NCBI GenBank assembly: GCA_033580815.1
Contig: JAVQUC010000002.1
Span: forward strand, 4,259 to 68,258
Direction of reading: 5' to 3'
DNA from: Candidatus Caldarchaeum sp.
GTDB lineage: Archaea > Thermoproteota > Nitrososphaeria_A > Caldarchaeales > Caldarchaeaceae
DNA length: 64,000 bases
Positions 1 to 64,000 of the stretch are shown in pieces. The translations under genes were made by a program, and so were the position numbers. Positions within the stretch are counted from its first letter, which is position 1. Each line of letters starts with the position of its first letter. The notes below the pieces were generated by a model. The model was not told where the DNA came from. It did not search any database and was given only the letters and a program-made list of their open reading frames with translations.

Positions 1-762
1 AGCGGTAGGCTCGAGGAGATGCCGGCGGAAGAGGGCTACCCAAGCTACCTAGCCAGCCGGCTCGCCGAATTCTATGAAAGAGCTGGAAGAGTTGTTACGG
101 TCGGCAGGCCGGAAAGAATCGGCAGCGTCACGCTTGTTGGCGCCGTAAGCCCACCGGGCGGAGACTTCACCGAGCCTGTCACGACGCACACCATGAGGTT
201 CATACGAACCTTCTGGGCCCTCGACGCGAGCTTAGCCTACACCCGTCACTACCCGGCCATCAACTGGATAACATCTTACTCCGCTTATGTCGAGACGGTC
301 AGGAGATGGTGGGCTGAAAATGTCTCACTCGACTGGTTCGAACAACGTTATCAAGCTTACAGGCTTCTGCAGAGGGAGGCTGAGCTTCTCGAGCTTGTGA
401 GGCTTTTGGGGCCCGAGGCCCTGCCCGACGAGGAGAAACTCATCATCGACGTAGCCCGCATGATCAGAGAGGGATTTCTCCAGCAAAACGCCTACGACGA
501 GGTCGACGCCTACTGCCCACCGGCCAAACAATACAAGCTCCTCCGCCTGTTCGTAAAATTCTACACCTTGGCGGACGAAGCACTACGCAAAGGAATTCCG
601 CTCAAGGCAATCAGGACGATGCCTTTAATATCCAAGCTGATCAGAGCCAAATACGAAATCCCCAACGACAAGCTCGAACAACTCGACGCCTTGGAAAAAG
701 CCTTGGAGGAAAGCTTCGAAAAGCTTGTTCTCGGCGAGAGGCTGGAGGTGGGGGCGCGTTGA
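1..762 (+). CDS. atpA: A-type (archaeal V-type) ATP synthase subunit A, C-terminal part. The gene starts upstream of the window.
   Basis: The translation (…[19 protein letters not shown]… INWITSYS…) matches the conserved C-terminal region of A/V-ATPase catalytic subunit A. It is followed directly by subunit B. Confidence 0.85.
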
Positions 763-2156
763 CTTTGGAAAAATCTGGGATTGAATACCTCTCGGTTCAA
801 GAGATTAGAGGTCCTTTAATGATTGTCGGAGGTGTCTCGGGCGTCGCTTACGATGAATTAGTTGAGATCGAGACCGCCGAAGGTGAAAGAAGGCTTGGCA
901 GAGTCATCGAAGTCGGTGAAGGAAGGGCGGTGGTCCAGGTTTTCGAAGGAACTCAGGGCCTCGGTATCGAGGGGACTAAGGCACGTTTCCTCGGCAGGAC
1001 GATGGAAATACCTGTTTCGGCTGAGATGCTTGGAAGAGTTTTTGACGGCCTCGGCAAGCCGTTGGACGGTCTTCCCGACCCGATAGCCGAGGAAGTCCTC
1101 GACGTCAACGGGGAGCCCATCAACCCGCAACAGCGAGAATACCCGTCCGACTTCATACAGACAGGCATATCTGCCATCGACGGAATGAACAGCCTGGTTA
1201 GGGGTCAGAAACTTCCTATCTTTTCGGGCGCGGGCCTTCCACACAACTTCCTCGCGGCGCAGATAGCGAGGCAGGCGACTGTTCCCGGAAAGGAGGAGGA
1301 GTTCGCCGTCATCTTCGCCGCCGTCGGTGTTCAAAACGACGAAGCCCGCTATTTCCGACGAAGCCTCGAAGAGAGCGGAGCCATCAAACGAAGTGCTCTG
1401 TTCCTCAACCTAGCGGACGACCCGGCCATCGAAAGAATAGTGACACCCAGAATAGCCCTCACTCTCGCAGAATACCTCGCCTACAAACAAGGATACCATG
1501 TGCTCGTCATCATAACGGACATAACCAACTACGCGGAAGCCCTCAGAGAAGTGAGCGCAGCCCGTGAGGAAGTGCCCGGGCGCAAAGGCTACCCGGGGTA
1601 CATGTACACAGACTTGGCGTCGCTGTATGAAAGGGCTGGAAGGCTGCGGGGCTTGAGGGGGAGCTTGACTCAGATGCCGATACTGAGCATGCCGAGCGAC
1701 GACATTACGCATCCGATTCCAGACCTCACGGGATACATCACCGAAGGCCAGATAGTTCTTTCACGAGACCTCTACCGGAAGGGAATTTACCCGCCCATCA
1801 ACGTGTTGATGAGCCTTAGCAGGCTTATGGGCCCTGGAATAATTTCGCAGAAGAAAACAAGGCCCGACCATGGAGACGTCAGCAACCAACTCTATGCAGC
1901 CTATGCGAGGGCGGTGCAGCTGAGAAGCCTCGCCGAAATCGTCGGTAAGTCAGGACTTTCCGAGACTGACCTGAAATACCTCGAGTTCGGAGACCTGTTT
2001 GAGCAGAGGTTCCTCCGCCAAGGATACACCGAGAACAGGACGCTTGACCAGACCATCGACATAGCATGGGACATCTTGTCAAACCTCCCGGAAGCCGAGC
2101 TGACTAAAATCAAGGAGGAACACATCAGGAAACATTACCGAAGGAGGACGGCGTAA
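759..2156 (+). CDS. atpB: A-type ATP synthase subunit B (465 aa)
   Basis: TTG start overlaps the atpA stop. The sequence ([11 protein letters not shown]…, [26 protein letters not shown]) is typical of the V/A-ATPase non-catalytic B subunit. Confidence 0.9.
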
Positions 2157-2163
2157 ATTCTCG

Positions 2164-3306
2164 TTGCAGACGAGCTCAAAATGGGTTCTCCTATCATGGC
2201 TATTCGTCGACCGCATCGTCTACACGCTTAACTGGCTTTCCATCTCGCCGGCCCAGCCCTTCATAGCCAGTGAATTCGGGGTAGGTCTTACGTCGCTCGG
2301 AGTGCTGGGAACGGTTTTCCTCGTCGGAATAGGAACCTTCCAGATTCCAGCCGGCTTACTAGCGACGAAATACGGCCCAAAGAAAATCGCCCTGACAGGG
2401 CTTTTCCTCTCATCGCTTTTCGCGGGCCTTTGTAGTTTGGCTCCCAACTTCGAATCGCTCCTGGTTCTCAGGTTTTTGACTGGAGTGTTTCTTAGTTTTT
2501 TCTTCGGTCCGGGGATCTCGTTCTTCACACCGCTCTTCGGCGTCAGGGAAAGAGGCACTGCTTTAGGCATCTACAACGCGGGCTTTCATGTCGGCACGCT
2601 GCTCGCCATCGGAGTCTGGCCGACTTTGATTACCCAGGTAGGGTGGCGCTTGGGTCTTTTGATTCCCGGCGTGATTGGGTTAGTTCTTACAGGCGTCACC
2701 TACGGTGTCTCGCGCTGGGTGAACGACAGAACCAACAACGAGGAATATGGGTTGTCAGCTATCAAAAACACTGCAGTGATCAGCTCAGCGTTGGGCCTTG
2801 CCCTAGCCGGGGCTGCATGGTATCCGCTTACACAGTTTGGAATCCTCTATCTGGATTTGGAGAAGGATGTTGGGTTTGAGGCCGCCGGTGCCTTGATATC
2901 GGTTCTTTCTGTTGGAAGCGTCTTCGGCGCGCCCCTTTCCGGAAGAATTTTCGACAGAGCGCGAAACCGCAAACTATTGCTGTATCTCCTCAATGTCTTA
3001 AGCGCGCTAGCCTTGTCGGCCTTCGTCTTCACACCAGTCGCTCTGATACCTTTGGTGATGTTTGTTATCGGATTTCTTTACACCTCCTCCAACAGCCTGT
3101 TCTACCTCGTCCCCATGTCTCTCCTTCCCGAAGAGAAGGTGGCGGTGGCCGTCGCCATGGTCAACTCTGTTCATCTGCTGGCGGCCTCGGTCATTCCATT
3201 CGTGTTCGCGAACCTTGTCGAATCGCTGGGATACGTCGTAGGATGGCTGTCAATGTCTGCACTCTGTGCTTCTGCCCTTGTCTGCATTCGAGGAATGAAA
3301 GTTTAA
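2164..3306 (+). CDS. MFS-family transporter (380 aa)
   Basis: About 12 predicted hydrophobic helices. The length and G/A/L-rich composition are typical of the major facilitator superfamily. Confidence 0.6.
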   Translation: MQTSSKWVLLSWLFVDRIVYTLNWLSISPAQPFIASEFGVGLTSLGVLGTVFLVGIGTFQIPAGLLATKYGPKKIALTGLFLSSLFAGLCSLAPNFESLLVLRFLTGVFLSFFFGPGISFFTPLFGVRERGTALGIYNAGFHVGTLLAIGVWPTLITQVGWRLGLLIPGVIGLVLTGVTYGVSRWVNDRTNNEEYGLSAIKNTAVISSALGLALAGAAWYPLTQFGILYLDLEKDVGFEAAGALISVLSVGSVFGAPLSGRIFDRARNRKLLLYLLNVLSALALSAFVFTPVALIPLVMFVIGFLYTSSNSLFYLVPMSLLPEEKVAVAVAMVNSVHLLAASVIPFVFANLVESLGYVVGWLSMSALCASALVCIRGMKV

Positions 3307-3324
3307 CCACTGTGAAGTGGTTAA
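3303..3324 (+). terminator. Perfect palindrome TTAACCACT-GTGA-AGTGGTTAA overlapping the MFS stop codon, followed by an A-rich tract. Possible terminator or protein-binding site.
   Basis: 9-bp inverted repeat with a 4-nt loop, read directly from the sequence. Confidence 0.3.
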
Positions 3325-3357
3325 AAACTTAAATAATCAAAGTCCAAACCCACAACC

Positions 3358-3831
3358 ATGGATGTTTTTAGCGCGGCGGAGGAGATCATGGAGAACGCGC
3401 TGGTCTCCTCCCTCAGCTACGTCACATCATCGGGTGAAGTTTCAACTCATCCGATGCTTCCGCTCTACAGCAGAGAAAGAAAGAAGCTGTACATGACCTC
3501 AAGCATACTGTTCAGCAAAAAAATCGAGCACATAAAGAGGAACCCTAAGGTCGGTGTGCTGTTTAGCGGCCGGCAGTTCATCAGAACACCAACCTACTCC
3601 GCTTTACATCTCAAAGGCGATGCAAAGATCTACGAGGAAGACCTTCACAAGGGCTGGGAATGGCTCGTCGACCTCTGGCGTAAGAAGGAACCCTACATCG
3701 ATTCTTTCCTCAAACAGCGAATAGCATTGCCGCTCTTCTGGGAACGCGTGATCATCGAAATCACTCCCCGTGAACTGCTGCTTTGGAAAGACGGCGACAT
3801 AAGCACAGAGCCGCTGAGGTGGAGGGCATGA
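3358..3831 (+). CDS. Pyridoxamine-5'-phosphate-oxidase-like (FMN-binding split-barrel) protein, 157 aa
   Basis: Size and motif pattern (…KRNPKVGVLFSG… HLKGDAKIYEED…) of the PNPOx-like family. Its stop TGA overlaps the ATG of the next gene (ATGA). Confidence 0.5.
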   Translation: MDVFSAAEEIMENALVSSLSYVTSSGEVSTHPMLPLYSRERKKLYMTSSILFSKKIEHIKRNPKVGVLFSGRQFIRTPTYSALHLKGDAKIYEEDLHKGWEWLVDLWRKKEPYIDSFLKQRIALPLFWERVIIEITPRELLLWKDGDISTEPLRWRA

Positions 3832-5150
3832 CGGTCGAACGAGAGCTGGAGGAATTCAGCGACGTAGTCGTTTCATACTTGGATGACGACGGCTATCCCA
3901 TGAGCTATTCGACAACGGCGAGGAAGCACGAGGGAAAACTAATCCTCGAAAAACCACCCTACCTTAAGGTTAAACCACGTGTTACCGTTTTGCTCAACCA
4001 CATAACACCACTCCCCACAGGAGGCTACACCGATCGAAGGTACGTCATGATGAGAGGGCGTGCAGAGGTCGAAAGACGAACGGTCTTATTCACGCCGGAG
4101 AAAACCTACGGCTGGGACGAAAAAACAAAGCCCTTCTTCCAATATTGCGAGGAAAGGGTGCCGCAGGCGAGGAGGTATCTCACGGTACTGAGTGAAAGCG
4201 TTGGACGCGTCATCAAGGCGCGGCTGCCGACTGTTCAACTGCTTTTCAGAGCAACGAGGTTCCCGTTTCTGACAGCGACCGTCGCTCCCGTTTTGATCGG
4301 CGTCGGCTCAGCGGCCTATCTGGGATTCTTCGACCCGATTCTCTTCATCCTTACGCTGGTCGGCGCTAGCCTCATCCACCTAGGCCTAAACATGACGAAC
4401 GACTACTATGACTCGAAGCTGGGAGCGGACGAAGCGAACATCACGCCAACACCGTTCAGTGGGGGGTCGAGAATGATCCAGTATGGCTTGCTGTCGCCGA
4501 GACAAGTTGCGACGGCAGCGGCTCTGTTCTATCTTTTCGGGGGATTGATAGGAGTTTTCCTTGCTTTGACCCGTGGTCTAATACCGGTTTTGACTGTGAT
4601 GGCCATCGGCATCTTCATCAGCTACGCCTACACCGCCCCGCCTTTCAAGCTCGCCTACAGAGGAATGGGAGAATTGGCCGTTGGCATAGGCTTCGGCCCC
4701 GTAATCGTACTCGGAAGCCACTACGTCCAAACTCAAACCTTCTCTTTAGAGGCCGCTGTAGCCTCTATTCCCATAGGCATAATGATAGCACTAATCCTGT
4801 ACATCAACGAAATACCCGACGCACCCTACGACACCGTAGCAGGCAAACGAACCATCGTGACAAGGCTTTCGAAACCCGCCGTGCTTACCTTGTACAAAAT
4901 TCTCCTCGGGCTGGCGTACGCGTTCATAGTTGGTTCTGTCGTGTCGGGTCTGGCTCCTCCGACGGTTTTGCTGGGTCTGCTGACGATTCCGAAAGCGGTC
5001 AAAACAGTTCGGCTTGTGTCACAGACTTACGGCAGTCCGTATTTGATGATTCCTGCTCTCGCATCAAACATCCAGGTTGCGACTTTGACAGGGTTTTTGA
5101 TGGCCGCTGGTTTCTTCCTCTGGGCTGTGGTGCGGCTGTTGTTGCCGTAA
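3828..5150 (+). CDS. Fusion protein: an N-terminal PNPOx-like soluble domain of about 130 aa joined to a UbiA-family aromatic/isoprenoid prenyltransferase with about 8 TM helices
   Basis: GGAGG Shine-Dalgarno sequence 8 nt upstream of the ATG at 3828. The C-terminal part carries the UbiA signature NDYYDSKLGAD (NDxxDxxxD) plus many TM helices. The N-terminal part (VVVSYLDDDGYPMSYS… VTVLLNH…) resembles a second split-barrel domain. Confidence 0.6.
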   Translation: MTVERELEEFSDVVVSYLDDDGYPMSYSTTARKHEGKLILEKPPYLKVKPRVTVLLNHITPLPTGGYTDRRYVMMRGRAEVERRTVLFTPEKTYGWDEKTKPFFQYCEERVPQARRYLTVLSESVGRVIKARLPTVQLLFRATRFPFLTATVAPVLIGVGSAAYLGFFDPILFILTLVGASLIHLGLNMTNDYYDSKLGADEANITPTPFSGGSRMIQYGLLSPRQVATAAALFYLFGGLIGVFLALTRGLIPVLTVMAIGIFISYAYTAPPFKLAYRGMGELAVGIGFGPVIVLGSHYVQTQTFSLEAAVASIPIGIMIALILYINEIPDAPYDTVAGKRTIVTRLSKPAVLTLYKILLGLAYAFIVGSVVSGLAPPTVLLGLLTIPKAVKTVRLVSQTYGSPYLMIPALASNIQVATLTGFLMAAGFFLWAVVRLLLP

Positions 5151-5187
5151 CAAAGTTAAAATCGCTGTTTTTTCACCATAGCCCGAA

Positions 5188-6264
5188 ATGGTGAGACGCA
5201 GAGCAGCTGCCAAACCAGCGTACATTGGTTCCCTCCGTGGCAGAGATTTCCTCAACACGAACGACTTCAGTCAGGAGGAAATTAACAACATCCTCAAAGC
5301 CGCAAGAGATTTGCGTGAAAAATTCAAAGCCCGTAAACCAACTGAGTACTTGAGAGGCCAAACGCTTTTCATGATCTTCTACAACCGCTCCCTCAGAACA
5401 CGCAACTCCTTCGAAGCGGGAATCTATCAACTTGGTGGTCACGCCCACTTCCTCAGCCCATCAGACGTCTACACACCAACCCTACCCGAAGATATGATCC
5501 CTTACCAAACGGAATCAATCGCTGATGTGGCCCGTGTTCTCAGCACATACGGTGACGCCATCGCCGTGAGAATCTACGGAGACGCGGCCAAATGGCATAT
5601 CGGAAGAGGCCACAGGGTTATTCAAGAGTTCGCGAAATGGAGTACCATTCCCGTTCTGAACATGGAAGACGACATCTACCATCCCTTCCAAGCGCTCGCA
5701 GACATGATGGCTATAACGGATGTAGCCCCAAAGCCGAGGGGTAAGAAATTCGTCGTCTCCTACGCCTACTCAGGAGGTCTTAAACCGCTTGCAGTCCCCC
5801 AAAGCTGTATTCTAATCGGAACACAGTTTGGGATGGATGTTGTGTTGGCTCATCCACCTGGGTTTGAGCTTGAAGACCACGTCATCCAGGCATGTAAGAA
5901 AAACGTGGAGCAGTACGGCGGCTCGTTCAAAATAACAAACAACATGAAGGAGGCTTTTGAGGGTGCAGACTTTGTTTATCCGAAGGCATGGTCGCCGAAA
6001 AAATTCTTCCCACCTTATAACAATACCGTTGACAAGGAGGGGGCAACTCGATACCAAGACGAGTTCAAGGCATGGATAACGACTCCGGAGCTGATGGACT
6101 TAACCAACAAGGGCAAATACATGCACTGCGGCCCAGCCGACAGAGGACAAGAGGTCGTCGACGAAGTCATCGACAACCCAAACTATTCACTATACTTTCA
6201 ACAAGCCGAAAACCGACTTCACGTCCAGAAGGCCGTGATGTCGATGACGATGGGAAAGAGATGA
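5188..6264 (+). CDS. OTC/ATC-superfamily transcarbamylase of unassigned specificity (358 aa), possibly YgeW/oxamate- or putrescine-carbamoyltransferase-like
   Basis: STRTRNSFE (carbamoyl-phosphate binding), HPFQALAD (HPxQ) and a C-terminal HCGPADRGQEV (HCLP-like) are present. The classical ornithine (DxxxSMG) and aspartate motifs are missing. It is a paralog of 10083..11102. Confidence 0.65.
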   Translation: MVRRRAAAKPAYIGSLRGRDFLNTNDFSQEEINNILKAARDLREKFKARKPTEYLRGQTLFMIFYNRSLRTRNSFEAGIYQLGGHAHFLSPSDVYTPTLPEDMIPYQTESIADVARVLSTYGDAIAVRIYGDAAKWHIGRGHRVIQEFAKWSTIPVLNMEDDIYHPFQALADMMAITDVAPKPRGKKFVVSYAYSGGLKPLAVPQSCILIGTQFGMDVVLAHPPGFELEDHVIQACKKNVEQYGGSFKITNNMKEAFEGADFVYPKAWSPKKFFPPYNNTVDKEGATRYQDEFKAWITTPELMDLTNKGKYMHCGPADRGQEVVDEVIDNPNYSLYFQQAENRLHVQKAVMSMTMGKR

Positions 6265-7289
6265 AAACAGGGGAAGACATCCTCGAGCTAATCGGTAACA
6301 CACCCCTTCTCCGACTCAGGAACATAGAGAAACACGCGGGCATCGAGTCGGAGCTCTGGGCCAAGCTTGAGTTTTACAACCCCTCGGGAAGCCTCAAAGA
6401 CCGGATATACCGCGAAATGATAACGAAGGCCATCGAAAGAGGAGATTTGAGGCCGGGGATGGAAATACTCGAAGTGTCGACTGGAAACGCGGGGATTGCG
6501 TGTTCTTTCGTCGGCTCCCACCTCGGATACAAGGTCACAATCGTCATGCCTGAAGGAATGAGCGAGGAGCGGAAGCAGCTCATCAAGGCGTTCGGCGGCC
6601 AGCTGGTTTTTACTCCCGGGGCAGAAAGCGATGTTGACATTAGCCTTAGGAAAGCGGAGGAGATGATGCAGCGGAACCCGGGGAAGTACTGGTTTCCCAA
6701 CCAATTCACCAACCCGGACAACATCCAAGCACACATCAAGACCACCGGCCCCGAAATATGGGAGCAGACCAAGGGCACCGTGGATTGTTTCGTGATGTCG
6801 CAGGGAAGCGGAGGAACAGTATCAGGAGTTGGTAAATTCCTCAAAGAGAAAAAACCCGGTGTGAAAATATACACGGTCGAACCGGCTGAAGCTCCGATAA
6901 TCAGCGAAGGAAGATGGGGGACTCACAGAATCGAAGGAATCGGAGACGGGTTCATCCCCCGCAACCTCGACCTTTCCGTATGTGACGGAGTGGTGACGAC
7001 GACTTCGGAGGAGGCAATAGAAACAGCGAGAACACTCGCCCGTCTGGAGGGAATATTCGGAGGAATTTCCTCCGGATGCAACGTAGCCGCGGCAGTGAAA
7101 GTTGCTAGGAAATACAAGAAGCTGAGAAAGATAGTAACTCTTATTTGCGACTCAGGCAACAGATACTTGTCCACCGAATTGTACGGTCCGGGTAAGAAAA
7201 CCGAAATCCCAGAGAGGGAACACCCGCTCGACGAGTACACGGTGAGGATGCGGGAAAAACACGCAAGCCGTCTCGAAGTGATAAGGTAA
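6261..7289 (+). CDS. PLP-dependent fold-type II enzyme of the cysteine synthase / cystathionine-beta-synthase family (342 aa)
   Basis: ATG at 6261 overlaps the upstream stop (ATGA). PLP-lysine motif SGSLKDR and glycine loop GSGGT are present. The longer ORF 6072..7289 in the track is an in-frame artefactual extension. Confidence 0.7.
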   Translation: MKTGEDILELIGNTPLLRLRNIEKHAGIESELWAKLEFYNPSGSLKDRIYREMITKAIERGDLRPGMEILEVSTGNAGIACSFVGSHLGYKVTIVMPEGMSEERKQLIKAFGGQLVFTPGAESDVDISLRKAEEMMQRNPGKYWFPNQFTNPDNIQAHIKTTGPEIWEQTKGTVDCFVMSQGSGGTVSGVGKFLKEKKPGVKIYTVEPAEAPIISEGRWGTHRIEGIGDGFIPRNLDLSVCDGVVTTTSEEAIETARTLARLEGIFGGISSGCNVAAAVKVARKYKKLRKIVTLICDSGNRYLSTELYGPGKKTEIPEREHPLDEYTVRMREKHASRLEVIR

Positions 7290-7295
7290 GCAGGA

Positions 7296-7793
7296 ATGGC
7301 GAGCTTCCATTTTGACGAAACCAACGGAGTCGCGTGGGACACCTACTTTGGCGGTCGTGTTTTGGTTCTTTCAGCCAAGCTTATCGGTGAGATGCGGAAG
7401 CTCTTGGCCGGCTCGACATCTGCTGCAGCGGCTGACGCTCTTCTCTGGCACATCGGAAAACGCTATGGTTTAGCGTTGTTGCAGAGAACAGTCGAGATGA
7501 AAAAGAAGCCGTTGGACAGCATAGCCCTACTCGCCGCAAGTGCGCAGAAATCTGGATGGGGCAAAATCTCAGTCGGAAACAAGGTCGATGTAGACCAAAC
7601 ATTCGAAATAGTTTTCGAGAACTGTGCTTTCTGCGAAGGAATCACGGGTGAAAAAAGTCCGTCGTGCTATTTTCTAGCGGGGATCTTGACAGGAATCGCC
7701 GAAGGATTGTTCGGTGAAGGATACAGCGCCAGAGAGACGGAATGCAGGTCTGTCCAAGGAAATGTCTGTCGTTTTTCAGTCGCGAAGTTTTAG
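7296..7793 (+). CDS. V4R (4-vinyl-reductase-like) small-molecule-binding domain protein, 165 aa
   Basis: Conserved Cys pattern CAFCEG … CYFLAGILTGI, typical of V4R/XylR-N-like domains. Confidence 0.5.
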   Translation: MASFHFDETNGVAWDTYFGGRVLVLSAKLIGEMRKLLAGSTSAAAADALLWHIGKRYGLALLQRTVEMKKKPLDSIALLAASAQKSGWGKISVGNKVDVDQTFEIVFENCAFCEGITGEKSPSCYFLAGILTGIAEGLFGEGYSARETECRSVQGNVCRFSVAKF

Positions 7794-7796
7794 CTG

Positions 7797-9056
7797 GTGC
7801 AGGGTTTGTTCGTGGAGAAGATGGTCTGTTCGAGATGCGGTGAATCCTACGACCCCCGTTCTAACCCTATAATGTGTAGAAATAACGACTTCGGCCGGTT
7901 GGATATCTACTATGACTATGACAAGGTCGCTGAATCTTTCAACCGCGCCGAGTTGAGCAAACGTCCTCCGCAGGGTGTATGGCGGTACTGGGAGTTGATG
8001 CCCGTCAACCGCAAGCATTCATCGCCTCTCGCCGAAGGTAACACGCCCCTTCTTAGGGCTTTCCGGCTTGGTCGTGAAATTGGGTTGAAAAACCTGTTCC
8101 TCAAGGACGACACTCGCAACCCGACGGCATCCTTTAAAGACCGGGCGATGTCGGTCGGCGCGGCGAAAGCCCTCGAGACGGGCAAGGTCAACGTGGTCAT
8201 AGCTTCCAGCGGGAACGCTGCATCCTCCTTGGCAGCCTATAGTGCGTCTCTGGGCCTTAACTGTACAGCTTTTGTTCCCGAAGACGTCTCGTTGGGAAAG
8301 GCTTCGCAACTCCTTCTCTACGGCGCCAGAGTTGTCAGGGTCAAGCAGGTTCGGGAGGGGCGCGACCCAACGGTCGAGTTGATGCTCCAGACTGTCCATG
8401 AGATGGGATGGTATCCATGCCCAAGCTTCGGACCCTTCAACCCCTATCAAGTCGAAGGCCCCAAAACAATAGCCTACGAAACAATCGAACAGCTAGAATG
8501 GACAATTCCCGATTTCGTGCTCATCCCCACAGGCTCGGGTTGTTTAGCCGCCGGGATATGGAAGGGCTTCAAAGACTTGAAGACACTGGGTCTGATCGAC
8601 GAATACCCAAAGATCGTCCCGGTCCAGCCTGAAGGAAACATGCCGTTGGTGAGAGCGATAAAGCAGCGCAAAAAATTTGAAGAAATAGAGCCAGAAAAAT
8701 GGCCCCGCTCCATAGCTTCAGGCCTTCTCGACCCCTATCCGTGGGATGGCGACGCAGTCATCGAAGGGGTGAACGCGACGAGAGGAACGGGGGAAACCGT
8801 GACCGAGACCGAAATCAGGGATTCCGTGAAAAAGCTCGCTAACCTTGAGGGTGTCTTCGCCGAACCATCCGGCGCTGTTGGAGTGGCCGCGGCACAGAAG
8901 CTGTTCCATCAAGGTGTAATCGATTCATCGGACGCGGTGGTCATCCTCGTCACCGGCTCGGGACTCAAGGAACCCGAAAAAATGGTCGCTGAGTCCAGCA
9001 TACCGCTGATAACACCGGATATCGAAGAATTCCGCAGACTTTTAGGAAAAAAGTGA
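7797..9056 (+). CDS. Threonine-synthase-like PLP enzyme with an N-terminal Zn ribbon (419 aa)
   Basis: N-terminal C-x2-C … C ribbon (MVCSRCGESY…C), PLP motif SFKDR and a TS-family glycine loop. Confidence 0.7.
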   Translation: MQGLFVEKMVCSRCGESYDPRSNPIMCRNNDFGRLDIYYDYDKVAESFNRAELSKRPPQGVWRYWELMPVNRKHSSPLAEGNTPLLRAFRLGREIGLKNLFLKDDTRNPTASFKDRAMSVGAAKALETGKVNVVIASSGNAASSLAAYSASLGLNCTAFVPEDVSLGKASQLLLYGARVVRVKQVREGRDPTVELMLQTVHEMGWYPCPSFGPFNPYQVEGPKTIAYETIEQLEWTIPDFVLIPTGSGCLAAGIWKGFKDLKTLGLIDEYPKIVPVQPEGNMPLVRAIKQRKKFEEIEPEKWPRSIASGLLDPYPWDGDAVIEGVNATRGTGETVTETEIRDSVKKLANLEGVFAEPSGAVGVAAAQKLFHQGVIDSSDAVVILVTGSGLKEPEKMVAESSIPLITPDIEEFRRLLGKK

Positions 9057-9083
9057 AATTCAAGCTTTATCGTTAACGGTTCT

Positions 9084-10076
9084 TTGAAGTTTTTATTACG
9101 GCGGGACTTGTCATCGCCCATGGATGGCGGAGAGCTTATCGTTGTCGCTTTAGGAGGTAACGCGTTGCTCAGGAGAGGGGACAAGGGCTCGTTCGAAGAA
9201 CAATATAGGAATGTTTCGGAGGCGGCACGCTACCTAGCCGACATCGTCGAAGCAGGCCACAAACTCGTCATCACACATGGCAACGGACCCCAAGTGGGAG
9301 CCACGCTTCTGAGACACGACGCCGGCCAGAAAATCCATGGGATACCGGCCTTCCCGATGGATGCATGCGGCGCCGAAACACAGGGATTAATCGGCTACAT
9401 CATACAGCAAAACCTACGCAACGAGCTCAAACGAAGGGGGATCGACAAATACGTAATCACGGTTGTGACGAGAGTCATCGTCGACAAAGACGACCCTGCC
9501 TTCAAAAACCCAACGAAGCCAATAGGCCCCTTTTACAAAAAAGAGGACCTGGACAAGCTAAAGGCCGAACATCCTGAATACGTCTTCGCCGAAGACAAGG
9601 CTCGCGGCGGATGGAGGCGAGTGGTTCCATCGCCCGACCCAAAAATCATAGCCGAAAGACACGCGATCAAAGCGTTGGTCGACGCGGGTTTCATCGTCGT
9701 CGCAAGCGGTGGGGGCGGCATCCCGATAATCGAGGAGAACGGAAGAGCATCCGGTGTTGAAGCGGTCGTAGACAAAGACCTAGCTGGAGAGAAGCTCGCC
9801 GAGCTGATCAAAGCCGACAGGTTCGTCATCCTGACTGACGTCGACGGAGCATACCTTAACTATGGAAAACCAGACCAGAAAAAGCTGGAAAAAGTGACGG
9901 CCGCTGAAGCGAGAAAATATCTCGAAGAGGGACATTTTGGCTCCGGCTCGATGTTGCCGAAGGTGCTCGCATGCATAAGGTTTGTGGAGTCTGGTGGAAA
10001 AGAGGCGATCATCGCAGAGCTATCGCAGTTCAAGGAGGCTTTCGCGGGAAAAGCCGGCACTCATTTCATTCGGTGA
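9084..10076 (+). CDS. arcC: Carbamate kinase. The true start is probably Met13 at 9120.
   Basis: [10 protein letters not shown] and THGNGPQVG motifs are diagnostic of carbamate kinase in the amino-acid kinase family. Length is about 315 aa. Confidence 0.85.
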
Positions 10077-10082
10077 AATTCT

Positions 10083-11102
10083 TCAGACTTTGCCGGCGAC
10101 GAGTGCGAGTATCGCGGCTCTCACATAGAGAAGGTTTTCGGCCTGGTCGTAAATGACGCTCCGAGGCCCGTCCATCACATCATCGTCAGCCTCCTGACCC
10201 CTGAAAACCGGTAAAACATGCGTGACGACACCGTGTTTGGACATCAAGTCCGTCAGTTCACGGGTAAGCTTCCAGTCCTTGTATTTGTTATGAAGCTCGA
10301 CTTCGCGTTCGCGGCCGAACCTGTTCATTCCGGTTAGGACGCATTCGTGGCTTGCCCAGCTCCGTGGGAAAACTGCGTCCGCGCCCTCTAAAGCTTCCCT
10401 GTAGTCGTGGGAGATTGATAGGCTGCCGCCGCTTTCTTCGGCGTTCTTCTTGGCAATCTTGACGATGTTCTCGTCGATGTCGAAGCCCGGCGGATAAGCG
10501 AGTACGACATCCATTCCGAACCTTGTCGCAATCAACATCTCATCCTGTATGCTGCCCCAGCTTCTGATCCTATCGCTGTAAGCCCACATCAACACATATT
10601 TTTTCTTCTCCACTTTGCCAAGCTTTTCCTTTAACGTGTAAAGGTCTGTTATTGCTTGGCTGGGATGGAACATGTCGTCGGCCATGTTGATGACGGGAAT
10701 TTTCGCATGTTCGGCGTATTCACGGACAACGGCGTTTCCTCTACCGTACACATAGTCGACGGCTGATTCGAGGATGCGGACGCCCAGAACGTGGCCGAGC
10801 CTTTCATACATCTTGGCTATGTCTTTGACCGCTTCTCCTTCAGCGCCGCGTGTCGTGGCAAAGTCGATGAACTGGGCGTGGCCTCCCAGCATCGTCGCCG
10901 CTGCTTCAAAGCTGGCCCTCGTCCTAGTGCTGGTGTTGTAGAAGAGCATGAACATGGTCCTGTTTTTGAAGAGCTCGGGAACGTTCCCGGCCGCCCTCCC
11001 GATTTTCAGGCTGCGCGCAAGCTCCATCGTCGCCGTGATCTCCTCGATTGTCCAATCTTGTGATGAGATGAGGTCCCTTCCGAAAAGCTCTGTCAGGGTC
11101 AT
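10083..11102 (-). CDS. Second OTC/ATC-superfamily transcarbamylase paralog (339 aa), of unassigned specificity
   Basis: STRTRASFE and HPSQ motifs. It shares the unusual WAYS…FGMDVVLAYPPGF segment with 5188..6264 and has a C-terminal HVLPVFRGQE. It lies convergent to carbamate kinase. Confidence 0.65.
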   Translation of the reverse strand: MTLTELFGRDLISSQDWTIEEITATMELARSLKIGRAAGNVPELFKNRTMFMLFYNTSTRTRASFEAAATMLGGHAQFIDFATTRGAEGEAVKDIAKMYERLGHVLGVRILESAVDYVYGRGNAVVREYAEHAKIPVINMADDMFHPSQAITDLYTLKEKLGKVEKKKYVLMWAYSDRIRSWGSIQDEMLIATRFGMDVVLAYPPGFDIDENIVKIAKKNAEESGGSLSISHDYREALEGADAVFPRSWASHECVLTGMNRFGREREVELHNKYKDWKLTRELTDLMSKHGVVTHVLPVFRGQEADDDVMDGPRSVIYDQAENLLYVRAAILALVAGKV

Positions 11103-11126
11103 GCCGCCAACTTTCGATCCGTAAAT

Positions 11127-13478
11127 TTATAGGTGTTTAGCTTTGTACAGTTCTTCGAGGACCCGTGATGGTTTAAGTGGGAGCTCCCGGATGTAAACTC
11201 CCGTCGCATTTGCCACCGCTCCGGCGATGGAAGCAGCTGGGAGAACGACAGGGATTTCGCCCATCGCTTTAGCGCCGAAGACACCGATGCTTCCTTTTAC
11301 CTCCACGATGATGCTGTGTATTTCCTGCGGTGCGTCGGATGCAGTGGGGATGACAAATCGGTGAAGGGATGGGTTGACGAGAACCCCTCCGTCGTGAACA
11401 ATTTCCTCCATCAAGGCGTATCCAAGACCCATTATGCTCCCGCCTTCGTAAGTCGCGACGAGACCCAGCGGGTTTATCGCACGGCCGACGTCGTAGGCTG
11501 CCGTCAGGCGGTCGACTTTCACCACCCCTGTCTCAGTGTCGACAGTAACTTCAGATATCAGGGCGCCGTACGTATACTGATTGTAGGGGGACCCTTGGCC
11601 TGTTTCGGGATCCCATTTGGTGGGAGGCGCGATGTAGTAGCCGACTGCTTTCAGCGGAACGTTCTCTTCAAAACATTGGTTTACGGCCTCTTGCCAGCTG
11701 ACTGATTTACCGTTTGCAGCTGATATCTTTCCGTGCTTAAATTCGAGGTCTGTCGGGTTGGTCGAAAGGGTTTTGGCCACTACGGATGCGATCGTGGCCC
11801 TGATTTTTAGAGCTGCGTCTAGCGCAGCTTGCCCGCCTATTACAGTTGTTCGGGATGCGACGGTCGGCCCGGAGTTGGGAACAGCAGCCGTGTCAGGTCT
11901 TTCGAGCTTCACCATCGAAATCGGTAGCCCGAGGGCCTCGGCGGTGACGATGGCGAGCGAAGTTAGAGCACCGGTTCCGTATTCAGTCAACCCGGTTTGA
12001 ACAACCACTTGCCCGCCCCTCTCCACACGTGTAACGACGTATGCGAAATCATCTCCTTCGGGACCCAGCGTGTTCCCGTGGTATAGGAGAGCGATCCCTA
12101 TACCCTTCTTTATCGAGGTGTTCCGTCGGTTGAACTCCTCGAATTCTCGGGCCTTTCTCCGGTATTCGCTGACTTCGACGGCTTGACGATAGCATCTGAC
12201 GAGGCCGTCGTCCTCGATTTTGTGGCTTGTCGCGGTGAGGGAACCGGGTTTCAGCATGTTGATTTCCCTTATTTCGAGAGGGGACATGTTAAGCTCCTCG
12301 GCGAGCTCGTTCATCGTCATCTCGGCGGCGAAATGAGCTTGTGGTGCGCCAAACCCACGGGTCGAACCAGCCATGGTGTTGTTGGTTATTACGCAGTAGC
12401 CGTCGGCCCAAACATTCGGCACTTCATACGGGCCGGTGCAGTGGAAAGTGGCGCGGCCTATCACTAGGTGGCCTTTTGAGATGTATGCGCCGGTGTCCTC
12501 GTAGAGGGTTGACTTCCAAGCAAGCAGCTTTCCGTTCTGGTCTGCTCCGACGACGTTCGTGATTTCGAAGGGATGTCTTTTGCATTGAACCGTCATCGCC
12601 TCCGCTCGGGTGAAAGCCGCGAGAGCGGGCTTTCCTGTATGGTAGGTCGCTAGGCAAGCGTAAGCAGCAACATCTATGGGTGTTTCGTCGCTTTTCGGCC
12701 CAAACCCTCCACCGGTAGCGGCCTGAACAACCCTCAGCCTATCGTTTGGAACACCGAGAATCCTAAGGACTTTGTTGTATACGTCGTGAAGGTTTTGCAT
12801 CGAGGAGATGCAGTTAATTCTTCCATCGCCGTCTATGAAGGAATACGCAATTTCTATCTCGAGCGGCAGCCCCGTGATAAACTGAGTTCTATAGGTTCTT
12901 TCAATAATGACGTCGGACTTCCTGAAGCCTTCTTCAACATCGCCCTTCCTGATTTTGAAATGAGTGAAGACATTGTCTCTGTCCTGCACGCGTGGTGCAT
13001 TGGGTTTTATCGCTTCACGAGGACTGGTGACCACGGGAAGCGGGTCATAAACAACCTCGACAAACTCCGCGGCCTCTTCTGCGTCCTCGACCGATTCTCC
13101 AACCACCAGCGCCACGGCTTCACCTATGTGGCGGACTTTGTCGAAGGCGAGTAGGGGCCTGTCGGAGATAAGGCTTCCACCGTCGTTGACGCCCGGAATA
13201 TCCTTTGCCGTAATGACTTTAACAACTCCCTTCCTTTTTTCGGCAGGGCTGTAATCGATTTTCCTGATGTATCCATGGGGGATGTTGGAGCGGACGGCCT
13301 TTACGAAAAGAGTTTTTTCAGCCACGAGGTCCGCTGTGTAGACAGGTTTTCCGAGGACTGCGTCGAGGGCGTCGACCCGAGCAACTTTTTTGCCGATGAC
13401 GAAAAACTCTCTCGCCTGAAGGATTTCGGCGAACCGTTTGAGGATTTCCTCACTCACCGTCTTCTCACCCTCTCCCAC
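11127..13478 (-). CDS. Molybdopterin-binding large subunit of a xanthine dehydrogenase / aldehyde oxidase-family molybdoenzyme (783 aa)
   Basis: Length and conserved blocks of the XdhA/CoxL family. It lies in an operon with 2Fe-2S and FAD subunits. Confidence 0.8.
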   Translation of the reverse strand: MGEGEKTVSEEILKRFAEILQAREFFVIGKKVARVDALDAVLGKPVYTADLVAEKTLFVKAVRSNIPHGYIRKIDYSPAEKRKGVVKVITAKDIPGVNDGGSLISDRPLLAFDKVRHIGEAVALVVGESVEDAEEAAEFVEVVYDPLPVVTSPREAIKPNAPRVQDRDNVFTHFKIRKGDVEEGFRKSDVIIERTYRTQFITGLPLEIEIAYSFIDGDGRINCISSMQNLHDVYNKVLRILGVPNDRLRVVQAATGGGFGPKSDETPIDVAAYACLATYHTGKPALAAFTRAEAMTVQCKRHPFEITNVVGADQNGKLLAWKSTLYEDTGAYISKGHLVIGRATFHCTGPYEVPNVWADGYCVITNNTMAGSTRGFGAPQAHFAAEMTMNELAEELNMSPLEIREINMLKPGSLTATSHKIEDDGLVRCYRQAVEVSEYRRKAREFEEFNRRNTSIKKGIGIALLYHGNTLGPEGDDFAYVVTRVERGGQVVVQTGLTEYGTGALTSLAIVTAEALGLPISMVKLERPDTAAVPNSGPTVASRTTVIGGQAALDAALKIRATIASVVAKTLSTNPTDLEFKHGKISAANGKSVSWQEAVNQCFEENVPLKAVGYYIAPPTKWDPETGQGSPYNQYTYGALISEVTVDTETGVVKVDRLTAAYDVGRAINPLGLVATYEGGSIMGLGYALMEEIVHDGGVLVNPSLHRFVIPTASDAPQEIHSIIVEVKGSIGVFGAKAMGEIPVVLPAASIAGAVANATGVYIRELPLKPSRVLEELYKAKHL

Positions 13479-13909
13479 GCCTCTTCAAACCTTATGTAGC
13501 TACCGCACCTACAAAGGACGGTTCTCAGCGCGTGTCTTACCTCTTGCTTCGTCGCCGTGGGTTTTTCGTCGTAGAGGTGTTTGAGAACGAGGAGCGCGGC
13601 CGGTATGCAGAAGCCGCATTGGACGGCGCCGACGTCGATGAAGGCTTGCTGCAGCGGATGAAGTTTCCCACCGTCACCCAACGCTTCGACCGTGGTGATT
13701 TTTAGGCCGTCCACGCGATAAGCTAGGACGAGGCACGAATTGACGGGTTTTCCATCGACCAATACGATGCAGAGCCCGCAGTCACCTGTGCCGCATCCCT
13801 GTTTGACGCTGACCAACCGCAGCTTGTTACGGAGAACGTCGCTAAGCCTCTCATTAGGCTCTACATCCACCGAATACCTGACCCCGTTAACCTCAAAATC
13901 GACTTTCAA
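13454..13909 (-). CDS. [2Fe-2S] small subunit of the molybdo-dehydrogenase (XdhC/CoxS-like), about 151 aa
   Basis: CGTGDCGLC and CGFCIPA cluster motifs. The likely TTG start (MKVDFEVNG…) overlaps the stop of the FAD subunit. The tracked ORF is N-terminally over-extended. Confidence 0.8.
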   Translation of the reverse strand: MKVDFEVNGVRYSVDVEPNERLSDVLRNKLRLVSVKQGCGTGDCGLCIVLVDGKPVNSCLVLAYRVDGLKITTVEALGDGGKLHPLQQAFIDVGAVQCGFCIPAALLVLKHLYDEKPTATKQEVRHALRTVLCRCGSYIRFEEAWERVRRR

Positions 13910-14742
13910 ACGGCACCACCCACAGACCGCTGCAAAAGCCTTTCCAACAAAACCCCAGCCACCTTCTTCCGGTACCAAGATGACGCAAAGACATCGTCTA
14001 CCGGGTTAATCGACTTCGAAAGAAGTTCACCTGCTTTCTCAATGTTTTCCTTTGTCAGAGGCCTGTTTTCGAGGAATTTCTCAACCGAGAAGACCCTTCC
14101 CGGGGTCTCGAAGTCTTTATGGGAAACTGCAACCTTGATGTTCTTTCCGCTCACATCGACGGAAACAGACATCAACGGAAACCTTGATATCCCCATCCAG
14201 AGCTTGTCAAACCAACAGCCAGCGCTCAGCCGGAACGAAACAAACTCCAAGAGTCCTCTAATTTCTAACTTTCGCCGCAAAAACTCGTCAAGGGAAACTC
14301 TTTTTTGCCCCTCCTTGGTTGCGAAGATAAGTTCTGCGTCGAGTGTCAGCAGAATCGGTATGATGTCCTCGGTCGCTCTTTTGAGCATGATGCTTCCCCC
14401 CGTTGTAGCTAGGTAGGACACAGCGGGTGATGAATAGTTCTGGAAAAATGTGTGAAAAGCCGGGATCTGTTTACCGAAGGTCGAAGCCAATTGATGATGC
14501 GTAACGAGTGCTCCGACATTCGCTCTACCGTCAGCCACAACAACGTTCTTCAGTTCGCGGATTTTGCCTATGTCGACGAACTTGCGGGTTCGTCTTTCCC
14601 CGGTCGTTAAGGATGTGATGATTTCTGTTCCCGCGGCCATGATTTCTCTCTCCGGCTCGTCGTCAAGAGCCTTCAAGGCCTGATCCACAGTCTCGGCGAC
14701 CACCACATCTATCCTCGGAATGTTCAAATAGCCGATGATCAT
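13906..14742 (-). CDS. FAD-binding medium subunit of the molybdo-dehydrogenase (XdhB/CoxM-like), 278 aa
   Basis: Typical N-terminus and FAD-binding PCMH-type domain. It overlaps both neighbouring genes. Confidence 0.75.
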   Translation of the reverse strand: MIIGYLNIPRIDVVVAETVDQALKALDDEPEREIMAAGTEIITSLTTGERRTRKFVDIGKIRELKNVVVADGRANVGALVTHHQLASTFGKQIPAFHTFFQNYSSPAVSYLATTGGSIMLKRATEDIIPILLTLDAELIFATKEGQKRVSLDEFLRRKLEIRGLLEFVSFRLSAGCWFDKLWMGISRFPLMSVSVDVSGKNIKVAVSHKDFETPGRVFSVEKFLENRPLTKENIEKAGELLSKSINPVDDVFASSWYRKKVAGVLLERLLQRSVGGAV

Positions 14743-16106
14743 GGTCTCAGCCTCAATGGCTCAACAGCTTCTGAGGGCTCTTCTCCGAGTCTGAGCCAGA
14801 GCTTTTCGACCGTCTTCACGACCGTCGACTCGGCTTTTTCCTTATCAACCTTGGTCAACTGCCTGTTCTCCACGACCTGAACGCCGTCGACGAAAACCTG
14901 TTCAACGTCTCCCCCCTTCACGCCGTTAACCAAATAGCCATAAACATTCCTGTCGATAGGAGTGGCGCAAACTTCGGGTCTTACAACGATGATATCAGCT
15001 CTTTTCCCCAGCTCGAGCGAGCCCAACGATGATAAGCCGTAGGCCTTCGCGGCGTTGACTGTCGCCATCTCAACGACCGTCTGAGGAGAAAGCACGGAAG
15101 GGTCTCTTCGTTCCACGCGGTGTATCAGAAAGGCGGTGCGCATGTTCTCGAACCCGTCGAAAACGTATCCGTCGTTGCCCAAGCCGACGTTGACCCCGGC
15201 CTCAAGCATCTCGGGAAGCTTCATCACACCGACGGCGTTCAACATGTTGCTCATTGGGTTGTGAGCCACGTGCGTACCAGTCGACGCCAGCAGTTGGATT
15301 TCACGTCTGTTTAGGTGAACGCAGTGGGCGAGTACAGAGAATGGCCCTAGTAGACCGGTCTGATGGAGCCTTTCCACAGTCCTTTTTCCATATCTTTCGA
15401 TGTTGTGGTAGACGTCGTTGAGGCCCTCGGAGACGTGAATTGTCAAGGGGGCGTTGAATTTTTTGGCTATGTCGATGCCTCTCGCGATGAGGTCGTCGCT
15501 TACCGTGAAGGAGGCGTGAAGACTCACCATACCTTTTGCAAGACCAACACCACCTCTTTCGAGAAACCGCACGTTCTCATCTAATCCTCTCCTTCCCTCG
15601 TCGACGCTTCTTCTTTCAGTTGCCTCAAAAGAGATCAGCCCTCTTATGCCGACTTCGTTGACGGCTTTGGCTATTGCGTCAAGGCTGCCTTCTGGATTTG
15701 ATGGGGCAGAATAGGTGTCGGCGAAAGTGGTTGTGCCGTTTAGAACCATCTCCATGCATGCAGCTAAGGCGGTTGCGTAGGCGTCGTCGTTGTTCATTTG
15801 TTCGTCGAGAGGCCACCAAATCCGTTGAAGGTTTTCGAGAAAATCTGTCGTGGGCCGAATGCGTAAGGCCGCTCCCCTTAAGGCGATGCCGTAGAGATGG
15901 GTGTGGGCGCAGATGAGTCCAGGCATCACGAACTTTCCGGAAACATCGATGACCCGGTCGAATCGACTTGCTCTTCCGACATCGCCGTTTTTCCCGACAA
16001 AAGTTATCACGCCATCTTCAAACCCGACTGCTCCGTCGACGATGACCCTCCGAACCGAATCCATTGTAACGATAACGCCGCCCTTGAGCAGAACCGAGTC
16101 CGGCAC
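14739..16106 (-). CDS. Amidohydrolase-superfamily deaminase/chlorohydrolase (SsnA / guanine-deaminase-like), 455 aa
   Basis: HTHL metal-binding motif near the N-terminus and the typical length. It lies in an operon with the xdh genes. Confidence 0.65.
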   Translation of the reverse strand: MPDSVLLKGGVIVTMDSVRRVIVDGAVGFEDGVITFVGKNGDVGRASRFDRVIDVSGKFVMPGLICAHTHLYGIALRGAALRIRPTTDFLENLQRIWWPLDEQMNNDDAYATALAACMEMVLNGTTTFADTYSAPSNPEGSLDAIAKAVNEVGIRGLISFEATERRSVDEGRRGLDENVRFLERGGVGLAKGMVSLHASFTVSDDLIARGIDIAKKFNAPLTIHVSEGLNDVYHNIERYGKRTVERLHQTGLLGPFSVLAHCVHLNRREIQLLASTGTHVAHNPMSNMLNAVGVMKLPEMLEAGVNVGLGNDGYVFDGFENMRTAFLIHRVERRDPSVLSPQTVVEMATVNAAKAYGLSSLGSLELGKRADIIVVRPEVCATPIDRNVYGYLVNGVKGGDVEQVFVDGVQVVENRQLTKVDKEKAESTVVKTVEKLWLRLGEEPSEAVEPLRLRP

Positions 16107-16109
16107 GAG

Positions 16110-17111
16110 CTAAACCTCCGCGATGCTCTTGATTAGGTATTCTGGGTCTCCGCTCAAAGGTAGCAGGAGCGGCGAAGTGCATCCATGAGCCATGTATTCC
16201 TTGACCTTTGACACCACGTCTGAAACGGTTCCGGAGGCGCTTATCATTCTGACTATGTCGTCGGGAACGATTTCTGTCGCCTTCTCTATTCCGCCCGGTT
16301 TCGCAGGCCAGCCACCCATGATGCGTTGTACTTCATGAATCAAGTCTTCGCTCACTCCGCTTGCTTTCATGATGTGCGGCTGCTGGCCCAAAGTCATGGT
16401 CACGTGTTTTTTGGCGAGTTTCACAGCCTTATCGGCATCAGGATGCACCGAGCAAGCTATTAATTGCGGCCTGTCTATGTCCTCGAGCCTCCGCCCTGCT
16501 CTTGCTGCACCGATCTTTATGTGTTCCAGCGCTGTGTCGTTGTATTTGGGGGAGACGAGGTAGTTGAGGAGTACTCCGTCGCCGATTTCTCCAGCTAGCT
16601 CCATCATCTTCCATCCGGTAGCACCGATGTAAATGGGGATGTTTCGGGGTTTCTCTCCAGCGCCGTGTAGAACGTCCAAACGAACACCTCGCATTTTCAC
16701 AAACTTTCCTTCAAACGTCACCTCCTCCATGCGGAAAAGCCTGCGAATTACTTCGACGTATTCCCGCATGCATTTAAGAGGCTCGGTCCTCTCTATCCCA
16801 ACCTTCCAAGCAAGCGGGTCCCACCAAGCACCAAGTCCGAGAATAACACGTCCATCGCTCAATTCATCCATCGTCGCGAAAGTCTGAGCGATGAGGGCGG
16901 CGTTACGGGTCCAAGTGTTTATCACACCAGCTCCAACCTTGATTTTGGAAGTGACTGTTGCGATTGCGGTCATGGGAGTCAACGCATCTCTTGCCAGACG
17001 TGATTCGGCTACCCATGCCGATTCGAAATCGTAACGCTCGGCGAGCTGAGCATAACGTACCATCTCACGGACATGCATGTCTTGAAGATATAGACCCCAG
17101 CGAACATCCAT
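16110..17111 (-). CDS. Luciferase-like (LLM) flavin/F420-dependent oxidoreductase, 333 aa
   Basis: TIM-barrel LLM family features (…GLGAWWDP…). First gene of the minus-strand operon. Confidence 0.6.
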   Translation of the reverse strand: MDVRWGLYLQDMHVREMVRYAQLAERYDFESAWVAESRLARDALTPMTAIATVTSKIKVGAGVINTWTRNAALIAQTFATMDELSDGRVILGLGAWWDPLAWKVGIERTEPLKCMREYVEVIRRLFRMEEVTFEGKFVKMRGVRLDVLHGAGEKPRNIPIYIGATGWKMMELAGEIGDGVLLNYLVSPKYNDTALEHIKIGAARAGRRLEDIDRPQLIACSVHPDADKAVKLAKKHVTMTLGQQPHIMKASGVSEDLIHEVQRIMGGWPAKPGGIEKATEIVPDDIVRMISASGTVSDVVSKVKEYMAHGCTSPLLLPLSGDPEYLIKSIAEV

Positions 17112-17199
17112 GCCTATTAGACTTCACAATCGAAGGATGTTTTTATCTGTTTGTGTAAAAAATGTAAGGATATATGGGGCGCCATTTCATTCTGAGTAA

Positions 17200-18987
17200 A
17201 TGAACGCGAGGACAAAGCTACACCTCGTAACTCGTAATCTTGTGAGAACCGCCTTGGGTTTAGAGAAGGCAGACCTTGTGGTCAAAGGTGGTAATCTGGT
17301 TAACGTTCACACCAGGGAAATAATGGAGAACGTTGATGTTGCGGTTCGGTTTGGAAGGGTTGTGTTGGTCGGTGACGCCGACCCTTGCATCGGAGCCGAT
17401 ACGTTTGTCTACGATGCGTCGGAGAAGTTTGTCGTGCCCGGGTTGTTAGACCCACACGTCCACATCGAAAGCTCCATGGTTGTGGTCACTGAATTTGCGC
17501 GAATAGTTCTCCCACACGGAACCACGACGGTGTTTGTCGACCCTCACGAAATTGGGAACGTCTTTGGCCTTGAAGGCGTGAAACTTATGATAGAAGAGTC
17601 AAAAAATCTTCCCTTGAAAGTTTTCATAACGTATCCGTCGTGCGTGCCTGCGGCTCCGGGGTTTGAGACTGCAGGCGCTCATGTGGGGCCGGCGGAAATA
17701 GCGGAGGCGATGAAGTTTGAGGAGGTGATTGCTCTAGGTGAGATGATGAATTTCCCTGGAGTGCTGTCTTGCGATGAAATTGTTCACGCCGAAATAGCTG
17801 AAACCCTCAAAGCCGGTAAGCTGGTCGAAGGACATGATTCCGGCCTTCTTGGCCGGGAGTTGACAGCATACGTGGCCGCCGGGATTACTTCCACACATGA
17901 AAGCGTGACCAAAAGACAGGCCTTGGAAAGGCTGAGGAACGGCATGTACGTCTACCTCCGAGAGGGAAGTGCCTGGCTTGACATCAAGGATACAATAAGG
18001 GCTTACACGGAGACTGGAATAGACCCGCGGCACATCTGTTTATGCACTGACGATAAGGAGCCTGCGTCGATTCTACGCGACGGACACGTCGACCACTGCG
18101 TCCGAAGAGCCATCCAAGAGGGGGTTGACCCTCTGACGGCCATACAGATGGCGACCATAAACCCGGCGGAAAGGTATCGTCTCTCCTACGAGATAGGGAG
18201 CATAGCTCCTGCGAGGATTGCGGACATTCTTGTTATTTCCGATTTGACGAAGTTTCAGGTTGAAGCTGTTTTCGCCGACGGAGAACTTGTGGCCGAAAAC
18301 GGAAAGATGGTTAAGCAGCTTCCAAGCTACAGTTACCCGGAGAAATTCATGAAGAGTGTGAAACTCTCGAGGCCTTTGAAGCCTGAGGATTTTGTGATTC
18401 GGAACGACCGGGAGGGTGAGCAACTGCGTGTTAGGGTTATTCAGGCAATTGAAGGCAGCGTGCTCACCAAGCATCTCATCGACCGCCTCGAGGTCTCCAA
18501 AAACGTCATCCAACCGGATCCCGACAGGAGTATAATGAAGATAGCGGTCATCGAAAGACACGGGAAAACAGGAAACATTAGCCTCGGTTTCACAAAGGGC
18601 TTCGGCTTCAGGGAGGGGGCGGTTTCATCGACGGTGGCGCACGACAGCCACAACTTGATGGTTCTTGGGTATGATGAAAAAGACATGGCTTTGGCGGCTA
18701 ACGAGAACGCGCGGATAGGCGGAGGAATTGTCACAGTAGCGGACGGAAAAATTCTGTCGCGGGTCGAGCTACCTCTTGCGGGGTTGATGTCCACAGAGCC
18801 GGCGGACAAAGTAGCTGAAAAACTCAGCAAAACCTACGAAACATGGCGGAAGCTCGGCTGCGAATGGGTTTCGCCGTTCATGACGATGTCTTTGCTAAGC
18901 TTGAGTGTTATTCCGGAGCTTCGGTTGACCGACAAAGGACTCCTAGACACTGTGACCTTCCAATTCGTAAACTTGATCATCGATTGA
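17200..18987 (+). CDS. ade: Adenine deaminase (595 aa)
   Basis: LLDPHVHIESSMV motif and the length are characteristic of the amidohydrolase-family adenine deaminase. Confidence 0.8.
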   Translation: MNARTKLHLVTRNLVRTALGLEKADLVVKGGNLVNVHTREIMENVDVAVRFGRVVLVGDADPCIGADTFVYDASEKFVVPGLLDPHVHIESSMVVVTEFARIVLPHGTTTVFVDPHEIGNVFGLEGVKLMIEESKNLPLKVFITYPSCVPAAPGFETAGAHVGPAEIAEAMKFEEVIALGEMMNFPGVLSCDEIVHAEIAETLKAGKLVEGHDSGLLGRELTAYVAAGITSTHESVTKRQALERLRNGMYVYLREGSAWLDIKDTIRAYTETGIDPRHICLCTDDKEPASILRDGHVDHCVRRAIQEGVDPLTAIQMATINPAERYRLSYEIGSIAPARIADILVISDLTKFQVEAVFADGELVAENGKMVKQLPSYSYPEKFMKSVKLSRPLKPEDFVIRNDREGEQLRVRVIQAIEGSVLTKHLIDRLEVSKNVIQPDPDRSIMKIAVIERHGKTGNISLGFTKGFGFREGAVSSTVAHDSHNLMVLGYDEKDMALAANENARIGGGIVTVADGKILSRVELPLAGLMSTEPADKVAEKLSKTYETWRKLGCEWVSPFMTMSLLSLSVIPELRLTDKGLLDTVTFQFVNLIID

Positions 18988-19004
18988 TGTATAAAAATAT
19001 ATAG
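18988..19004 (+). promoter_or_regulatory. Archaeal TATA box (TGTATAAAAATATATAG) 17-33 nt upstream of the ATG at 19021
   Basis: Strong AT-rich TATA-like element between the ade stop and the transporter start, read from the sequence. Confidence 0.4.
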
Positions 19005-19020
19005 TTCAAAGACGATATTC

Positions 19021-20322
19021 ATGTTGATGCAGGAAAAAACCCGAGTTTCGAGGAGGAAGTTTCTCGCGGTATCTTCTGGTGTCGCCGCCGGCTCGGTCGC
19101 TGCAGGAGTCGTTGTCGGAGGTTTGGCGGGATACTTTCTCGGTACGACTCAAGCTCCGCCAGCCCAAACCGTAACAGCAACAGTGGCCGCTCCGCCGAAG
19201 CGCCTCAAAGTAGGTTACGTCTATGTCGGACCCGTCGGAGACTACGGCTGGACCTTCGCCCACGACCAGGGAAGGAAATGGGCTGACGCAAGATACAAGA
19301 ACGTCGACAGCATCTACATCGAAAGTGTTCCCGAAGCGCAAGCGCTGGGCGCTATTGAATCGCTGATTAACCAAGGAGCAGAGCTGGTGATCACCACGAG
19401 TTTCGGCTACATGGACGCCACAGCTGAAGCAGCCGCCAAACATCCAGACAAATACTTCGTCCACATATCAGGTTACAGGAGCGGAGCAGCGGGAAATGCT
19501 CCGCAGAACATGAGCAGCGCCTTCGCCGAGTTCTACCAGCTCTACTACCTCAACGGATTGGCCGCCGGAGCGGTGACGCAGACCGGAATCGTAGGATACG
19601 TGGCTGCTTTTCCGATCCCCGAGGTCGTGAGACACATCAATGCCTTCGTCCTCGGCGCAAACTACGCTTACAAAAAACGAACAGGCAAAAACATCCGAGC
19701 TTTCGTCAACTGGCTTTTCGCTTGGTTTGACCCCGGAAAGGCCCGTGAAGCAGCGGTTGCTCTGATAGAACAGTCGAACGCAGATGTTTTGGCCTTCACC
19801 GAAGACACTCCCACCACTCTCCAGGTGGCTGAAGAATTTACCACGCAACGGAACAGAAAGACATGGAGCTTCAGCCATTACAACGACATGTCCAGCTACG
19901 GAAAAACAGCCCATCTGACTGGTCAGATAGTTAACTGGGGTCCAATCTACCTCGATTTCTACCGAATGGTGGGCACAGGCACTTGGCATTCGGTTGACAT
20001 ATGGACGAGGATCGGGGACTACATGCCCTACCGATGGAGGAAGCCCCCCGAACAGAGCACCGCTGGACAGGTCGACGGAACCCTCCAACTAGCCCCGATA
20101 AACCCTGCGGTGCCTAGCGAATGGCAATATGAAATAAAGAGAAGATATGAGGAGATGAAGGAGCTGCTTTTCGAGCCATTCAGCGTCGAAGGAAACCTCG
20201 GAGAACCCATCAAAGACCAGCGGGGCGAAGTCAGGATCAAAGGGACGGAGCGCGCTGACTGGAAGATGCTTTGGGAGATGGACTGGTTCGTCGAACAAGT
20301 CGAAAGCGAGTTGCCGCGTTAA
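19021..20322 (+). CDS. BMP/PnrA-family ABC substrate-binding protein (nucleoside-binding) with a Tat/lipoprotein-type signal, 433 aa
   Basis: N-terminal SRRKFLAVSSGVAAGS plus BMP-family blocks. Followed by a CUT2-type ABC ATPase and two permeases. Confidence 0.7.
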   Translation: MLMQEKTRVSRRKFLAVSSGVAAGSVAAGVVVGGLAGYFLGTTQAPPAQTVTATVAAPPKRLKVGYVYVGPVGDYGWTFAHDQGRKWADARYKNVDSIYIESVPEAQALGAIESLINQGAELVITTSFGYMDATAEAAAKHPDKYFVHISGYRSGAAGNAPQNMSSAFAEFYQLYYLNGLAAGAVTQTGIVGYVAAFPIPEVVRHINAFVLGANYAYKKRTGKNIRAFVNWLFAWFDPGKAREAAVALIEQSNADVLAFTEDTPTTLQVAEEFTTQRNRKTWSFSHYNDMSSYGKTAHLTGQIVNWGPIYLDFYRMVGTGTWHSVDIWTRIGDYMPYRWRKPPEQSTAGQVDGTLQLAPINPAVPSEWQYEIKRRYEEMKELLFEPFSVEGNLGEPIKDQRGEVRIKGTERADWKMLWEMDWFVEQVESELPR

Positions 20323-20362
20323 ACTTCCTTTAAAACCCATAAATTTTTTCCGCATAATTCAA

Positions 20363-21907
20363 TTGGGATGGAAAATGGACGAACATGTAAATCTAGTCGA
20401 GATGAAAGGGATAGTTAAGCGTTTCCCAAACGTTATCGCTAACAACAACGCAAACTTCACGCTTCGAAGGGGTGAGGTCCACGCCCTTCTCGGAGAAAAC
20501 GGGGCGGGAAAATCGACTTTGATGAATGTCTTGTACGGCATCTACAAGCCCGACGCGGGCGAAATCTACGTTGAAGGGAAAAAGGTGGAAATCAAAGGCC
20601 CTAGGGACGCTTTGAAGCTGGGGATAGGAATGGTTCATCAACAGTTCAAGCTCATCCCAGTTCACACCGTGGCCGAGAACGTGATACTAGGGTTGAAGGA
20701 GATGGGTTTCTTTCTCGACAGCCGGAAAATCAACCGCGAACTCGGCCGGGTAATTGCGAGCTATGGATGGAAGATTTCTCCGGAAGCAAAGGTTTGGCAG
20801 TTGTCGGCCGGTGAAAAACAGCAGGTCGAGCTTTTGAAGGCATTGTTCAGAAACGTCAAGATATTGATTCTCGACGAACCGACCTCAGTTCTTACTCCTC
20901 AGGAAACGGTCGTATTTTTTCAAACCCTCCGGAAAATGGCTTCCCAAGGTCTCGGAATAGTTTTGATCACCCACAAACTTGAGGAAGTTTTCTCTGTGGG
21001 TGACAGAGTCACGGTGATGCGTGGGGGAGAGACTGTCGCGACCAAAGACGTCAAGGACACAAACATCGAGGAATTGGTTGAGTTGATGATCGGGCGGCCG
21101 TTGCTGAAAATTGCTCCCGCGCGTAAACTGGTCAAGGACAATCCGGTGTTGCAGGTTTTGAACTTGGTGGTGCTGAACGACAAGGGCCTCGAAGCTGTGC
21201 GAAGGGTTTCCTTCAAGCTTTTCAGGGGCGAGATAATGGGCATAGCAGGTGTTTCGGGAAACGGTCAGCAAGAACTTCTTGAAGCAATTGCGGGCCTCCG
21301 AAAAACCGTGTCTGGGAAGATACTGCTTGACGGAGTCGAAATCACCAACAAGCATCCAGCGGATATCATTTCAGCCGGCGTAAGCTACATCCCCGCCGAG
21401 GCACTAAGATATTGCGCACCAGAAATGACTGTCGCGGAAAACCTCGTCCTCAAAGCCTACCGAAACCCGGATTTCTCGAACAAGCTCCTGATAAACTGGA
21501 AGACCGTCGAAAGAAAATCGTCGGAGCTGGTGAATTACTTCCGAATTGTCACGCCATCGATTAAAAACAGGGTGGGAAATCTATCGGGAGGAAACGTGCA
21601 GAGGCTCGTGCTCGCCCGAGAACTCGGCACCCACCCGAACCTCCGCGTAATCCTCGCGGCCTACCCCACGCGTGGCCTTGACATTGCATCGACGGAGGCA
21701 ATTCATCAAGAATTGATAAGAAGATCTGAGCAGGGTGTTGCGATTCTGCTTGTGTCGGAAGAACTCGAGGAATTGGTTGCGCTGTGCGACCGAATAACGG
21801 TCATGTACAGGGGGGAGTTGGTCGGTGTGGTTGAAAGAGGCCTCTATGACGTAGAGGAAATCGGGCTGATGATGACGGGCGTGAAGAAGATGGAGGTGAG
21901 TGCCTGA
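20363..21907 (+). CDS. ABC transporter ATP-binding protein with duplicated ATPase domains (514 aa)
   Basis: Two Walker A motifs (GENGAGKST; GVSGNGQQE), LSGGxxQ signatures and Walker B ILDEPT. Confidence 0.85.
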   Translation: MGWKMDEHVNLVEMKGIVKRFPNVIANNNANFTLRRGEVHALLGENGAGKSTLMNVLYGIYKPDAGEIYVEGKKVEIKGPRDALKLGIGMVHQQFKLIPVHTVAENVILGLKEMGFFLDSRKINRELGRVIASYGWKISPEAKVWQLSAGEKQQVELLKALFRNVKILILDEPTSVLTPQETVVFFQTLRKMASQGLGIVLITHKLEEVFSVGDRVTVMRGGETVATKDVKDTNIEELVELMIGRPLLKIAPARKLVKDNPVLQVLNLVVLNDKGLEAVRRVSFKLFRGEIMGIAGVSGNGQQELLEAIAGLRKTVSGKILLDGVEITNKHPADIISAGVSYIPAEALRYCAPEMTVAENLVLKAYRNPDFSNKLLINWKTVERKSSELVNYFRIVTPSIKNRVGNLSGGNVQRLVLARELGTHPNLRVILAAYPTRGLDIASTEAIHQELIRRSEQGVAILLVSEELEELVALCDRITVMYRGELVGVVERGLYDVEEIGLMMTGVKKMEVSA

Positions 21908-21910
21908 CGA

Positions 21911-22978
21911 ATGTCTATATCGTTTAAGCTGGAAAGAAGGGGTGAAGTATCCCGGAAATTCTCCGCCATCGTCAGTGCTTTCTTTCTGCTGGCGGGCTTG
22001 CTGTTCGCGAGCTTGATATTCGAACTTCTCGGAGTTAGCGCCGTCGAGACTTTCTCCCGTGTCGTCAGTGTCTTCACGAGTCAGTCATCTTTGATGCAAG
22101 CGATTCTCCGCGGTCTGCCCATAGGGTTTGCAGCGCTAGGGCTCTGCCTTGCTTTCAAAATGAACTTTTGGAACATCGGAGCAGAAGGCCAGATGTACAT
22201 GGGAATGACCGCTGCAACGGGCGTCGTCCTTCTACACGCATACTACGGATACCTCCCAGACTTTCTCGTTTTCCCGGTAATGGTAGCGGCAGCATTCGCG
22301 GCCGGTGGCCTGTACTGCACTTTGCCAGCGTTCTTGAAGGCGAGGTTTGGAGTTAACGAGATTCTACCCACCCTCATGCTCAATTACATCGCGATGCATT
22401 TCGTCAACTTCCTCATCACAGGGCCGTGGAGAGACCCACAAGGGTTTGGGTTCCCGCTCTCCATAGTCTTCCCGCCCTACGCGCGAATGGAGACTTTTCT
22501 AGGCCACGCAAACTACGTCGGCCTGCCGTCGGCTTTCATCGCAGCCGCTCTAATCTTCGGGCTTCTTCAGAAAACGCCCGCTGGGTTCGAAATGCGTGTT
22601 CTCGGACAGAATTTTGAGGCGGCGCGTTATGCAGGTGTTAGAATCGGCCGCACTCTTCTGACGGGCAGCATGATAGCTGGCGGATTAGCGGGAATAGGAG
22701 GCCTCGTGATCGTGAGTGCTCTGCTCGGAAGGCTGAGGCCCGGCGCTCCGGCTGGCTACGGATACACGGCTATAATCATAGCATTCCTAGCATCCTTGAA
22801 CCCATGGCTTGCTGTTCCCGCCGCCATATTTTTCGGAGCCCTTCTGGTCGCCGGCGACGTCATCCAAGCAACCCTAAACCTACCCTTCGCGGCCGTCCAG
22901 ATTTTTCAGTCAACGATATTCTTGATGATAATTCTCGGAGAGTTCTTCAAACGCTATAGGATTAGGGTGATCAGATGA
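21911..22978 (+). CDS. ABC transporter permease (355 aa)
   Basis: Multi-TM protein in the operon. Typical nucleoside/sugar permease arrangement. Confidence 0.7.
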   Translation: MSISFKLERRGEVSRKFSAIVSAFFLLAGLLFASLIFELLGVSAVETFSRVVSVFTSQSSLMQAILRGLPIGFAALGLCLAFKMNFWNIGAEGQMYMGMTAATGVVLLHAYYGYLPDFLVFPVMVAAAFAAGGLYCTLPAFLKARFGVNEILPTLMLNYIAMHFVNFLITGPWRDPQGFGFPLSIVFPPYARMETFLGHANYVGLPSAFIAAALIFGLLQKTPAGFEMRVLGQNFEAARYAGVRIGRTLLTGSMIAGGLAGIGGLVIVSALLGRLRPGAPAGYGYTAIIIAFLASLNPWLAVPAAIFFGALLVAGDVIQATLNLPFAAVQIFQSTIFLMIILGEFFKRYRIRVIR

Positions 22979-23955
22979 TCGACATCGGGTTTGTTGAATC
23001 AGTTCTGGCCGGGGCAGTCGCTGCCGGAACGGTTTTTCTCCTCGCCTCCCTCGGTGAAACCTACGCGGAAAGGGCGGGAGTCCTCAACCTCGGAATGGAG
23101 GGAATGATGATCATGGGAGCGGCGGTTTCATACATTTTCACCAACGCCATGGGGCACGGAGCTGCTTTGCTGATGGTTCTGATAATGGGCGTGTTGATGG
23201 GCCTTCTTCACGCCTTTTTCACCGTCAGCCTCAAGCTAAACCAAGTCGTCGTGGGGTTGGCGGTGACTATTCTCGGTCTCGGGTTGAGCGGGTTGTTGGC
23301 CTCGGCGGAAATACGGGCTCGAATCATACTAGCTTTGAACCCAGAGGCGACGAGGGCTGTTATCGCTTCGCAGGAGGCGCCAAAGTTGCCTCTGATACCG
23401 GTCGCGGGCCTCAAGGACATCCCGATAATCGGTCCGATGTTCTTCAACCACAACGCCCTCGTCTATTTCTCCCTCGTCCTCAGCCTTTTGATGTGGTTCG
23501 TTCTGTTCAAAACGAGGTTTGGTCTGAGCATCCGTTCCTGCGGTGAAAACCCTTCCATGGCAGACACGCTGGGAATAAACGTGTACTTCATGAGGTATGT
23601 TTCAATGGTTGTCTGCGGCATGCTGGGTTGCCTGGCGGGTGCTTACCTCTTCATCGGGTACCAGCCCTTCTGGGTGGAAGGGATGACTCAGGGCCGGGGC
23701 TTCATATCGCTTGCGCTCGTCATCCTAGCGACGTGGAACCCGTTAAGGGCCGTGCTCGGAGCCTATCTCTTTGGAGGCGTGGAAGCACTGCAGTTTCGGC
23801 TACAGGTGCTCGGAGTCGCAGCTCAGCTTCCGTATTTTCTGCTAATGCTCCCCTACGCCGTGACCATCATAACGTTGACGTTGCTATCTCTCGAATCCGT
23901 GAGAAAAAGGGTAGGAGTTCCAGCGGCTTTGGGCATTCCCTACTCCCGTGAATAA
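22975..23955 (+). CDS. ABC transporter permease (326 aa)
   Basis: Multi-TM protein. Its start overlaps the stop of the previous permease. Confidence 0.7.
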   Translation: MIDIGFVESVLAGAVAAGTVFLLASLGETYAERAGVLNLGMEGMMIMGAAVSYIFTNAMGHGAALLMVLIMGVLMGLLHAFFTVSLKLNQVVVGLAVTILGLGLSGLLASAEIRARIILALNPEATRAVIASQEAPKLPLIPVAGLKDIPIIGPMFFNHNALVYFSLVLSLLMWFVLFKTRFGLSIRSCGENPSMADTLGINVYFMRYVSMVVCGMLGCLAGAYLFIGYQPFWVEGMTQGRGFISLALVILATWNPLRAVLGAYLFGGVEALQFRLQVLGVAAQLPYFLLMLPYAVTIITLTLLSLESVRKRVGVPAALGIPYSRE

Positions 23956-23957
23956 AC

Positions 23958-25529
23958 ATGACAGGCGAAGAGAGAATTATCCCTAAAACAATGAGTTCCC
24001 AACACCCGGACAACGTTTCGAGCCCGCCTTGGCTGGACAAACCTCTGATTTCCGGGGACGATGAAGTCGAGGAGGTTTTCCAGAGTTGGACGAGGTTGGG
24101 ATGCATGGAGGCTATGTGGGACGCTGAAGGCAAAGACGTCGACCTCAACGTTGTGCGAAAACTTCTCACGAAACACGGCGATTTCTTCCGTGAAAAGATC
24201 ATCGGCCGTGATTACTTTCTCACGTACAGAATACCCAATCCATCCGTTGAGACAGGCGACAGAAAGGTTTTCTTCGAAACTCTTCAAAGCATACCGAAGC
24301 ATTACGACGTCTGCCAAGCCTTCTACGGCTCAAAGGCCATACCTCCTGTATTCGAGGTCATTCTACCTTTTACGAAATCACATCATCAAATGGTCCAGGT
24401 CCTAAACACCTACAAGAGGGCAGTTGTTCAGCTTGAAGACGTTTTCATCGACTACCCAGACGTAAAGCTGAGGGACGTCATCGGAAAAATCTACCCGGAA
24501 AAAATTGAGGTCATCCCACTCTTCGAAGACCTGGAAAGCATACTCGGCATAGAAACGATCATAGGAAGGTTCATCGAGCTGGCTTCCCCACGTTACCTAC
24601 GCGTTTTTATCGCAAGGTCAGACCCTGCTTTGAACAACGGCCTCGTAGCCGCGACGCTGATGGCCAAGCTCGCCCTTGAAAAAGTTTTCCAAGTCCAAGA
24701 GAACACCGGAATCACCATTTATCCTATAATCGGGGTTGGAACACTGCCCTTCCGAGGAGGCCTCAACCCATTCGACGTAGAAAAATTTCTGAACGACTAC
24801 GGAAAAGTTTCAACCGTAACTATTCAGTCGGCATTCCGCTACGATTATCCCGAGCAAAAAGTTGTCGAAGCCGTTAACTACCTGAACAAGAACCTTCCGA
24901 TCGAAAAATCATCGACCTTCATCGAGAACGAGAATGTTTTGGCGAAAGTCGTTGAAAAAGCTTCGGAGAGTTACCGTGTGTTTGCGGAAGCGGCGGCACC
25001 GACGATAGCCAGCATTTCTGCCCTTGTTCCTCCGAGAAGGATGCGCAAGCTTCACATCGGTGCTTTCGCTTATTCCCGTAGAATCGGCAACGTCGAGCTT
25101 CCGAGGGCCATCCCATACGCATGCAGTTACTACAGCTTGGGTATGCCGCCTGAATTCATAGGGCTCCGTTTTCTCCAAAATTTGTCCGAAGAGGAATACT
25201 CCCTTCTGATCGACTACTACAAAGGCCTTAAAGAGGGTTTACGGAAAGTCGCCCCACTACTATGCTTCGAAAACATCAACCTCCTATTGGGAGGAGAGGC
25301 AAACCACAAAAACGAACTCAAAGCACTGATAGCAGCGCTACCGTACTACGTGGAAGACCTCGAAACGCTCGAAAACATGCTGAACATCAAAACAGGGCCT
25401 CGAACCCTTTCCGAAAGAAAATACAACAACATCGTCAACAACTTCCTGATATCTTACATCGAAAACGACCATCAGTCGGCGCGTCAGGAGCTCCTCAGGG
25501 CTGCTGAAATCAGGAGATGTTTGGGCTAG
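23958..25529 (+). CDS. ppcA: Archaeal-type phosphoenolpyruvate carboxylase (523 aa)
   Basis: N-terminal IPKTMSSQHPDN matches the archaeal PEPC N-terminus (…TMSTQHPDN…). The length is about 500 aa. Confidence 0.75.
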   Translation: MTGEERIIPKTMSSQHPDNVSSPPWLDKPLISGDDEVEEVFQSWTRLGCMEAMWDAEGKDVDLNVVRKLLTKHGDFFREKIIGRDYFLTYRIPNPSVETGDRKVFFETLQSIPKHYDVCQAFYGSKAIPPVFEVILPFTKSHHQMVQVLNTYKRAVVQLEDVFIDYPDVKLRDVIGKIYPEKIEVIPLFEDLESILGIETIIGRFIELASPRYLRVFIARSDPALNNGLVAATLMAKLALEKVFQVQENTGITIYPIIGVGTLPFRGGLNPFDVEKFLNDYGKVSTVTIQSAFRYDYPEQKVVEAVNYLNKNLPIEKSSTFIENENVLAKVVEKASESYRVFAEAAAPTIASISALVPPRRMRKLHIGAFAYSRRIGNVELPRAIPYACSYYSLGMPPEFIGLRFLQNLSEEEYSLLIDYYKGLKEGLRKVAPLLCFENINLLLGGEANHKNELKALIAALPYYVEDLETLENMLNIKTGPRTLSERKYNNIVNNFLISYIENDHQSARQELLRAAEIRRCLG

Positions 25530-26095
25530 CGGGATGCCAAAGCTACCCTTTCTAACTCGGTTTTCTTCTTGACGGCGAAGCTTTTGCTGTCTTTTTCGGA
25601 TGCCAGAATGATTTCGTCGGCCAGACACTCGTCGATGGTTTTTCTGGTCCTGAAAGAGTTCTCTCGAGCAGCTTGAGCTATGTTTCGAAGGGCGAGGTCA
25701 ACGCGACGCTGTGGGCTGATGTCGACTGCCTTAAAATACACTATGCCGCCGTAGCTGAGACGAGTTACATCTTCGAGCGGAGCAGCATTTTCGACAGCTC
25801 TCACCAAAACCTCAACAGGGTTCTTCCCTGTCCGTAGATGAATAATCCACAGAGCATTCTTGACAGCGGACAAAGCCTTAGTTTTCTTACCGCCATTCTT
25901 TCCCGGCCTCATCAACATGTTGGCTAGCCGCTCTACAATGTTCACTTCAGCCTTGGCGAAACGCCTGTGCTCATGCCTGCCGCCTGAATGCGGAACCGCC
26001 ATTGGCTTCAACGAGATGTATTTCTTTAGTCCTTCATCTAGGACTTCGATGCCTTCGACACTCCAGATACCGAAAAGCTTCAGCTGCTCTGACAA
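25526..26095 (-). CDS. rps7: 30S ribosomal protein S7 (uS7)
   Basis: KLFGIWSVEG… HSGGRHE… YGGIVYFKAVDISPQRRVDLALR are typical archaeal S7 blocks. TTG start. Confidence 0.9.
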   Translation of the reverse strand: MSEQLKLFGIWSVEGIEVLDEGLKKYISLKPMAVPHSGGRHEHRRFAKAEVNIVERLANMLMRPGKNGGKKTKALSAVKNALWIIHLRTGKNPVEVLVRAVENAAPLEDVTRLSYGGIVYFKAVDISPQRRVDLALRNIAQAARENSFRTRKTIDECLADEIILASEKDSKSFAVKKKTELERVALASR

Positions 26096-26133
26096 CCTGA
26101 GGAAAAAACCGAACCGCCTTATTTAATTCTATT

Positions 26134-26568
26134 TCACTGGACCGCGACGCTCTCGATGTTGAAATGTCTCTTGGCCAGAAGTCTGGCGAGGTTGATGTTT
26201 TTCCCGTCTTTCCCGATCGCCACCCCTTTGTCCCTCGGGTTGACGGTCACAACCGCTATCTTCTTGCCGTCAGGCCTTTCCGTAAGCCTAACGGGGTCTA
26301 TGACCTCCGCTGGATGAAGGAGGTTCTTGATGAAGGTCGCCGCGTCGGTCGTATACTCGACGACCTTTATCCTTTTTCTGAAAATCCTCACGAGCTCCTT
26401 AATCTTTGCTCCATGACCAGCCAAGGCCTTCCTCAGATCGCCTTGGCGGACAACGAAAGTAAGCAGATCATCATCGTCTACGCAGTCGACCACGGCTGCT
26501 CCAGTCAAAGCTTCAAACATCTGGATGTACTTGATTTCTTTTTCGGTTAGCTTTATTCCCTCTCCCAA
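26134..26568 (-). CDS. nusA: Archaeal NusA-like transcription termination protein (two KH domains), 144 aa
   Basis: Size, KH-type GKDGKNI motif, and position between L30e and S7 in the conserved cluster. Confidence 0.75.
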   Translation of the reverse strand: MGEGIKLTEKEIKYIQMFEALTGAAVVDCVDDDDLLTFVVRQGDLRKALAGHGAKIKELVRIFRKRIKVVEYTTDAATFIKNLLHPAEVIDPVRLTERPDGKKIAVVTVNPRDKGVAIGKDGKNINLARLLAKRHFNIESVAVQ

Positions 26569-26879
26569 CGGTTTTCACTCCTTGCTTTGTCGACGATGTC
26601 GGAACTGCCAGGGTCGAGCACTGCTATGAAAGAGGTTGGGAAGGGTTTTCGGAGGGAGAGACCAAGGTCAGATGGCGTAAGGTCGGTCAGAAGAACCGGG
26701 ACATCCATGGCTTTTGCAAAGACCTGCAGCTTGCTGATGAGGACCGGGTCTGTTCTCTTAGAAGCCACGACCACCAACGCTTTTTTGTCCTCGATTTTCT
26801 TTAGGGCTTCCTTGAAGCCGACGACGTAAGAACCAGTTCTACTGACAACTTGGAGCGACTGCTTCAAGTCCATGCTCAT
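26553..26879 (-). CDS. rpl30e: 50S ribosomal protein L30e
   Basis: 108-aa protein (…SRTGSYVVGFKEALKKIEDKKALVVVAS…) typical of L30e, placed directly after rpoA. Confidence 0.85.
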   Translation of the reverse strand: MSMDLKQSLQVVSRTGSYVVGFKEALKKIEDKKALVVVASKRTDPVLISKLQVFAKAMDVPVLLTDLTPSDLGLSLRKPFPTSFIAVLDPGSSDIVDKARSENRWERE

Positions 26880-29800
26880 CCACCCCTCTCGTGACTCATC
26901 AACAGAGTAACCATGCCGGTGCCAACTGGGATTTCTCTGCCGATAAGGATTCTCTCAACGTTCCCTTTCAGGTTGTCGACCTCTCCTCTTGCTGCAGCCT
27001 CCAGAAGTGTTTGGACGCTGATTTCATAGGCGGCCCTCGCTAACACGCTGCTCTTAAGCTTAACAACACCATGTCTCCCAATTTGCCTCACACTACCGCT
27101 CACAGTCATCATATCGGCCAAAAGCAACAGATGTCTGATGTCAACGTCTAGACCTTGGTCTTCAAGCACCTCCCTCGACTCCTCGACGATGGCGTTGCGA
27201 GCAGCTTCAACACCGAAGACTTCAGCGATTTCGTAGATGTCGTTGGTCTTGATTCTTCTCCAGTCGACTCCAGGAATCTCCATCACTTCTTTGAGGTTCG
27301 ACCCCTCTGTTCTAATGACGTATTCGTCCTTCTCCTTGAAAACGGTCGCCTTCTTTATCCGTCGAATTCCCTTAACTTTAATCAACGAAACTCTTTCCCT
27401 GATCTTGGCGATGTCCGAAAGCCCCTCCTCGTCAAGCTTGACAGATATTATGTAATTATCGGGGTCGTATACTGCTTCGATTCCCTTGATCGCTTTTTCG
27501 ATGTCCTTCTTAGTAACACCGTGTTCTTCTAACAGTTTCGGTTCTACCTTGAATTCCGCGGTGCCTTTTCTGTAGTTGACCACAACTCCTGAAATCAGGT
27601 CGCCGAGCGTAGTGTACTGTATTTGTTTGGCGAGACGCCGGGCCTTCGTCAAGTTGGTCGCGTACTCTGGAGTGAGCGGAATATACATTATAGGTGTAGA
27701 AGGAGTCCGCCGGGCGTCGACAATCTCAATTAGCCTTGGAAGCCCCTTTAGAATGCTCTGCTCACCCACTCCCGCGAAGTGGAAAGTTCTAAGGGTGAGC
27801 TGTGTTCCCGGCTCCCCTATGGACTGGGCCGTCACAACTCCGACAGCGTCTCCGGGCTCGGCCAAGGAGTCCACGAATCTGTTAACTGTTTCGGCGACTA
27901 TTCGGTCGACCGCTTCAGCTGAAGGAATTTTATTCAAAAGCTCCTGCCTTAGTTCTTCGAATATTTTCTTGGGAAGACTACTCTCAACTTCTCCGAGTTT
28001 CTTTGTTATGTATTCCTCGGTGGCTGGCTCGGCCGTTGGTACTTTCGCGAGAACAGAGTTAATTATGTTGGATATCGTGACGGCTTTTCCGTGGTCTGAT
28101 TTTGCAGGGTCGACTCCATCTTCTCCGTAGGCAAATTGGATTATCCTGCCCTCATCAGCGGTCCTGACTGTTCCGTCGTAGTCGATGTAAAGTGACTCAA
28201 GCGCGTTGATTAGTCTCCGCTGCATGTAGCCGCTTTGCTGTGTTCGAACTGCCGTGTCGACCAGCCCGTCTCTTCCACCGACTGCGTGGAAGAAGAACTC
28301 TACCGGGTCGAGGCCCGAAACGAAGGAGTTGTAGACGAAGCCACGGGCTCTAGGCGACATGTCACCCGGCTTGAAAAAGGTCAAAACTCTGCCGCGGAAT
28401 CCCCTGTGAACTCTCTCTCTTCTGACAGACTGCTGTCCAACCACTGCTATCATCTGGTCAAGGTTAAGCATCGTACCTCTGGCACCCGTTTTAGCCATTA
28501 TGAAGGCGGAACTATCCTGGGATATCTTCGACCTGATCAGTCGGCCCGCGGAATCTCTCGCATCGCTCAAGATTTTCAACACGTCGGCTTCAAAAGCCTG
28601 CTGCTCCGTCATTCCCGGTGGAATTTCCTTCTGCCCAGCTTCGTATTCTCCGCGCAGTTTTATGAAAGCGTTTTCGGATTTTCTGAAAATCTGTTGGATG
28701 TCGGATTGGATCTCGGGGGGTACCTGGAGGTCGTCTATTGCGAACGAGAAGCCCTTGATTTCGATGAATGTGTTTGCGAGGCGGACGACGTTGTCTAGAA
28801 ATTCTCTGGCCGTCTCTGGTCCATAGTCCCTTGCAAGCCTGTGGAGAATGCTGTTGGCTTTCTCAACTCCGACTGACCCCTTGTCGATGACGCCGCTGAC
28901 GAGTTCCCCGTTTTTTACCAGAACATCCAAGTTGTTGAATGAAGATTTTGTTACATGGTTGAAATCTTTGGGCAACAGTAGGCTGAAGACCTGCTTGCCT
29001 GTCCACATCGGCTCGGGTGATTTGATGGCCGGCTCCGGAATATCGCCCTTGTACTTGATGGATGCTAAGAGACGGGCCAACTCTGATTTCGTTAGCTTAG
29101 TATCGTCTTTCGTGAGCAGATAAAGTGACGTGAGGAAATCGCGTATCACTCCGATAATGGGTGCTCCGTATCTTGGTGAGATGATGTTGTTTTCCACGAC
29201 GAGTAGTTCGCGCGCTTCCGTCTGTGCTTCTTCGCTCTGGGGGACATGAAGGTTCATTTCGTCTCCGTCGAAGTCGGCGTTGTAGGGGGTGCAAACCGCC
29301 GGGTTGAGCCGGAGCGTCTTGTAGGGTAGAACCTTGACGTAGTGGGCCATGATCGACATTCTGTGAAGAGATGGTTGGCGGTTGAAAAGCACGATGTCCC
29401 CGTCCTGCAGATGTCTTTCCACGATGTAGCCCGGCTCAAGGGCTGCGGCTAGTTCCTCCAAGTTGGATACGAATTTCAGCCTCACTCTTTTGCCGTCAGG
29501 TCTCACGATGTATTTGGCGCCCGGATACTTGTCCGAGCCGTTGCGGACGAGGTTCCTCATTTTTTCGAGGTTCCACACAGTTACTCTTTCAGCAACCGTC
29601 AACTGCATCGCTATTTCGAGGGGAACTCCGACTTCGTTGATTCGGATGTTGGGGTCCGGGGAGATTACCGTGCGGGCCGAGAAGTCAACACGCTTGCCCG
29701 AGAGATTGAGCCGGAACCTTCCCTCCTTTCCTTTAAGTCTTTGTGCAAGGGTTTTCAAAACTCTGCCAGACCTATGTTTCGCAGGGGAAACTCCGACGGC

Positions 29801-30640
29801 CTCGTTGTTGAAATAGGTAGTTACGTGGTATTGAAGTAGGTCGGAAAGTTCTTCAATTACGGGTGAGGGTGAACCTGCACGAATGTTTTCACGAAGTCTC
29901 TGAGTAACCCTCAGGATGTCGACCAGCTTGTGGGTCAAGTCGTCCTCAGACCTGTACCCCGATTCAAGCGTTATCGAGGGTCTGACGTACACGGGTGGAA
30001 CCGGCAGAACAGTCAAAACCATCCATTCAGGTCTTGAAGAACGGGGGTTCACGTCCATAAGGATAAGGTCATCGTCTGGGATTCTTTCGAGCCTTGCGCG
30101 AACCGTGCTAGGGTTCAGCTTCGTCGTCCCGGCTTCGGACATTTCGACGAAAGTCGTCGGTTTCTCCAGTTCGAGCTTAAGCTGTTTCTCGCCGCAGTGC
30201 GGACACGACTGAGTGTTCATCGCCTTTTGCTTAATCCTGTAGATAAGGTTCTTGTATGGGAGGTTGTTTGCACGGAGTCTCTCAAGCTCTTCATGATGTT
30301 TGCGGCATTCGTCCTCGGAAAGGAGAATTCTTCCACACGACCTACAGGTAGACTTTAGAAGTTCAAAGATTGTCTTGGCAAACCCGACGTGTATCACGGG
30401 TATGGGTAGCTCGATTCTTCCGAAATGACCAGGGCATCCGAGGTAAGTGTTGCCGCATGTTTTACAACGTTGTCCAGGCTCCAGCGTTCCCAGCCGCGGG
30501 TCCATCACACTCGTTGGAATAGGCAACCCGTCCTCGTCATAGGTGTCTGGGCTTACAATCTCAGCCACGCTCATCTTCCTTATGATGTCAGGCGAAAGAA
30601 TTCCGAAGCTGATTCCAGAGACAGAAGCAGCGCTGCTCAT
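26876..30640 (-). CDS. rpoA: DNA-directed RNA polymerase subunit A encoded as a single ORF (A' and A'' fused), about 1254 aa
   Basis: The N-terminus carries the A' Zn-binding [16 protein letters not shown]. The C-terminal third carries A'' hallmarks ([21 protein letters not shown] … [10 protein letters not shown]). The reading frame is continuous with no stop. The likely ATG at 30640 overlaps the rpoB stop and has GGAGG 12 nt upstream. Confidence 0.85.
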   Translation of the reverse strand: [1254 protein letters not shown]

Positions 30641-33600
30641 ATCTCGGGCTCCTCCAAAATGATACGCGGGTGTATGCACATGCTCATCATCTCGTTGAGA
30701 AGCAGGTAGAATGCGTAGGACATAGACACCGCCTTAACCCTAACGTCTTTTCCGTCGACAGGACACACGAACCTTTCTTGCTTAAGGTCGTAATAGCAAG
30801 GCAGACCACATCTTTCGCAGAAATACGCTGTGTACTTATCGCTCTGCTCCAACAGCCTGTCAAGCAGGAGATAAGACGCACCATAAGCTATCAAACAGTC
30901 TCTCTCCATTTCTCCGAATTTGAGCCCACCACCCCTAGACCTTCCTTCGGTCGGCTGTCTAGTCAACATCTGGACCTGTCCACGCGAACGGGCGTGGATT
31001 TTGTCGCGGACGAGGTGGTGAAGCCTCTGGTAGTAAACAACGCCGACGAAAATCTCTGCTTCAAGTGGTTTACCAGTGACTCCGTTATAAAGGATTTCGC
31101 GTCCGTTACTCTTGAACCCAAGTGCTTCGAGCTCAGCCCTTAATTCGTTGAGTGGTTTTCCGAGGAAAGGTGTCCCGTCGACGAGCTCGGCTTTCACGCT
31201 TGCCAGTTTTCCCGCGAGGCTTTCGATAAGCTGGCCGATGGTCATCCGTGATGGGAAGGCGTGTGGGTCGATCAGGAGGTCTGGAACTATTCCGTCCTTG
31301 GTGTAGGGCATGTCTTCGTGGGGTAACAACATGCCGACGACCCCTTTCTGCCCGTGTCTCGAGGAAAATTTGTCTCCTATTTCGGTGAAGCAGGTCGAGC
31401 GGACTTTCGCTTTTACCAGCAGGTTTCCTTCGGCGTTGATTGTGATGAAGATGTTTTCGACGTTGCCGGTTTCAGACGGCTGAACGGCCTCTGAAGAGTC
31501 CCTCCACACCATCTCACGTGTCGGAACACGTTGGTATTCTTCGAGGAAACGCGGCGGGCTCATCATTCCGACTATCACCGTTCCGCCCGAGACATCTGAC
31601 TCTATGTGGGCGAACCCGTCTCTGTCAAGAACTTTGTAGAACTGTTCCCCCCTGAAGCCTCTGACAGAAGGGTCTGGTATACCAAATTTATCCCTTTGTC
31701 CTCCAGGAGTCTGCCGTGCCTCGACTTCGTAAATTCTCCAGCTGAGAGAAAGGCCTAAACCTCTCTCTACTGAAGACCGGTTTAATACAACCGCGTCCTC
31801 CATGTTGTAGCCTTGTCCCGTCAGAATGGCTACAACCATGTTCTGCCCAGACGGTCGGGAGTTTAGGCCGATGATGTCGGCTGTCCGCGTTGTTACTATA
31901 GGTTTCTGCGGGTATACGAGAAGATGACTCCGAGAGTCTGTTCGGATGGCGTAATTGGAAGCGAAAACTCCTAAAGCCTGTTTAGCCATGGCCCCTTCGT
32001 AGACGTTCCGCGGAGACTGGTTATGCTCCGCGTATGGGATAACTGAGGCAGCGACGCCGAGCATGGCGAAGGGCGAGATGTCTAGGTGGGTGTGTTCGGC
32101 AGTGACCTTGTCCGGCGATACCGCGACCAATGCGTTTTCCTCCTCTTCGGCGTCTAGATATTCGATGATTCCAAGGCTTACGAGGTCTCTGAATTTTGAA
32201 GTCTTTTTCCTCACAAGCTCGACGTGTTGCTTCTGAAGTAGGGGCTGACCGTTATGCACAACGACCAAAGGCCTTCTAATTCTTCCCTCGTCGGTGTTTA
32301 TCACAACTTCTTGAACATGCGGGTATGTGTAGAGCGCAACGTTGATGTTTTGACTAATTAACCCTTCTCTTCTCAGCCTACGCAGCTCGTTGACGAGCAT
32401 GACCGCGTTTTGATGATATCCTTCAAGAACTCCGTCAATGAAAACCTTAACATTCCGTGGACTTTTCCTCTTCGTTATCACGTCTGTCAAGGTTATGATG
32501 TCGAGCTGGAACAGCTTCTCGAAGAAATCCTTCTTGTTGGCTTGGAAAGATACCTCGGCCGATAGGGCGAGGTTTTTGACTAGTCCAGCGTTACTCCCTT
32601 CAGGCGTCTCGCATGGACACAGCCTTCCCCAATGTGTTCCATGAAGGTCTCTCGCCTCAAAATGCGGCTGACCTCTGCTGAGAGGAGACTGAACCCTTCG
32701 TAGATGGCTGAGCGTGGCCATGTAATTAGTTCTGTTGAGTAGCTGCGTGACCCCAACTCTGCCGCCAGGCCAGTTACCTGTTGCAAGAGCGTGTCGCACA
32801 AACTCAGAAACAATCCCGTGACGCACGTAGGTAGATATCGAGATGGGCTGCCGAGTCGGTATTATTCTCTCAAGCTGATACCTCAGGTCGCGGAGAAGCT
32901 TCACAAAAGCCATCCGATAAAGCTCTGTCAACAATCCAGATTCGAGTTTCAACCTTTTGTTAGCGTAGTGGTCGCGGTCGTCGGGTTCTCGTATGCCAAG
33001 ACTAGTTTCCAAAACCCTTCCAATCATTTCGCAAAGATGAACAGCCTTCTTGAGCCTAGCTGATTTGCTTGTACCGAGATGCAGGAGGAACATGGTGTCG
33101 ATGATTTGCTCGGCCTTCTCCAGCCTGTATTCCTCAGCATATCCGAAGGCGATCCTGCTACCTATGTAGTCGAGGGCTTGGTCGACAGTTTCAACCCCCT
33201 CCGCCTCGCGGAAACTAGGCTCAAGAAGTTCCTGAACCTCCTTAAGCGGAGAAACAAAATTGGCTATCTCCTGGTCTTTGGTCATTCCGAGGGCTCGCAG
33301 CATTATTATGGCCGGAACACCTTTGTAGATGCGTGAAAAATAGACCTTGATGGGTGAGTCTTTTCGGTAGCTTACCTCAACCCTTATCTGTCTTCCATGT
33401 GCCGCTGAAAGAACAACAGCCGAATACTGTGGCCTTCCATCCCCCTCTTTTTTCGTAACAATAATCCTGTTCGGAGCAAGGTCTTCGACGGCCACGATAA
33501 CTCTTTCGGAACCGTTGATGATGAAGTAGCCACCCGGGTCGTTTGGGTCTTCACCGTGGGCGAGAAGCTCGTCATGAGACATTTTGGAGAGGGGACAGAT

Positions 33601-33990
33601 CTCCGATTTGACCATCACAGGAATGTTCCCAATCCAAACGTTCTCGGGCGGAGCTAGTGGTTTGCCGTCGAGAAAGATGCTCATTTTGACATACAGCGGG
33701 GCTTCGTACGTAAGGTTTCGGAGCCTGGCTTCCCATGGATAAAGTGGTTGTGGGTTCGGAGCGTCAATCTCCCTTTTCGTCGGAATGTCCACAAATACTT
33801 GACCGAATTTAACGACTACTGTTCCGTGCTTGGTCTTGATCTCATATTCGCCGATGGATTTGATGAGCTCCTGTAATCCCTCTTTGACAAAATAGTTGAA
33901 TGATTTTATATGGTGTTGGACGAGTCCTTCGTCTTCGAGGTTCGATTTGAAAACATCCCACAAATCGTCCTTGGTTAACGGAGAAGCCAT
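30637..33990 (-). CDS. rpoB: DNA-directed RNA polymerase subunit B (unsplit, about 1117 aa)
   Basis: Full-length Rpb2 homolog with a C-terminal Zn ribbon (CERCGLPCY…CPVDG). The probable start is MASPLTK (33990) rather than the tracked 34032. Confidence 0.9.
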   Translation of the reverse strand: MASPLTKDDLWDVFKSNLEDEGLVQHHIKSFNYFVKEGLQELIKSIGEYEIKTKHGTVVVKFGQVFVDIPTKREIDAPNPQPLYPWEARLRNLTYEAPLYVKMSIFLDGKPLAPPENVWIGNIPVMVKSEICPLSKMSHDELLAHGEDPNDPGGYFIINGSERVIVAVEDLAPNRIIVTKKEGDGRPQYSAVVLSAAHGRQIRVEVSYRKDSPIKVYFSRIYKGVPAIIMLRALGMTKDQEIANFVSPLKEVQELLEPSFREAEGVETVDQALDYIGSRIAFGYAEEYRLEKAEQIIDTMFLLHLGTSKSARLKKAVHLCEMIGRVLETSLGIREPDDRDHYANKRLKLESGLLTELYRMAFVKLLRDLRYQLERIIPTRQPISISTYVRHGIVSEFVRHALATGNWPGGRVGVTQLLNRTNYMATLSHLRRVQSPLSRGQPHFEARDLHGTHWGRLCPCETPEGSNAGLVKNLALSAEVSFQANKKDFFEKLFQLDIITLTDVITKRKSPRNVKVFIDGVLEGYHQNAVMLVNELRRLRREGLISQNINVALYTYPHVQEVVINTDEGRIRRPLVVVHNGQPLLQKQHVELVRKKTSKFRDLVSLGIIEYLDAEEEENALVAVSPDKVTAEHTHLDISPFAMLGVAASVIPYAEHNQSPRNVYEGAMAKQALGVFASNYAIRTDSRSHLLVYPQKPIVTTRTADIIGLNSRPSGQNMVVAILTGQGYNMEDAVVLNRSSVERGLGLSLSWRIYEVEARQTPGGQRDKFGIPDPSVRGFRGEQFYKVLDRDGFAHIESDVSGGTVIVGMMSPPRFLEEYQRVPTREMVWRDSSEAVQPSETGNVENIFITINAEGNLLVKAKVRSTCFTEIGDKFSSRHGQKGVVGMLLPHEDMPYTKDGIVPDLLIDPHAFPSRMTIGQLIESLAGKLASVKAELVDGTPFLGKPLNELRAELEALGFKSNGREILYNGVTGKPLEAEIFVGVVYYQRLHHLVRDKIHARSRGQVQMLTRQPTEGRSRGGGLKFGEMERDCLIAYGASYLLLDRLLEQSDKYTAYFCERCGLPCYYDLKQERFVCPVDGKDVRVKAVSMSYAFYLLLNEMMSMCIHPRIILEEPEI

Positions 33991-33991
33991 T

Positions 33992-34258
33992 TCACGACTC
34001 GCCCCAGACAACCCGATAGTAAACAGTCTCACCAGCAGTGGGGGACTTCCGCGTGATTTTTATTATGTCGCCAACTTTCGCTTTGAGGCGTTTAACCATC
34101 GGGTCGCTTGGAAGGATGTAGGGTAGCCTGTCACGACTAACCCCAAGACGTCTCAACAACTCCTCAGCTTCGTCACTTGGCAGCACTTCGTGCTTCGGGA
34201 CAAGAACATGCTCCGAGATATCAATCTCGATTTTTTCAACCGCTTTTTCCTTTGCCAT
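33992..34258 (-). CDS. rpoH: RNA polymerase subunit H (Rpb5 homolog), 88 aa
   Basis: The C-terminal block …MVKRLKAKVGDIIKITRKSPTAGETVYYRVV is diagnostic. Start taken at MAKEKAV (internal Met of the tracked ORF). Confidence 0.85.
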   Translation of the reverse strand: MAKEKAVEKIEIDISEHVLVPKHEVLPSDEAEELLRRLGVSRDRLPYILPSDPMVKRLKAKVGDIIKITRKSPTAGETVYYRVVWGES

Positions 34259-34294
34259 AGCTTCCACACCTAAAACGATAACGCTGCTATCAAA

Positions 34295-34302
34295 CTTTAA
34301 AC
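34295..34302 (-). promoter_or_regulatory. TATA-like box (TTTAAAG on the minus strand) about 40 nt upstream of the rpoH start
   Basis: AT-rich element in the intergenic region upstream of the rpoH-rpoB-rpoA operon. Confidence 0.3.
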
Positions 34303-34436
34303 GCTCACTAATAAGTGTTGGCTGCAGCGGACGCAGTTTACGCACTGGCGTAATTTACGCCTTGCTTAATGTTCACTTGCTATAGTTAACGGCCTCATAA
34401 CATCTCATCGAAGACAATCGACGGCATCACGTTAAC

Positions 34437-34448
34437 ATATTTAAATTC
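34437..34448 (+). promoter_or_regulatory. TATA box (ATATTTAAATTC) about 25 nt upstream of tRNA-Lys
   Basis: Canonical archaeal TATA spacing relative to the mature tRNA 5' end. Confidence 0.4.
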
Positions 34449-34469
34449 AAACCAATCTCTTAGAACAGC

Positions 34470-34544
34470 GGGCCCATAGCTCAGCCAGGTCAGAGCGGCC
34501 GGCTCTTAACCGGCAGGTCGCGGGATCAAAGCCCGCTGGGCCCG
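34470..34544 (+). tRNA. tRNA-Lys (anticodon CUU), 75 nt, with no encoded CCA
   Basis: 7-bp acceptor stem GGGCCCA/UGGGCCC, D-arm AGCUCAGCCAGG, anticodon loop CU-CUU-AA, T-arm GGGAUCAAAGCCC. Confidence 0.9.
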
Positions 34545-34601
34545 AAAAATCCGTTTGAAAACTTGAGCGTGGTGTATGTCTGCGCTCCATATGTACGAAG
34601 A

Positions 34602-35345
34602 TCAAAGTCTTTTCACCCCGCGAATGATGTCCGACAATTTGTCCAAGCTCTTCTCGGCGGCCGTACCAGTCACGACGATGTCAGCGCCAGCCTTTGCGAC
34701 GTTTGCGGCGTCGGCGGAAGTTCTTATCCCCCCGCCCACCACCAAAGGTATTTCGATGGATTGTTTGACCGCTTGAATTATTTCTGAGGGAAGAGGGGCC
34801 GGTGCTCCCGACCCTGCCTCGAGGTAGAGAAACCGCATCCCAAGATACTGAGCAGCCAACCCATAACAGATAGCTACTTCACGATGGTTCGGAGAAAGAG
34901 GCAGAACACGGCCCATTGCCGCGACGGTGCTTTCATGCCCGAAAACAACGTAGCCCATCGGAATCGCTTCCAGATTGAATGCTCTAACGGTCAAGGCGCC
35001 TTGAAGCTGCGCCCCCACTATGTAATACCAGTCAACGCTGTTGAGAAGACTCATAAACCAAATCGCGTCGGCGTACTTGGAGATCGACTGAACGTTGTTA
35101 GGAAAAATCAGGACGGGAAGGTTTGTCCTGCTCTTTATAGCCAAGATGTATCTGTCAAGATGTTCTTGAGTATGAAGCGTCGAGCCCCCGACCATTATCG
35201 CGTCAGAGCCGGCTTTCTCAACGTATTCCGATATCTCAGCGGCTTTCTCAAGCGAGACGCTTATTGGGTCGATTAGAGTCATGTGAAGCTTTTCTCCCGA
35301 ACCAATCTTAGACAAAACGTAGTTTTCAACCCTGCCCCGCTTCAA
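34602..35345 (-). CDS. Geranylgeranylglyceryl phosphate synthase (GGGPS, PcrB family), 247 aa
   Basis: TIM-barrel PcrB/GGGPS blocks (LHMTLIDP…, VGGGIRT). First committed step of archaeal ether lipid synthesis. Confidence 0.8.
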   Translation of the reverse strand: MKRGRVENYVLSKIGSGEKLHMTLIDPISVSLEKAAEISEYVEKAGSDAIMVGGSTLHTQEHLDRYILAIKSRTNLPVLIFPNNVQSISKYADAIWFMSLLNSVDWYYIVGAQLQGALTVRAFNLEAIPMGYVVFGHESTVAAMGRVLPLSPNHREVAICYGLAAQYLGMRFLYLEAGSGAPAPLPSEIIQAVKQSIEIPLVVGGGIRTSADAANVAKAGADIVVTGTAAEKSLDKLSDIIRGVKRL

Positions 35346-35583
35346 CGGTTTTTTCTCCCCTCATCACAATATCGTACCACTTTGTGTAGGCGTCGACGTT
35401 GCTGTAGGATGGAAACCATGGAACTTCCGCTGTTGCCTTGCAGTTCCCACAAGCAACAGAGGCCTTATCGCTCCCCCTCTCATGAACAACCGTCACAGCA
35501 ACAGCTCCGCAGAGAGGACATGAGAATACGTTTGGAAAAGGCCTCGGCGTCCTCTTGATTATCTTCCTCCTTTTCCTCCCCAT
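35326..35583 (-). CDS. elf1: Transcription elongation factor Elf1 homolog (Zn-ribbon), 85 aa
   Basis: MGRKRRK basic N-terminus and FSCPLCG…CGNC…VDAYTKWYD match the Elf1 family signature (C4 zinc ribbon, DVYS/WID block). Confidence 0.7.
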   Translation of the reverse strand: MGRKRRKIIKRTPRPFPNVFSCPLCGAVAVTVVHERGSDKASVACGNCKATAEVPWFPSYSNVDAYTKWYDIVMRGEKTVEAGQG

Positions 35584-35629
35584 CGTTAGTTCAAGTAAAA
35601 CTTAACACATACGGTGCATTTAAACTCAA

Positions 35630-36268
35630 TTGAAAATGCCTAAACAGGAAGAGATGGCCAAAAAACGGCCCATAATAGCGGTCGTAACTCGAGACCTTCG
35701 GTTCGCAAAGCGAGTAATCGATGAGGCCCGTAGAAGGGGAATCGATGCGAAACATTTCAACAACTTAGAGGAGGTGTCATTATCGGCGCACGCTATCATA
35801 GCAAAAAAGGGCGAAATCGACAACACAACCGACGAACGAGTAGTCCTATTAAACCAAGACATGACACCGACCGCTATCATAGACAAAGCAATCGAAGTAG
35901 GACTCTGCAAGAGAAATGTAAGAAAAGCGGTTGTCGTGATAGACCCAGGCAAGAAAACCGGCGTTGCTTTTTTCGCGGACGAAATTTTACTGAGATCAGA
36001 GACGTACTATCAAAACGACGTCCTTTCACAAGATTTGGCGGATTTTTTCAAAAATCATGTTGACTGCAAAAAATGCATTTACGTCGGAGAAGGAGCACCT
36101 CAATTCCGCGAGCAACTGATCTCACACCTAACATCAAGAATTCCGAAAATAACCCCCGACATGATAAAGATACTCCCTGAAAAAAATTCTTCTCGGCTGG
36201 CCGGGGGAAAAGACGAAATAGCGGCGACCGTCATTTCGAGAATGCGGAGATCGCGTAAGGTGTTGTGA
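35630..36268 (+). CDS. Hypothetical protein with a YqgF/RuvC-like (RNase H-fold) nuclease domain, 212 aa
   Basis: AVVVIDPGKKTGVAFF resembles the YqgF N-terminal catalytic motif (lGlDlGtktiGvA). A later CIYVGEGAP resembles the ivVGlP motif. The gene is 3 nt upstream of the Clp1-like kinase. Confidence 0.4.
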   Translation: MKMPKQEEMAKKRPIIAVVTRDLRFAKRVIDEARRRGIDAKHFNNLEEVSLSAHAIIAKKGEIDNTTDERVVLLNQDMTPTAIIDKAIEVGLCKRNVRKAVVVIDPGKKTGVAFFADEILLRSETYYQNDVLSQDLADFFKNHVDCKKCIYVGEGAPQFREQLISHLTSRIPKITPDMIKILPEKNSSRLAGGKDEIAATVISRMRRSRKVL

Positions 36269-36271
36269 AAG

Positions 36272-37420
36272 TTGGAGATTTCCGGTGGAAAGACACTTTT
36301 GGTTGACGGGCCTGCAGCCATCAAACTTCTTGAAGGAAGTGTATCAGTTTTCGGATGTAGGCTCAAACCCAGAACGACCTACGTTTTAAGACCTTGGAGA
36401 AGATACCCGATATACGCGCTGCAGGATTCAAAAATCGAAATTAACCCAGGAACGGACTCCAAGGCCACTGTCGTTGAGTCAGGGGACACAACTTGTGAAT
36501 GGAAGCAAGTGGTTGAGAAGATTGAAGACAAAAGAATGTTGGCTGTTTGCGGACCTATCGACAGCGGTAAGACATCGTTCACCACGCTGGCCGCGAACAT
36601 CTTTGCCGAAAAACATGGCCAGTGTGTGGTGGTTAGCTTAGACCCCGGGCAGTCCTATTTTACCCCACCGAGCGTGGTGGGAGCAGCCTATCTGCGTGAG
36701 CCGGTTCACGACCTCGTCATGTTAAAGCCCTTTTTCCAATCACCAGTTGGCTCGACATCCGCCGCCGCATGTGCTGAAGCTTTAGCCGAAGCAGCTGAAG
36801 AAATTTTCAAACAAATTCCGAAGGAATTTCCAGTTGTGGTGGACGTGGACGGATGGGTCGAAGGGCCTCTTGCTGTGTCTCACAAAACCTTGGTTTTGAA
36901 AACCTTGGGGTGCGCTAGCGCCGTGATTTTGGGAGAAAATTTTAACCAGTTAAAGAACGCATTCTCACAAGCTGGAATTCAAGTCGAAGAAGTTAATGTT
37001 TCAGCCTACGTTAAACAAAGAGACCAGCTCGAGCGCAGAAAAACCCGCGAATGGCTTTACAGAAAATTCCTTGGAAAACCAACTCTAAAGATAATTCCAT
37101 CAACATGGGTAATTCTCGAAACAGCGTGTAAGAAAATTGACCCGTTGGCCCTCTTGAAGGAATCGGTAGAGGTGCTTGGAAAGACATCAAGCGAAGCAAC
37201 CGCATCTTCTGAACATGCGACCGCGAGGAAAAAAACAGGCCTTATCTCATACTTCTACGATTCGCAGAATCGTTACCAAGGGATTGGGTTGTTTCTCGGT
37301 TTTAACAGGGAAAAAAACGGTTACAAAATTCTCTCAACAGTCGAGAAGGAGATAGGCAAAATAGTGTTGGGAAGGATTGTGTTGTCGGAGGAAGGTGATG
37401 AAATTCTTCAGTTAAACTAG
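36272..37420 (+). CDS. Clp1/Grc3-family polynucleotide 5'-hydroxyl kinase (382 aa)
   Basis: N-terminal beta-sandwich region followed by the P-loop GPIDSGKTSFTT. The overall length matches archaeal Clp1. Confidence 0.65.
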   Translation: MEISGGKTLLVDGPAAIKLLEGSVSVFGCRLKPRTTYVLRPWRRYPIYALQDSKIEINPGTDSKATVVESGDTTCEWKQVVEKIEDKRMLAVCGPIDSGKTSFTTLAANIFAEKHGQCVVVSLDPGQSYFTPPSVVGAAYLREPVHDLVMLKPFFQSPVGSTSAAACAEALAEAAEEIFKQIPKEFPVVVDVDGWVEGPLAVSHKTLVLKTLGCASAVILGENFNQLKNAFSQAGIQVEEVNVSAYVKQRDQLERRKTREWLYRKFLGKPTLKIIPSTWVILETACKKIDPLALLKESVEVLGKTSSEATASSEHATARKKTGLISYFYDSQNRYQGIGLFLGFNREKNGYKILSTVEKEIGKIVLGRIVLSEEGDEILQLN

Positions 37421-37972
37421 CTTAACTAACCTGACGATTTTTTTCTGGACTAGCGCCTGGGCGTTGGCTGGGTAGATTGTTGCCACATCACCCTCTTTGA
37501 ATGGCCCGTAGCTTCTTAAGTCTTCACCAACGAATTTTGGAAAGTCTCTCAAAAAAACCACTATCTCTAGTTTTTCCTCCTCCTCGGCGAGAAGGGATTT
37601 TGGGTTGCTTAAGCTGTTCTTTATCCTTTCGACATGCTGTAAAAGGGTGCGTTGAATATTGTTGAGGGTTCTTTTTTCGAATGGAAGAGTGTTCTCGATG
37701 GAGTATTGGTTGAAAGCTGCTTCAACAATCTTGCTGAACCGTATCCTCAGTAATGATTCTAGAAGATGTGAAATCATTTCTAGTTCGGCTTTTCTGACGT
37801 AGGTGTTCGGTGATTCTCTTTCACTCAACCTGACTTGACGGCGGATGCTGCCGATGTAACTGCATAATTTCTCGAGAAAATCTTCGGGTATCTGCTGAAG
37901 CTCGCGGTCAAGCCTCTCTCTTTTCCAAAGTTCGAGAAGTCTTTCGTAAACATCCTCCATGTCAGACCTCAT
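37412..37972 (-). CDS. Putative GINS subunit Gins15 (Gins51), 186 aa
   Basis: Alpha-helical N-terminal region plus a small C-terminal beta domain. It lies immediately downstream of priS, as in the Sulfolobus gins15-priS arrangement. Assignment is by context and architecture. Confidence 0.45.
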   Translation of the reverse strand: MRSDMEDVYERLLELWKRERLDRELQQIPEDFLEKLCSYIGSIRRQVRLSERESPNTYVRKAELEMISHLLESLLRIRFSKIVEAAFNQYSIENTLPFEKRTLNNIQRTLLQHVERIKNSLSNPKSLLAEEEEKLEIVVFLRDFPKFVGEDLRSYGPFKEGDVATIYPANAQALVQKKIVRLVKLV

Positions 37973-37987
37973 GTCATACCCTGGGTT

Positions 37988-39220
37988 TTATGGGTTTGCC
38001 AAGGTGGCTAAGCCTTTGCACATGAGGTAGACTGCTGCGAAGGCTGGAAGAGTCACGACCTCGTTTTTATAGGGTCCGAACGATTCTTCCCCGAGGACGA
38101 AATGCGGAGAATGAACAACTCTCACCTTTAATCGAGGTTCTTCTGGGATGACGACAGCTTTCTGCAATGGGTTGAAGTCTTGGAATTCATCGACTTTGAC
38201 GACTGCTGCTTTCAAACCAGTTTTCCCGTTCAGTGTATCTGCGAGACGCAGAAGGCGATGAATATCTGTTGTGACCACTGTGTCAACGTGAGAAGATAAA
38301 TTTTCGACGGCTAGAGATACGATCGACTCCAAGACCGCTTTTTTACCGATGCTAAGCATTTCCCATCTGGGTTTATTGGACCAATGGCTAGCTATCCTCT
38401 GAAGCTCTTTCAACCGCCGGGACCCAACCATATTTTCTAACCTTCGATAAACCTGATTTTCACCGTCAGCAAGACTCGCCAAGATTTTTTTGGTCTCCTT
38501 CGCTATTCTCCCGCGCCATCCCGGCTCGGTGGAGTCTAGAGAGAGGCCGCTCGTTTGTGTCACTATTCCATGCATTCTCAAATCCATCCGGCTTCCGGTT
38601 ACGTAGTCGACGATCTCCTGTCTTTCAGCCCTGCCCAACTCGAGCACATCCTCCGACGGAACCGAAAGATGATATCCACGGTTCCCAGAAAAGCTAATGA
38701 CCAGATTCTCCAGACCAAAGTCTTTTTCCATGAATTCGAGGAGTCGCATCATCTCTTTCTTCGTCTTATCCAAACAAATTCCACATGTCATACGGACATC
38801 CACTGTTTCACCACTGCAATAGGGGCATTTCGTGGATTTTTCAACGAGTTTTCGTCCACATGAGGCACAGATTAGGTAGTCATGTTCTTCCTTGCACGAG
38901 GTCTGCAGGTGGTCGGCGTCGATGTCGAAAATGAGTTCAGCGCCCAACCACCCTTTTTCCTCCATCGGAGCCTGTGGATAGTTGTAGATGGCGGCTGATC
39001 GATAGACGTGAAGTGGCGCCTCTTTGACAAGCGTTTTGTGGAATTCCGCATGATTGCGGAAAGAAAGATGCCTTACCATAATTTTCTGTCCGAAAGGAGT
39101 GTAACCTAGTTCCCTCTTTTCGAAATCAAATGGGATAAAAGGGTTTGTGTAGTCCTTCTCGTAGTATCTCCGAAAAAACTGCTGAACCATCTGGGCGTCA
39201 GTGATATTCCTGAAACTCAT
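37988..39220 (-). CDS. priS: DNA primase small (catalytic) subunit PriS, 410 aa
   Basis: Catalytic IFDIDADH (DxD), SFSGNRGYHL and a Zn-knuckle CASCG…CPYCSG. Confidence 0.85.
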   Translation of the reverse strand: MSFRNITDAQMVQQFFRRYYEKDYTNPFIPFDFEKRELGYTPFGQKIMVRHLSFRNHAEFHKTLVKEAPLHVYRSAAIYNYPQAPMEEKGWLGAELIFDIDADHLQTSCKEEHDYLICASCGRKLVEKSTKCPYCSGETVDVRMTCGICLDKTKKEMMRLLEFMEKDFGLENLVISFSGNRGYHLSVPSEDVLELGRAERQEIVDYVTGSRMDLRMHGIVTQTSGLSLDSTEPGWRGRIAKETKKILASLADGENQVYRRLENMVGSRRLKELQRIASHWSNKPRWEMLSIGKKAVLESIVSLAVENLSSHVDTVVTTDIHRLLRLADTLNGKTGLKAAVVKVDEFQDFNPLQKAVVIPEEPRLKVRVVHSPHFVLGEESFGPYKNEVVTLPAFAAVYLMCKGLATLANP

Positions 39221-39351
39221 TCTGAACCTCTCAAGCGACTGTAGATTGCATACAGAGCAACCACCACAAACCCCCCGATTATCAGCCAGTAGGAGGTAGT
39301 GTACAAAAGGTCCACGAACTGCTCAAGAGTCATGACAACCAACGACGACAT
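39217..39351 (-). CDS. Candidate 44-aa small membrane protein (MSSLVVMTLEQFVDLLYTTSYWLIIGGFVVVALYAIYSRLRGSE), translationally coupled to priS (ATGA)
   Basis: The ORF is below the track cutoff. It has one predicted TM helix. Its stop overlaps the priS ATG, and TATATAT lies 14-21 nt upstream. Confidence 0.3.
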   Translation of the reverse strand: MSSLVVMTLEQFVDLLYTTSYWLIIGGFVVVALYAIYSRLRGSE

Positions 39352-39381
39352 TCGACCGCTCGATATATAGTTCTCGTGGTA

Positions 39382-39455
39382 TGGGCCGGGGCGGACTCGA
39401 ACCGCCGACCTCTGCCTCGTAAGGGCAGCGTCCTTCCAGGCTAGACCACCGGCCC
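39382..39455 (-). tRNA. tRNA-Val (anticodon UAC), 74 nt
   Basis: Reverse complement gives GGGCCGG acceptor stem, D-arm UAGCCUGG, anticodon loop CU-UAC-GA, T-arm GGUUCGAGUCC, discriminator A. Confidence 0.85.
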
Positions 39456-39466
39456 GTCATCCTGCG

Positions 39467-39628
39467 CTACCTTTTGATTTCCCTTCTTTTCCATCTTAGG
39501 TTGTAGCTGCGGCATTTACGGCATTTAACTGCTGTCTTTGCATTTCTGGCTCCGCAGTTTCTGCATATTTTGATGATTAACCTTCGACTCTGAGCTAGTT
39601 GTAGTAGTGCAGGGTCTCTTATCGGCAT
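39467..39628 (-). CDS. rpl40e: 50S ribosomal protein L40e (53 aa), not present in the ORF track
   Basis: The minus-strand translation MPIRDPALLQLAQSRRLIIKICRNCGARNAKTAVKCRKCRSYNLRWKRREIKR has the L40e CxxC…CRKC zinc-ribbon pattern. A TATAAATA box lies about 25 nt upstream. Confidence 0.75.
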   Translation of the reverse strand: MPIRDPALLQLAQSRRLIIKICRNCGARNAKTAVKCRKCRSYNLRWKRREIKR

Positions 39629-39649
39629 GCCCCATTACAGTGGTTCGTG

Positions 39650-39660
39650 GATATTTATAC
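39650..39660 (-). promoter_or_regulatory. TATA box (GTATAAATA on the minus strand) for rpl40e
   Basis: Canonical archaeal TATA about 25 nt upstream of the L40e ATG. Confidence 0.45.
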
Positions 39661-39743
39661 GTGTCCAGCCGTCTCGTTCAAACCGATAGATAATCTATTT
39701 ATTGAACTAAATCTCTAAAGCTACGCGTAACGGTGAACAAGTG

Positions 39744-40028
39744 ATGTCCGAGAAACAAATCGCGCCAACGGTTTTGGTAGGGAAGAAACCAGCGATGAGC
39801 TACGTTTTGGCTTGTCTGACGGGCTTCCAGAGCGGTTCGAAAGAGATCGTGGTGAAGGCAAGGGGTAAGGCCATCAGCAGGGCTGTCGACGTGGTGCAGA
39901 TCGTCAAAAACAGGTTTCTGACGAACCTCGTGGTTAAAGACATCCGCCTGGGAACGGAGCAGATAACCGACGAGCAGAACAGGACGGTTAACGTCAGCAC
40001 AATCGAAATTGTGCTGGGGGCTAGCTGA
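39744..40028 (+). CDS. alba: Chromatin protein Alba
   Basis: The 94-aa translation (…[49 protein letters not shown]…) matches the Alba (Sso10b) family. Confidence 0.85.
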
Positions 40029-40049
40029 GGGGCTTCTGATGCCCGTTAG

Positions 40050-40598
40050 GTGCATGGGTTGGAGTTCCCGGTATGTATCTTCGACCTGAAAACCGGTGTC
40101 CTGTGCAGCAAATGCGAGCAGAAACTGCGCGCCGGAGAACTGACGGAGACCGACCTGCAGATAATGCGTTTCTTGGTTGATGCTGAGAAAAAAATTCCCC
40201 AAATTTCATCTTTTGTATACTTTAAAAGTTATAAGACATCCGGATATCTGTTTGTTTTCTTTTTGGAGAGGAGTTTATCATCGTCTCCGGCCAACGTGGT
40301 GGCTGAGTTAGAGAAAGCATTGTCGCAGAAAACTGGGTTGAAGGTGAAGTTGTTGGAGCTCCGTAAAGATTTGAACGTTTTTCTCCAAAACCTCGTCGCT
40401 CCGGCCCGTGTCTTGACAGTCAACAAAGTTTGGCTCCCAGACCAAACCACCGAGCTCAGGGTGTTAGTTGACGACGAAAAGTCTCTAACGGTGTCTCCAG
40501 CCATCTTGTCGGAAGTGGTTAAACACGTCATGAACGTTTCAGTAAGCTTCGAATTCCAGAGAAAAGGCCGTCAACCTCTGACTCGTCCGGCTAGGTGA
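40050..40598 (+). CDS. Hypothetical protein (182 aa) with N-terminal Cys residues that may form a Zn-binding motif. Co-transcribed with aspS.
   Basis: No family recognised. Its stop overlaps the GTG start of AspRS (GTGA). Confidence 0.3.
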   Translation: MHGLEFPVCIFDLKTGVLCSKCEQKLRAGELTETDLQIMRFLVDAEKKIPQISSFVYFKSYKTSGYLFVFFLERSLSSSPANVVAELEKALSQKTGLKVKLLELRKDLNVFLQNLVAPARVLTVNKVWLPDQTTELRVLVDDEKSLTVSPAILSEVVKHVMNVSVSFEFQRKGRQPLTRPAR

Positions 40599-41926
40599 TC
40601 GAGGTGATTGAGCCGCGGATAAAGGAATTCTTGAAAGCACGAGTGATGGCCGGTGACGTGGCTCCGGAGCTCGACGGCCGTCGCGTCAACTTGTTTGGAT
40701 GGGTGCATGAAATCCGGGACCTCGGTAAACTTGTCTTCCTCGTTCTTAGAGATGTTTCGGGGATGTGTCAGATAGTTTTTAGGATGGACGAACTCGGAGA
40801 AAAGGCTAGGTCAGTTGTAAAGGACATCAAAAATGAATCGGTCGTCTACGTCAGCGGTGTGGTTGTTAAACAGCCAAAATCTAGGCTGGGTGTAGAAGTA
40901 GTCGCTGATTCTGTCGAGATTTTGGGACAAGCGGTTCCGAAGCTAGAATACGACCCGACGGGCAAAGTCCCGGCGAGCATGGATGTGAGGCTAAAGCATA
41001 GAGTCCTCGACCTAAGAAGACCAGAAGTTAAGACAGTCTTTATAATTGGCAGCCATGTCCTCAAAGCTCTCAGGGATTTTTTCCACCAAAACGGGTTCGT
41101 CGAGGTGAGGACTCCCAAGATAATCGCGTCTGCTACAGAAGGAGGTGCAGCACTTTTCGAAATAAAATATTTTGACAGGACGGCCTTTCTCGCCCAAAGT
41201 CCGCAGCTCTATAAGGAGCAGCTCACAACTGTTTTCGAGAAGGTCTTCGAAATAGGCCCGTTCTTCAGAGCCGAAGAATCCCATACACGACGGCACATAA
41301 GCGAGTTTACTTCGGTCGACATTGAGCAGGCTTTCGCAGACATGTATGATGTGATGAAGGTTCTGGAGGATGCGGTGGTCTACGTTCATAAGACTATTTT
41401 GGAAAAATGTGACAAGCAGTTGAAGGAACTCGGTGTCACCCTTCGGGTTCCCAAAACTCCCTTCCCTAGAATAACATACGATGAAGCCTTGGAGTTGTTG
41501 AGGCAGGAGGGCGAGACGGTCAAATGGGGTGAAGATTTCAGCACACCACAACTCAGAACACTTGGCAAAAAATTCACCAGCTACTACTTCATCACCGATT
41601 TTCCCTCCGAGATAAAGCCCTTTTACATTCAGGCGAAGGCTGAAAATCCGACTTTGTCCGAGTCTTTCGACCTCATGTTCCAATGGCTTGAGCTTGCGTC
41701 TGGAGGAACTCGCGTCTCCGACCACGATGTTTTGGTGCGTAAGCTGGTTGAGAAGGGTCTTGACCCTAGGATGTTTGAGGACCATTTGAAAGTGTTCCGA
41801 TACGGAATGCCTGTTCACGCAGGATGGGGCCTCGGGTTTGAAAGGCTCTTGATGGTGTTGACCAGAAGAACCAACATAAGGGAGACGGTTTTGTATCCAC
41901 GGGACAGGTTTAGGTTGACTCCTTGA
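40595..41926 (+). CDS. aspS: Aspartyl-tRNA synthetase, archaeal type (443 aa)
   Basis: N-terminal OB anticodon-binding domain and class II motifs (FFRAEES…, GxGxGxER: GWGLGFERLLM). Confidence 0.9.
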   Translation: MIEVIEPRIKEFLKARVMAGDVAPELDGRRVNLFGWVHEIRDLGKLVFLVLRDVSGMCQIVFRMDELGEKARSVVKDIKNESVVYVSGVVVKQPKSRLGVEVVADSVEILGQAVPKLEYDPTGKVPASMDVRLKHRVLDLRRPEVKTVFIIGSHVLKALRDFFHQNGFVEVRTPKIIASATEGGAALFEIKYFDRTAFLAQSPQLYKEQLTTVFEKVFEIGPFFRAEESHTRRHISEFTSVDIEQAFADMYDVMKVLEDAVVYVHKTILEKCDKQLKELGVTLRVPKTPFPRITYDEALELLRQEGETVKWGEDFSTPQLRTLGKKFTSYYFITDFPSEIKPFYIQAKAENPTLSESFDLMFQWLELASGGTRVSDHDVLVRKLVEKGLDPRMFEDHLKVFRYGMPVHAGWGLGFERLLMVLTRRTNIRETVLYPRDRFRLTP

Positions 41927-42392
41927 GTTGAGCCGGTCTGTGGTACTGTCTCTGAAAGTAGATTAGGGGTTGGTCGTTCGAAAGAATCCTAAAGTTTCTG
42001 ACTAGTCCGAGGATTATGTTGTGCGTTGAGGCCTCGATGTGGTTGTAGACTTCGCAGAAAAGAGTACCAATAACTCCCTCGATGACCGGGTAACCGTTTT
42101 CTTCGACACGGTATTTCACCTTCTCGAATCTTTCGTGGTGGGGTGCGTAGGCGAACAGGTCTGATACAAATGATTGTTTTTCGGACAATAGGTTGACGCA
42201 AAAACGTCTGGTTTCAAGAATCTTATTGCACGTCTGGGTCGTTTTCTCGAGCACTACTAGGACTAAGGGAGGGTCCAGGCTAACTGAGGTGAATGAGCTG
42301 ACAGTCATTCCATGAGATTTCACACCGTCATGGGTGGTGACGATAGTGACGGCCTGAGGGACTCTGCGCATAAAATCTCTTAGATCTGTCAT
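41910..42392 (-). CDS. Flavin reductase-like (FMN-binding split-barrel) protein, 160 aa
   Basis: …AVTIVTTHDG…HGMTVSSFTSVSLDPPLV… is the flavin reductase domain signature. Confidence 0.65.
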   Translation of the reverse strand: MTDLRDFMRRVPQAVTIVTTHDGVKSHGMTVSSFTSVSLDPPLVLVVLEKTTQTCNKILETRRFCVNLLSEKQSFVSDLFAYAPHHERFEKVKYRVEENGYPVIEGVIGTLFCEVYNHIEASTHNIILGLVRNFRILSNDQPLIYFQRQYHRPAQLKEST

Positions 42393-42439
42393 TTGAGTGA
42401 AGGCGCTGGCCCTCGAATATTAACCATGAGCCATCTACG

Positions 42440-42943
42440 TCATTCCTTAACAGTGAACATCGTATGGGTCGATGTCATGTTAACCTCGGTTAACAACCAA
42501 AGGCGTTTAAACACCCTGTTGAAGAAGTCGTCTCTCGCCTCCTCTGCGACGCTGACAACAACATCCCAAGTGCCAAACAACTCGTGGGCTTCAAGAACTT
42601 CGTCAATCGAAATTAGATATTTCTCCCAGAGCTTGGGAGCGGATGGCCTCCTCATCTTGATGAAAATGTAAGCACATTTTCTTCTTTTCGAAGCTCCCTC
42701 TTTCTCGAACGATAGACCACCTTCGTTAACTATCAAGCTGTTGGTGTCGGTTACTCCATGTGTTCGCATAGCGTCTAGGATGCTGTTCAGATGTTTGAGG
42801 GATTCTGCCGTTACCTTGGATAAGACATCGTACGGCCCCCATATCAAGTAGCTTTCCTCGATGTTTCTATCGCTTCTTAGGGATGTAATCGTTTCGATTA
42901 ATCCGCTTCGCGTTCCAACTGTTCCAAGAACGAACGCTTTCAT
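42440..42943 (-). CDS. Tandem RAM (Lrp/AsnC C-terminal ligand-binding) domain protein, 167 aa
   Basis: Two roughly 75-aa repeats with the alpha/beta-sandwich pattern of stand-alone RAM domains. Confidence 0.4.
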   Translation of the reverse strand: MKAFVLGTVGTRSGLIETITSLRSDRNIEESYLIWGPYDVLSKVTAESLKHLNSILDAMRTHGVTDTNSLIVNEGGLSFEKEGASKRRKCAYIFIKMRRPSAPKLWEKYLISIDEVLEAHELFGTWDVVVSVAEEARDDFFNRVFKRLWLLTEVNMTSTHTMFTVKE

Positions 42944-42970
42944 GAGTCGAGTATCTTAGCAGAGGATATT

Positions 42971-43870
42971 TTAGCTTTCGGGCCGTCTCATAGCGAGAGC
43001 CGCCGCCCCGAGGAGTGGTGCATCGTTACCGAGTGCCGTGATGGTTATCTTCGCTTTCAAAAGGCCGAATCTTTTGAGAAACCTAACAGGCTTCGCTACT
43101 GTTTCCGTTGGATGGCTAAGGGCCAGGCCTCCACCTACTAATACTATTTCGGGGTCGAAACAGTTGATGACTGAGGCGAAGCCGGCGGCGTTGTAAACCG
43201 CCATTTTTTCGATCACAGCGGAAGCCCGAACGTCTCCCTGCCGTGCTGCTTCGAATATCTCCCTTGAAGTCTTCCAGAGAGGTTTTCTGAACATTTCCTC
43301 GCCCAGCTTGGGCAACCCATTTCCGGAGCACAGACCTTCCCAGTGACCCAGACCGCCGCAGCCACATCTCACTCTGGAGAAGGCATCGACCACGATGTGA
43401 CCGATTTCGACCGCGTTTCCATCCTTGCCAACAAGCAGATGGTCGTCGACAACCGCTCCACCACCTATCCCGGTGCTTAAAGTAATGTACAGTATGTTTT
43501 GAGATTTGCGGCCGGCTCCGAAAGTTCTTTCGCCCCAAGCCGCCGCCGTACAGTCGTTCATCATCACAAAAGGCCCCTTGTGAATATTTTCGACGATATC
43601 CCTCAACTTCACGTTAAACCTTCCGAGGTTAGGTGGATGAACCAAAATTCCCCTCTTAATCGAGAGCGGCCCAACGGTTGCAACCCCGACAGGACTTTTC
43701 TTCGAAATTCCGGATGAGTATAGGAACCTAAAGCCCTGTTCGAAAATACGGTTAATTTCATTAGGCTTCTTCGGTGTCGCGAACACAATCTTTTTAGTGA
43801 TTATGCCTCCGGGTGTGACTATTCCGAACCTCGTGTAGGTTGCGCCAAAATCTATTCCGATGACGTCCAC
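42971..43870 (-). CDS. ROK-family sugar kinase (glucokinase-like), 299 aa
   Basis: N-terminal GIDFGATYTRFGI (ASKHA ATP-binding) and the ROK Zn motif region CGCGGLGHWEGLCSG. Confidence 0.75.
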   Translation of the reverse strand: MDVIGIDFGATYTRFGIVTPGGIITKKIVFATPKKPNEINRIFEQGFRFLYSSGISKKSPVGVATVGPLSIKRGILVHPPNLGRFNVKLRDIVENIHKGPFVMMNDCTAAAWGERTFGAGRKSQNILYITLSTGIGGGAVVDDHLLVGKDGNAVEIGHIVVDAFSRVRCGCGGLGHWEGLCSGNGLPKLGEEMFRKPLWKTSREIFEAARQGDVRASAVIEKMAVYNAAGFASVINCFDPEIVLVGGGLALSHPTETVAKPVRFLKRFGLLKAKITITALGNDAPLLGAAALAMRRPES

Positions 43871-45234
43871 GTCACATCAATGTATTTACCTGGGTTAAGT
43901 ATGTTGTTGGGGTCGAATACTTTCTTCAACCCCTGCATTAGGTAAAGTGTCTGGATTCCGTTGTGAGCTGCGAGCTGTTTGACCAAATCTTTTCTCTTCT
44001 GTAAACCAATTCCATGTTCACCTGTTACCGTTCCGTTTACATCAATCGCGAATTGGACGAGCTCATCAACTGCCTTCTCAAGCTTGGCCACCTCCTCAGG
44101 ATTGTCAGGATCGAAAAGTATTGTTGGATGAATGTTGCCGTCTCCAGCGTGCCCATTTAGGCAGATTTTCAACCCGTATTTTTCTGACAGTTGCCTAACT
44201 TTTCTCAAGTATTCTACTATGCGGTCGATCGGGACGCAAACATCCTCTATAAGAGCCTGCTTTGCCAGTGCTTTGATCGCCAAATACATCGTAGCCCGCA
44301 GCTGCAACAGCATCTCCGCCTCGTCAGGGTCTTCAGCCACCTTCACCATCTTGACGTTATTCTCCCTAAGAATAGAAAGGGTTTTTTCCAGCGCTTTCCC
44401 GTCAAAGTCTTCGACATCGATTAAGAGCATGGCTTCGCTGGCGTAGAGGTTTGTGCCGTGCATCTTGTTAGCGGCCTCCAGCGCGAAGCGGTCGAAGAAT
44501 TCTAACATCCTCGGAATTATGCGGTTTCTTCGGATTTCTATGATAGTCCGCCCTGCATCCTGCCAATCGTCGAACACAGCGTATATCCGGTGTATCGGGA
44601 CTTCGGTTATGGGCGCTATTTTTAACCAAGCTTCGACTATGACGCCTAGAGTTCCTTCGCTTCCGACCATGAGCTGGGCGAGGTTATAGCCGGCCCTGTT
44701 TTTCGCTAATGGCTCTCCGAAAACAACGACCTCTCCCGATGGGAGAACAACCTTAAGTGCTAAGACCCAGTCCTTCACCGTGCCGTATTTGACGCATCTG
44801 AGCCCACCCGCCCCTTCAGCGATTGCGCCGCCGACGGTGCAGATGAAACTGCTCGCTGGGTCTGGAGGGAAGAAGAAACCATGTTTTTCTAATTCTTTGT
44901 TCAGCTCGTCTAGTATGACTCCTGTTTCGACCTGGGCATAGTAGTTGACGGTGTCTATTTTCAAGATTCTATTCATGTTTGAAACGTCCAGAATCAAGCC
45001 TTCTGAAACCACCGCACCTGTCAAACTGGTGCCCGCCCCCCAAACGGTTACGGCTAATCTTTTCTCGTTGCAGTATTTCAGAGTCTTCGAGACATCTTCC
45101 ACACTAAAGGCCTTGACCACGACCGTGGGTTTTTTGGAAAAGCCCCCCATATCGGTCGAATATTTTTGTAGAATCTCCTCATCGCAAAAGACTTTAGATT
45201 CGCCCAAAATTTCTCTCAATTCGTCAACAATCAT
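43852..45234 (-). CDS. FAD-linked oxidase (GlcD / D-lactate dehydrogenase family), 460 aa
   Basis: PCMH-type FAD-binding domain (…VWGAGTSLTG…) plus a C-terminal FAD-oxidase domain. Confidence 0.7.
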   Translation of the reverse strand: MIVDELREILGESKVFCDEEILQKYSTDMGGFSKKPTVVVKAFSVEDVSKTLKYCNEKRLAVTVWGAGTSLTGAVVSEGLILDVSNMNRILKIDTVNYYAQVETGVILDELNKELEKHGFFFPPDPASSFICTVGGAIAEGAGGLRCVKYGTVKDWVLALKVVLPSGEVVVFGEPLAKNRAGYNLAQLMVGSEGTLGVIVEAWLKIAPITEVPIHRIYAVFDDWQDAGRTIIEIRRNRIIPRMLEFFDRFALEAANKMHGTNLYASEAMLLIDVEDFDGKALEKTLSILRENNVKMVKVAEDPDEAEMLLQLRATMYLAIKALAKQALIEDVCVPIDRIVEYLRKVRQLSEKYGLKICLNGHAGDGNIHPTILFDPDNPEEVAKLEKAVDELVQFAIDVNGTVTGEHGIGLQKRKDLVKQLAAHNGIQTLYLMQGLKKVFDPNNILNPGKYIDVTWTSSE

Positions 45235-45284
45235 GCACAGGCACCGAAAACATTGATTTGAATCTGCTAAAAGAGTTTACTGTC

Positions 45285-46040
45285 TCACGGGTCTTTCAGG
45301 GCGTGTTTTATTTCTTCAAGATGTTGTTTCGACCTGTGGAGCTTGTATTTTTTAAGCAGGTCGATCGTGTACGGGTCTTTACTTTTTTGAGGATTGATTT
45401 TGCGAATCAGGAATGATGCGAACGCGGTGACGTTTCGCGGTTTTCTGGTTTGGGAGGCGTGACTGTAGTCTATTATCACGGGCTTCTGAAATGCCGAAAC
45501 TATGACGTGATCTGAAGCGTTTACGAGTTGTCCATGGTCTAAATGGATGCCGTCGAGTCGATAAGTTTGTTCAAAAACTTCGTCGATGACGGCGGCTATG
45601 TTTTCGGAAATACCAGGTTGGATGACTGTTCCCAGGTTCACACCTTCGACATATTCCATCACTATTACGTTTGTAGACCACGTGAGGAGCTTAGGCCCAA
45701 CGTCGATCGTGTTAGCCTTCAGCTGGTTCTCTGCTTCATGCTTCATAGTCTTTACCGCGGCATCTTGTCTGAGAATTTTTACAGCCACGTTTTTTCCGCC
45801 GGCTTGTCCGAGGAACACCATCCCCCGCACTCCTTTCCCAACGAGGAATGGAACCGTGCGGCCAGCTAATTCATGAAAGGCCAACAGCGCGACACCGTCG
45901 TTTAACAACTCGGAAATCATTTGAGAAACTCTTTGGGCACTGCCTGTTGGATAAGCGAGCAGCCTTAGGTCGACGCCTTCACACTCGACCGTAAGGGAAT
46001 CTAGTTCGATGAAACGTATGCCGCCACGTACTGAGGACAT
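45285..46040 (-). CDS. RIO-type atypical serine/threonine protein kinase (251 aa; the start may be internal)
   Basis: Glycine loop and VAVK lysine motif, catalytic HLDHGQL, and a RIO-like IIDYSHAS (IDFxQ) segment. The 5' 40 nt overlaps the CCA gene. Confidence 0.5.
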   Translation of the reverse strand: MSSVRGGIRFIELDSLTVECEGVDLRLLAYPTGSAQRVSQMISELLNDGVALLAFHELAGRTVPFLVGKGVRGMVFLGQAGGKNVAVKILRQDAAVKTMKHEAENQLKANTIDVGPKLLTWSTNVIVMEYVEGVNLGTVIQPGISENIAAVIDEVFEQTYRLDGIHLDHGQLVNASDHVIVSAFQKPVIIDYSHASQTRKPRNVTAFASFLIRKINPQKSKDPYTIDLLKKYKLHRSKQHLEEIKHALKDP

Positions 46041-47353
46041 GTCCGGATAAAATCTCCGAAGAACCCTTTTTCTTCATCGGTTAGTTCACCGAATAAACTA
46101 TTCAAATCGGGATAGATTTTAGCTTGTTTAAGGTATGGCCTCAGTTCTCGGGAAACAGCTGTTTTCCCTCTCTCAATTAGCGAATGCAGTGTTTGAACCG
46201 CGTCGACGTGCTTCCTCTCAAGCAGTGAATACAGTCGGTCGCCTTCAACCCATGGATGAGCCAGCAACCCTCTCTTCTTCAGCTGTTCATCGATGAAATC
46301 AACAGCAGTATCCGCCCAAACCGGAGGCCCCCGATTGAGGTACACTCTTGGTAGATGGTGCGATTCGAGCTCAAACACGAGGAAACCCCTCCTGCTATCG
46401 GCCCAGCGGTCACTTCTCAAAACCCTAAAGCCCGAAAGATCCAAACCTCTACGAATCCCCTCCATAGTTTTGTTAAGCTCACCCCATAGAACATCCGGTG
46501 GTCGGTCGGGCAGTTCCATCACAACCGCTAAAAAATTCCTTCCGTTCATCAATGCCTGAAGTGAGGTTTTCCCGAGGAAGAATTTTCGAGACGGTTTTCT
46601 GAGGAAAAGTTTTGACTTCATTATGAAATTCGATAAAGTGGTTAAGGAGACTGCGGCTGCTGTGTTGCGTTGGGGGTCTACCGGGTCTCGTAGGAACAGA
46701 GGAGCAGCGGCTGGGTATGGTTCTGGGTCTAGCATGACCGGCGGCTTCCAACGGCTCGCCTCTTCGACCAAACCCATGAAAGAGCCAGAACGAAGAATCA
46801 ATAATTCGCAGACATAGCCGCTGAAACCTTTCACCTTAACTTCAGCCCCGTAAAGGCCATCGTTCATCAAAAACGCCTTAAGGAGTCTAACTTCATCCGC
46901 TTTTTGTTCCGTTAGATGTTTTTTGACGTAACGAGTGTGGTATGGTGTGCGGTCGACGGGTGTTATCCATTTGCCGTAGTCGGCGTCGTAACACGGGACT
47001 ATGTTTACACGAATTCCTTCCACGAAGCCCTCGACGTAGGGATGATTGGCGTAGCGAAGCCGGTAGGTGCCGTTCTCGTCGCGAACTGCCTTGACGCCGT
47101 TTTCGACAACCAGCTGACAAGCATTTTCGACAGGGAAAGATTTCTCGAAATGAACGAAAATATCAGCCTCTTCGCGGCCGCGAACCATTGTCCCCTTTGC
47201 GAACGACCCCTCCAATGATATTCTGCCCGCGCCGAACGCCGCCTCAAGCCGTTTTACGAGACGGTCAGCGACCGCCTCGACTTTCTCTATCGTTTCGGGC
47301 AATGGCCGCAACTCTTCCTTAACCTCCTGCAGCAACTGGACTAGGTTTGTCAA
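46001..47353 (-). CDS. cca: Archaeal class I CCA-adding enzyme (tRNA nucleotidyltransferase), 450 aa
   Basis: GSFAKGTMVRGREEADIF (GS…GT…D.D) catalytic motif and the length. Confidence 0.8.
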   Translation of the reverse strand: MTNLVQLLQEVKEELRPLPETIEKVEAVADRLVKRLEAAFGAGRISLEGSFAKGTMVRGREEADIFVHFEKSFPVENACQLVVENGVKAVRDENGTYRLRYANHPYVEGFVEGIRVNIVPCYDADYGKWITPVDRTPYHTRYVKKHLTEQKADEVRLLKAFLMNDGLYGAEVKVKGFSGYVCELLILRSGSFMGLVEEASRWKPPVMLDPEPYPAAAPLFLRDPVDPQRNTAAAVSLTTLSNFIMKSKLFLRKPSRKFFLGKTSLQALMNGRNFLAVVMELPDRPPDVLWGELNKTMEGIRRGLDLSGFRVLRSDRWADSRRGFLVFELESHHLPRVYLNRGPPVWADTAVDFIDEQLKKRGLLAHPWVEGDRLYSLLERKHVDAVQTLHSLIERGKTAVSRELRPYLKQAKIYPDLNSLFGELTDEEKGFFGDFIRTCPQYVAAYVSSN

Positions 47354-47901
47354 ATTTTTTTCACCGCTAAATCCGAATACACCGGACCCGTAGATGTCAG
47401 TACGCTCTTCTTCAAAGATATTTTTTCAACGCGTTGGTTGCCGAAGGTCGTTGGCACATTTTTCGCGATGGCCTCGAGCAGACCTGCCTTGTTTCTGACA
47501 AACTTGACACGGCAAACCGTGAGGTGAGGAACGAATTTGTCATCCTCCAGCCGGAAAGACGGAAGCCTTCTCTTCAGGTTACTGTGGATATTTTTCAGTT
47601 CTTCCACACCACTTCTTATCCCCACCCAGATCACGTTTATTCGACTGCCTCCCGGAAAATATCCCGTCCCTCCAAACTCTATTTCAAAGGACTTTGATTC
47701 GATGGTTTCCAACGCTTTTGCCGCAAGGTTTACTTCGGCTTCGTTTAGTTCCCCTAGGAAAAGAAGTGTGATGTGAAGGTTTTCAGGCTCGACGGGCTTC
47801 AGCCCATTCGCTCCTACTCTTAACAACTCGTTTTGAAAACTAACGATGTTTCTGACGACGGATTCTTCCTCAACGTCGACGGCGAAAAAAGCTCTAACCA
47901 C
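47350..47901 (-). CDS. thpR: RNA 2',3'-cyclic phosphodiesterase ThpR/LigT (2H family), 183 aa
   Basis: Two HxT motifs (HITLLFLG; HLTVCRV). Confidence 0.75.
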   Translation of the reverse strand: MVRAFFAVDVEEESVVRNIVSFQNELLRVGANGLKPVEPENLHITLLFLGELNEAEVNLAAKALETIESKSFEIEFGGTGYFPGGSRINVIWVGIRSGVEELKNIHSNLKRRLPSFRLEDDKFVPHLTVCRVKFVRNKAGLLEAIAKNVPTTFGNQRVEKISLKKSVLTSTGPVYSDLAVKKI

Positions 47902-48568
47902 CTAGGCTTCGCCTCCTCAAGCTGATCAATCTATCAGATATCTCCCGAGAAAGAACGTCAACCATGTTTTCTGGGTTGAAAATTTTCCAAACCTGATGGG
48001 GCCGCCATTCCGAATAGACGTTGTAGTAGTGTTCCACTCTTTCCTGGAGCTCCTCGTCTCTTTCAAACTGGATGTCTGAGGACGGCGTTTTTTGGGCCGT
48101 GCGTTGCTTTCTTGTTTGGGGGTCCACGGTGACTATGATGACGAGGTCGGGCCCGACAAAAACGTTTGTTCCAAGCTCTTCGATCGTCTCGAAAAATTTC
48201 TTGAATTTCTCCGCGTCAAGTAAGCTACTGTTTCTCTTGGCCGTCAACGAAAAACCGTAGACGACTGAACAGAGGTAGTATCGGTCTATGTGGAGAAAAT
48301 CAGGCTTTTTCTCCTCGATCAATCTTCTTATTACCCTGCTGTCGTCCGACGTGTTTGCAAGGAAGAGAAACATCCTAGTTAGTGAATCTATCGTCGGCGT
48401 GTTTCCGTGTTGCTGAGCAAACAATCCGGTAGGGGAATTGCTGGGGGTTTTGTACGTTTCGACAGAGTAGCCGAGCTCAAACTGTCTACGAGCAACGGCA
48501 TTGAGCAAAGTTGTTTTACCTGACCCATCCACACCCTCCCAGACAACGATGAATGTGTTTCCGAGCAT
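47894..48568 (-). CDS. tmk: Thymidylate-kinase-family nucleoside monophosphate kinase (224 aa)
   Basis: P-loop VWEGVDGSGKTT matches the Tmk EGxDGSGK(T/S)T motif. Confidence 0.6.
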   Translation of the reverse strand: MLGNTFIVVWEGVDGSGKTTLLNAVARRQFELGYSVETYKTPSNSPTGLFAQQHGNTPTIDSLTRMFLFLANTSDDSRVIRRLIEEKKPDFLHIDRYYLCSVVYGFSLTAKRNSSLLDAEKFKKFFETIEELGTNVFVGPDLVIIVTVDPQTRKQRTAQKTPSSDIQFERDEELQERVEHYYNVYSEWRPHQVWKIFNPENMVDVLSREISDRLISLRRRSLGG

Positions 48569-48644
48569 CCAAACACTCTTTTAGCCAATTTTTATTAAGT
48601 GTTTGTCGCCGAAAGTTTAAAAACGTCTCAGCTTCAAGATTTAA

Positions 48645-49070
48645 ATGGGCAATATGCCAGTAACTTTACGCGTTAGAGATATCATGGATAAAAAAGTGGT
48701 AGAGGTTGATGAGAATACCTCTATTGCAGATGTCATAAAGGCGATGATGCAGAATGAAGTTTGGTCCGTCGTCGTGACGAGGCATAAGCTTCCAGTTGGA
48801 GTTGTGACTGAACGCGATATAATCCGCAGATGCATCGCAAGGGGCTGCGCCCTGACGATGAAGGTCGGCGAGATCATGTCCTCGCCCATAGAAACCATAT
48901 CACCGGATGCAACTCTTGGTGAGGCAATGGCAAAGCTGGTTGAGAAAAACATCCGCCGGCTGTTTGTCGTAGAGAACGGAAAAATCATAGGCCGGGTTAC
49001 CCAAACGGAGTTGTTTGAGAATACCTTAAACGTCATGATGGTGTTGTCAGCGCTGAAGTCTCAGCTTTGA
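48645..49070 (+). CDS. CBS-domain pair protein (141 aa)
   Basis: Two CBS repeats (…VVVTRHKLPVGVVTERDIIRR… / …LFVVENGKIIGRVTQTEL…). Confidence 0.7.
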   Translation: MGNMPVTLRVRDIMDKKVVEVDENTSIADVIKAMMQNEVWSVVVTRHKLPVGVVTERDIIRRCIARGCALTMKVGEIMSSPIETISPDATLGEAMAKLVEKNIRRLFVVENGKIIGRVTQTELFENTLNVMMVLSALKSQL

Positions 49071-49444
49071 AAGTCGTGGTTTACGCCAGAGCCGTAGTTC
49101 ATCCAACGGAAGATAAACTAAAGGTGACTCAAGCCCTTCTTAACGTTTTTCCCACTGCCTCGATCACTGGCGGAGAAGGCGAGGTATTGGCGAAAATCGA
49201 ATCGTTAAAAGGTTTGGAAAAGATGAAAATGATAATTCGGTCACGTCGGATTAGAAACACGGTGAAAACGCTGCTATCCAGAGGAATCGAAGGAAACAGG
49301 ATAGTCTTCTATTTGAACAAGCAAGCCGCCGCGGCGGGCAAGCTGTCTTTCTATGAAAAGGGTGAGGTGATGGCTCTCGGACCTGTGGAGGTCGTGGTTG
49401 AAACCGACGACCCGTCAGGATTTATCAACTGGTTGACCGAGTAG
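49067..49444 (+). CDS. Conserved archaeal hypothetical protein (125 aa)
   Basis: Coupled to the CBS gene by a stop/start overlap. No family recognised with confidence. Confidence 0.3.
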   Translation: MKVVVYARAVVHPTEDKLKVTQALLNVFPTASITGGEGEVLAKIESLKGLEKMKMIIRSRRIRNTVKTLLSRGIEGNRIVFYLNKQAAAAGKLSFYEKGEVMALGPVEVVVETDDPSGFINWLTE

Positions 49445-49447
49445 AAC

Positions 49448-50362
49448 CTATGGAAAGGGGACAGAGTAGGAGAGGAAATCTTCAGCAACATAAGTCTCAG
49501 GAAAAACAGCACGCGCCTCCAGTAGAAGCATGTCTGTTTCCTCGTATCTTGGGCTGATGTGAAAAAGATACAACCTTTTAACCGCTGCCTTAACAGCTGT
49601 TTTGGCCGCGTCCTCAGCCGTTGAATGGCCTTCCTCTAACGCCTTCGCCCTTAAAGTGCTATCAAAGGTTGAATCGTGGATCAAAACGTCTGCGCCACGG
49701 GATTCTTCAACAACCTGCTGACACGGCCGTGTGTCGCCTGTGTAGACGATTTTTCGACCAGGTCTCGGAGGTTCCATGGCCTCCTCCGGAGTGATCACCC
49801 TTCCCTGGAACTCGATGGAACTTCCTTTCTGAAGCATGCCCCAAAGCGGACCACGGGGAACCTTCAAAGAATCGAGAAATTCGGTTCTCATCCTTCCAGG
49901 CCTTTCATCTTCCTTCAACACAAACCCTAGAGAGAACGAGGTGTGGTCGGTTTTGAAGCATGAAACCGTTGCGTTTTCAATCTTGACCGCGTCGCCTGGC
50001 TTCATCTCCTTTACGACCGTCTTGAAAGTGAGCATGCCTAGCTGCGGTCGCATCACCGCATGGAGGAATTCCGCTGTATTTGGTGGGCCGTATATGTTGA
50101 CGTCCTCTTTTCTTCCGTTCATCGACAGAGTAAACAGCAGTCCTGGAAGGCCTAGGACATGGTCTCCATGGAGATGTGTTAGAAATATGTGGAAACTAGG
50201 TTTAGTCCCTATTCCAGCGTTGATAAACTGTCTCTGGGTGCCCTCTCCACAATCGAGCAACAAAAGAGATGACTTGAGACGGATAGCGATGGCAGGCAGT
50301 CCTCTTTTCTTTGTCGGCATGCCGCCGCTCGTGCCGAGAAACACTAACTTCATCTCACTCAA
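49448..50362 (-). CDS. rnz: Ribonuclease Z (tRNA 3' endonuclease), 304 aa
   Basis: Metallo-beta-lactamase HxHxDH motif (LTHLHGDH) and short-form RNase Z length. Confidence 0.8.
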   Translation of the reverse strand: MSEMKLVFLGTSGGMPTKKRGLPAIAIRLKSSLLLLDCGEGTQRQFINAGIGTKPSFHIFLTHLHGDHVLGLPGLLFTLSMNGRKEDVNIYGPPNTAEFLHAVMRPQLGMLTFKTVVKEMKPGDAVKIENATVSCFKTDHTSFSLGFVLKEDERPGRMRTEFLDSLKVPRGPLWGMLQKGSSIEFQGRVITPEEAMEPPRPGRKIVYTGDTRPCQQVVEESRGADVLIHDSTFDSTLRAKALEEGHSTAEDAAKTAVKAAVKRLYLFHISPRYEETDMLLLEARAVFPETYVAEDFLSYSVPFP

Positions 50363-51374
50363 GAACCATCACCACGACACGTCGGGTCAAGCTCTTGTGA
50401 ACGTAAAGGTCGTGATATTCGACGGGTTTAAAGATGCTGCATGCCTCGAGCAGGTCTGAGAAATGTGTTCTTGGAACTGTTATAGCCATCCGTGCTTTCT
50501 CTTCGAGGGCTTTCACAGCTGCTTCAGAGAACTCCTTGATGAGGTTTTTGAAAGTGGTTCCGCCGAGGGTTGCAGATCGGCCATAGGGCGGGTCGGTAGC
50601 AACCGAGTCGAAAGCCCTGGTGAACGGTAGACGTTTTGCATCCCCTTGGATGACGTGACAGTTGGATGGACTATATGTGTAGACATTTTTCCTCATGCCG
50701 TTCGAAATCCATGTTTTTAGCTCAAGCCCGACGGCCTCATGGCCCATCAACCCAGCTTCGACCACCACGGCACCAGAACCGGCGAAGGGATCTAGAATTC
50801 GGGACCTCTGGCTTCTTATAGAGAGGTTCACAAGACAGCGCGCCAGCTTGGGCTGAAGAGCTGACGGAATTTTGAAAGGCCTTTTGCCCGCCTTTCTGTC
50901 GGCAAAAAACTTCTTCGGCTTGACGGCTAAGCCAAGGCCGACCAAACATATTTTCGGAGAAACAGCGACGAAAAAGGATACGTCAGGTTTCGTGAGGTTA
51001 ACTCGAGCTCCCCGCACATTAGCGATGACCTCTGCCGCAACCCGCTTCTCAACATCGACGGAATTGGCTTGAGCGCCGCCGATCTTGTAGACTGAAACAT
51101 CAAAGCTTTTGAAGGGAGGTAATTTCCCTTCCCATCCAGGTTCGAAAACCAGCTGATCGAGTGAAACCCCTTCTGAAACCAGTTGTCCAGCCAGCTTAGT
51201 GTATGCGGCTCTCTGGACGATTTCGCGTGCCGTGGCCGTGTTGACATCAGAAATAACTATCCGATCGTCTATTCGATACACGAGACTGGTATTGCCTAAG
51301 GTTTCGAGGAGATGTTTCAGCTCGCTGGCAGAAAGAGCTGGGTTTTCGCCTGAAAGGAGGAAGAAAGTCCGCAA
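50355..51374 (-). CDS. trm11: tRNA (guanine10-N2)-methyltransferase Trm11/TrmG10 (THUMP + MTase), 339 aa
   Basis: SAM-binding DPFAGSGAV and catalytic DPPYG motifs after an N-terminal THUMP-like region. Confidence 0.75.
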   Translation of the reverse strand: MRTFFLLSGENPALSASELKHLLETLGNTSLVYRIDDRIVISDVNTATAREIVQRAAYTKLAGQLVSEGVSLDQLVFEPGWEGKLPPFKSFDVSVYKIGGAQANSVDVEKRVAAEVIANVRGARVNLTKPDVSFFVAVSPKICLVGLGLAVKPKKFFADRKAGKRPFKIPSALQPKLARCLVNLSIRSQRSRILDPFAGSGAVVVEAGLMGHEAVGLELKTWISNGMRKNVYTYSPSNCHVIQGDAKRLPFTRAFDSVATDPPYGRSATLGGTTFKNLIKEFSEAAVKALEEKARMAITVPRTHFSDLLEACSIFKPVEYHDLYVHKSLTRRVVVMVLE

Positions 51375-51378
51375 GGCG

Positions 51379-52245
51379 TCAGACTAGATGGGAGGCGATT
51401 AAGCCGGCGACCGATGCGTAGCCGTAGGGGTTTGGTATCGTGTCCGTGGTGAACAATACATCGGCTCCGGCTGATAATATTTTTTCTGCAGCCGAATCGA
51501 TGAAAAGTCCGTGGACTGCTGCGACGATTACCTTACGTGGGGCGAATTTCTTGAGTAGCCGGAGAGATTTTATGATCGTGTTGCCGGTGCTTATCACGTC
51601 GTCGACGAGAACTATCTCCCTGTTCGACGGAATGTTGTCGGCCGTAACGGACACTTCGCCCGTCTCTGGGTCACGTGAAGTTCTCAAAACACCGTGCTCA
51701 GCCTCGAGCACAGACGCCACCGCCTCAGCCATCTCGGCACCCTTTTTTCCCGGCGAAACCACGAAAGGCTTTTCAACGCCAGCTTGGATGATGTAGGATG
51801 CAAGAAGCCCCGACGCATCTATGTTACCAATCATGACCGGCGACTCAGAGACGACCCAAGGCGAATGAATGTTGACCGTGATTATTTTGTGGACTTCAGC
51901 GGTTTTCAAGGCCTTTAATACAGCGTGAATGCTGACTGCTTCACCGTGGAGAAATCTTCTATCTTGTCGAGCATAAGCCATGTAGGGCACGACAGCCTTG
52001 ACTCGTTCTGCCCCGCATCCTTTTGCAGCGTCAGCCAGAAGAAGCAGCCTGATAAAATTGGTGTCTTGTGGAGGATGAAGGCCTTGGACGATGACCGCTT
52101 CTTCGCCGTCAAGGTTTCCAACGATTCTCACGTATGATTCGCCGTCCGGGAAAAGTCGGTCAACAACCTCAACCGCTTCGACGTTAGCGAATTTAGCAAT
52201 CTTTTCCGCGAGCTGTTTGGACGATGGCCCCTTAACTATTTTCAA
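51379..52245 (-). CDS. prs: Ribose-phosphate pyrophosphokinase (PRPP synthetase), 288 aa
   Basis: PRPP-binding loop VLVDDVISTGNT and archaeal Prs length. Confidence 0.8.
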   Translation of the reverse strand: MKIVKGPSSKQLAEKIAKFANVEAVEVVDRLFPDGESYVRIVGNLDGEEAVIVQGLHPPQDTNFIRLLLLADAAKGCGAERVKAVVPYMAYARQDRRFLHGEAVSIHAVLKALKTAEVHKIITVNIHSPWVVSESPVMIGNIDASGLLASYIIQAGVEKPFVVSPGKKGAEMAEAVASVLEAEHGVLRTSRDPETGEVSVTADNIPSNREIVLVDDVISTGNTIIKSLRLLKKFAPRKVIVAAVHGLFIDSAAEKILSAGADVLFTTDTIPNPYGYASVAGLIASHLV

Positions 52246-52343
52246 CGATGAAACAGTCTTGATTAGACCAATTAATAGTTACTCGGCGGTGAATACGCCG
52301 TATTTGGTAAACGCTTAAATAATTTGAGGCTTTTGCTGGTTCC

Positions 52344-52493
52344 ATGCAGGAGAAGCTCGAGCAGAAGGAAATTCCCGAGCCATCGCTTCCGGTCTGCGAA
52401 GCGACCCTCATGCCGGTTTCAGACGAATACACGTTCATACACCACAACTCCATCCAAATCGGAGTCCTGAAATACATCGAGAAGGCACCCTAG
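52344..52493 (+). CDS. Candidate 49-aa small ORF (MQEKLEQKEIPEPSLPVCEATLMPVSDEYTFIHHNSIQIGVLKYIEKAP). Its stop abuts the ATG of the next gene.
   Basis: Read by hand; it is below the ORF-track cutoff. TAG at 52491-93 is immediately followed by ATG at 52494. The competing minus-strand ORF 52232..52477 looks low-complexity. Confidence 0.25.
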   Translation: MQEKLEQKEIPEPSLPVCEATLMPVSDEYTFIHHNSIQIGVLKYIEKAP

Positions 52494-53228
52494 ATGAGCT
52501 ACGGGTTCGACGAATTCGAGTCCAAGTTAGGGCAGTTCATATACACGATGGTGATGTATGAAAGGCTCCGCGACTACCTGCTGGAGAAGCTGAAGGGCAA
52601 GGACCGCTTGTCGGTCCGGATAAACCTCGGAGCGGACAAAACGGGAAACCAAGTGTTCATGGACGTGATACTGACGGCCGTTAAGCCTCAGCTGTTGGTG
52701 AAAACCGAGAAGACCCACGAGCCCTCGAAGAAAACCCTCTTCCTCGTTCTATCCAACGACAAGGTTGCCGGCGAGCGTCGCCACATAGCCTCTGAGATGG
52801 AAAGACTCATCTTAGAGAGCTTGAAGTGGTGGCACGGATATTTCGGGGATAAAGACCGTTTAATGCTGAACGAATGGAGGTCTGAGAAGGCTGAGGTTTT
52901 TGAGGGGAGCGTGGTGGGAGCTGTCGTCGAGATTCCTGTGGGGAAGATCGTTGTTCCACCAACTTTAGCTGCTTCTGTCTCTGAAGAAGAATACGAGGTT
53001 CTCGCGCAGTTTGCTGAGGTGTTGGGGCCGATCATCGTCAGACCATTGGAAAACGCGTTGTTTGAGCTCGTCAGCGGGGCAAAGCTATTCAGCGTTCTCG
53101 TCAACAAACTGGGTTACGAGAAAATCAAGGCAATCGTGCTCGACATGGATGACGAAAGAGCTTCCAGCATAAGGTCGGAGTTTGACGAAAAAACCGAAAA
53201 ATTTGTTAAAGCCGTTTTAAGCAGATGA
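52494..53228 (+). CDS. Hypothetical protein, 244 aa, no recognisable family
   Basis: Long ORF, acidic C-terminus. Followed after 3 nt by a dual-specificity phosphatase. Confidence 0.4.
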   Translation: MSYGFDEFESKLGQFIYTMVMYERLRDYLLEKLKGKDRLSVRINLGADKTGNQVFMDVILTAVKPQLLVKTEKTHEPSKKTLFLVLSNDKVAGERRHIASEMERLILESLKWWHGYFGDKDRLMLNEWRSEKAEVFEGSVVGAVVEIPVGKIVVPPTLAASVSEEEYEVLAQFAEVLGPIIVRPLENALFELVSGAKLFSVLVNKLGYEKIKAIVLDMDDERASSIRSEFDEKTEKFVKAVLSR

Positions 53229-53231
53229 CCC

Positions 53232-53723
53232 GTGCCGCCTATCCTGAGAAAAATTCAGGGATTCTTAATGGGGAGGCCGCCCAACTACCAGGAAATATTC
53301 GAAAGAGTCGTGGCAAGCGGCCTTCCGAGCACGAAAAGACACGTCCGATACCTTCGAGACCGCGGAATAACAGCGATAATCAGCCTAACTGAATTTCCAC
53401 TTCCCAAGAAACTACTTGACGGAACAACCATCAAATACTTCCACTTCCCCCTTGAAGACCATAAGCCAGCAGACCCCAACACAATTCGCGAAATCGTGAA
53501 AACAATCCAAACGCTCGTAAAGTCGGGTGACAAAGTGCTTGTTCACTGCCTTGCCGGTCTCGGCCGGACTGGAATGGTCTTAGCTGCCTACCTGATGATG
53601 GAAGAAAAAATTGATTGGCGGGCTAGTTTGGAGAGGGTGCGTACGTTACGGCCTGGCTCTGTCGAAGCGGGCCAGGAGAAGACGTTGGAAGAACTTGAAA
53701 AAAGAGTCAAACTTGGCTTTTGA
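53232..53723 (+). CDS. Dual-specificity / tyrosine protein phosphatase (163 aa)
   Basis: Catalytic CX5R P-loop VHCLAGLGRTG. Confidence 0.75.
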   Translation: MPPILRKIQGFLMGRPPNYQEIFERVVASGLPSTKRHVRYLRDRGITAIISLTEFPLPKKLLDGTTIKYFHFPLEDHKPADPNTIREIVKTIQTLVKSGDKVLVHCLAGLGRTGMVLAAYLMMEEKIDWRASLERVRTLRPGSVEAGQEKTLEELEKRVKLGF

Positions 53724-55842
53724 TTGAGGACGCTACCTTGGGGCCTATGCTGGGAATTTTCGAAAGCTCTTCGACTGAGGCGTTTCTCAGGTCTTCGATG
53801 CTCTTGTATCCGGCGTTGTAGAGGTTTCGGGCCCGAACTCGGCCGACACCCTGAAGAGCAACCAGCGGAAGAAGCTCCTCCTTCACACCGTTTTCCACGC
53901 GGGACGACAATATATCGAATTGGCGCATCAAATCCCTCTTCCCCAAAATCTGCATCAACTGCGAGGCAGAATATGCAATCCAGCTAGTCCTCTCCCGCAA
54001 AACCGCCAAGTCTCCCGGCTCTACACCGAACCTTTCATACAGCTCCCCTTCTCCTGTTTCGTCTATCCATGCCTTCATCAACACAGCCGTCTTCAGCGAG
54101 TCGAGGAAAAGTTCGTATTCATCCGGGTCTTCGGTCGGATCTGGTATCTCGAAAAACTGTTCACGGTTCTCCTCGACGAACCTCTCGAGCTTCCATTGCT
54201 CCACACGTCTCATCGGAACGGTGGGAACTTCGGAGGTGTTACAGACAACTTGGAGAAGGCCGAGGTCCGTGAAAATTTTTGGCTTTTTTTCGCATGTTTT
54301 GATGATTTTGACGGCGGTCAGAGGGTCGATGTAAAGCTCCGAAACCCTACGGCCTAAACGTGTTGCCTCCAAGACATCGTCCTGTTTTATGAATCCTTCA
54401 CTTTCCAAGAATTCAACTGATGTTTCGAGGGACTTGCGAACCATTGCTGAACCAAACTGATGGCAGAGGAACGTCGATTCGAAGAATCTCACTAAGCCGT
54501 CGAGATTTTTTATGGTTTCAGAAGCGATAACTGCGAGCGCTTGTATGCGTAGATGTTTTTCGCTCCCGAGCCTCGACCATATCCGCTCCGGTTTGCCTTT
54601 CACGTATTTTTCCATTATCAGCTCCAATTCATCCTCGTTACGTGCTATGGTCAAAGCTTCACCGTAGCTGTCGTAGTTGGGCCTTCCAGCCCTTCCGCAA
54701 AACTGCTTATATTCGGTGACGGAAATGCTCCTCACACCCTCTCCAACCTCATAACGTCTGAGCTCAGGTATGATGACCACGCGGGCTGGAAGGTTCACCC
54801 CCGCCGCGAGAGTAGGCGTGGCGCATAAAGCCTTCAAAACCCTCTGCCTAAAGGCGTTCTCTACGTATCGTCTGTGAACAGCGCCGAGGCCTGCGTGGTG
54901 AAAGCAAGCACCCTGTCTTATGAGGGCTGCGACGCGTTCCGTAAAGGAAGATGTTTCGGTCGCCAGTAAAAGCTCATCAGCCAACTGGCTAAGCTGGTAT
55001 TTCTCCTTGTCCGAAACGAGGCCGTGTCGAACGAGTGCTGCGGCAGCTTTCTCAGCGTATTGCTCCGCTCTTTTTCGGGTGTTGGCGAAGATGATGACCT
55101 GCCCGCCGTCGGCAACTGTTTCGACGAGGAGGGATATCGCTGGGTTGTAGTCGTTTTCGTTGACCCTACGCTTTGTCTTGTCTGCGTATGTTATTTCGCC
55201 GTCATGGTATACGCCCTCTTTGAGGGGAACCGGCCTCCAGTTGAGGGCGACTAGTTGTGCGTTGAGCCATTCAGCAAGTTCCTCGGCGTTTGGAGCTGTC
55301 GCACTAAGGGCTAGTAGCTGGGCTCGTGGGTTTTTGTTCCGGAGCCTCGTCAAAGTCATTTCCAAAGTTGGGCCACGGTCAACGTCTCCTATGGTATGCA
55401 CTTCGTCGGCCACCAAGAGAGATATGCTGTCTATCCATGGAGCCCTGTGTCTGAGAAGGCTGTCGGCTTTTTCATTCGTGGCTATAATGACATCGTAAGA
55501 GCCGAGCCATGGGTCGGCGGAGTCGTAGTCGCCTGTACTCGCGACGACCTTGAATTCATCACGCAAAAAATTGGAAAACTCAGCGAACTTCTCGGAAGCT
55601 AGAGCACGCAAGGGGGTCAGATATAGAACTTTTCCCCCTTTTACGAGATGATTGTAAGCCGCCATCATGGCAATCAGGGTTTTTCCAGAGGCTGTCGGGG
55701 TGGCGACCATCAACGCTTTTCCTTCGAGAAGGCCTTTCTCCAGAGCATGCGCTTGAGGGGGGTAGAAACTGGTTATTCCTATTCTTTCGAGGGCTTTACG
55801 GAGGAACGGCGGCGTGTCGGCTGGAGTTCTGAAGGTTGTCAT
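53707..55842 (-). CDS. hel308: Hel308/Hjm Ski2-like DNA helicase (711 aa)
   Basis: SF2 motifs (ATPTASGKT, DEVH, SATAPN), winged-helix and ratchet domains, and a C-terminal HhH (…LQGVGRVRARNLYNAGY…). Confidence 0.85.
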   Translation of the reverse strand: MTTFRTPADTPPFLRKALERIGITSFYPPQAHALEKGLLEGKALMVATPTASGKTLIAMMAAYNHLVKGGKVLYLTPLRALASEKFAEFSNFLRDEFKVVASTGDYDSADPWLGSYDVIIATNEKADSLLRHRAPWIDSISLLVADEVHTIGDVDRGPTLEMTLTRLRNKNPRAQLLALSATAPNAEELAEWLNAQLVALNWRPVPLKEGVYHDGEITYADKTKRRVNENDYNPAISLLVETVADGGQVIIFANTRKRAEQYAEKAAAALVRHGLVSDKEKYQLSQLADELLLATETSSFTERVAALIRQGACFHHAGLGAVHRRYVENAFRQRVLKALCATPTLAAGVNLPARVVIIPELRRYEVGEGVRSISVTEYKQFCGRAGRPNYDSYGEALTIARNEDELELIMEKYVKGKPERIWSRLGSEKHLRIQALAVIASETIKNLDGLVRFFESTFLCHQFGSAMVRKSLETSVEFLESEGFIKQDDVLEATRLGRRVSELYIDPLTAVKIIKTCEKKPKIFTDLGLLQVVCNTSEVPTVPMRRVEQWKLERFVEENREQFFEIPDPTEDPDEYELFLDSLKTAVLMKAWIDETGEGELYERFGVEPGDLAVLRERTSWIAYSASQLMQILGKRDLMRQFDILSSRVENGVKEELLPLVALQGVGRVRARNLYNAGYKSIEDLRNASVEELSKIPSIGPKVASSIKSQV

Positions 55843-57860
55843 GTAACCTTGTAAGCACCCGTTCTGGGCATGAATACGCGGCCGTCGGTAATCAGCCGCG
55901 TAAGAATTTTCGTGATCTCCTCATCAGTCAACCCTTCCTGTAAAAGTGCTGAACGGAGCTCCTGCTCCGCGGCGTATCCGCTTTTCTCCTCAAACCTCTT
56001 TATCATGTCGATGACTGTTTTCATCTTTTCGCGGACGCTTTTGGGCTTTCCCGTCATTATCACGTCGATGTCTGGTTTGCCCGTCTCGATGTCGACACCA
56101 ACCTCCTGAAGGCTTTTCTTCATCAACAGAATTACAGCGGCCGCATCTTCTTCGTCGGCCGTCGTCCTAAGGCGGGCTCTTGCATGAGCTTCCGTCAACC
56201 TGATGAGTGATTCGAACTGCCTAGCGGTAATGCTCACTGTCGAAGTAGTTTCGTACAGCGACCTCATCTTCAGATAAAACTCTTCGAGAAGCCGGAGAGC
56301 CTTGCTCGACACGGTCGGCTCGTATCTCTTTGCGTAGGCAATGTATTTTCGCAACATGTCAGGGGGGATTGGTGGAGCTCTTTCGGGCTCGCCAAGCTGG
56401 TGAAGCGCGGAAATGTGGGCAGAAATTTTTCTGTCGACATCGGGGTTTGGCTCGTCCCGGAGCACAAAGATTAGGTCGAAACGAGAAAGAATCGTTATCG
56501 GAAGGTTTACGTTTTCGGCGAAATTTTTGTATGGGTCGTATCGACCGAATGCAGGGTTCGCCGCCGCGAGGACGGCCGTTCTCGCGTTAAGCGTCGCCAC
56601 GATACCTCCTTTAGCGATGCTCACGGTCTGCTGGGCCATGGCTTCATGAATGGCGACGCGGTCTTCAGGACGCATCTTGTCGATTTCATCGATGCAGCAA
56701 ACACCCATGTCCGCCAAAACCATGGCACCGGCCTCAAGAACCATGCCCCCTTCTTTTTCACGGATGACGGCAGCAGTCAACCCAGCCGCGGTCGACCCCC
56801 TGCCGGAGGTGTAGATTCCGCGCGGAGCGATCGATGCAACGTACTGAAGAATCTGGCTTTTCGCCGTTCCAGGGTCGCCAACCAAAAGCACGTTTATGTC
56901 TCCTCTCACGCGTAGTCCGTCAGGGAAAACTTTGGACCTACCGCCCATGAGGAGTAGTAAAATAGCTTTTTTGACGTGGTCGAGGCCGTAAATCGAAGGC
57001 GCGACCGAGTCAACAAGTTTGTTGATGATGAACGCGTCTTCGGCCATTTTCTTGAAAAGTCTTTCGTCTTCTGGGGAGATGTGGACTGCCTGAGGCTCTT
57101 TGCTCGCCGGCTCGATGCTCACAGCCTCAAGGTATATTCGGAAAGTCTTGAGAGGGCCTTCGCCTCCTCTTTCCTGAATGGATTCCACCACGCCGACACC
57201 AATAACTCTGTCACCGGGCCTGACAACGTCTACCAAATCATCTTTGAGCCTCATCTCGATGACGCGTGGAAGCTGTCCCGGAGGAAGGTCTTCAGGCTTT
57301 TCCTGCACACCGATAACCTGATAATCCATGTAGGCGGACTCCTCTGGGACGAGTTCGAAGCTTGGTCTCCGACTACCCCTGCACGTCTTGTCGAGGCAGG
57401 CTTCAGGAGTTAATAACTTCTGAGAAACCTGTTCAACTTCCTGGGTCAACCCACAGTAACGGCAACGGAAAACACCTATCCTAAGAATGGGCTTTACTGC
57501 AGACGCCTTCGAAACCAACCCGTCAACCATAACGAGTTTCCGCAGGTGCTCAGACCTGACCTCCCTAATCGAAGTGACGGCAGGAAGAGAAACAACTCTG
57601 GCAGTGAACGATTTTATTGAGGCAGCGTATTCAGGGTCCTCTATCTGCAGCTGCCTGTAACAAGCTCTGTTAAGGATGTTGTACATGACTTTAGGCCTGT
57701 TTACAAGCTCAGTCGCAAATCTTTCGTCAAATTTTATTAGATCGGCGAAGTCAACGGGTATGCTTCGTTTCTTTTTAATCGCGGATTCGCGAAGGAGCTC
57801 CCGATACTTTTCAGACTTAAAGAAGGAGACCAGCTTCTCCTCAAGAGGCTGTGACTCCAT
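55839..57860 (-). CDS. mcm: MCM replicative helicase (673 aa, no inteins)
   Basis: Zn finger CRYCG…C…C, Walker A GDPGTAKSQ, Walker B CCIDEIDKM and an arginine-finger region. Confidence 0.9.
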   Translation of the reverse strand: MESQPLEEKLVSFFKSEKYRELLRESAIKKKRSIPVDFADLIKFDERFATELVNRPKVMYNILNRACYRQLQIEDPEYAASIKSFTARVVSLPAVTSIREVRSEHLRKLVMVDGLVSKASAVKPILRIGVFRCRYCGLTQEVEQVSQKLLTPEACLDKTCRGSRRPSFELVPEESAYMDYQVIGVQEKPEDLPPGQLPRVIEMRLKDDLVDVVRPGDRVIGVGVVESIQERGGEGPLKTFRIYLEAVSIEPASKEPQAVHISPEDERLFKKMAEDAFIINKLVDSVAPSIYGLDHVKKAILLLLMGGRSKVFPDGLRVRGDINVLLVGDPGTAKSQILQYVASIAPRGIYTSGRGSTAAGLTAAVIREKEGGMVLEAGAMVLADMGVCCIDEIDKMRPEDRVAIHEAMAQQTVSIAKGGIVATLNARTAVLAAANPAFGRYDPYKNFAENVNLPITILSRFDLIFVLRDEPNPDVDRKISAHISALHQLGEPERAPPIPPDMLRKYIAYAKRYEPTVSSKALRLLEEFYLKMRSLYETTSTVSITARQFESLIRLTEAHARARLRTTADEEDAAAVILLMKKSLQEVGVDIETGKPDIDVIMTGKPKSVREKMKTVIDMIKRFEEKSGYAAEQELRSALLQEGLTDEEITKILTRLITDGRVFMPRTGAYKVT

Positions 57861-58373
57861 CTACCCATCTCCCCTCGACAAAACTGCATTGACCCATTCA
57901 TCCACGATTCGGAACACTCTCCTGTACAAGTTTTCCTCTTCCGGAGTCATTCGACGAACAATATCTCCTTCGAGTCTTTTGGCCGCTATGGAAACTATTT
58001 TGGTCATCCGCATCGTGACGATGTCAAGAAACCTTTTCCTGACGTTATCGTCGTATGCGGCTGTTTTTGAAACTTCGACGTAGAAGTGCTTTGGTATAGA
58101 CTGAAGCTCGGCAGGGTTGTTCTTTTCCCTCCATTCTGTCTGCACCAGCTGACTGGCTACGGTGGGCTTCGACACATGCTCGGCATACCCTTTAGAGACT
58201 AGGATGTCCGCGACCCAATTCCAGACGTTGAGAACAACACCTTTCTTCAAATCCTCATATGATTTACCTCCGAAGCAGAGACGCGGAATATCGGTAGTGA
58301 GAACGATTTTCGTCGTCGAATGAAGATAGTCCAGACGGTTCTCATCAATTACCTCGGCGAAGGCCCGAAACAT
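57861..58373 (-). CDS. Putative GINS subunit Gins23 (170 aa)
   Basis: Lies immediately upstream of and abutting mcm, as in the Sulfolobus gins23-mcm operon. Assignment is by size and context. Confidence 0.45.
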   Translation of the reverse strand: MFRAFAEVIDENRLDYLHSTTKIVLTTDIPRLCFGGKSYEDLKKGVVLNVWNWVADILVSKGYAEHVSKPTVASQLVQTEWREKNNPAELQSIPKHFYVEVSKTAAYDDNVRKRFLDIVTMRMTKIVSIAAKRLEGDIVRRMTPEEENLYRRVFRIVDEWVNAVLSRGDG

Positions 58374-58459
58374 CCACCCATCGACGGGATGAGACTCTAC
58401 TTAAACATAGTTTGGCACGGTAACTTCATATGCCGTGAATGTGAACTGGGATAATATTT

Positions 58460-59497
58460 TTGAGGGCGGCTGGAAAACGGGTAACAGGGATGAAAATAGC
58501 TATAGTGGGCTTGGGTGTGGCAGGGACCTATCTTTTGAGGCGTCTTTCAGTAGAGCATGAAGTGGTTGGGTTTGAAAGGCAGCCTCGCGAAAACTTCATG
58601 GCCATATGTGCGTGGGGTACTTCTCGCAATCACATCAAAAAATTCATGGCCAACGTTGACATAGACTTTGACGATTATCTCCTGCATTTAGGCGAGAACT
58701 TGATTTTGGACAACGGTCGTGAAACCTCTACGATTCCGATAAAAGGTCTCTGTACGTATGACAAAGCTCGTCTTCAGCTTGACATGACAAAGGGTCATAA
58801 AGTTCATTACGGAGTCACTCCAACGGTTGAGGATTTAGCGAAGGATTTTGACCTGATAATAGATGCGACGGGAATTTCGCGGGCGCTCTTGCCCCCGGCC
58901 GAGAGGGATGAAATCGTGCCCTGTTTCGAATACCGGGTGAGGTACAACGGCCGCATGCCCTACGAAGACTTCTACGTCCGTGTCTTCCCAAACACCAGTG
59001 GATACCTCTGGTATTTTCCGCTCAACGAAGGCGAAGTATACGTTGGTGCGGGTCATGTCTCCGGCCGTCACGTGAAAGAGGTGAATGATTTTCTCACAAA
59101 CAACGGCGGTGAGATCGTCGTCCGTTATGGAAAATCGGTGAGACTGGCGCCGCCAGAATTTCTCCAACCTTTCACCGCGGGCAAAGTCGTCGGTGTAGGT
59201 GAATCAATCGGAACCGTCTTCCCCATGCTCGGCGAAGGAATAATCCCAAGCCTAGAATGCGCTGAAATATTTGTCCAAACGCTTGGTGACTTGAAGGAAT
59301 ACGAGAAAGAAGTTCTGAGAACCTTCAAACCTTTTTCGGACATGTACAAGCTCGTCAAGCTCAGGCAGAGGAACGAGCTCAGCTTTTCCAGGCATCTCCC
59401 ACTTATCGTCCGATGCCACCAATACATGAAGAGCCGAGAGGAGAGGTTTGGGCTGACTATCCGGAAAAAGGACCTTTTGCTGATACTCAACGCCTAG
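58460..59497 (+). CDS. FAD/NAD(P)-binding oxidoreductase, geranylgeranyl-reductase-like (345 aa)
   Basis: N-terminal Rossmann GxGxxG (IAIVGLGVAG). Confidence 0.5.
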   Translation: MRAAGKRVTGMKIAIVGLGVAGTYLLRRLSVEHEVVGFERQPRENFMAICAWGTSRNHIKKFMANVDIDFDDYLLHLGENLILDNGRETSTIPIKGLCTYDKARLQLDMTKGHKVHYGVTPTVEDLAKDFDLIIDATGISRALLPPAERDEIVPCFEYRVRYNGRMPYEDFYVRVFPNTSGYLWYFPLNEGEVYVGAGHVSGRHVKEVNDFLTNNGGEIVVRYGKSVRLAPPEFLQPFTAGKVVGVGESIGTVFPMLGEGIIPSLECAEIFVQTLGDLKEYEKEVLRTFKPFSDMYKLVKLRQRNELSFSRHLPLIVRCHQYMKSREERFGLTIRKKDLLLILNA

Positions 59498-59630
59498 CAG
59501 AAGGTTTATAAAAAGCCGTCACATCGCTGGACCAAGGTGGTCGAAACTAAAGCTCGTTTGCAGAAACTGTGGTTCCGAATACCCGAACGAGCTGAGGAAC
59601 GTCTGCGATAAGTGTCTTGGCGCCCTAGAC

Positions 59631-60773
59631 GTGTTATACGAGAAAATAGAACCGGGACTAAGAGCGAGAATCGCAAGCAGCCCAGTCCGTGGGGTATGGC
59701 GTTATGCAGAACTTCTTCCGGTTGAGAAAAAGTTCCGCGTGGATATCGGCGCCGGTGGAACGCCGTTGGTTAAAGCACAAGAGTTGGGGAGAATCTTGAA
59801 CATCAGGAATCTCTACATAAAAAACGACACGGTCAACCCCTCTTTTTCATTCAAAGACAGGCCGGCCTCTGTCGCGGTCTCAAAGGCGAAGGAGTTCGGA
59901 CTTCGAGTTGTCGGATGTGCCTCCACGGGTAACCTTGCTTCGGCGACTGTTGCGCATGCGGCCGCTGCTGGGTTGACGGGGTTCGTCCTCATGCCCGACA
60001 CAGTGGAGCTGCCGAAAGTGAAACAAGCATCAATCTACGGCGGAAAGGTTATTCTCATCGACGGAACTTATGACGACGTTAACAGGCTCGCATACCTGCT
60101 TGTCGATTCATCCGAAGTGGGAATTGTCAACGTCAACCTCAGGCCCTTCTACGTCGAAGGTTCGAAAACCATGATTTACGAAGTCGTTGAAGCGCTCGGA
60201 TGGAGAGCACCGCAGCACATCGTCGTTCCGATGGCCAGCGGAGCTCTGTTCGGAGCCCTGCATAAAGGCTTGGAGGAATTCGAAAAGTTCGACGTGATAC
60301 ATGGACACGAGACAGTTTTCCACGGCGTCCAACCAGTGGGTTGCTCCCCGATATCAACTGCCTTCGAAGAAGGGGCGGACGAAATCAGGCCTGTAAAGAA
60401 ACCTGAAACACTCGTTAAAAGCTTGGCCATAGGGAACCCGGGAGACGGGCTCTATGCTCTAGCCATCGCGAGGAAAACTGGGGGAACATGCCAGAAAATC
60501 CGAGATTCTGAAACGGTCGAGGCCGTCAAACTTCTCGCCAAACACACGGGAATCTTCGCGGAGCCGGGAGGAGCGATAACGGTCGCCGCCGTCAAAAAGA
60601 TGAGAGAGGAAGGAGTCATAGATGAGGGTGACGAAGTGGTCTGCTGCGTTACGGGCGCCGGGTTCAAGGTCGACGAGGTGCTTGAGCAGATAGGCGGTCA
60701 AACCTACGTCGTGCCGGCACGGGTCGACAGGATCATCGAAGTCCTAGAGGGAAAACACTCCGTCTCTATCTAG
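59631..60773 (+). CDS. Second threonine-synthase-like PLP enzyme (380 aa from GTG). An in-frame Zn-ribbon coding segment lies upstream with no canonical start.
   Basis: PLP motif SFKDRPA and a TS-family core. Upstream in frame from 59484 is …KLKLVCRNCGSEYPNELRNVCDKCLGALDV, with no ATG/GTG/TTG codon. Confidence 0.7.
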   Translation: MLYEKIEPGLRARIASSPVRGVWRYAELLPVEKKFRVDIGAGGTPLVKAQELGRILNIRNLYIKNDTVNPSFSFKDRPASVAVSKAKEFGLRVVGCASTGNLASATVAHAAAAGLTGFVLMPDTVELPKVKQASIYGGKVILIDGTYDDVNRLAYLLVDSSEVGIVNVNLRPFYVEGSKTMIYEVVEALGWRAPQHIVVPMASGALFGALHKGLEEFEKFDVIHGHETVFHGVQPVGCSPISTAFEEGADEIRPVKKPETLVKSLAIGNPGDGLYALAIARKTGGTCQKIRDSETVEAVKLLAKHTGIFAEPGGAITVAAVKKMREEGVIDEGDEVVCCVTGAGFKVDEVLEQIGGQTYVVPARVDRIIEVLEGKHSVSI

Positions 60774-61249
60774 ACTTTGAAGATTTTCTCCCTGGGTTTC
60801 GTCGAATAAACAGTGACTACCGACTCTCTGAACCTCTTGTTCGGCACGATGATGATACATTCGTCACCCGATATGATTGTCCGAGTTAACGTGATTTCGA
60901 TAATTTTCCCCTTTTTCCCGTCGACCTCCACTTCGCTTCCGATGTTGATCCTTGGGTCCAGAACAAGCGATATGCCGGCGAAGACGTCGCTGACGTAGGG
61001 CACAAGGGAAAGGGCTAGGAGAAGGCCTAGAGCGCCCGCCGTCGCCAAAACACCGAGCACAAACTCAAAAAGCCGCCAAAGATAGGCGACATAGCCCACG
61101 TATGCGGCCGACAGGAGAACCAACACGGGATAAAGAATCTTCCTAGCCTCCTCCCTAAACCTCCGTTTTAGAAGGTGACGGACCAGAAAGACCACAACAA
61201 CGAACGCAACCGAGGCAACTAGGGTGCCGAAAATTTCAGTTTCGAGCAT
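60770..61249 (-). CDS. Small MscS-family mechanosensitive channel-like protein (159 aa)
   Basis: Three TM helices followed by an MscS beta-domain-like segment (VEVDGKKGKIIEITLTRTIISGDECIIIVPNKRF). Confidence 0.5.
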   Translation of the reverse strand: MLETEIFGTLVASVAFVVVVFLVRHLLKRRFREEARKILYPVLVLLSAAYVGYVAYLWRLFEFVLGVLATAGALGLLLALSLVPYVSDVFAGISLVLDPRINIGSEVEVDGKKGKIIEITLTRTIISGDECIIIVPNKRFRESVVTVYSTKPREKIFKV

Positions 61250-62106
61250 GCATGCAAATCATAGAATGCTGATTTTACCTTTTCCCGGTTCAAGTGCTCG
61301 TAAAAATTCTTTAGTTCGTGACTGCGGGAGCGAAAGTCATCGAGACCTTTTGAACGACGTGGTATAGACGCAGAATTCGATGATTTCCCCCAAAGATAAG
61401 GTGGAAATCGTGATTCGGGCGTGTTAGACATAATCTTCACGGTAATCGCGTTGAAAACTGCACCAAAGCTCAGAGCTCAAGATCCCGATCACGGCTTCAG
61501 CCTGGTCAGACTCATCATCGCGATTATCAGTATTTTACACGAGGTTTTAAGGCTTCGACCGGTTTCCTTCGGTGTTTCTCCGCTTTCGAGCCTTTATGGG
61601 CTAGACGGCAGTTTGCCGCCGGTTTGCCGGTTAATCTTCTCGCTCATGTTTGTTTGGGATTTTTCGCTGGTTCTAGCGCATACACAGGCTGTTAGCAGTT
61701 TTGCTCATGTCCCTTATGTGCGAGTGGCTGCGGAGAGCAAGCGCCGGTGCAGTATATACTAGAGTTGACCATCGGCTTCGTGGTCGGCATGCTGGCGCAC
61801 TTCGCAGCCCGGGGGCTTTGAGGATGATGTGCGCAAAGCAGGGGCCGGATTTCGCAGCTATTCTTGTCGTCACGCTTCCACACGTTCCTGAGCTGGTGCT
61901 CGCAAGGGGCAAGCCTCTTCTCAAACTCTCCGTCCCAGTTAAAGAGGTTCTCGATTGGTGCCCAAACCCTACATAAAGACGCGTGGAAGGCGGGTCACGC
62001 ATTCCATCATGGGTCGGTCGGTAGACTGCAACATCGAGTCTTCGCCGTAGGCATAGGGACATGCTTATTTACTCACGTCGACTCATAGGTCGATTGAGAT
62101 AATGGC

Positions 62107-62412
62107 TTGGGTCGCCGGTTGAAAGCGCTTGCGGCGTGCTTCGCCGCCTTCTTGGTGACTGCTGTACTGGTCCCCATGCTCATCGCCGCGGTGAGGATGC
62201 CGTCGTCCATGCTATATCTTCTACCACCCGACGTTATCAACTGGATAGGCTACATGGTCTGGTTTTTCGGATGGCCTAACATGGCCATGATAGCGGCGTT
62301 GGCGCTCTCCTTCGCATCTGGAAAGCTCAAAATCGCCGTTCCGGCCGGTCTGGCTGCAGGAGCCCTGTCCTACCTAGGTTTCATCGCGATAGTGACGTCG
62401 GTGTTGCCGTGA
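62107..62412 (+). CDS. Hypothetical small membrane protein (101 aa)
   Basis: Three predicted TM helices and a clean ORF. Confidence 0.35.
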   Translation: MGRRLKALAACFAAFLVTAVLVPMLIAAVRMPSSMLYLLPPDVINWIGYMVWFFGWPNMAMIAALALSFASGKLKIAVPAGLAAGALSYLGFIAIVTSVLP

Positions 62413-62570
62413 AAAGAATATACGGATTTTAGAGGAGCCATCCAACGCATAATTTCAGACACATGTGAACAGATGGAGCGGAGCCGCGGTTTCTCTGTTG
62501 CTAGTCTTGAAGCCGATTTAGATGTCTGCCGAGCCGTTTAATAGAAAGCGCGAAAAAATTATTAGAGTTG

Positions 62571-63652
62571 TTAAGCCTTCCACATGTTTTGGGATATTTC
62601 CGTTAGCCTTGTTTTTACGGTTCCCCAGTCGGCTGTTTCGGAAAGTTGATAGCTCAGAGCTGACTTGTTGACCGCGTAGCCTGTTTCCACGAGAAAGTCG
62701 AGATGCGATATTGTTTCGAGGATGGCGAGCCATTTTTCTAGGGGCTTTAAGGTGGCAAATTTTCCGCTCGACCAGCTTATTCGCTCCGCAATTAGCGAGG
62801 GCGTTGTATCACCTTGCGCTAAGGCTTGGGCCGTCTGCGACAATCTTTGATAATGGTGAGAAAATATTTCAGATATCCTCTGACGGCACTCCGTGAAAAC
62901 TTCTCCGTGTGAAGGTAGGAAGAGGTCGACCTTGAGGCTTGCGACATAAACGACGCTTTCAAGATAACTCGATAGTGGATGGTATCCAGTTAGGGGAACG
63001 TAGGCAATGTTTGAAGTGTCGTCCATCAGAATTAGGTCTCCGGTGATGGCCGTGGAGCCGTCTGTTAGTATGATATGTCCGGGCGTGTGACCTGGAGTGT
63101 GAATAACTTTCCATCTACCGATCGAGGTTTGGTCTGAAATCGCATGGTCTGGTTCTGGAAGGTTTCGGATAAAACCCAGAGCCATATTAAAAGCCGCCAT
63201 GTCTCCGACGTCGAAGATATTTGGTAACCAGTCGCCAGCTTGAAGCGCGTATTTGAGGGCCTTCAGCTCGTTTTCATGATAGAGAATTTCTGATTTTGTT
63301 TGTTCTTTGATTTTAGATGCTCCGCCGGCGTGGTCGACGTGGAGATGCGTCAAAACAATTTTCGATACATCGTGTTTTCAACCATAGGGTAAAGTTGGTC
63401 GACCGTGTCCGGGTATCCCGTATCGACCAGAACGTATCCATCGCCATGCGGCAACAGAAAAGCCCTGACGGGCTTATGAACACCAGAATGGAGTTCAACG
63501 ACCTTGACACCGCCTAAAGCCTCCCAAACCTCTACCAACCCATGACGAATGAGACGACGCATTTGATTAAAATTTCTTACAAACACATCCGGAAAGAAAA
63601 GTTGCATACGAAATCTTTGGTCCGGAACAGGAATGACTCCACTTTCGGGCAT
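62571..63652 (-). pseudogene. MBL-fold metallo-hydrolase interrupted by a single frameshift in a T4/A4 homopolymer at about 63352-63355
   Basis: ORFs 63350..63652 (…VLVDTGYPDT…MYRKLF*) and 62571..63353 ((L)THLHVDHAGG…) are N- and C-terminal parts of one MBL protein. Adding one T to the run restores …KLFLTHLHVDH…. Confidence 0.6.
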
Positions 63653-63687
63653 CTCTCAATTTTTTAGCCCGGCAGATGGAGAAATAG

Positions 63688-64000
63688 ATGCGGATGCCGG
63701 TCTTCAAACACGAGGAAAAACTTTCACCGGAATACGTTCCCGAAAAGCTTCTCTTCAGGGAAGGCGAGCTGAAGCTTCTTTTCGCCTTTTTTTCGTCTCT
63801 TTTGACGGACGAAAGGCCTTTTCACGTCAGAGTTTATCTCTCTGGTGCCGTCGGAACGGGGAAGACCAGTTTGGCCAAGATGTTTGGCCAATCAATCGAG
63901 CAAGAGGCGAGGAAACAGGGTAGAAAAATCCGGTTTCTACACATCAACTGCCGCATCCACAAATCCCTATACACCATATTGCGTAAAGTCGTTGAGCAGC
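63688..64000 (+). CDS. cdc6: Orc1/Cdc6 replication initiator, N-terminal part. The gene continues beyond the window.
   Basis: MRMPVFKHEEKLSPEYVPEKLLFREGELKLL… then Walker A LSGAVGTGKTSLAK. Not in the ORF track because there is no stop within the window. Confidence 0.8.
   Translation, partial: MRMPVFKHEEKLSPEYVPEKLLFREGELKLLFAFFSSLLTDERPFHVRVYLSGAVGTGKTSLAKMFGQSIEQEARKQGRKIRFLHINCRIHKSLYTILRKVVEQ

Follow-up and report, generated by a model that had tools for sequence, protein, structure and literature searches.

The closest described counterpart of the locus considered here is the reductive fermentation of purines through 2,8-dioxopurine (the 'yanthine' or reductive urate pathway), which was described in bacteria in 2025, with roles given to its enzymes; it ends in pyruvate, and YgeX converts the last purine fragment (bioRxiv 10.1101/2025.04.24.650524; PMC12507026). 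In the SsnA neighbourhoods of Chloroflexota, an F420 'luciferase family' enzyme replaces YgfK, according to a survey that covers bacteria only and counts any PF00291 protein as 'YgeX' (PMC12507026). In the literature searched, we found no description of an archaeal cluster of this kind, of a threonine-synthase-like (ThrC-like) replacement of YgeX or of a second carbamoyltransferase. Here, we propose that a block of genes in Candidatus Caldarchaeum, a hot-spring archaeon, is an archaeal (Thermoproteota) version of the 2,8-dioxopurine route in which a ThrC-like enzyme (7797-9056) acts as a non-orthologous replacement of YgeX, a reading to which we assign a probability of about 0.6.

The stretch of DNA analysed (the window) comprises 64,000 nt of contig JAVQUC010000002.1 (assembly GCA_033580815.1). 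Five genes follow each other head to tail on the + strand, encoding an OTCase-like carbamoyltransferase, a CysK-like enzyme, a V4R protein, the ThrC-like enzyme and carbamate kinase, with spacings between successive genes of -4 (an ATGA overlap at 6261-6264), 6, 3 and 27 nt. The initial annotation had placed the three middle genes between the transcarbamylase and carbamate kinase at these distances, and coordinates, strand and spacings proved exact on checking. It had also described the region as a purine locus, and indeed the neighbours of the string are a second OTCase-like gene, xanthine dehydrogenase (XDH), an SsnA-like amidohydrolase, an F420-type LLM reductase, adenine deaminase and a Bmp ABC transporter. 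Chance hardly accounts for this arrangement: some 10 Caldarchaeum-type genomes at species level carry the same five genes in a row, and distant lineages show portions of the string in a different order.

The first gene of the string (OTC1, 5188-6264, + strand; PF02729, PF00185) has N-acetylornithine carbamoyltransferase as its best NCBIfam match (283 bits, cut-off 288), scores 147-148 bits with the YgeW model and shares 32% identity with E. coli YgeW; across related loci its conservation is 53-91%, and it usually lies immediately upstream of a CysK-like gene. The second carbamoyltransferase (OTC2, 10083-11102, - strand; PF02729, PF00185) is convergent with carbamate kinase and 30% identical to YgeW, and neither OTC1 nor OTC2 reaches the cut-off of any curated NCBIfam subfamily. 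Carbamate kinase, an enzyme that makes ATP from carbamoyl phosphate, is encoded at 9084-10076 (+ strand; TIGR00746 at 432 bits, cut-off 358; 47% identity to E. coli YqeA); its homologues are called at 318 aa and its true start is probably the ATG at 9120. Together with the ThrC-like gene, OTC2 and carbamate kinase form the minimal module that recurs among the loci compared (L053, L054, L056, L060, L062, L071 and L076).

The XDH-family molybdoenzyme (11127-14742, - strand) consists of three subunits (Mo 11127-13478, 2Fe-2S 13454-13978, FAD 13906-14742); the Mo subunit contains PF01315, PF02738 and PF20256 and matches XdhA best among NCBIfam models (474 bits, under the cut-off of that model), and the Fer2_2 and FAD_binding_5 assignments rest on gene calls made in orthologous loci and not on scanning the window genes themselves. 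The SsnA-like amidohydrolase (14739-16106, - strand; 31% identity and 187 bits to E. coli SsnA), for which ring opening of the reduced purine is proposed, has SsnA (NF005540) as its best NCBIfam match at 362 bits, under the cut-off of 444. The luciferase-like (LLM) F420-type oxidoreductase (16110-17111, - strand; PF00296 at 230 bits; best NCBIfam matches to Mer-type F420 enzymes at about 203 bits) is, by analogy, a candidate for the dearomatising reductase in place of YgfK/UacX, and SsnA with a luciferase-family F420 reductase is also the combination in the Chloroflexota uricolytic cluster variant (PMC12507026). Adenine deaminase (17200-18987, + strand; TIGR01178 at 567 bits, cut-off 472) is proposed as the entry of adenine into the pathway. 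The Bmp/PnrA-type ABC transporter (19021-23955, + strand), made up of a binding protein, an ATPase and two permeases (PF02608, two copies of PF02653), likely imports a nucleoside or purine; its ATPase (20363-21907) was identified from the translation only, and related transporter genes recur near ThrC-like genes in L077, L089 and L091.

The PLP step aside, the steps of the bacterial pathway are covered in the window cluster by a matching enzyme or by an analogue. YgeX, YgeY, HyuA and YgfK are missing from it, and no hydantoinase is found in the Caldarchaeum cluster, a point against the proposal, since its intermediates may not be those of the bacterial route. In other lineages, further neighbours of ThrC-like genes include D-hydantoinase (TIGR02033, 422 bits) and PreA/PydA-like reductases (NF006183, 470 bits), the analogues of HyuA and UacX.

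The ThrC-like protein (7797-9056, + strand, 419 aa; PF00291 at 245 bits) is closest to the class I threonine synthases (Aquifex 2zsj, Thermus 1uim/1v7c, M. tuberculosis 2d1f and B. subtilis 6cgq; E 3e-55, about 33% identity), with which it shares the PLP-lysine motif SFKDR and the fold (model pLDDT 87; top Foldseek matches all threonine synthases, TMt 0.85), and it passes NF006050 (306.5 bits, cut-off 303) and TIGR00260 (189 bits, cut-off 167). By sequence and fold it is a threonine synthase, which counts against reading it as a replacement of YgeX, and we know of no report of diaminopropionate (DAP) ammonia-lyase activity in the threonine synthase family. Nevertheless, it differs from threonine synthases in several respects. 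The residues T88, N154, S155, R160 and N188 of the Thermus enzyme, which Omi et al. in 2003 reportedly found to contact the substrate phosphate, align with A141, G212, P213, Q218 and S247; among these substitutions only that at position 247 varies (S in 60, A in 15 and G in 7 of 83 sequences), the other four being (near-)invariant. Where these phosphate-site positions are replaced, an acidic loop, DPxPWDGD, is invariant in the ThrC-like clade, with D312, D317 and D319 among its fixed residues, as are SFGPFNPYQ and W316 (82 species-level sequences); a comparison protein with a Zn-ribbon, P0254, is another ThrC and retains NPxINPYR and GNGCN. The gene neighbours are catabolic carbamoyltransferases and never thr genes. 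The clade is compact: at the 50% level, no more than 2 representatives score above 500 bits. At the N-terminus, where the initial annotation saw a C4 Zn ribbon, there is indeed a Cys motif, but its form is CxxC-x12-C-x3-D (C11, C14 and C27 invariant, D31 in 80 of 83 sequences), a Cys3-Asp knuckle.

A second ThrC paralogue (59631-60773, + strand, 380 aa), which has no N-terminal knuckle, lies 50 kb from the cluster and outside it, so the cluster copy is not the sole threonine-synthase homologue in the window. The two are 36% identical; the second paralogue scores higher with TIGR00260 (271 against 189 bits) and is slightly ahead in its PDB matches to threonine synthases. This paralogue and the one in L078 likewise deviate at some of the phosphate-site positions, and thus the argument from residue substitutions, taken alone, is weak.

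Among 185,579 GTDB species, each represented by one genome, ThrC-like motifs were found in 165, and neighbourhoods were counted in the 44 species-level loci with at least 5 kb of flank on each side. An OTCase-family gene lies within 10 kb of the ThrC-like gene in 35 of these, and carbamate kinase (24), two OTCases (22), the XDH Mo subunit (21) and an SsnA-like gene (18) are also frequent; at least one purine-cluster gene is nearby in 40. Gene order varies among Caldarchaeales, Calditenuaceae, Nitrososphaerales, Bathyarchaeia and Desulfurococcales, and the linkage is therefore not inherited synteny. The clade is tied to carbamoyltransferase, carbamate kinase and purine-catabolic genes in at least five archaeal orders, in agreement with the earlier view that these PLP genes are not in ordinary housekeeping neighbourhoods. 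In a member of the Desulfurococcales (L073) the order is adenine deaminase, amidohydrolase, OTC1, ThrC-like and YgeY-like, which puts the ThrC-like gene in the ygeX slot of ygeW-ygeX-ygeY, between YgeW-like and YgeY-like genes, and in L069 a YgeY-like-OTC1-CysK-like operon adjoins the ThrC-like gene. In one lineage (L042, L045-L049, L055 and L080) the neighbours of the ThrC-like gene are thioredoxin reductase, RPA-like and KaiC-like genes, and any XDH-like gene is a distant one.

The ThrC-like enzyme and YgeX, the 2,3-diaminopropionate ammonia-lyase of E. coli and Clostridium, are both PLP enzymes of fold type II and keep similar gene company (carbamoyltransferase, carbamate kinase, SsnA, XDH), and the role proposed here, release of pyruvate and ammonia from the C3 remnant, would be that of YgeX. 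The two are not orthologues (23% identity over 199 aa, E 4e-6; DAP-lyase model 49 bits against a cut-off of 276), and the N-terminal knuckle is an extra feature that YgeX lacks. Neither the window nor any of the 89 compared loci (L001-L089) contains a YgeX orthologue; the fold-type-II PLP genes in the loci searched belong to the ThrC-like and CysK-like families and a 488-aa PALP family (three loci), apart from one weak match in L064. Given the linkage of the clade, the separate ThrC paralogue and the absence of a YgeX orthologue, a fold-type-II enzyme of another family most likely does the job of YgeX, and the ThrC-like enzyme is the most likely one, because it keeps its purine-cluster company across many archaeal lineages. 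L091 has OTC-CysK-SsnA with no ThrC-like gene within 8 kb, and therefore either PLP enzyme could be the lyase.

The CysK-like enzyme (6261-7289, + strand, 342 aa; PF00291 at 264 bits) passes the cysK model TIGR01139 (364 bits, cut-off 351) and is 48% identical to Geobacillus CysK, an O-acetylserine sulfhydrylase (2egu, its best PDB match, 285 bits). It keeps the PLP lysine, a GTGGT-like phosphate loop and the SSG motif of canonical CysK, but in the clade alignment it belongs to an archaeal clade with STGNAG instead of TSGNTG, KIEGIGDGF instead of KIQGIGAGF, and a conserved C-terminal extension of about 35 aa. Its usual operon partner is a non-canonical carbamoyltransferase, not cysE; it is translationally coupled to OTC1, whose stop overlaps its start (ATGA) in Caldarchaeales and Nitrososphaerales. 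Of 81 loci, 32 have a CysK-like gene at a distance of up to 5 kb from the ThrC-like gene, and of seven clade members sampled, four were in an OTC/purine context and three elsewhere, which makes it a frequent but non-exclusive partner. Members with identical motifs adjoin NifS/NifU and arginase, or M20 peptidases, contexts that are compatible with ordinary cysteine synthesis; this enzyme may therefore be a plain cysteine synthase.

The stand-alone V4R protein (7296-7793, + strand, 165 aa; PF02830 at 49.9 bits, cut-off 31) has only 8 homologues among 5.8 billion proteins searched, with a conserved motif ENCxFCEG...C...C...C. The gene was found in 10 of 81 loci, all of Caldarchaeum type, and is missing at the equivalent site in Pelearchaeum, HR01, Nitrososphaerales and other loci compared; its insertion between the two PLP genes is specific to Caldarchaeum. 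The triad of CysK-like, V4R and ThrC-like genes, whose co-occurrence was a suggested check, is accordingly not a conserved unit (of 81 loci, 10 have V4R and 32 CysK-like). The Pfam V4R domain and cysteine motif are shared with V4R/XylR-type sensors (PoxR, MopR, DmpR; MJ1460), and the model of the whole protein (pLDDT 76) superposes on the phenol-binding sensor domains of PoxR/MopR/DmpR as best Foldseek matches (TMq 0.72), followed by the stand-alone V4R protein MJ1460 and Bet3. In contrast to PoxR, MopR and DmpR, it has no AAA+ or HTH output domain; identity is 16-22% and it is known from one genus-level lineage. The model thus looks like a ligand-sensing domain without an output domain, which fits the initial idea that the protein may bind a ligand, but neither the ligand nor a partner can be read from it. 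The initial interpretation, taken as a whole, is partly supported.

Other explanations have to be weighed against the proposed replacement of YgeX. Ordinary biosynthetic cysK and thrC genes might merely be sited in the locus, with the V4R gene an unrelated small one. The NCBIfam equivalog cut-offs passed (cysK 364 against 351; thrC 189 against 167 and 306.5 against 303), the NCBI annotation, the threonine synthase fold, the CysK-like relatives beside NifS/NifU and in other non-purine contexts and the one lineage with a housekeeping-looking neighbourhood all agree with this. We nevertheless consider it improbable, since linkage to OTC, carbamate kinase and purine genes, in a variety of gene orders, holds for 35-40 of the 44 loci with full flanks, against some 3% expected for a random gene (a rough estimate, not computed), and since 165 of 185,579 species by motif scan is too patchy a distribution for a housekeeping enzyme of these lineages. 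Moreover, the other ThrC paralogue is the better match to the thrC model, the phosphate-site positions are replaced in the cluster copy, and hom, thrB, cysE and serine-pathway genes are not adjacent in the window or the compared loci.

CysK-family enzymes are beta-replacement catalysts and threonine synthase is a PLP enzyme that adds water at C-beta, which speaks for a second possibility, namely that both enzymes belong to the pathway but are assimilatory, converting the C3 unit (diaminopropionate or 3-ureidoalanine) to cysteine (CysK-like, with sulfide) and/or serine (ThrC-like, with water). The coupling of the CysK-like gene to OTC1, its occurrence elsewhere beside amino-group-unmasking enzymes (M20 peptidases, an arginase-family protein) and the presence of two PLP enzymes per operon, more easily understood as two outcomes than as one lyase step, point the same way. 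However, sequence cannot tell replacement from elimination, clusters in which the ThrC-like enzyme alone accompanies OTC and carbamate kinase have the look of catabolic, ATP-yielding units, and the bacterial pathway ends in pyruvate; we regard assimilation as unlikely. It is also improbable that the recurrent core (carbamoyltransferase, carbamate kinase, ThrC-like enzyme) serves another ureido amino acid, the association with XDH and SsnA in Caldarchaeum being secondary. XDH and SsnA are indeed absent within 10 kb in the minimal-module loci listed above, the genes lie among pyrB and pyrI in L092, and both OTCs score below every curated subfamily cut-off; but many contigs are short, long flanks usually show SsnA-like, hydantoinase, PreA-like, XDH or adenine deaminase genes, and the OTC1/OTC2 orthologues in these modules share 50-70% identity with their counterparts in full purine clusters.

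The identities and order of the genes, their conserved linkage, the lack of YgeX and YgeY and the active-site motifs specific to the clade are observations; for the archaeal 2,8-dioxopurine route with a replaced YgeX, we infer the following substrates, order of steps and pyruvate-forming enzyme. Adenine would be deaminated and the purine processed by the XDH-family enzyme, after which the ring would be reduced by the F420-type LLM enzyme (YgfK or UacX in bacteria) and opened by the SsnA-like amidohydrolase, with the clustered D-hydantoinase probably also acting in other lineages. The remnant would be a C3 amino acid with two ureido groups (2,3-diureidopropionate), which the two OTCase-family carbamoyltransferases may remove by phosphorolysis, and carbamate kinase would convert the carbamoyl phosphate to ATP. 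A fold-type-II PLP enzyme would then turn 2,3-diaminopropionate, or a mono-ureido intermediate, into pyruvate and ammonia, and this enzyme would be a neofunctionalised threonine-synthase paralogue, the ThrC-like protein, instead of YgeX. The CysK-like enzyme probably acts, as a lyase or in a beta-replacement, on the product of OTC1 or on the same C3 unit, and the presence of two PLP enzymes may mean that the intermediate chemistry is different; the V4R protein may be a Caldarchaeum-specific ligand-binding accessory. If the assimilatory alternative were true instead, the nitrogen-rich purine carbon would go to amino acids and not to pyruvate. On the reading preferred here, the NCBI labels 'threonine synthase' and 'cysteine synthase' would cover genes inside a purine-fermentation cluster.

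In this Candidatus Caldarchaeum MAG, the five genes form a tight block on the + strand, in which OTC1, a carbamoyltransferase of the OTCase family (5188-6264), is followed by a CysK-like PLP enzyme (6261-7289), a V4R protein of 165 aa (7296-7793), a threonine-synthase-like (ThrC-like) PLP enzyme of 419 aa (7797-9056) and a carbamate kinase (9084-10076, with a start at 9120 being more likely). The initial annotation had described the junctions as an ATGA overlap followed by gaps of 6 nt, 3 nt and 27 nt, which is exact, and its family assignments are borne out by Pfam and NCBIfam profiles (Pfam for the V4R protein). The ‘C4’ Zn ribbon it ascribed to the ThrC-like enzyme is wrong, however: the knuckle reads CxxC-x12-C-x3-D, with three invariant Cys and a nearly invariant Asp. 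Rfam and tRNA scans detected no RNA element near the block. On the opposite strand, 3′ of the block, lie a second OTCase-family carbamoyltransferase (OTC2, 10083-11102), a three-subunit XDH-family enzyme, an SsnA-like amidohydrolase and a luciferase-like (LLM) F420-type oxidoreductase, and beyond these genes the + strand encodes an adenine deaminase followed by a Bmp-type ABC transporter.

Directly upstream of OTC1 (2164-5150, +) are found an MFS transporter, a PNPOx-like protein and a MenA/UbiA prenyltransferase, and every Caldarchaeales locus (L001, L004, L005, L010-L021 and L023) preserves this arrangement. The PNPOx-like protein matches PF01243 weakly (24 bits, below the 28.1 cut-off), and the prenyltransferase has an N-terminal extension of ~150 aa without a Pfam match; a comparison gave no support to the idea that this extension is a duplicate of the adjoining PNPOx-like gene. 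Elsewhere, at window positions 61400-62100, ORFs of 91-129 aa overlap one another on the two strands; none of them makes a convincing gene, and Rfam gives no hit at its gathering thresholds. This region may be non-coding, or may specify a structured RNA absent from Rfam.

The reductive purine pathway was worked out in 2025, in gut bacteria only (bioRxiv 10.1101/2025.04.24.650524; PMC12507026). Specifically, an XDH homologue reduces urate to 2,8-dioxopurine, whose ring loses its aromaticity through YgfK or UacX and is then opened by SsnA and HyuA to give 2,3-diureidopropionate, the two ureido groups are taken off by YgeW (which, with the carbamate kinase YqeA, provides ATP) and YgeY, and the diaminopropionate ammonia-lyase YgeX converts 2,3-diaminopropionate to pyruvate and ammonia (10.1101/2025.04.24.650524; PMC12507026). 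In Chloroflexota, a luciferase-family F420 enzyme is found in place of YgfK, and in the same study any PF00291 protein near SsnA was counted as ‘YgeX’ (PMC12507026). The two studies report opposite regiochemistry for YgeW, the product being 3-amino-2-ureidopropanoate in one and 3-ureido-2-aminopropionate (albizziin) in the other (10.1101/2025.04.24.650524; PMC12507026), and this conflict matters for the assignment of OTC1 versus OTC2.

An XDH-family enzyme, an SsnA-like protein, a carbamoyltransferase and a carbamate kinase are all clustered within 12 kb. When the E. coli K-12 proteins (L097) were compared with their counterparts, identities were 47% for YqeA and the carbamate kinase, 31% for SsnA and the SsnA-like protein, 30% for XdhA and the XDH Mo subunit, and 32% and 30% for YgeW with OTC1 and OTC2, respectively; the SsnA-like protein and both carbamoyltransferases score below the curated family cut-offs. 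Four components, namely a YgfK/UacX reductase, the HyuA hydantoinase, the YgeY peptidase and the YgeX lyase, are absent from the 64-kb window, where hidden YgeX-like and YgeY-like genes were sought with family HMMs and the E. coli proteins. The window shows no substitute for the hydantoinase either, while HyuA-like and PreA-like genes are present in related archaeal clusters. Profile searches with both PLP families recovered only three genes for fold-type-II PLP enzymes across the 64 kb: the CysK-like gene, the ThrC-like gene and a second ThrC paralogue at 59631-60773 (+), ~50 kb from the block.

The cluster most likely encodes an archaeal form of the reductive purine pathway, and it is a variant of a known pathway rather than a new category of system. 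Its gene content and linkage are direct observations. The candidate substitutes in the window are the LLM/F420 enzyme, the second carbamoyltransferase and the ThrC-like and CysK-like enzymes: the F420-type LLM would stand in for YgfK, the second carbamoyltransferase for the hydrolytic YgeY, and the ThrC-like enzyme, by itself or jointly with the CysK-like one, for YgeX. With a carbamoyltransferase in place of YgeY, both ureido groups could give carbamoyl phosphate and hence ATP. We infer the substrates, the order of steps and the products, and since the Caldarchaeum cluster has no hydantoinase and the regiochemistry of YgeW is in conflict, the intermediates may differ from the bacterial ones.

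One alternative is that the ThrC-like gene is a housekeeping thrC, and four lines of evidence indicate that it is not. The second paralogue, of 380 aa and without the N-terminal knuckle, scores 271 bits on the thrC equivalog model versus 189 bits for the ThrC-like protein, and also matches solved threonine synthases slightly better. Its loop, VNVNLRPFYVEGSKT, is also unlike the NSVNPYRxEGQKT of bacterial threonine synthases, and either paralogue could be the real threonine synthase. When one genome per GTDB species was scanned for the motifs, the ThrC-like clade turned up in just 165 species, each represented by an archaeal MAG and nearly all assigned to Thermoproteota, and an exhaustive profile search against 1.8 billion representatives at 50% identity returned just two sequences above 500 bits, then a drop to 433 and a smooth tail. 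Such a compact clade with a patchy distribution argues against its being the threonine synthase of these lineages. Third, the neighbourhood is not a housekeeping one, as the neighbours of the ThrC-like gene are catabolic carbamoyltransferase, carbamate kinase, XDH and SsnA genes; the fourth line, the replaced phosphate-site residues, is described below with the motifs.

These neighbourhoods were compared across 80 fetched loci by tblastn and ORF clustering, and neighbours within 10 kb were counted in the 44 species-level loci in which the ThrC-like gene is flanked by 5 kb or more on either side. An OTCase-family gene is present in 35/44 of these loci, with two such genes in 22; carbamate kinase is found in 24, the XDH Mo subunit in 21, an SsnA-like gene in 18, the F420-type LLM in 13 and adenine deaminase in 12. 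A D-hydantoinase (TIGR02033, 422 bits) and homologues of dihydropyrimidine dehydrogenase of the PreA/PydA type (NF006183, 470 bits) are also conserved nearby and are the analogues of HyuA and UacX; at least one of all these genes occurs in 40 of the 44 loci. The order in Calditenuaceae is LLM-SsnA-ThrC-like, with the hydantoinase and adenine deaminase convergent, and in Nitrososphaerales it is Ade-XDH-OTC1-CysK-ThrC-like-XDH2-OTC2, followed by SsnA-LLM and carbamate kinase. In several Nitrososphaeria and Bathyarchaeia the set consists of just carbamate kinase, OTC2 and the ThrC-like gene, and Desulfurococcales have ThrC-like-OTC2-OTC1-CK or OTC2-OTC1-CK-SsnA-PreA-ThrC-like. Because gene orders are so different between lineages, the linkage of the ThrC-like gene is not inherited synteny.

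One locus (L073) carries OTC1, the ThrC-like gene and, directly after it, a YgeY-like peptidase (5795-6994, 32% identical to E. coli YgeY), an arrangement that is the same as the bacterial ygeW-ygeX-ygeY with the ThrC-like gene in the ygeX slot. A second YgeY-like M20 peptidase, with the same 32% identity to the E. coli enzyme, is part of an operon with the order YgeY-like-OTC1-CysK-like (L069, 13611-14780). These are the only two among the 89 loci compared, and elsewhere the second carbamoyltransferase appears to take the role of YgeY. No true YgeX was found in the window or in the 89 loci.

Some of these loci have features of their own. A 488-aa fold-type-II PLP protein adjoins the ThrC-like gene in some Bathyarchaeia and Nitrososphaerota (L059 5489-6973, L066 8496-9962 and L068 8496-9962); its resemblance to CysK is distant (82 bits on the cysK model), and it fits none of the specific NCBIfam families. 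In L044 and L050 (about 2.6-15.2 kb), the ThrC-like gene is surrounded by ferredoxin and tungsten-type aldehyde:ferredoxin oxidoreductase genes in three tandem sets, together with a PreA-like reductase and a hydantoinase, which suggests a ferredoxin-linked electron route in this lineage; these ferredoxin and oxidoreductase labels were read from the sequences, the one Pfam-confirmed AFOR gene being in L091. Nitrososphaerales-type clusters (L008/L031/L032, L036, L037, L043 and L095) contain two different XDH-family sets, which share about 45-59% and about 35-40% identity, respectively, with the enzyme of the window. These double sets recall the XdhA/XdhD pair of E. coli, whereas the window cluster has one set only.

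Both sequence and structure place the ThrC-like protein in the threonine-synthase family. It passes TIGR00260 with 189 bits (cut-off 167) and, barely, NF006050 (306.5 bits, cut-off 303), and its AlphaFold model (pLDDT 87) has threonine synthases as its best 21 Foldseek matches (TMt up to 0.85), with serine racemases and threonine deaminases ranking after them and no diaminopropionate ammonia-lyase among the 50 matches listed. On the diaminopropionate ammonia-lyase model NF006058 it reaches 49 bits, below the cut-off of 276. In BLASTP, it aligns with E. coli YgeX over 199 aa, half its length (23% identity, E 4e-6), and the CysK-like protein matches YgeX with E 1e-4. Therefore, the claim is that the ThrC-like enzyme works in place of YgeX, not that it is YgeX.

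The PLP lysine K114 of SFKDR is invariant in the clade, and relatives at 50-80% identity share the invariant motifs SFGPFNPYQVEGPKT and GLxDPxPWDGD. Thermus threonine-synthase numbering was carried from a printed alignment onto the Aquifex/query alignment, the position mapping being computed, and Thermus T88, N154, S155, R160 and N188 align with A141, G212, P213, Q218 and S247 of the ThrC-like protein. We take these Thermus residues to be the phosphate contacts of O-phosphohomoserine, reportedly from work by Omi et al. in 2003. Across 82 sequences of the clade A141, G212, P213 and Q218 are invariant or nearly so, and position 247 varies (S in 60, A in 15 and G in 7 of 83). An invariant acidic loop (D312, W316, D317 and D319) stands in the clade in place of the anion-binding residues. 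Another Zn-ribbon ThrC (P0254) retains the canonical NPxINPYR and GNGCN, and the arginine equivalent to R160 is also missing in the second window paralogue and in a paralogue from L078. The latter two make the loss of R160 weaker as evidence, and P0254 gives it back part of its weight. Since other archaeal ThrC paralogues vary at some of the same positions, the replacement of the phosphate site is only suggestive as an argument against a threonine synthase role. Three more distant ThrC-like proteins (P0251, P0252 and P0256; 375-433 bits) carry PSFGPFN..Q.EG and DPxPWDGD motifs, so the motif-defined family is wider than the clade studied.

The CysK-like protein passes the cysK equivalog TIGR01139 (364 bits, cut-off 351), is 48% identical to a solved CysK and has the SLKDR (with the PLP lysine), GSGGT (phosphate loop) and ISSG motifs. 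It belongs to an archaeal clade with a conserved C-terminal tail, in which the canonical substrate (asparagine) loop TSGNTG is replaced by STGNAG (Thr to Ala) and KIQGIGAGF by KIEGIGDGF. The gene is found in 32 of 81 ThrC-like loci, always within 5 kb, and usually directly downstream of OTC1, with a stop/start overlap in Caldarchaeales and Nitrososphaerales. When seven members of the clade (62-65% identity, on long contigs) were sampled, four had OTC, SsnA, XDH or ThrC-like contexts, including one locus (L091) with OTC-CysK-SsnA-dihydroorotase-like and no ThrC-like gene nearby; two were near M20 peptidases, and one was beside an arginase-family gene and NifS/NifU. STGNAG is present in all nine aligned members, including those outside purine contexts, and the motifs were ruled out as markers of purine context, as members adjoining NifS/NifU carry the same ones. 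With the same motifs throughout and mixed contexts, the association with carbamoyltransferases is frequent, not exclusive. On these data, the protein may be a cysteine synthase, a beta-replacement enzyme acting on the C3 unit of the pathway, or a lyase. The M20 peptidases and the arginase-family enzyme near the non-purine members (L090 3169-4443, L094 9095-10066 and L093 7014-7916) all unmask amino groups, which may hint at a common substrate type for the clade.

The V4R protein matches PF02830 with 49.9 bits (gathering cut-off 31), keeps the cysteine motif (C110, C113 and C124, all invariant) and has no output domain. Its full-length model (pLDDT 76, poor in the N-terminal 24 residues) aligns structurally with the phenol-sensing domains of PoxR, MopR and DmpR (Foldseek TMq 0.72), as well as with the stand-alone V4R protein MJ1460 (E 1e-4) and with Bet3. 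Only eight homologues were found in a collection of 5.8 billion proteins, and all those with context occupy the same position in Caldarchaeum-type loci; in the sister genera this position is empty (Pelearchaeum) or taken by an unrelated gene (HR01). The initial description of the protein as sensor-like is fair, but the gene is a late addition in the Caldarchaeum lineage and does not define the module.

The boldest reading, to which we give a probability of about 0.3, would be that the SFGPFNPYQ/DPxPWDGD ThrC-like clade represents a new activity derived from threonine synthase, in which the phosphate pocket became acidic. The enzyme would act as a 2,3-diaminopropionate or 3-ureidoalanine lyase, or as a serine-forming hydratase, in a purine fermentation of Thermoproteota with double phosphorolysis (two carbamoyltransferases and carbamate kinase), giving two ATP per purine versus one, and the coupled CysK-like enzyme would divert the same C3 unit to cysteine. 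Searches of the accessible literature turned up neither an archaeal counterpart of the pathway nor a ThrC-like protein substituting for YgeX, nor paired carbamoyltransferases.

The data indicate that this version of the pathway, with unrelated enzymes at three or more of its steps, is spread through uncultured archaea of hot springs, soils and sediments, its carriers being Caldarchaeales, non-ammonia-oxidising Nitrososphaerales, Bathyarchaeia and Desulfurococcales. The ThrC-like clade as a whole is likely mis-annotated: ‘threonine synthase’ labels in at least 165 archaeal species of the collection scanned are probably mis-assigned, and some ‘cysteine synthase A’ labels possibly are too, which affects reconstructions of amino-acid prototrophy. 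For the threonine-synthase family, the clade offers a clean, testable case of neofunctionalisation. For the organisms, the paired carbamoyltransferases suggest more ATP per purine fermented than in bacteria, and such a higher yield matters for archaeal life on necromass.

Follow-up and report, generated by a model that had tools for sequence, protein, structure and literature searches.

Two adjacent genes on the forward strand, ORF1 and ORF2, occupy positions 35636 to 37420 of the window, that is, the whole 64-kb stretch of DNA that was analysed. The features of the locus were as follows.

35584..35635, no strand assigned: divergent intergenic region between the Elf1 start (minus strand, 35583) and the ORF1 start
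35636..36268, plus strand: ORF1, uncharacterised YqgF/RuvX/DUF460-clade protein, 210 aa from ATG 35636
35672..35902, plus strand: N-terminal alpha/beta domain of ORF1, residues ~15-91 (212-aa numbering), AF2 pLDDT ~90
35924..36262, plus strand: RNase H-like (YqgF-type) domain of ORF1, residues ~99-211, from AF2 and Foldseek
35942-35944, 36179-36181 and 36212-36214, plus strand: predicted catalytic residues D105, E184 and D195 of ORF1, from conservation
36269..36271, plus strand: 3-nt spacer ('aag') from the ORF1 stop to the Clp1 start
36272..37420, plus strand: ORF2, Clp1-family polynucleotide 5'-hydroxyl kinase, 382 aa, TTG start
Within ORF2: N-terminal beta-sandwich (residues ~14-81), P-loop kinase domain (94-267) and archaeal-type C-terminal domain

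The program-made list of ORFs began ORF1 at a TTG (35630..36268, 212 aa). The ATG at 35636 (MPKQEE...) appears the likelier start because close homologues begin MPxxxE, whilst a start at ATG 35654 (204 aa) is also possible; the domains of ORF1 are unaffected by the choice. The 3-nt spacing implies co-transcription of ORF1 and Clp1 and makes translational coupling probable. The promoter of this operon presumably lies in the divergent intergenic region, which contains A/T-rich boxes at ~35596-35606 (gtaaaactTAA) and 35620-35625 (TTTAAA). The short spacing and the motifs quoted in the sequence-only reading were all found in place: VIDPGKKTGVAFF at residues 103-115 and YVGEGAP at residues 151-157 of ORF1, and the P-loop GPIDSGKTSF at residues 94-103 of Clp1. 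Gins51 and PriS are convergent toward Clp1 in the window, and in Caldarchaeales the pair is set among transcription genes, namely Rpo1, Rpo2 and Rpo5 (RNA polymerase subunits) and Elf1.

Several other identities for the locus were considered and rejected. Rfam and ARAGORN revealed no hidden RNA gene there, the only matches, to tRNA-Lys and tRNA-Val, lying at other places in the window. A defence system was dismissed as neither ORF1 nor the window Clp1 had PADLOC matches, and a viral or mobile origin as viral contigs carried no Clp1 relatives and PHROG matches were weak. The latter included a Holliday junction resolvase family (E=4e-3).

A Clp1-family kinase and a predicted RNase H-like partner

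The identification of ORF2 as an archaeal Clp1 homologue with a P-loop, made initially from the letters alone, was upheld by matches above the Pfam cut-offs to CLP1_P (E=2.9e-29; 102.7 bits, cut-off 26.6) and CLP1_N (E=9.5e-6; 26.1 bits, cut-off 22.3), and its sequence matches in the PDB were yeast Clp1, NOL9 and Grc3. Its Walker A, Walker B and lid residues are intact and conserved across 80 orthologues. The Walker A motif, G94-PIDSGK100-T, fits GxxxxGK[T/S], with G94, D97, G99 and K100 all 100 % conserved. Walker B, D124-P-G-Q127, fits [D/E]hhQ; the D and Q are 100 % conserved, and the pair between them is P-G in Caldarchaeales and L-G in Bathyarchaeia. The lid comprises R250-DQLE-R255 (RxxxxR) and R259, conserved at 99-100 %. 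The clasp reads V192-D-G-W195, where the consensus is [T/S/L]xGW; DGW is 100 % conserved and is preceded by V in Caldarchaeales and by T in Bathyarchaeia. The Clp1 of Pyrococcus horikoshii, also archaeal, has all four motifs along with the archaeal C-terminal domain, and the window protein appears to match it in these but for the clasp, which reads VDGW. In the summary given by PMC6777427, citing Jain and Shuman (2009), the P. horikoshii enzyme (PhoClp1) is a thermostable 5'-OH kinase that acts on DNA and RNA and favours RNA in competition. The sequence of ORF2 strongly supports its prediction as a polynucleotide 5'-OH kinase of Clp1 type that is catalytically intact.

ORF1 was less readily classified. 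Direct searches of Pfam, NCBIfam and the PDB with the window protein returned nothing meaningful (matches to bHLH_STRA8 and RhoD were dismissed as noise), and six close homologues were found. Profile searches gave ~160 representatives at 50 % identity and, in a further search, >2000 homologues, the family having lengths of ~195-290 aa; it was previously unannotated and is named hypothetical protein in every source. Pfam matches at E≤0.01 among 66 members were to DUF460 (30/66), RuvX (6/66) and Tex_YqgF (1/66). These matches were weak, the best to DUF460 having E=1.2e-7, and those to DUF460 fell below the gathering score (up to ~28 bits) with partial coverage of the model. The window protein had no match reaching the gathering threshold of RuvX, Tex_YqgF or DUF460, and a single family member (P0156) exceeded a Pfam cut-off (Tex_YqgF, 27.6 vs 27), so the ORF1 family is a sister family within the YqgF/RuvX/Tex_YqgF/DUF460 clade that falls outside any single Pfam family. 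DUF460 (COG2433, PF04312), the most frequent match, is likewise archaeal, and confined to archaea; it is a predicted RNase H-like family that Majorek et al. (2014, PMC3985635) place close to RuvX and Tex in clade D, to which the ORF1 family belongs as well, but its proteins, unlike those of the ORF1 family, are reported to be long enough for further domains. Against the PDB, the family profile matched the Tex YqgF domain (E=1.8e-3).

AF2 models of the family (pLDDT 79-82, pTM 0.76-0.77) suggested two domains. The N-terminal domain has the order beta-alpha-beta-beta-beta-alpha and gave loose receiver/Rossmann-like Foldseek matches only; its conserved positions are T20, E32, E62 and the pair at 58/59, which is T-T in most family members and A-K in the window protein. 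The C-terminal domain is modelled as b1-b2-b3-a-b4-a-b5-a, the order of an RNase H-like core. Its top Foldseek match was the Tex YqgF domain (2oce; E=3.5e-4, rmsd 3.0), with 24 % of residues identical across 108 columns, and it also matched RuvX (7ess), D. radiodurans YqgF (DrYqgF, 7w89), an IS621 RuvC-like domain and a poxvirus resolvase. For this predicted structure the Foldseek probability was ~1.0 against Tex, RuvX and the IS621 RuvC domain, with E-values of 3.5e-4 to 3e-3. The YqgF/RuvC-like nuclease fold proposed for ORF1 from the letters alone thus held up, through the weak clade matches in Pfam, the Tex profile match and the modelled RNase H-like domain.

The likeness to bacterial YqgF/RuvX (PF03652) extends beyond Foldseek and Pfam similarity. 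Both have the RNase H-like core of the clade with a reversed C-terminal helix, an N-terminal GxDxGxxxxGxA motif and a D-E-D triad whose second acid comes after beta5 (vxExxTS) and whose third sits in the final helix (DxxSA). In contrast to the bacterial proteins, ORF1 is archaeal, carries an extra N-terminal alpha/beta domain of ~90 aa and reaches no Pfam threshold. Bacterial examples are E. coli YqgF, D. radiodurans YqgF (PDB 7w89) and M. tuberculosis RuvX (PDB 7ess). The E. coli (EcYqgF) and D. radiodurans proteins are RNases, the latter without resolvase activity (PMC9601230). M. tuberculosis RuvX resolves Holliday junctions according to references cited in a later paper.

Across 80 paired ORF1 genes, D105 and E184 are 100 % conserved and D195 93 %, with H replacing D195 in a few family members. 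The acidic position at beta4 (residue 154) is variable. Family members that lack a neighbouring Clp1 gene retain the triad too. Its carboxylates comprise an Asp ending beta1, an acid relocated past beta5 and an Asp in the C-terminal helix, the arrangement described for the YqgF/RuvX clade (PMC3985635), and their spacing resembles that of the DrYqgF catalytic residues D22, E106 and D122, mutation of which blocks or impairs RNase activity (PMC9601230). The segment that holds E184 and D195 was modelled with low confidence (pLDDT ~50). Sequence and model together strongly support the assignment of a putative nuclease domain of RNase H fold, belonging to the YqgF/RuvX/Tex/DUF460 clade and predicted to have an intact D-E-D metal-binding triad.

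The same features bear on whether ORF1 might instead be a non-catalytic nucleic-acid-binding adaptor, comparable to the YqgF-like domains of Tex and Spt6, that recruits or regulates Clp1 much as Pcf11, TSEN54 or Las1 bind Clp1 or Grc3. Its closest structural match, in Tex, has no known nuclease activity, its beta4 acid is not conserved, and its extra domain could serve protein interaction. Such a role does not account for triad residues that are invariant, or nearly so in the case of D195, across very divergent members, at positions matching DrYqgF residues required for full RNase activity. Tex, moreover, lacks the third carboxylate (Majorek et al., PMC3985635), which the ORF1 family has. We consider an adaptor role very unlikely and favour an active enzyme.

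Conservation of the gene pair and its neighbours

The survey of loci was anchored on Clp1 and was limited to Clp1 genes similar to the Caldarchaeales and Bathyarchaeia ones. In 75 of the 79 informative loci from Caldarchaeales and Bathyarchaeia an ORF1 gene lay directly upstream of Clp1 on the same strand; the remaining four Clp1 loci had no ORF1. In most of the 80 pairs the two genes either overlapped, by 4, 17 or 8 nt, or stood 2-3 nt apart. A third deep lineage (L093) carries the pair as well; its Clp1 shares only 26-31 % identity with the rest, and proteins of the three pair-bearing lineages are only 20-30 % identical. Recurrence in other genomes was the test set for the pairing beforehand, and the pair was found to recur with flanking genes that differ between Caldarchaeales and Bathyarchaeia. 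Given the homologues of ORF1 and the recurrence of the pair, both ORFs are genuine genes and not chance reading frames. Adjacency and overlap strongly support a conserved two-gene operon that is co-transcribed, with translational coupling probable. No description of a pairing between this family and Clp1 was found in the literature, nor has linkage to Clp1 or RadB-like genes been reported for bacterial yqgF.

ORF1 and Clp1 are not obligate partners, since four Clp1 loci lack ORF1 and ORF1 family members without an adjacent Clp1 occur in Hydrothermarchaeota, Heimdallarchaeota, a marine Nitrososphaeria-like lineage, a Caldarchaeales-like contig and others. Some of these Clp1-less members lie among ribosomal-protein and translation genes. 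No ORF1-Clp1 fusion ('Rosetta stone') protein was seen among the 150 best family representatives, all of ≤292 aa. These observations, and a mismatch between the expected products of the nuclease and the substrate of the kinase, would fit a pair of housekeeping enzymes that work independently and are transcribed together through genome economy, with no common pathway or complex. They leave unexplained why order, strand and near-zero spacing have been kept in almost all Clp1-anchored loci and in three lineages whilst the other neighbours changed. Such conserved adjacency is a classic prokaryotic signature of functional coupling. We regard independence as unlikely, and a functionally coupled pair, with both nuclease and kinase active, as probable.

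The most widespread neighbours of the ORF1 family are RadB-like genes. In 69 of 93 loci a RecA-family ORF lay no more than 400 nt from ORF1; its top NCBIfam match was RadB at 111-156 bits, below the RadB equivalog cut-off, and in most lineages it lay divergently on the opposite strand. In one case (L094) the neighbour was a true RadA (484 bits), co-directional with and abutting ORF1. Adjacency to RadB-like or RadA genes was seen in several lineages, some without Clp1 at the locus, and the marine Nitrososphaeria-like lineage carries a degenerate RadB-like gene beside ORF1 at a locus without Clp1. No RadB-like gene occurs beside the Caldarchaeales pair or anywhere in the 64-kb window. In Bathyarchaeia, genes for topoisomerase IA and an HhH-GPD glycosylase lie near the pair. 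Linked genes for RNA ligase, RtcB, archease, EndA or the exosome were found in none of the ~95 loci examined.

End chemistry and possible substrates

In eukaryotes, the relatives of archaeal Clp1 are central to human disease and to the processing of tRNA, rRNA and mRNA, with TSEN-CLP1 acting in tRNA splicing and Las1-Grc3 in ITS2 processing. TSEN (EndA fold) and Las1 (HEPN fold) are metal-independent nucleases that leave a 2',3'-cyclic phosphate and a 5'-OH, the latter being the substrate of Clp1 or Grc3, whereas nucleases of the RNase H fold generate 5'-phosphate and 3'-OH termini. The locus resembles these systems in tying a Clp1-family 5'-kinase to a putative nuclease, here through a conserved operon. 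It differs in its predicted nuclease, which combines an RNase H-like fold and a carboxylate triad and would be expected to yield 5'-phosphate products. The analogy with TSEN and Las1 drawn in the sequence-only reading, in which the nuclease makes the substrate of the kinase, was accordingly rejected as chemically unlikely, because enzymes of this fold leave no 5'-OH for the kinase to act upon.

We propose instead that ORF1 and Clp1 could form a nucleic-acid end-processing module in which both outputs are 5'-phosphate ends. Clp1 would convert 5'-OH termini to 5'-phosphates, and the YqgF/RuvX-like enzyme would cleave or trim structured or branched strands by two-metal hydrolysis, leaving 5'-phosphate and 3'-OH; the products might then be ligated or passed to enzymes that depend on a 5'-phosphate. 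Because both enzymes would yield 5'-phosphate ends, they may act in parallel, or the kinase ahead of the nuclease, unlike the order in TSEN-CLP1 and Las1-Grc3. Genome context narrowly favours the broken or branched DNA of recombination and repair as the substrate, with Clp1 supplying a DNA 5'-kinase step in a role comparable to that of PNKP. The full statement, that is, an end-processing module with coupled activities and a lean toward such DNA, is put forward tentatively, as somewhat more apt to prove wrong than right.

The locus had earlier been read as possibly an uncharacterised module of RNA processing or repair. Its restriction to RNA was not established: a role in DNA recombination or repair is at least as plausible, because the ORF1 family adjoins RadB-like genes or RadA, sometimes without Clp1, and an RNA role is nearly as likely. 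To our knowledge, the in vivo roles documented so far for the Clp1 family are all in RNA processing. Counted toward DNA were the RadA/RadB adjacency, the topoisomerase IA and HhH-GPD glycosylase genes, Gins51/PriS, the DNA activity of PhoClp1, M. tuberculosis RuvX and the known link between RadB and Hjc. Counted against it were the lack of a RadB-like gene in the lineage of the window, the mostly opposite strand and sub-cut-off score of the RadB-like neighbour, the RNA preference of PhoClp1 and the RNase activity of E. coli and D. radiodurans YqgF. The RadB-Hjc precedent is a regulatory pair of Pyrococcus furiosus in which RadB inhibits Hjc without ATP (PMC10956419). There, as here, a RadA paralogue is tied to a nuclease, one that cleaves junctions; Hjc has a restriction-endonuclease-like fold, however, and the present link is one of gene adjacency that is absent in the window lineage.

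The RNA counterpart would be 5'-end licensing, whereby Clp1 phosphorylates 5'-OH RNA and the YqgF-like enzyme then works on the 5'-phosphate RNA, following the logic of Grc3 then Rat1 rather than that of Las1 then Grc3. The 5'-OH ends could arise from EndA cleavage at bulge-helix-bulge sites in pre-rRNA and pre-tRNA, heat-induced transesterification or toxins, and the nuclease could be a 5'-to-3' exo- or endoribonuclease serving, for example, pre-rRNA 5' maturation or clearance of spacers and introns. The setting of the Caldarchaeales pair amid Rpo1, Rpo2, Rpo5 and Elf1, and of some Clp1-less family members amid translation genes, is in keeping with this, as are the Tex YqgF domain, the closest relative in structure and sequence, being part of an RNA-binding protein, and Clp1, Grc3 and Nol9 being RNA 5'-kinases of the pre-tRNA, pre-rRNA and mRNA 3'-end pathways. 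EcYqgF, moreover, trims the 5' end of pre-16S rRNA (PMC9601230), and PhoClp1 favours RNA in competition, as summarised in PMC6777427. Licensing does not explain the recurring RadA/RadB adjacency, and sits poorly with the ~95 loci that lack linked genes for RNA ligase, RtcB, archease, EndA or the exosome. The lineage-restricted family also cannot be a universal archaeal rRNA-maturation factor, and no YqgF is known to depend on a 5'-phosphate. We consider licensing in this form doubtful, though a serious possibility, and the module acting on DNA ends remains our preferred reading.

The kinase activity of archaeal Clp1 was shown in 2009. A partner gene conserved in three deep archaeal lineages provides a lead to its cellular role and an experimental handle on it. 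The partner itself defines a previously unannotated archaeal family of the YqgF/RuvX clade, with an extra N-terminal domain and, in RadB/RadA, a second recurrent partner. Were the module to act on RNA, it would represent a prokaryotic counterpart of kinase-licensed RNA trimming, with a nuclease fold unlike that of eukaryotes; were it to act on DNA, a PNKP-like end-healing step would have been identified in archaea. In the boldest form of the DNA reading, which we regard as a long shot, Clp1 in TACK-type archaea would not be, or not only be, a kinase for RNA processing; it would fill the place of a missing PNKP-like DNA 5'-kinase in break repair, working with the RuvX-like nuclease and the RadB-like ATPase to clean 5'-OH DNA ends. 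A candidate source of such ends would be the eukaryote-type topoisomerase IB, its distribution being matched from the literature alone: the enzyme is reported from Thaumarchaeota, Caldiarchaeum and MCG/Bathyarchaeota (PMC4824112, PMC4571567).

Layout of the locus and the Clp1 gene

The closest homologues of the window proteins carry Candidatus Caldarchaeum annotation. ORF1, the gene for the YqgF-like protein, lies directly upstream of ORF2, the gene for the Clp1-family kinase, in the following arrangement.

Features around the ORF1-Clp1 pair
34469-34545, plus strand: tRNA-Lys(CTT) (Rfam/ARAGORN)
34602-35345, minus strand: GGGP synthase (PcrB), start overlapped 20 nt by the Elf1 gene
35326-35583, minus strand: Elf1-type zinc-ribbon transcription elongation factor homologue (Pfam E=9e-16), divergent from ORF1
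35630-36268, plus strand: ORF1, 212 aa from TTG (ORF listing)
36272-37420, plus strand: ORF2 (Clp1), 382 aa (ORF listing)
37412-37972, minus strand: Gins51, convergent with Clp1, 3' ends overlapping by 9 nt
37988-39220, minus strand: PriS, replication gene, convergent toward Clp1
39382-39455, minus strand: tRNA-Val(TAC) (Rfam/ARAGORN)

The motifs quoted in the sequence-only reading were all found where it had placed them, and the 3-nt spacer it described between ORF1 and ORF2 was seen in the raw sequence. The likelier start of ORF1 is ATG 35636, because close homologues open with MPxxxE, and ATG 35654 is a possible alternative. The minus-strand block upstream of the pair comprises genes for RNA polymerase subunits Rpo1, Rpo2 and Rpo5, GGGP synthase and Elf1, with tRNA-Lys among them; downstream, Gins51 and PriS, a primase subunit, are likewise minus-strand genes, and beyond them come tRNA-Val, Alba and AspRS. 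The Elf1 and PcrB pair is kept in relatives L001, L005 and L095, and the Gins51/PriS arrangement beside Clp1 recurs in close relatives L001-L005. The two tRNAs were the sole Rfam and ARAGORN matches over the 64-kb window, with an intron reported in neither; as both lie elsewhere in the window, an RNA gene at the locus was rejected. A conserved 182-aa ORF (40050-40598, plus strand), which begins with a CxxC-containing segment, lies immediately after Alba and overlaps the AspRS start; neither it nor its 179-aa counterpart in L001 and L005 matched a Pfam family.

ORF2 passed Pfam CLP1_P (E=2.9e-29) and CLP1_N and matched yeast Clp1, NOL9 and Grc3 among solved structures. With motifs defined as in PMC6777427, its Walker A is G94-PIDSGK100-T, its Walker B D124...Q127 and its lid R250...R255, with R259 in addition; of the clasp it has D193-G-W195, with V ahead of them where the definition has T/S/L. 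These residues are kept at 99-100 % across 80 orthologues. The Clp1 identity first proposed for ORF2 therefore holds, and by its sequence it is a predicted Clp1-family kinase with intact Walker A, Walker B and lid motifs and the DGW of the clasp. Many Bathyarchaeia Clp1 proteins (424-434 aa; e.g. L007:5639-6940, L009:5653-6924) have a ~45-aa insertion in the C-terminal domain (columns ~320-370 of alignment A3); Caldarchaeales Clp1 lacks it, as does a shorter 368-aa Bathyarchaeia form (L006).

Predicted fold and active site of ORF1

The ORF1 protein itself had zero sequence matches in Pfam, NCBIfam and PDB, and a word-indexed search recovered only six relatives. When 1.8 billion cluster representatives were searched with a profile of these sequences, 160 relatives came out at E<=1e-3 (123-292 aa, mostly ~190-290 aa), and a second profile search returned >2000, chiefly from Bathyarchaeia. 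All are labelled hypothetical in all sources. An ORF1-Clp1 fusion protein was rejected, none being present among the best 150 family representatives, all <=292 aa. The motifs GIDPGKxxGxA, iGxG and vxExxTS...DxxSAxxIA were invariant or nearly so in a 66-sequence alignment, whose members gave weak Pfam matches to DUF460 (30/66), RuvX (6/66) and Tex_YqgF (1/66), with one member above the Tex_YqgF threshold. An RNase H-like fold had been predicted for DUF460 in 2014 (PMC3985635), with no function given. Against PDB, the family profile matched the YqgF-like domain of Tex (E=1.8e-3). Judged by Pfam thresholds, ORF1 is a sister family in the YqgF/RuvX clade, outside RuvX, Tex_YqgF and DUF460.

Two AlphaFold models of ORF1, built from 7 and 64 sequences (pLDDT 79 and 82; pTM 0.76 and 0.77), concur in a beta-alpha-beta-beta-beta-alpha domain at residues ~15-91 (212-aa numbering), followed by an RNase H-like core in the order b1-b2-b3-a-b4-a-b5-a. 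A Foldseek search of the PDB paired the model with Tex at E=3.5e-4 and an rmsd of 3.0 (24 % identical across 108 columns); further matches were RuvX of M. tuberculosis, YqgF of D. radiodurans, a poxvirus resolvase, terminase nucleases and, in the IS621 recombinase, the RuvC-like domain. The E-values were modest, and model confidence was low over the final 30 residues. Several weak independent lines agree on the predicted fold, with no single strong match among them. The nuclease fold previously suggested for ORF1 was thus recovered by structure prediction and Foldseek as RNase H-like, of the YqgF/RuvX clade, from which ORF1 differs by its additional N-terminal domain.

The carboxylates D105 (100 %), E184 (100 %) and D195 (93 %) are conserved in the paired set and all retained in distant family members, and the beta4 position (residue 154) is variable. 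This is the YqgF/Tex-type arrangement of Majorek et al. (PMC3985635), and parallels D22, E106 and D122 of D. radiodurans YqgF, whose mutation blocks or impairs RNase activity (PMC9601230). With this triad in the predicted fold, we regard it as highly improbable that ORF1 is a non-catalytic adaptor.

A long ORF1 form of ~250-265 aa (L090:5001-5765 and L092:5001-5792, proteins P0039 and P0026; also P0058 and P0068) has a ~50-aa C-terminal extension with the conserved motif KDIQxxSRIxSxGxxTIPxxLAxKVAxGxxSLExAI. No Pfam family matches the extension, and the likeness of its motif to a swapped-hairpin or AbrB-type domain is loose. Clp1 is not adjacent to P0039 or P0026, the two members whose context was viewed.

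The ORF1-Clp1 operon is conserved and tightly packed

Loci of close relatives (57 % identity) are little informative on pairing, because their entire neighbourhood is syntenic with the window. The Bathyarchaeia flanks are wholly unlike these, a RadB-like gene and CarS being found upstream, and despite this an ORF1-like gene lies directly 5' of Clp1, the two overlapping. Scanning one genome for each GTDB species, with Clp1 as the anchor, gave 80 loci from Caldarchaeales and Bathyarchaeia, the groups from which its patterns were drawn, placing Thermococcales, Sulfolobales and methanogens outside its scope. An ORF1-family gene was found immediately upstream on the same strand in 75/79 loci long enough to judge (E 1e-35 to 1e-74), usually overlapping Clp1 by 4, 17 or 8 nt or separated by 2-3 nt; the other four had none within 4 kb (L023, L027, L050 and L059; two divergent Caldarchaeales, two Bathyarchaeia). 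Clustering of all neighbour ORFs showed that the pair alone is common to both groups. A third lineage, L093, also has it; its ORF1 shares 20 % identity with the window protein and its Clp1 26-31 % with the others. The pairing, whose lack of conservation elsewhere would have refuted the sequence-only reading, is thus kept in other genomes of these lineages.

ORF1-family genes also occur with no Clp1 within 4-5 kb: in a Hydrothermarchaeota MAG (254-aa long form), a Heimdallarchaeota MAG, a metagenome contig (263-aa long form beside PurH and archaeosine TGT), a marine Nitrososphaeria-like lineage and a Caldarchaeales-like contig (L095:4001-4624) with upstream synteny as in the window (PolD, GGGP synthase, Elf1). 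In L094, no Clp1 lies between the ORF1-family gene and the contig end. Beside these loci stands the packed operon, and it seems unlikely that ORF1 and Clp1 are uncoupled enzymes with no common pathway.

Next to the ORF1 family, RecA-family genes are the neighbour that recurs most widely: a RecA-family ORF lies <=400 nt from ORF1 in 69/93 loci. Bathyarchaeia (L006-L009, L018-L089) and L093 (4257-4952, minus strand) encode upstream of ORF1 a divergent ~230-aa RecA-family protein whose best NCBIfam match, RadB, scores 111-156 bits, short of the equivalog cut-off of 172 bits. The marine lineage has a degenerate RadB-like gene with no recognisable P-loop in the same position (L096:4314-4955, minus strand), and L094 a bona fide RadA (2966-4000, plus strand; 484 bits) on the same strand as the ORF1-like gene with zero gap. 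The sequence-only reading had not remarked on these neighbours, and the window has none of them; a search for a RadB-like gene there found nothing. An OST3/OST6-like small membrane protein (~140-150 aa) also recurs near the ORF1-family gene, in Bathyarchaeia (L006:3094-3516), the Heimdallarchaeota MAG (L091:5656-6108) and the RadA-linked contig (L094:2442-2885), and may be what is left of an ancient common neighbourhood.

Order of action and candidate substrates

Each component is of a kind already known. In the literature searched, an RNase H-fold nuclease paired with a Clp1 kinase appears undescribed, as does the RadB link: a full-text search returned no paper naming Clp1 together with YqgF, the sole paper on Clp1, Holliday junction resolvase and archaea was unrelated, and gene neighbours are undiscussed in a large Clp1 survey. 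A defence system was rejected, with no PADLOC match for ORF1 or the window Clp1, as was a viral origin, with no Clp1 relatives on viral contigs.

The pair had been likened to TSEN-CLP1 and Las1-Grc3, in which the nuclease makes the kinase substrate. TSEN and Las1 need no metal, and their products end in 2',3'-cyclic phosphate and 5'-OH; RNase H-fold enzymes leave 5'-phosphate and 3'-OH ends, so such a hand-off is unlikely for ORF1 and Clp1. If both belong to one pathway, it is more likely that they would act in parallel, or the kinase before the nuclease. Both would yield 5'-phosphate ends, for ligation or 5'-phosphate-dependent enzymes.

We tentatively lean towards a module acting on DNA. Its genomic context includes the RadA/RadB adjacency of the ORF1 family, Gins51 and PriS in the window, and topoisomerase IA and an HhH-GPD glycosylase in Bathyarchaeia. 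There is precedent for RadB modulating the resolvase Hjc (PMC10956419), M. tuberculosis RuvX is reported to have resolvase activity (PMC10956419), and Pyrococcus horikoshii Clp1 phosphorylates DNA too (PMC6777427).

A module acting on RNA we consider only a little less likely, on evidence from both protein families. To our knowledge, Clp1-family proteins act on RNA in all of their in vivo roles described so far. The P. horikoshii enzyme prefers RNA (PMC6777427), E. coli YqgF matures the pre-16S rRNA 5' end, and the YqgF of D. radiodurans lacks resolvase activity and acts on RNA as a 5'-3' exo/endonuclease (PMC9601230). By analogy, these YqgF findings suggest that an RNA-directed pair would follow a kinase-then-exonuclease logic, as with Grc3 then Rat1.
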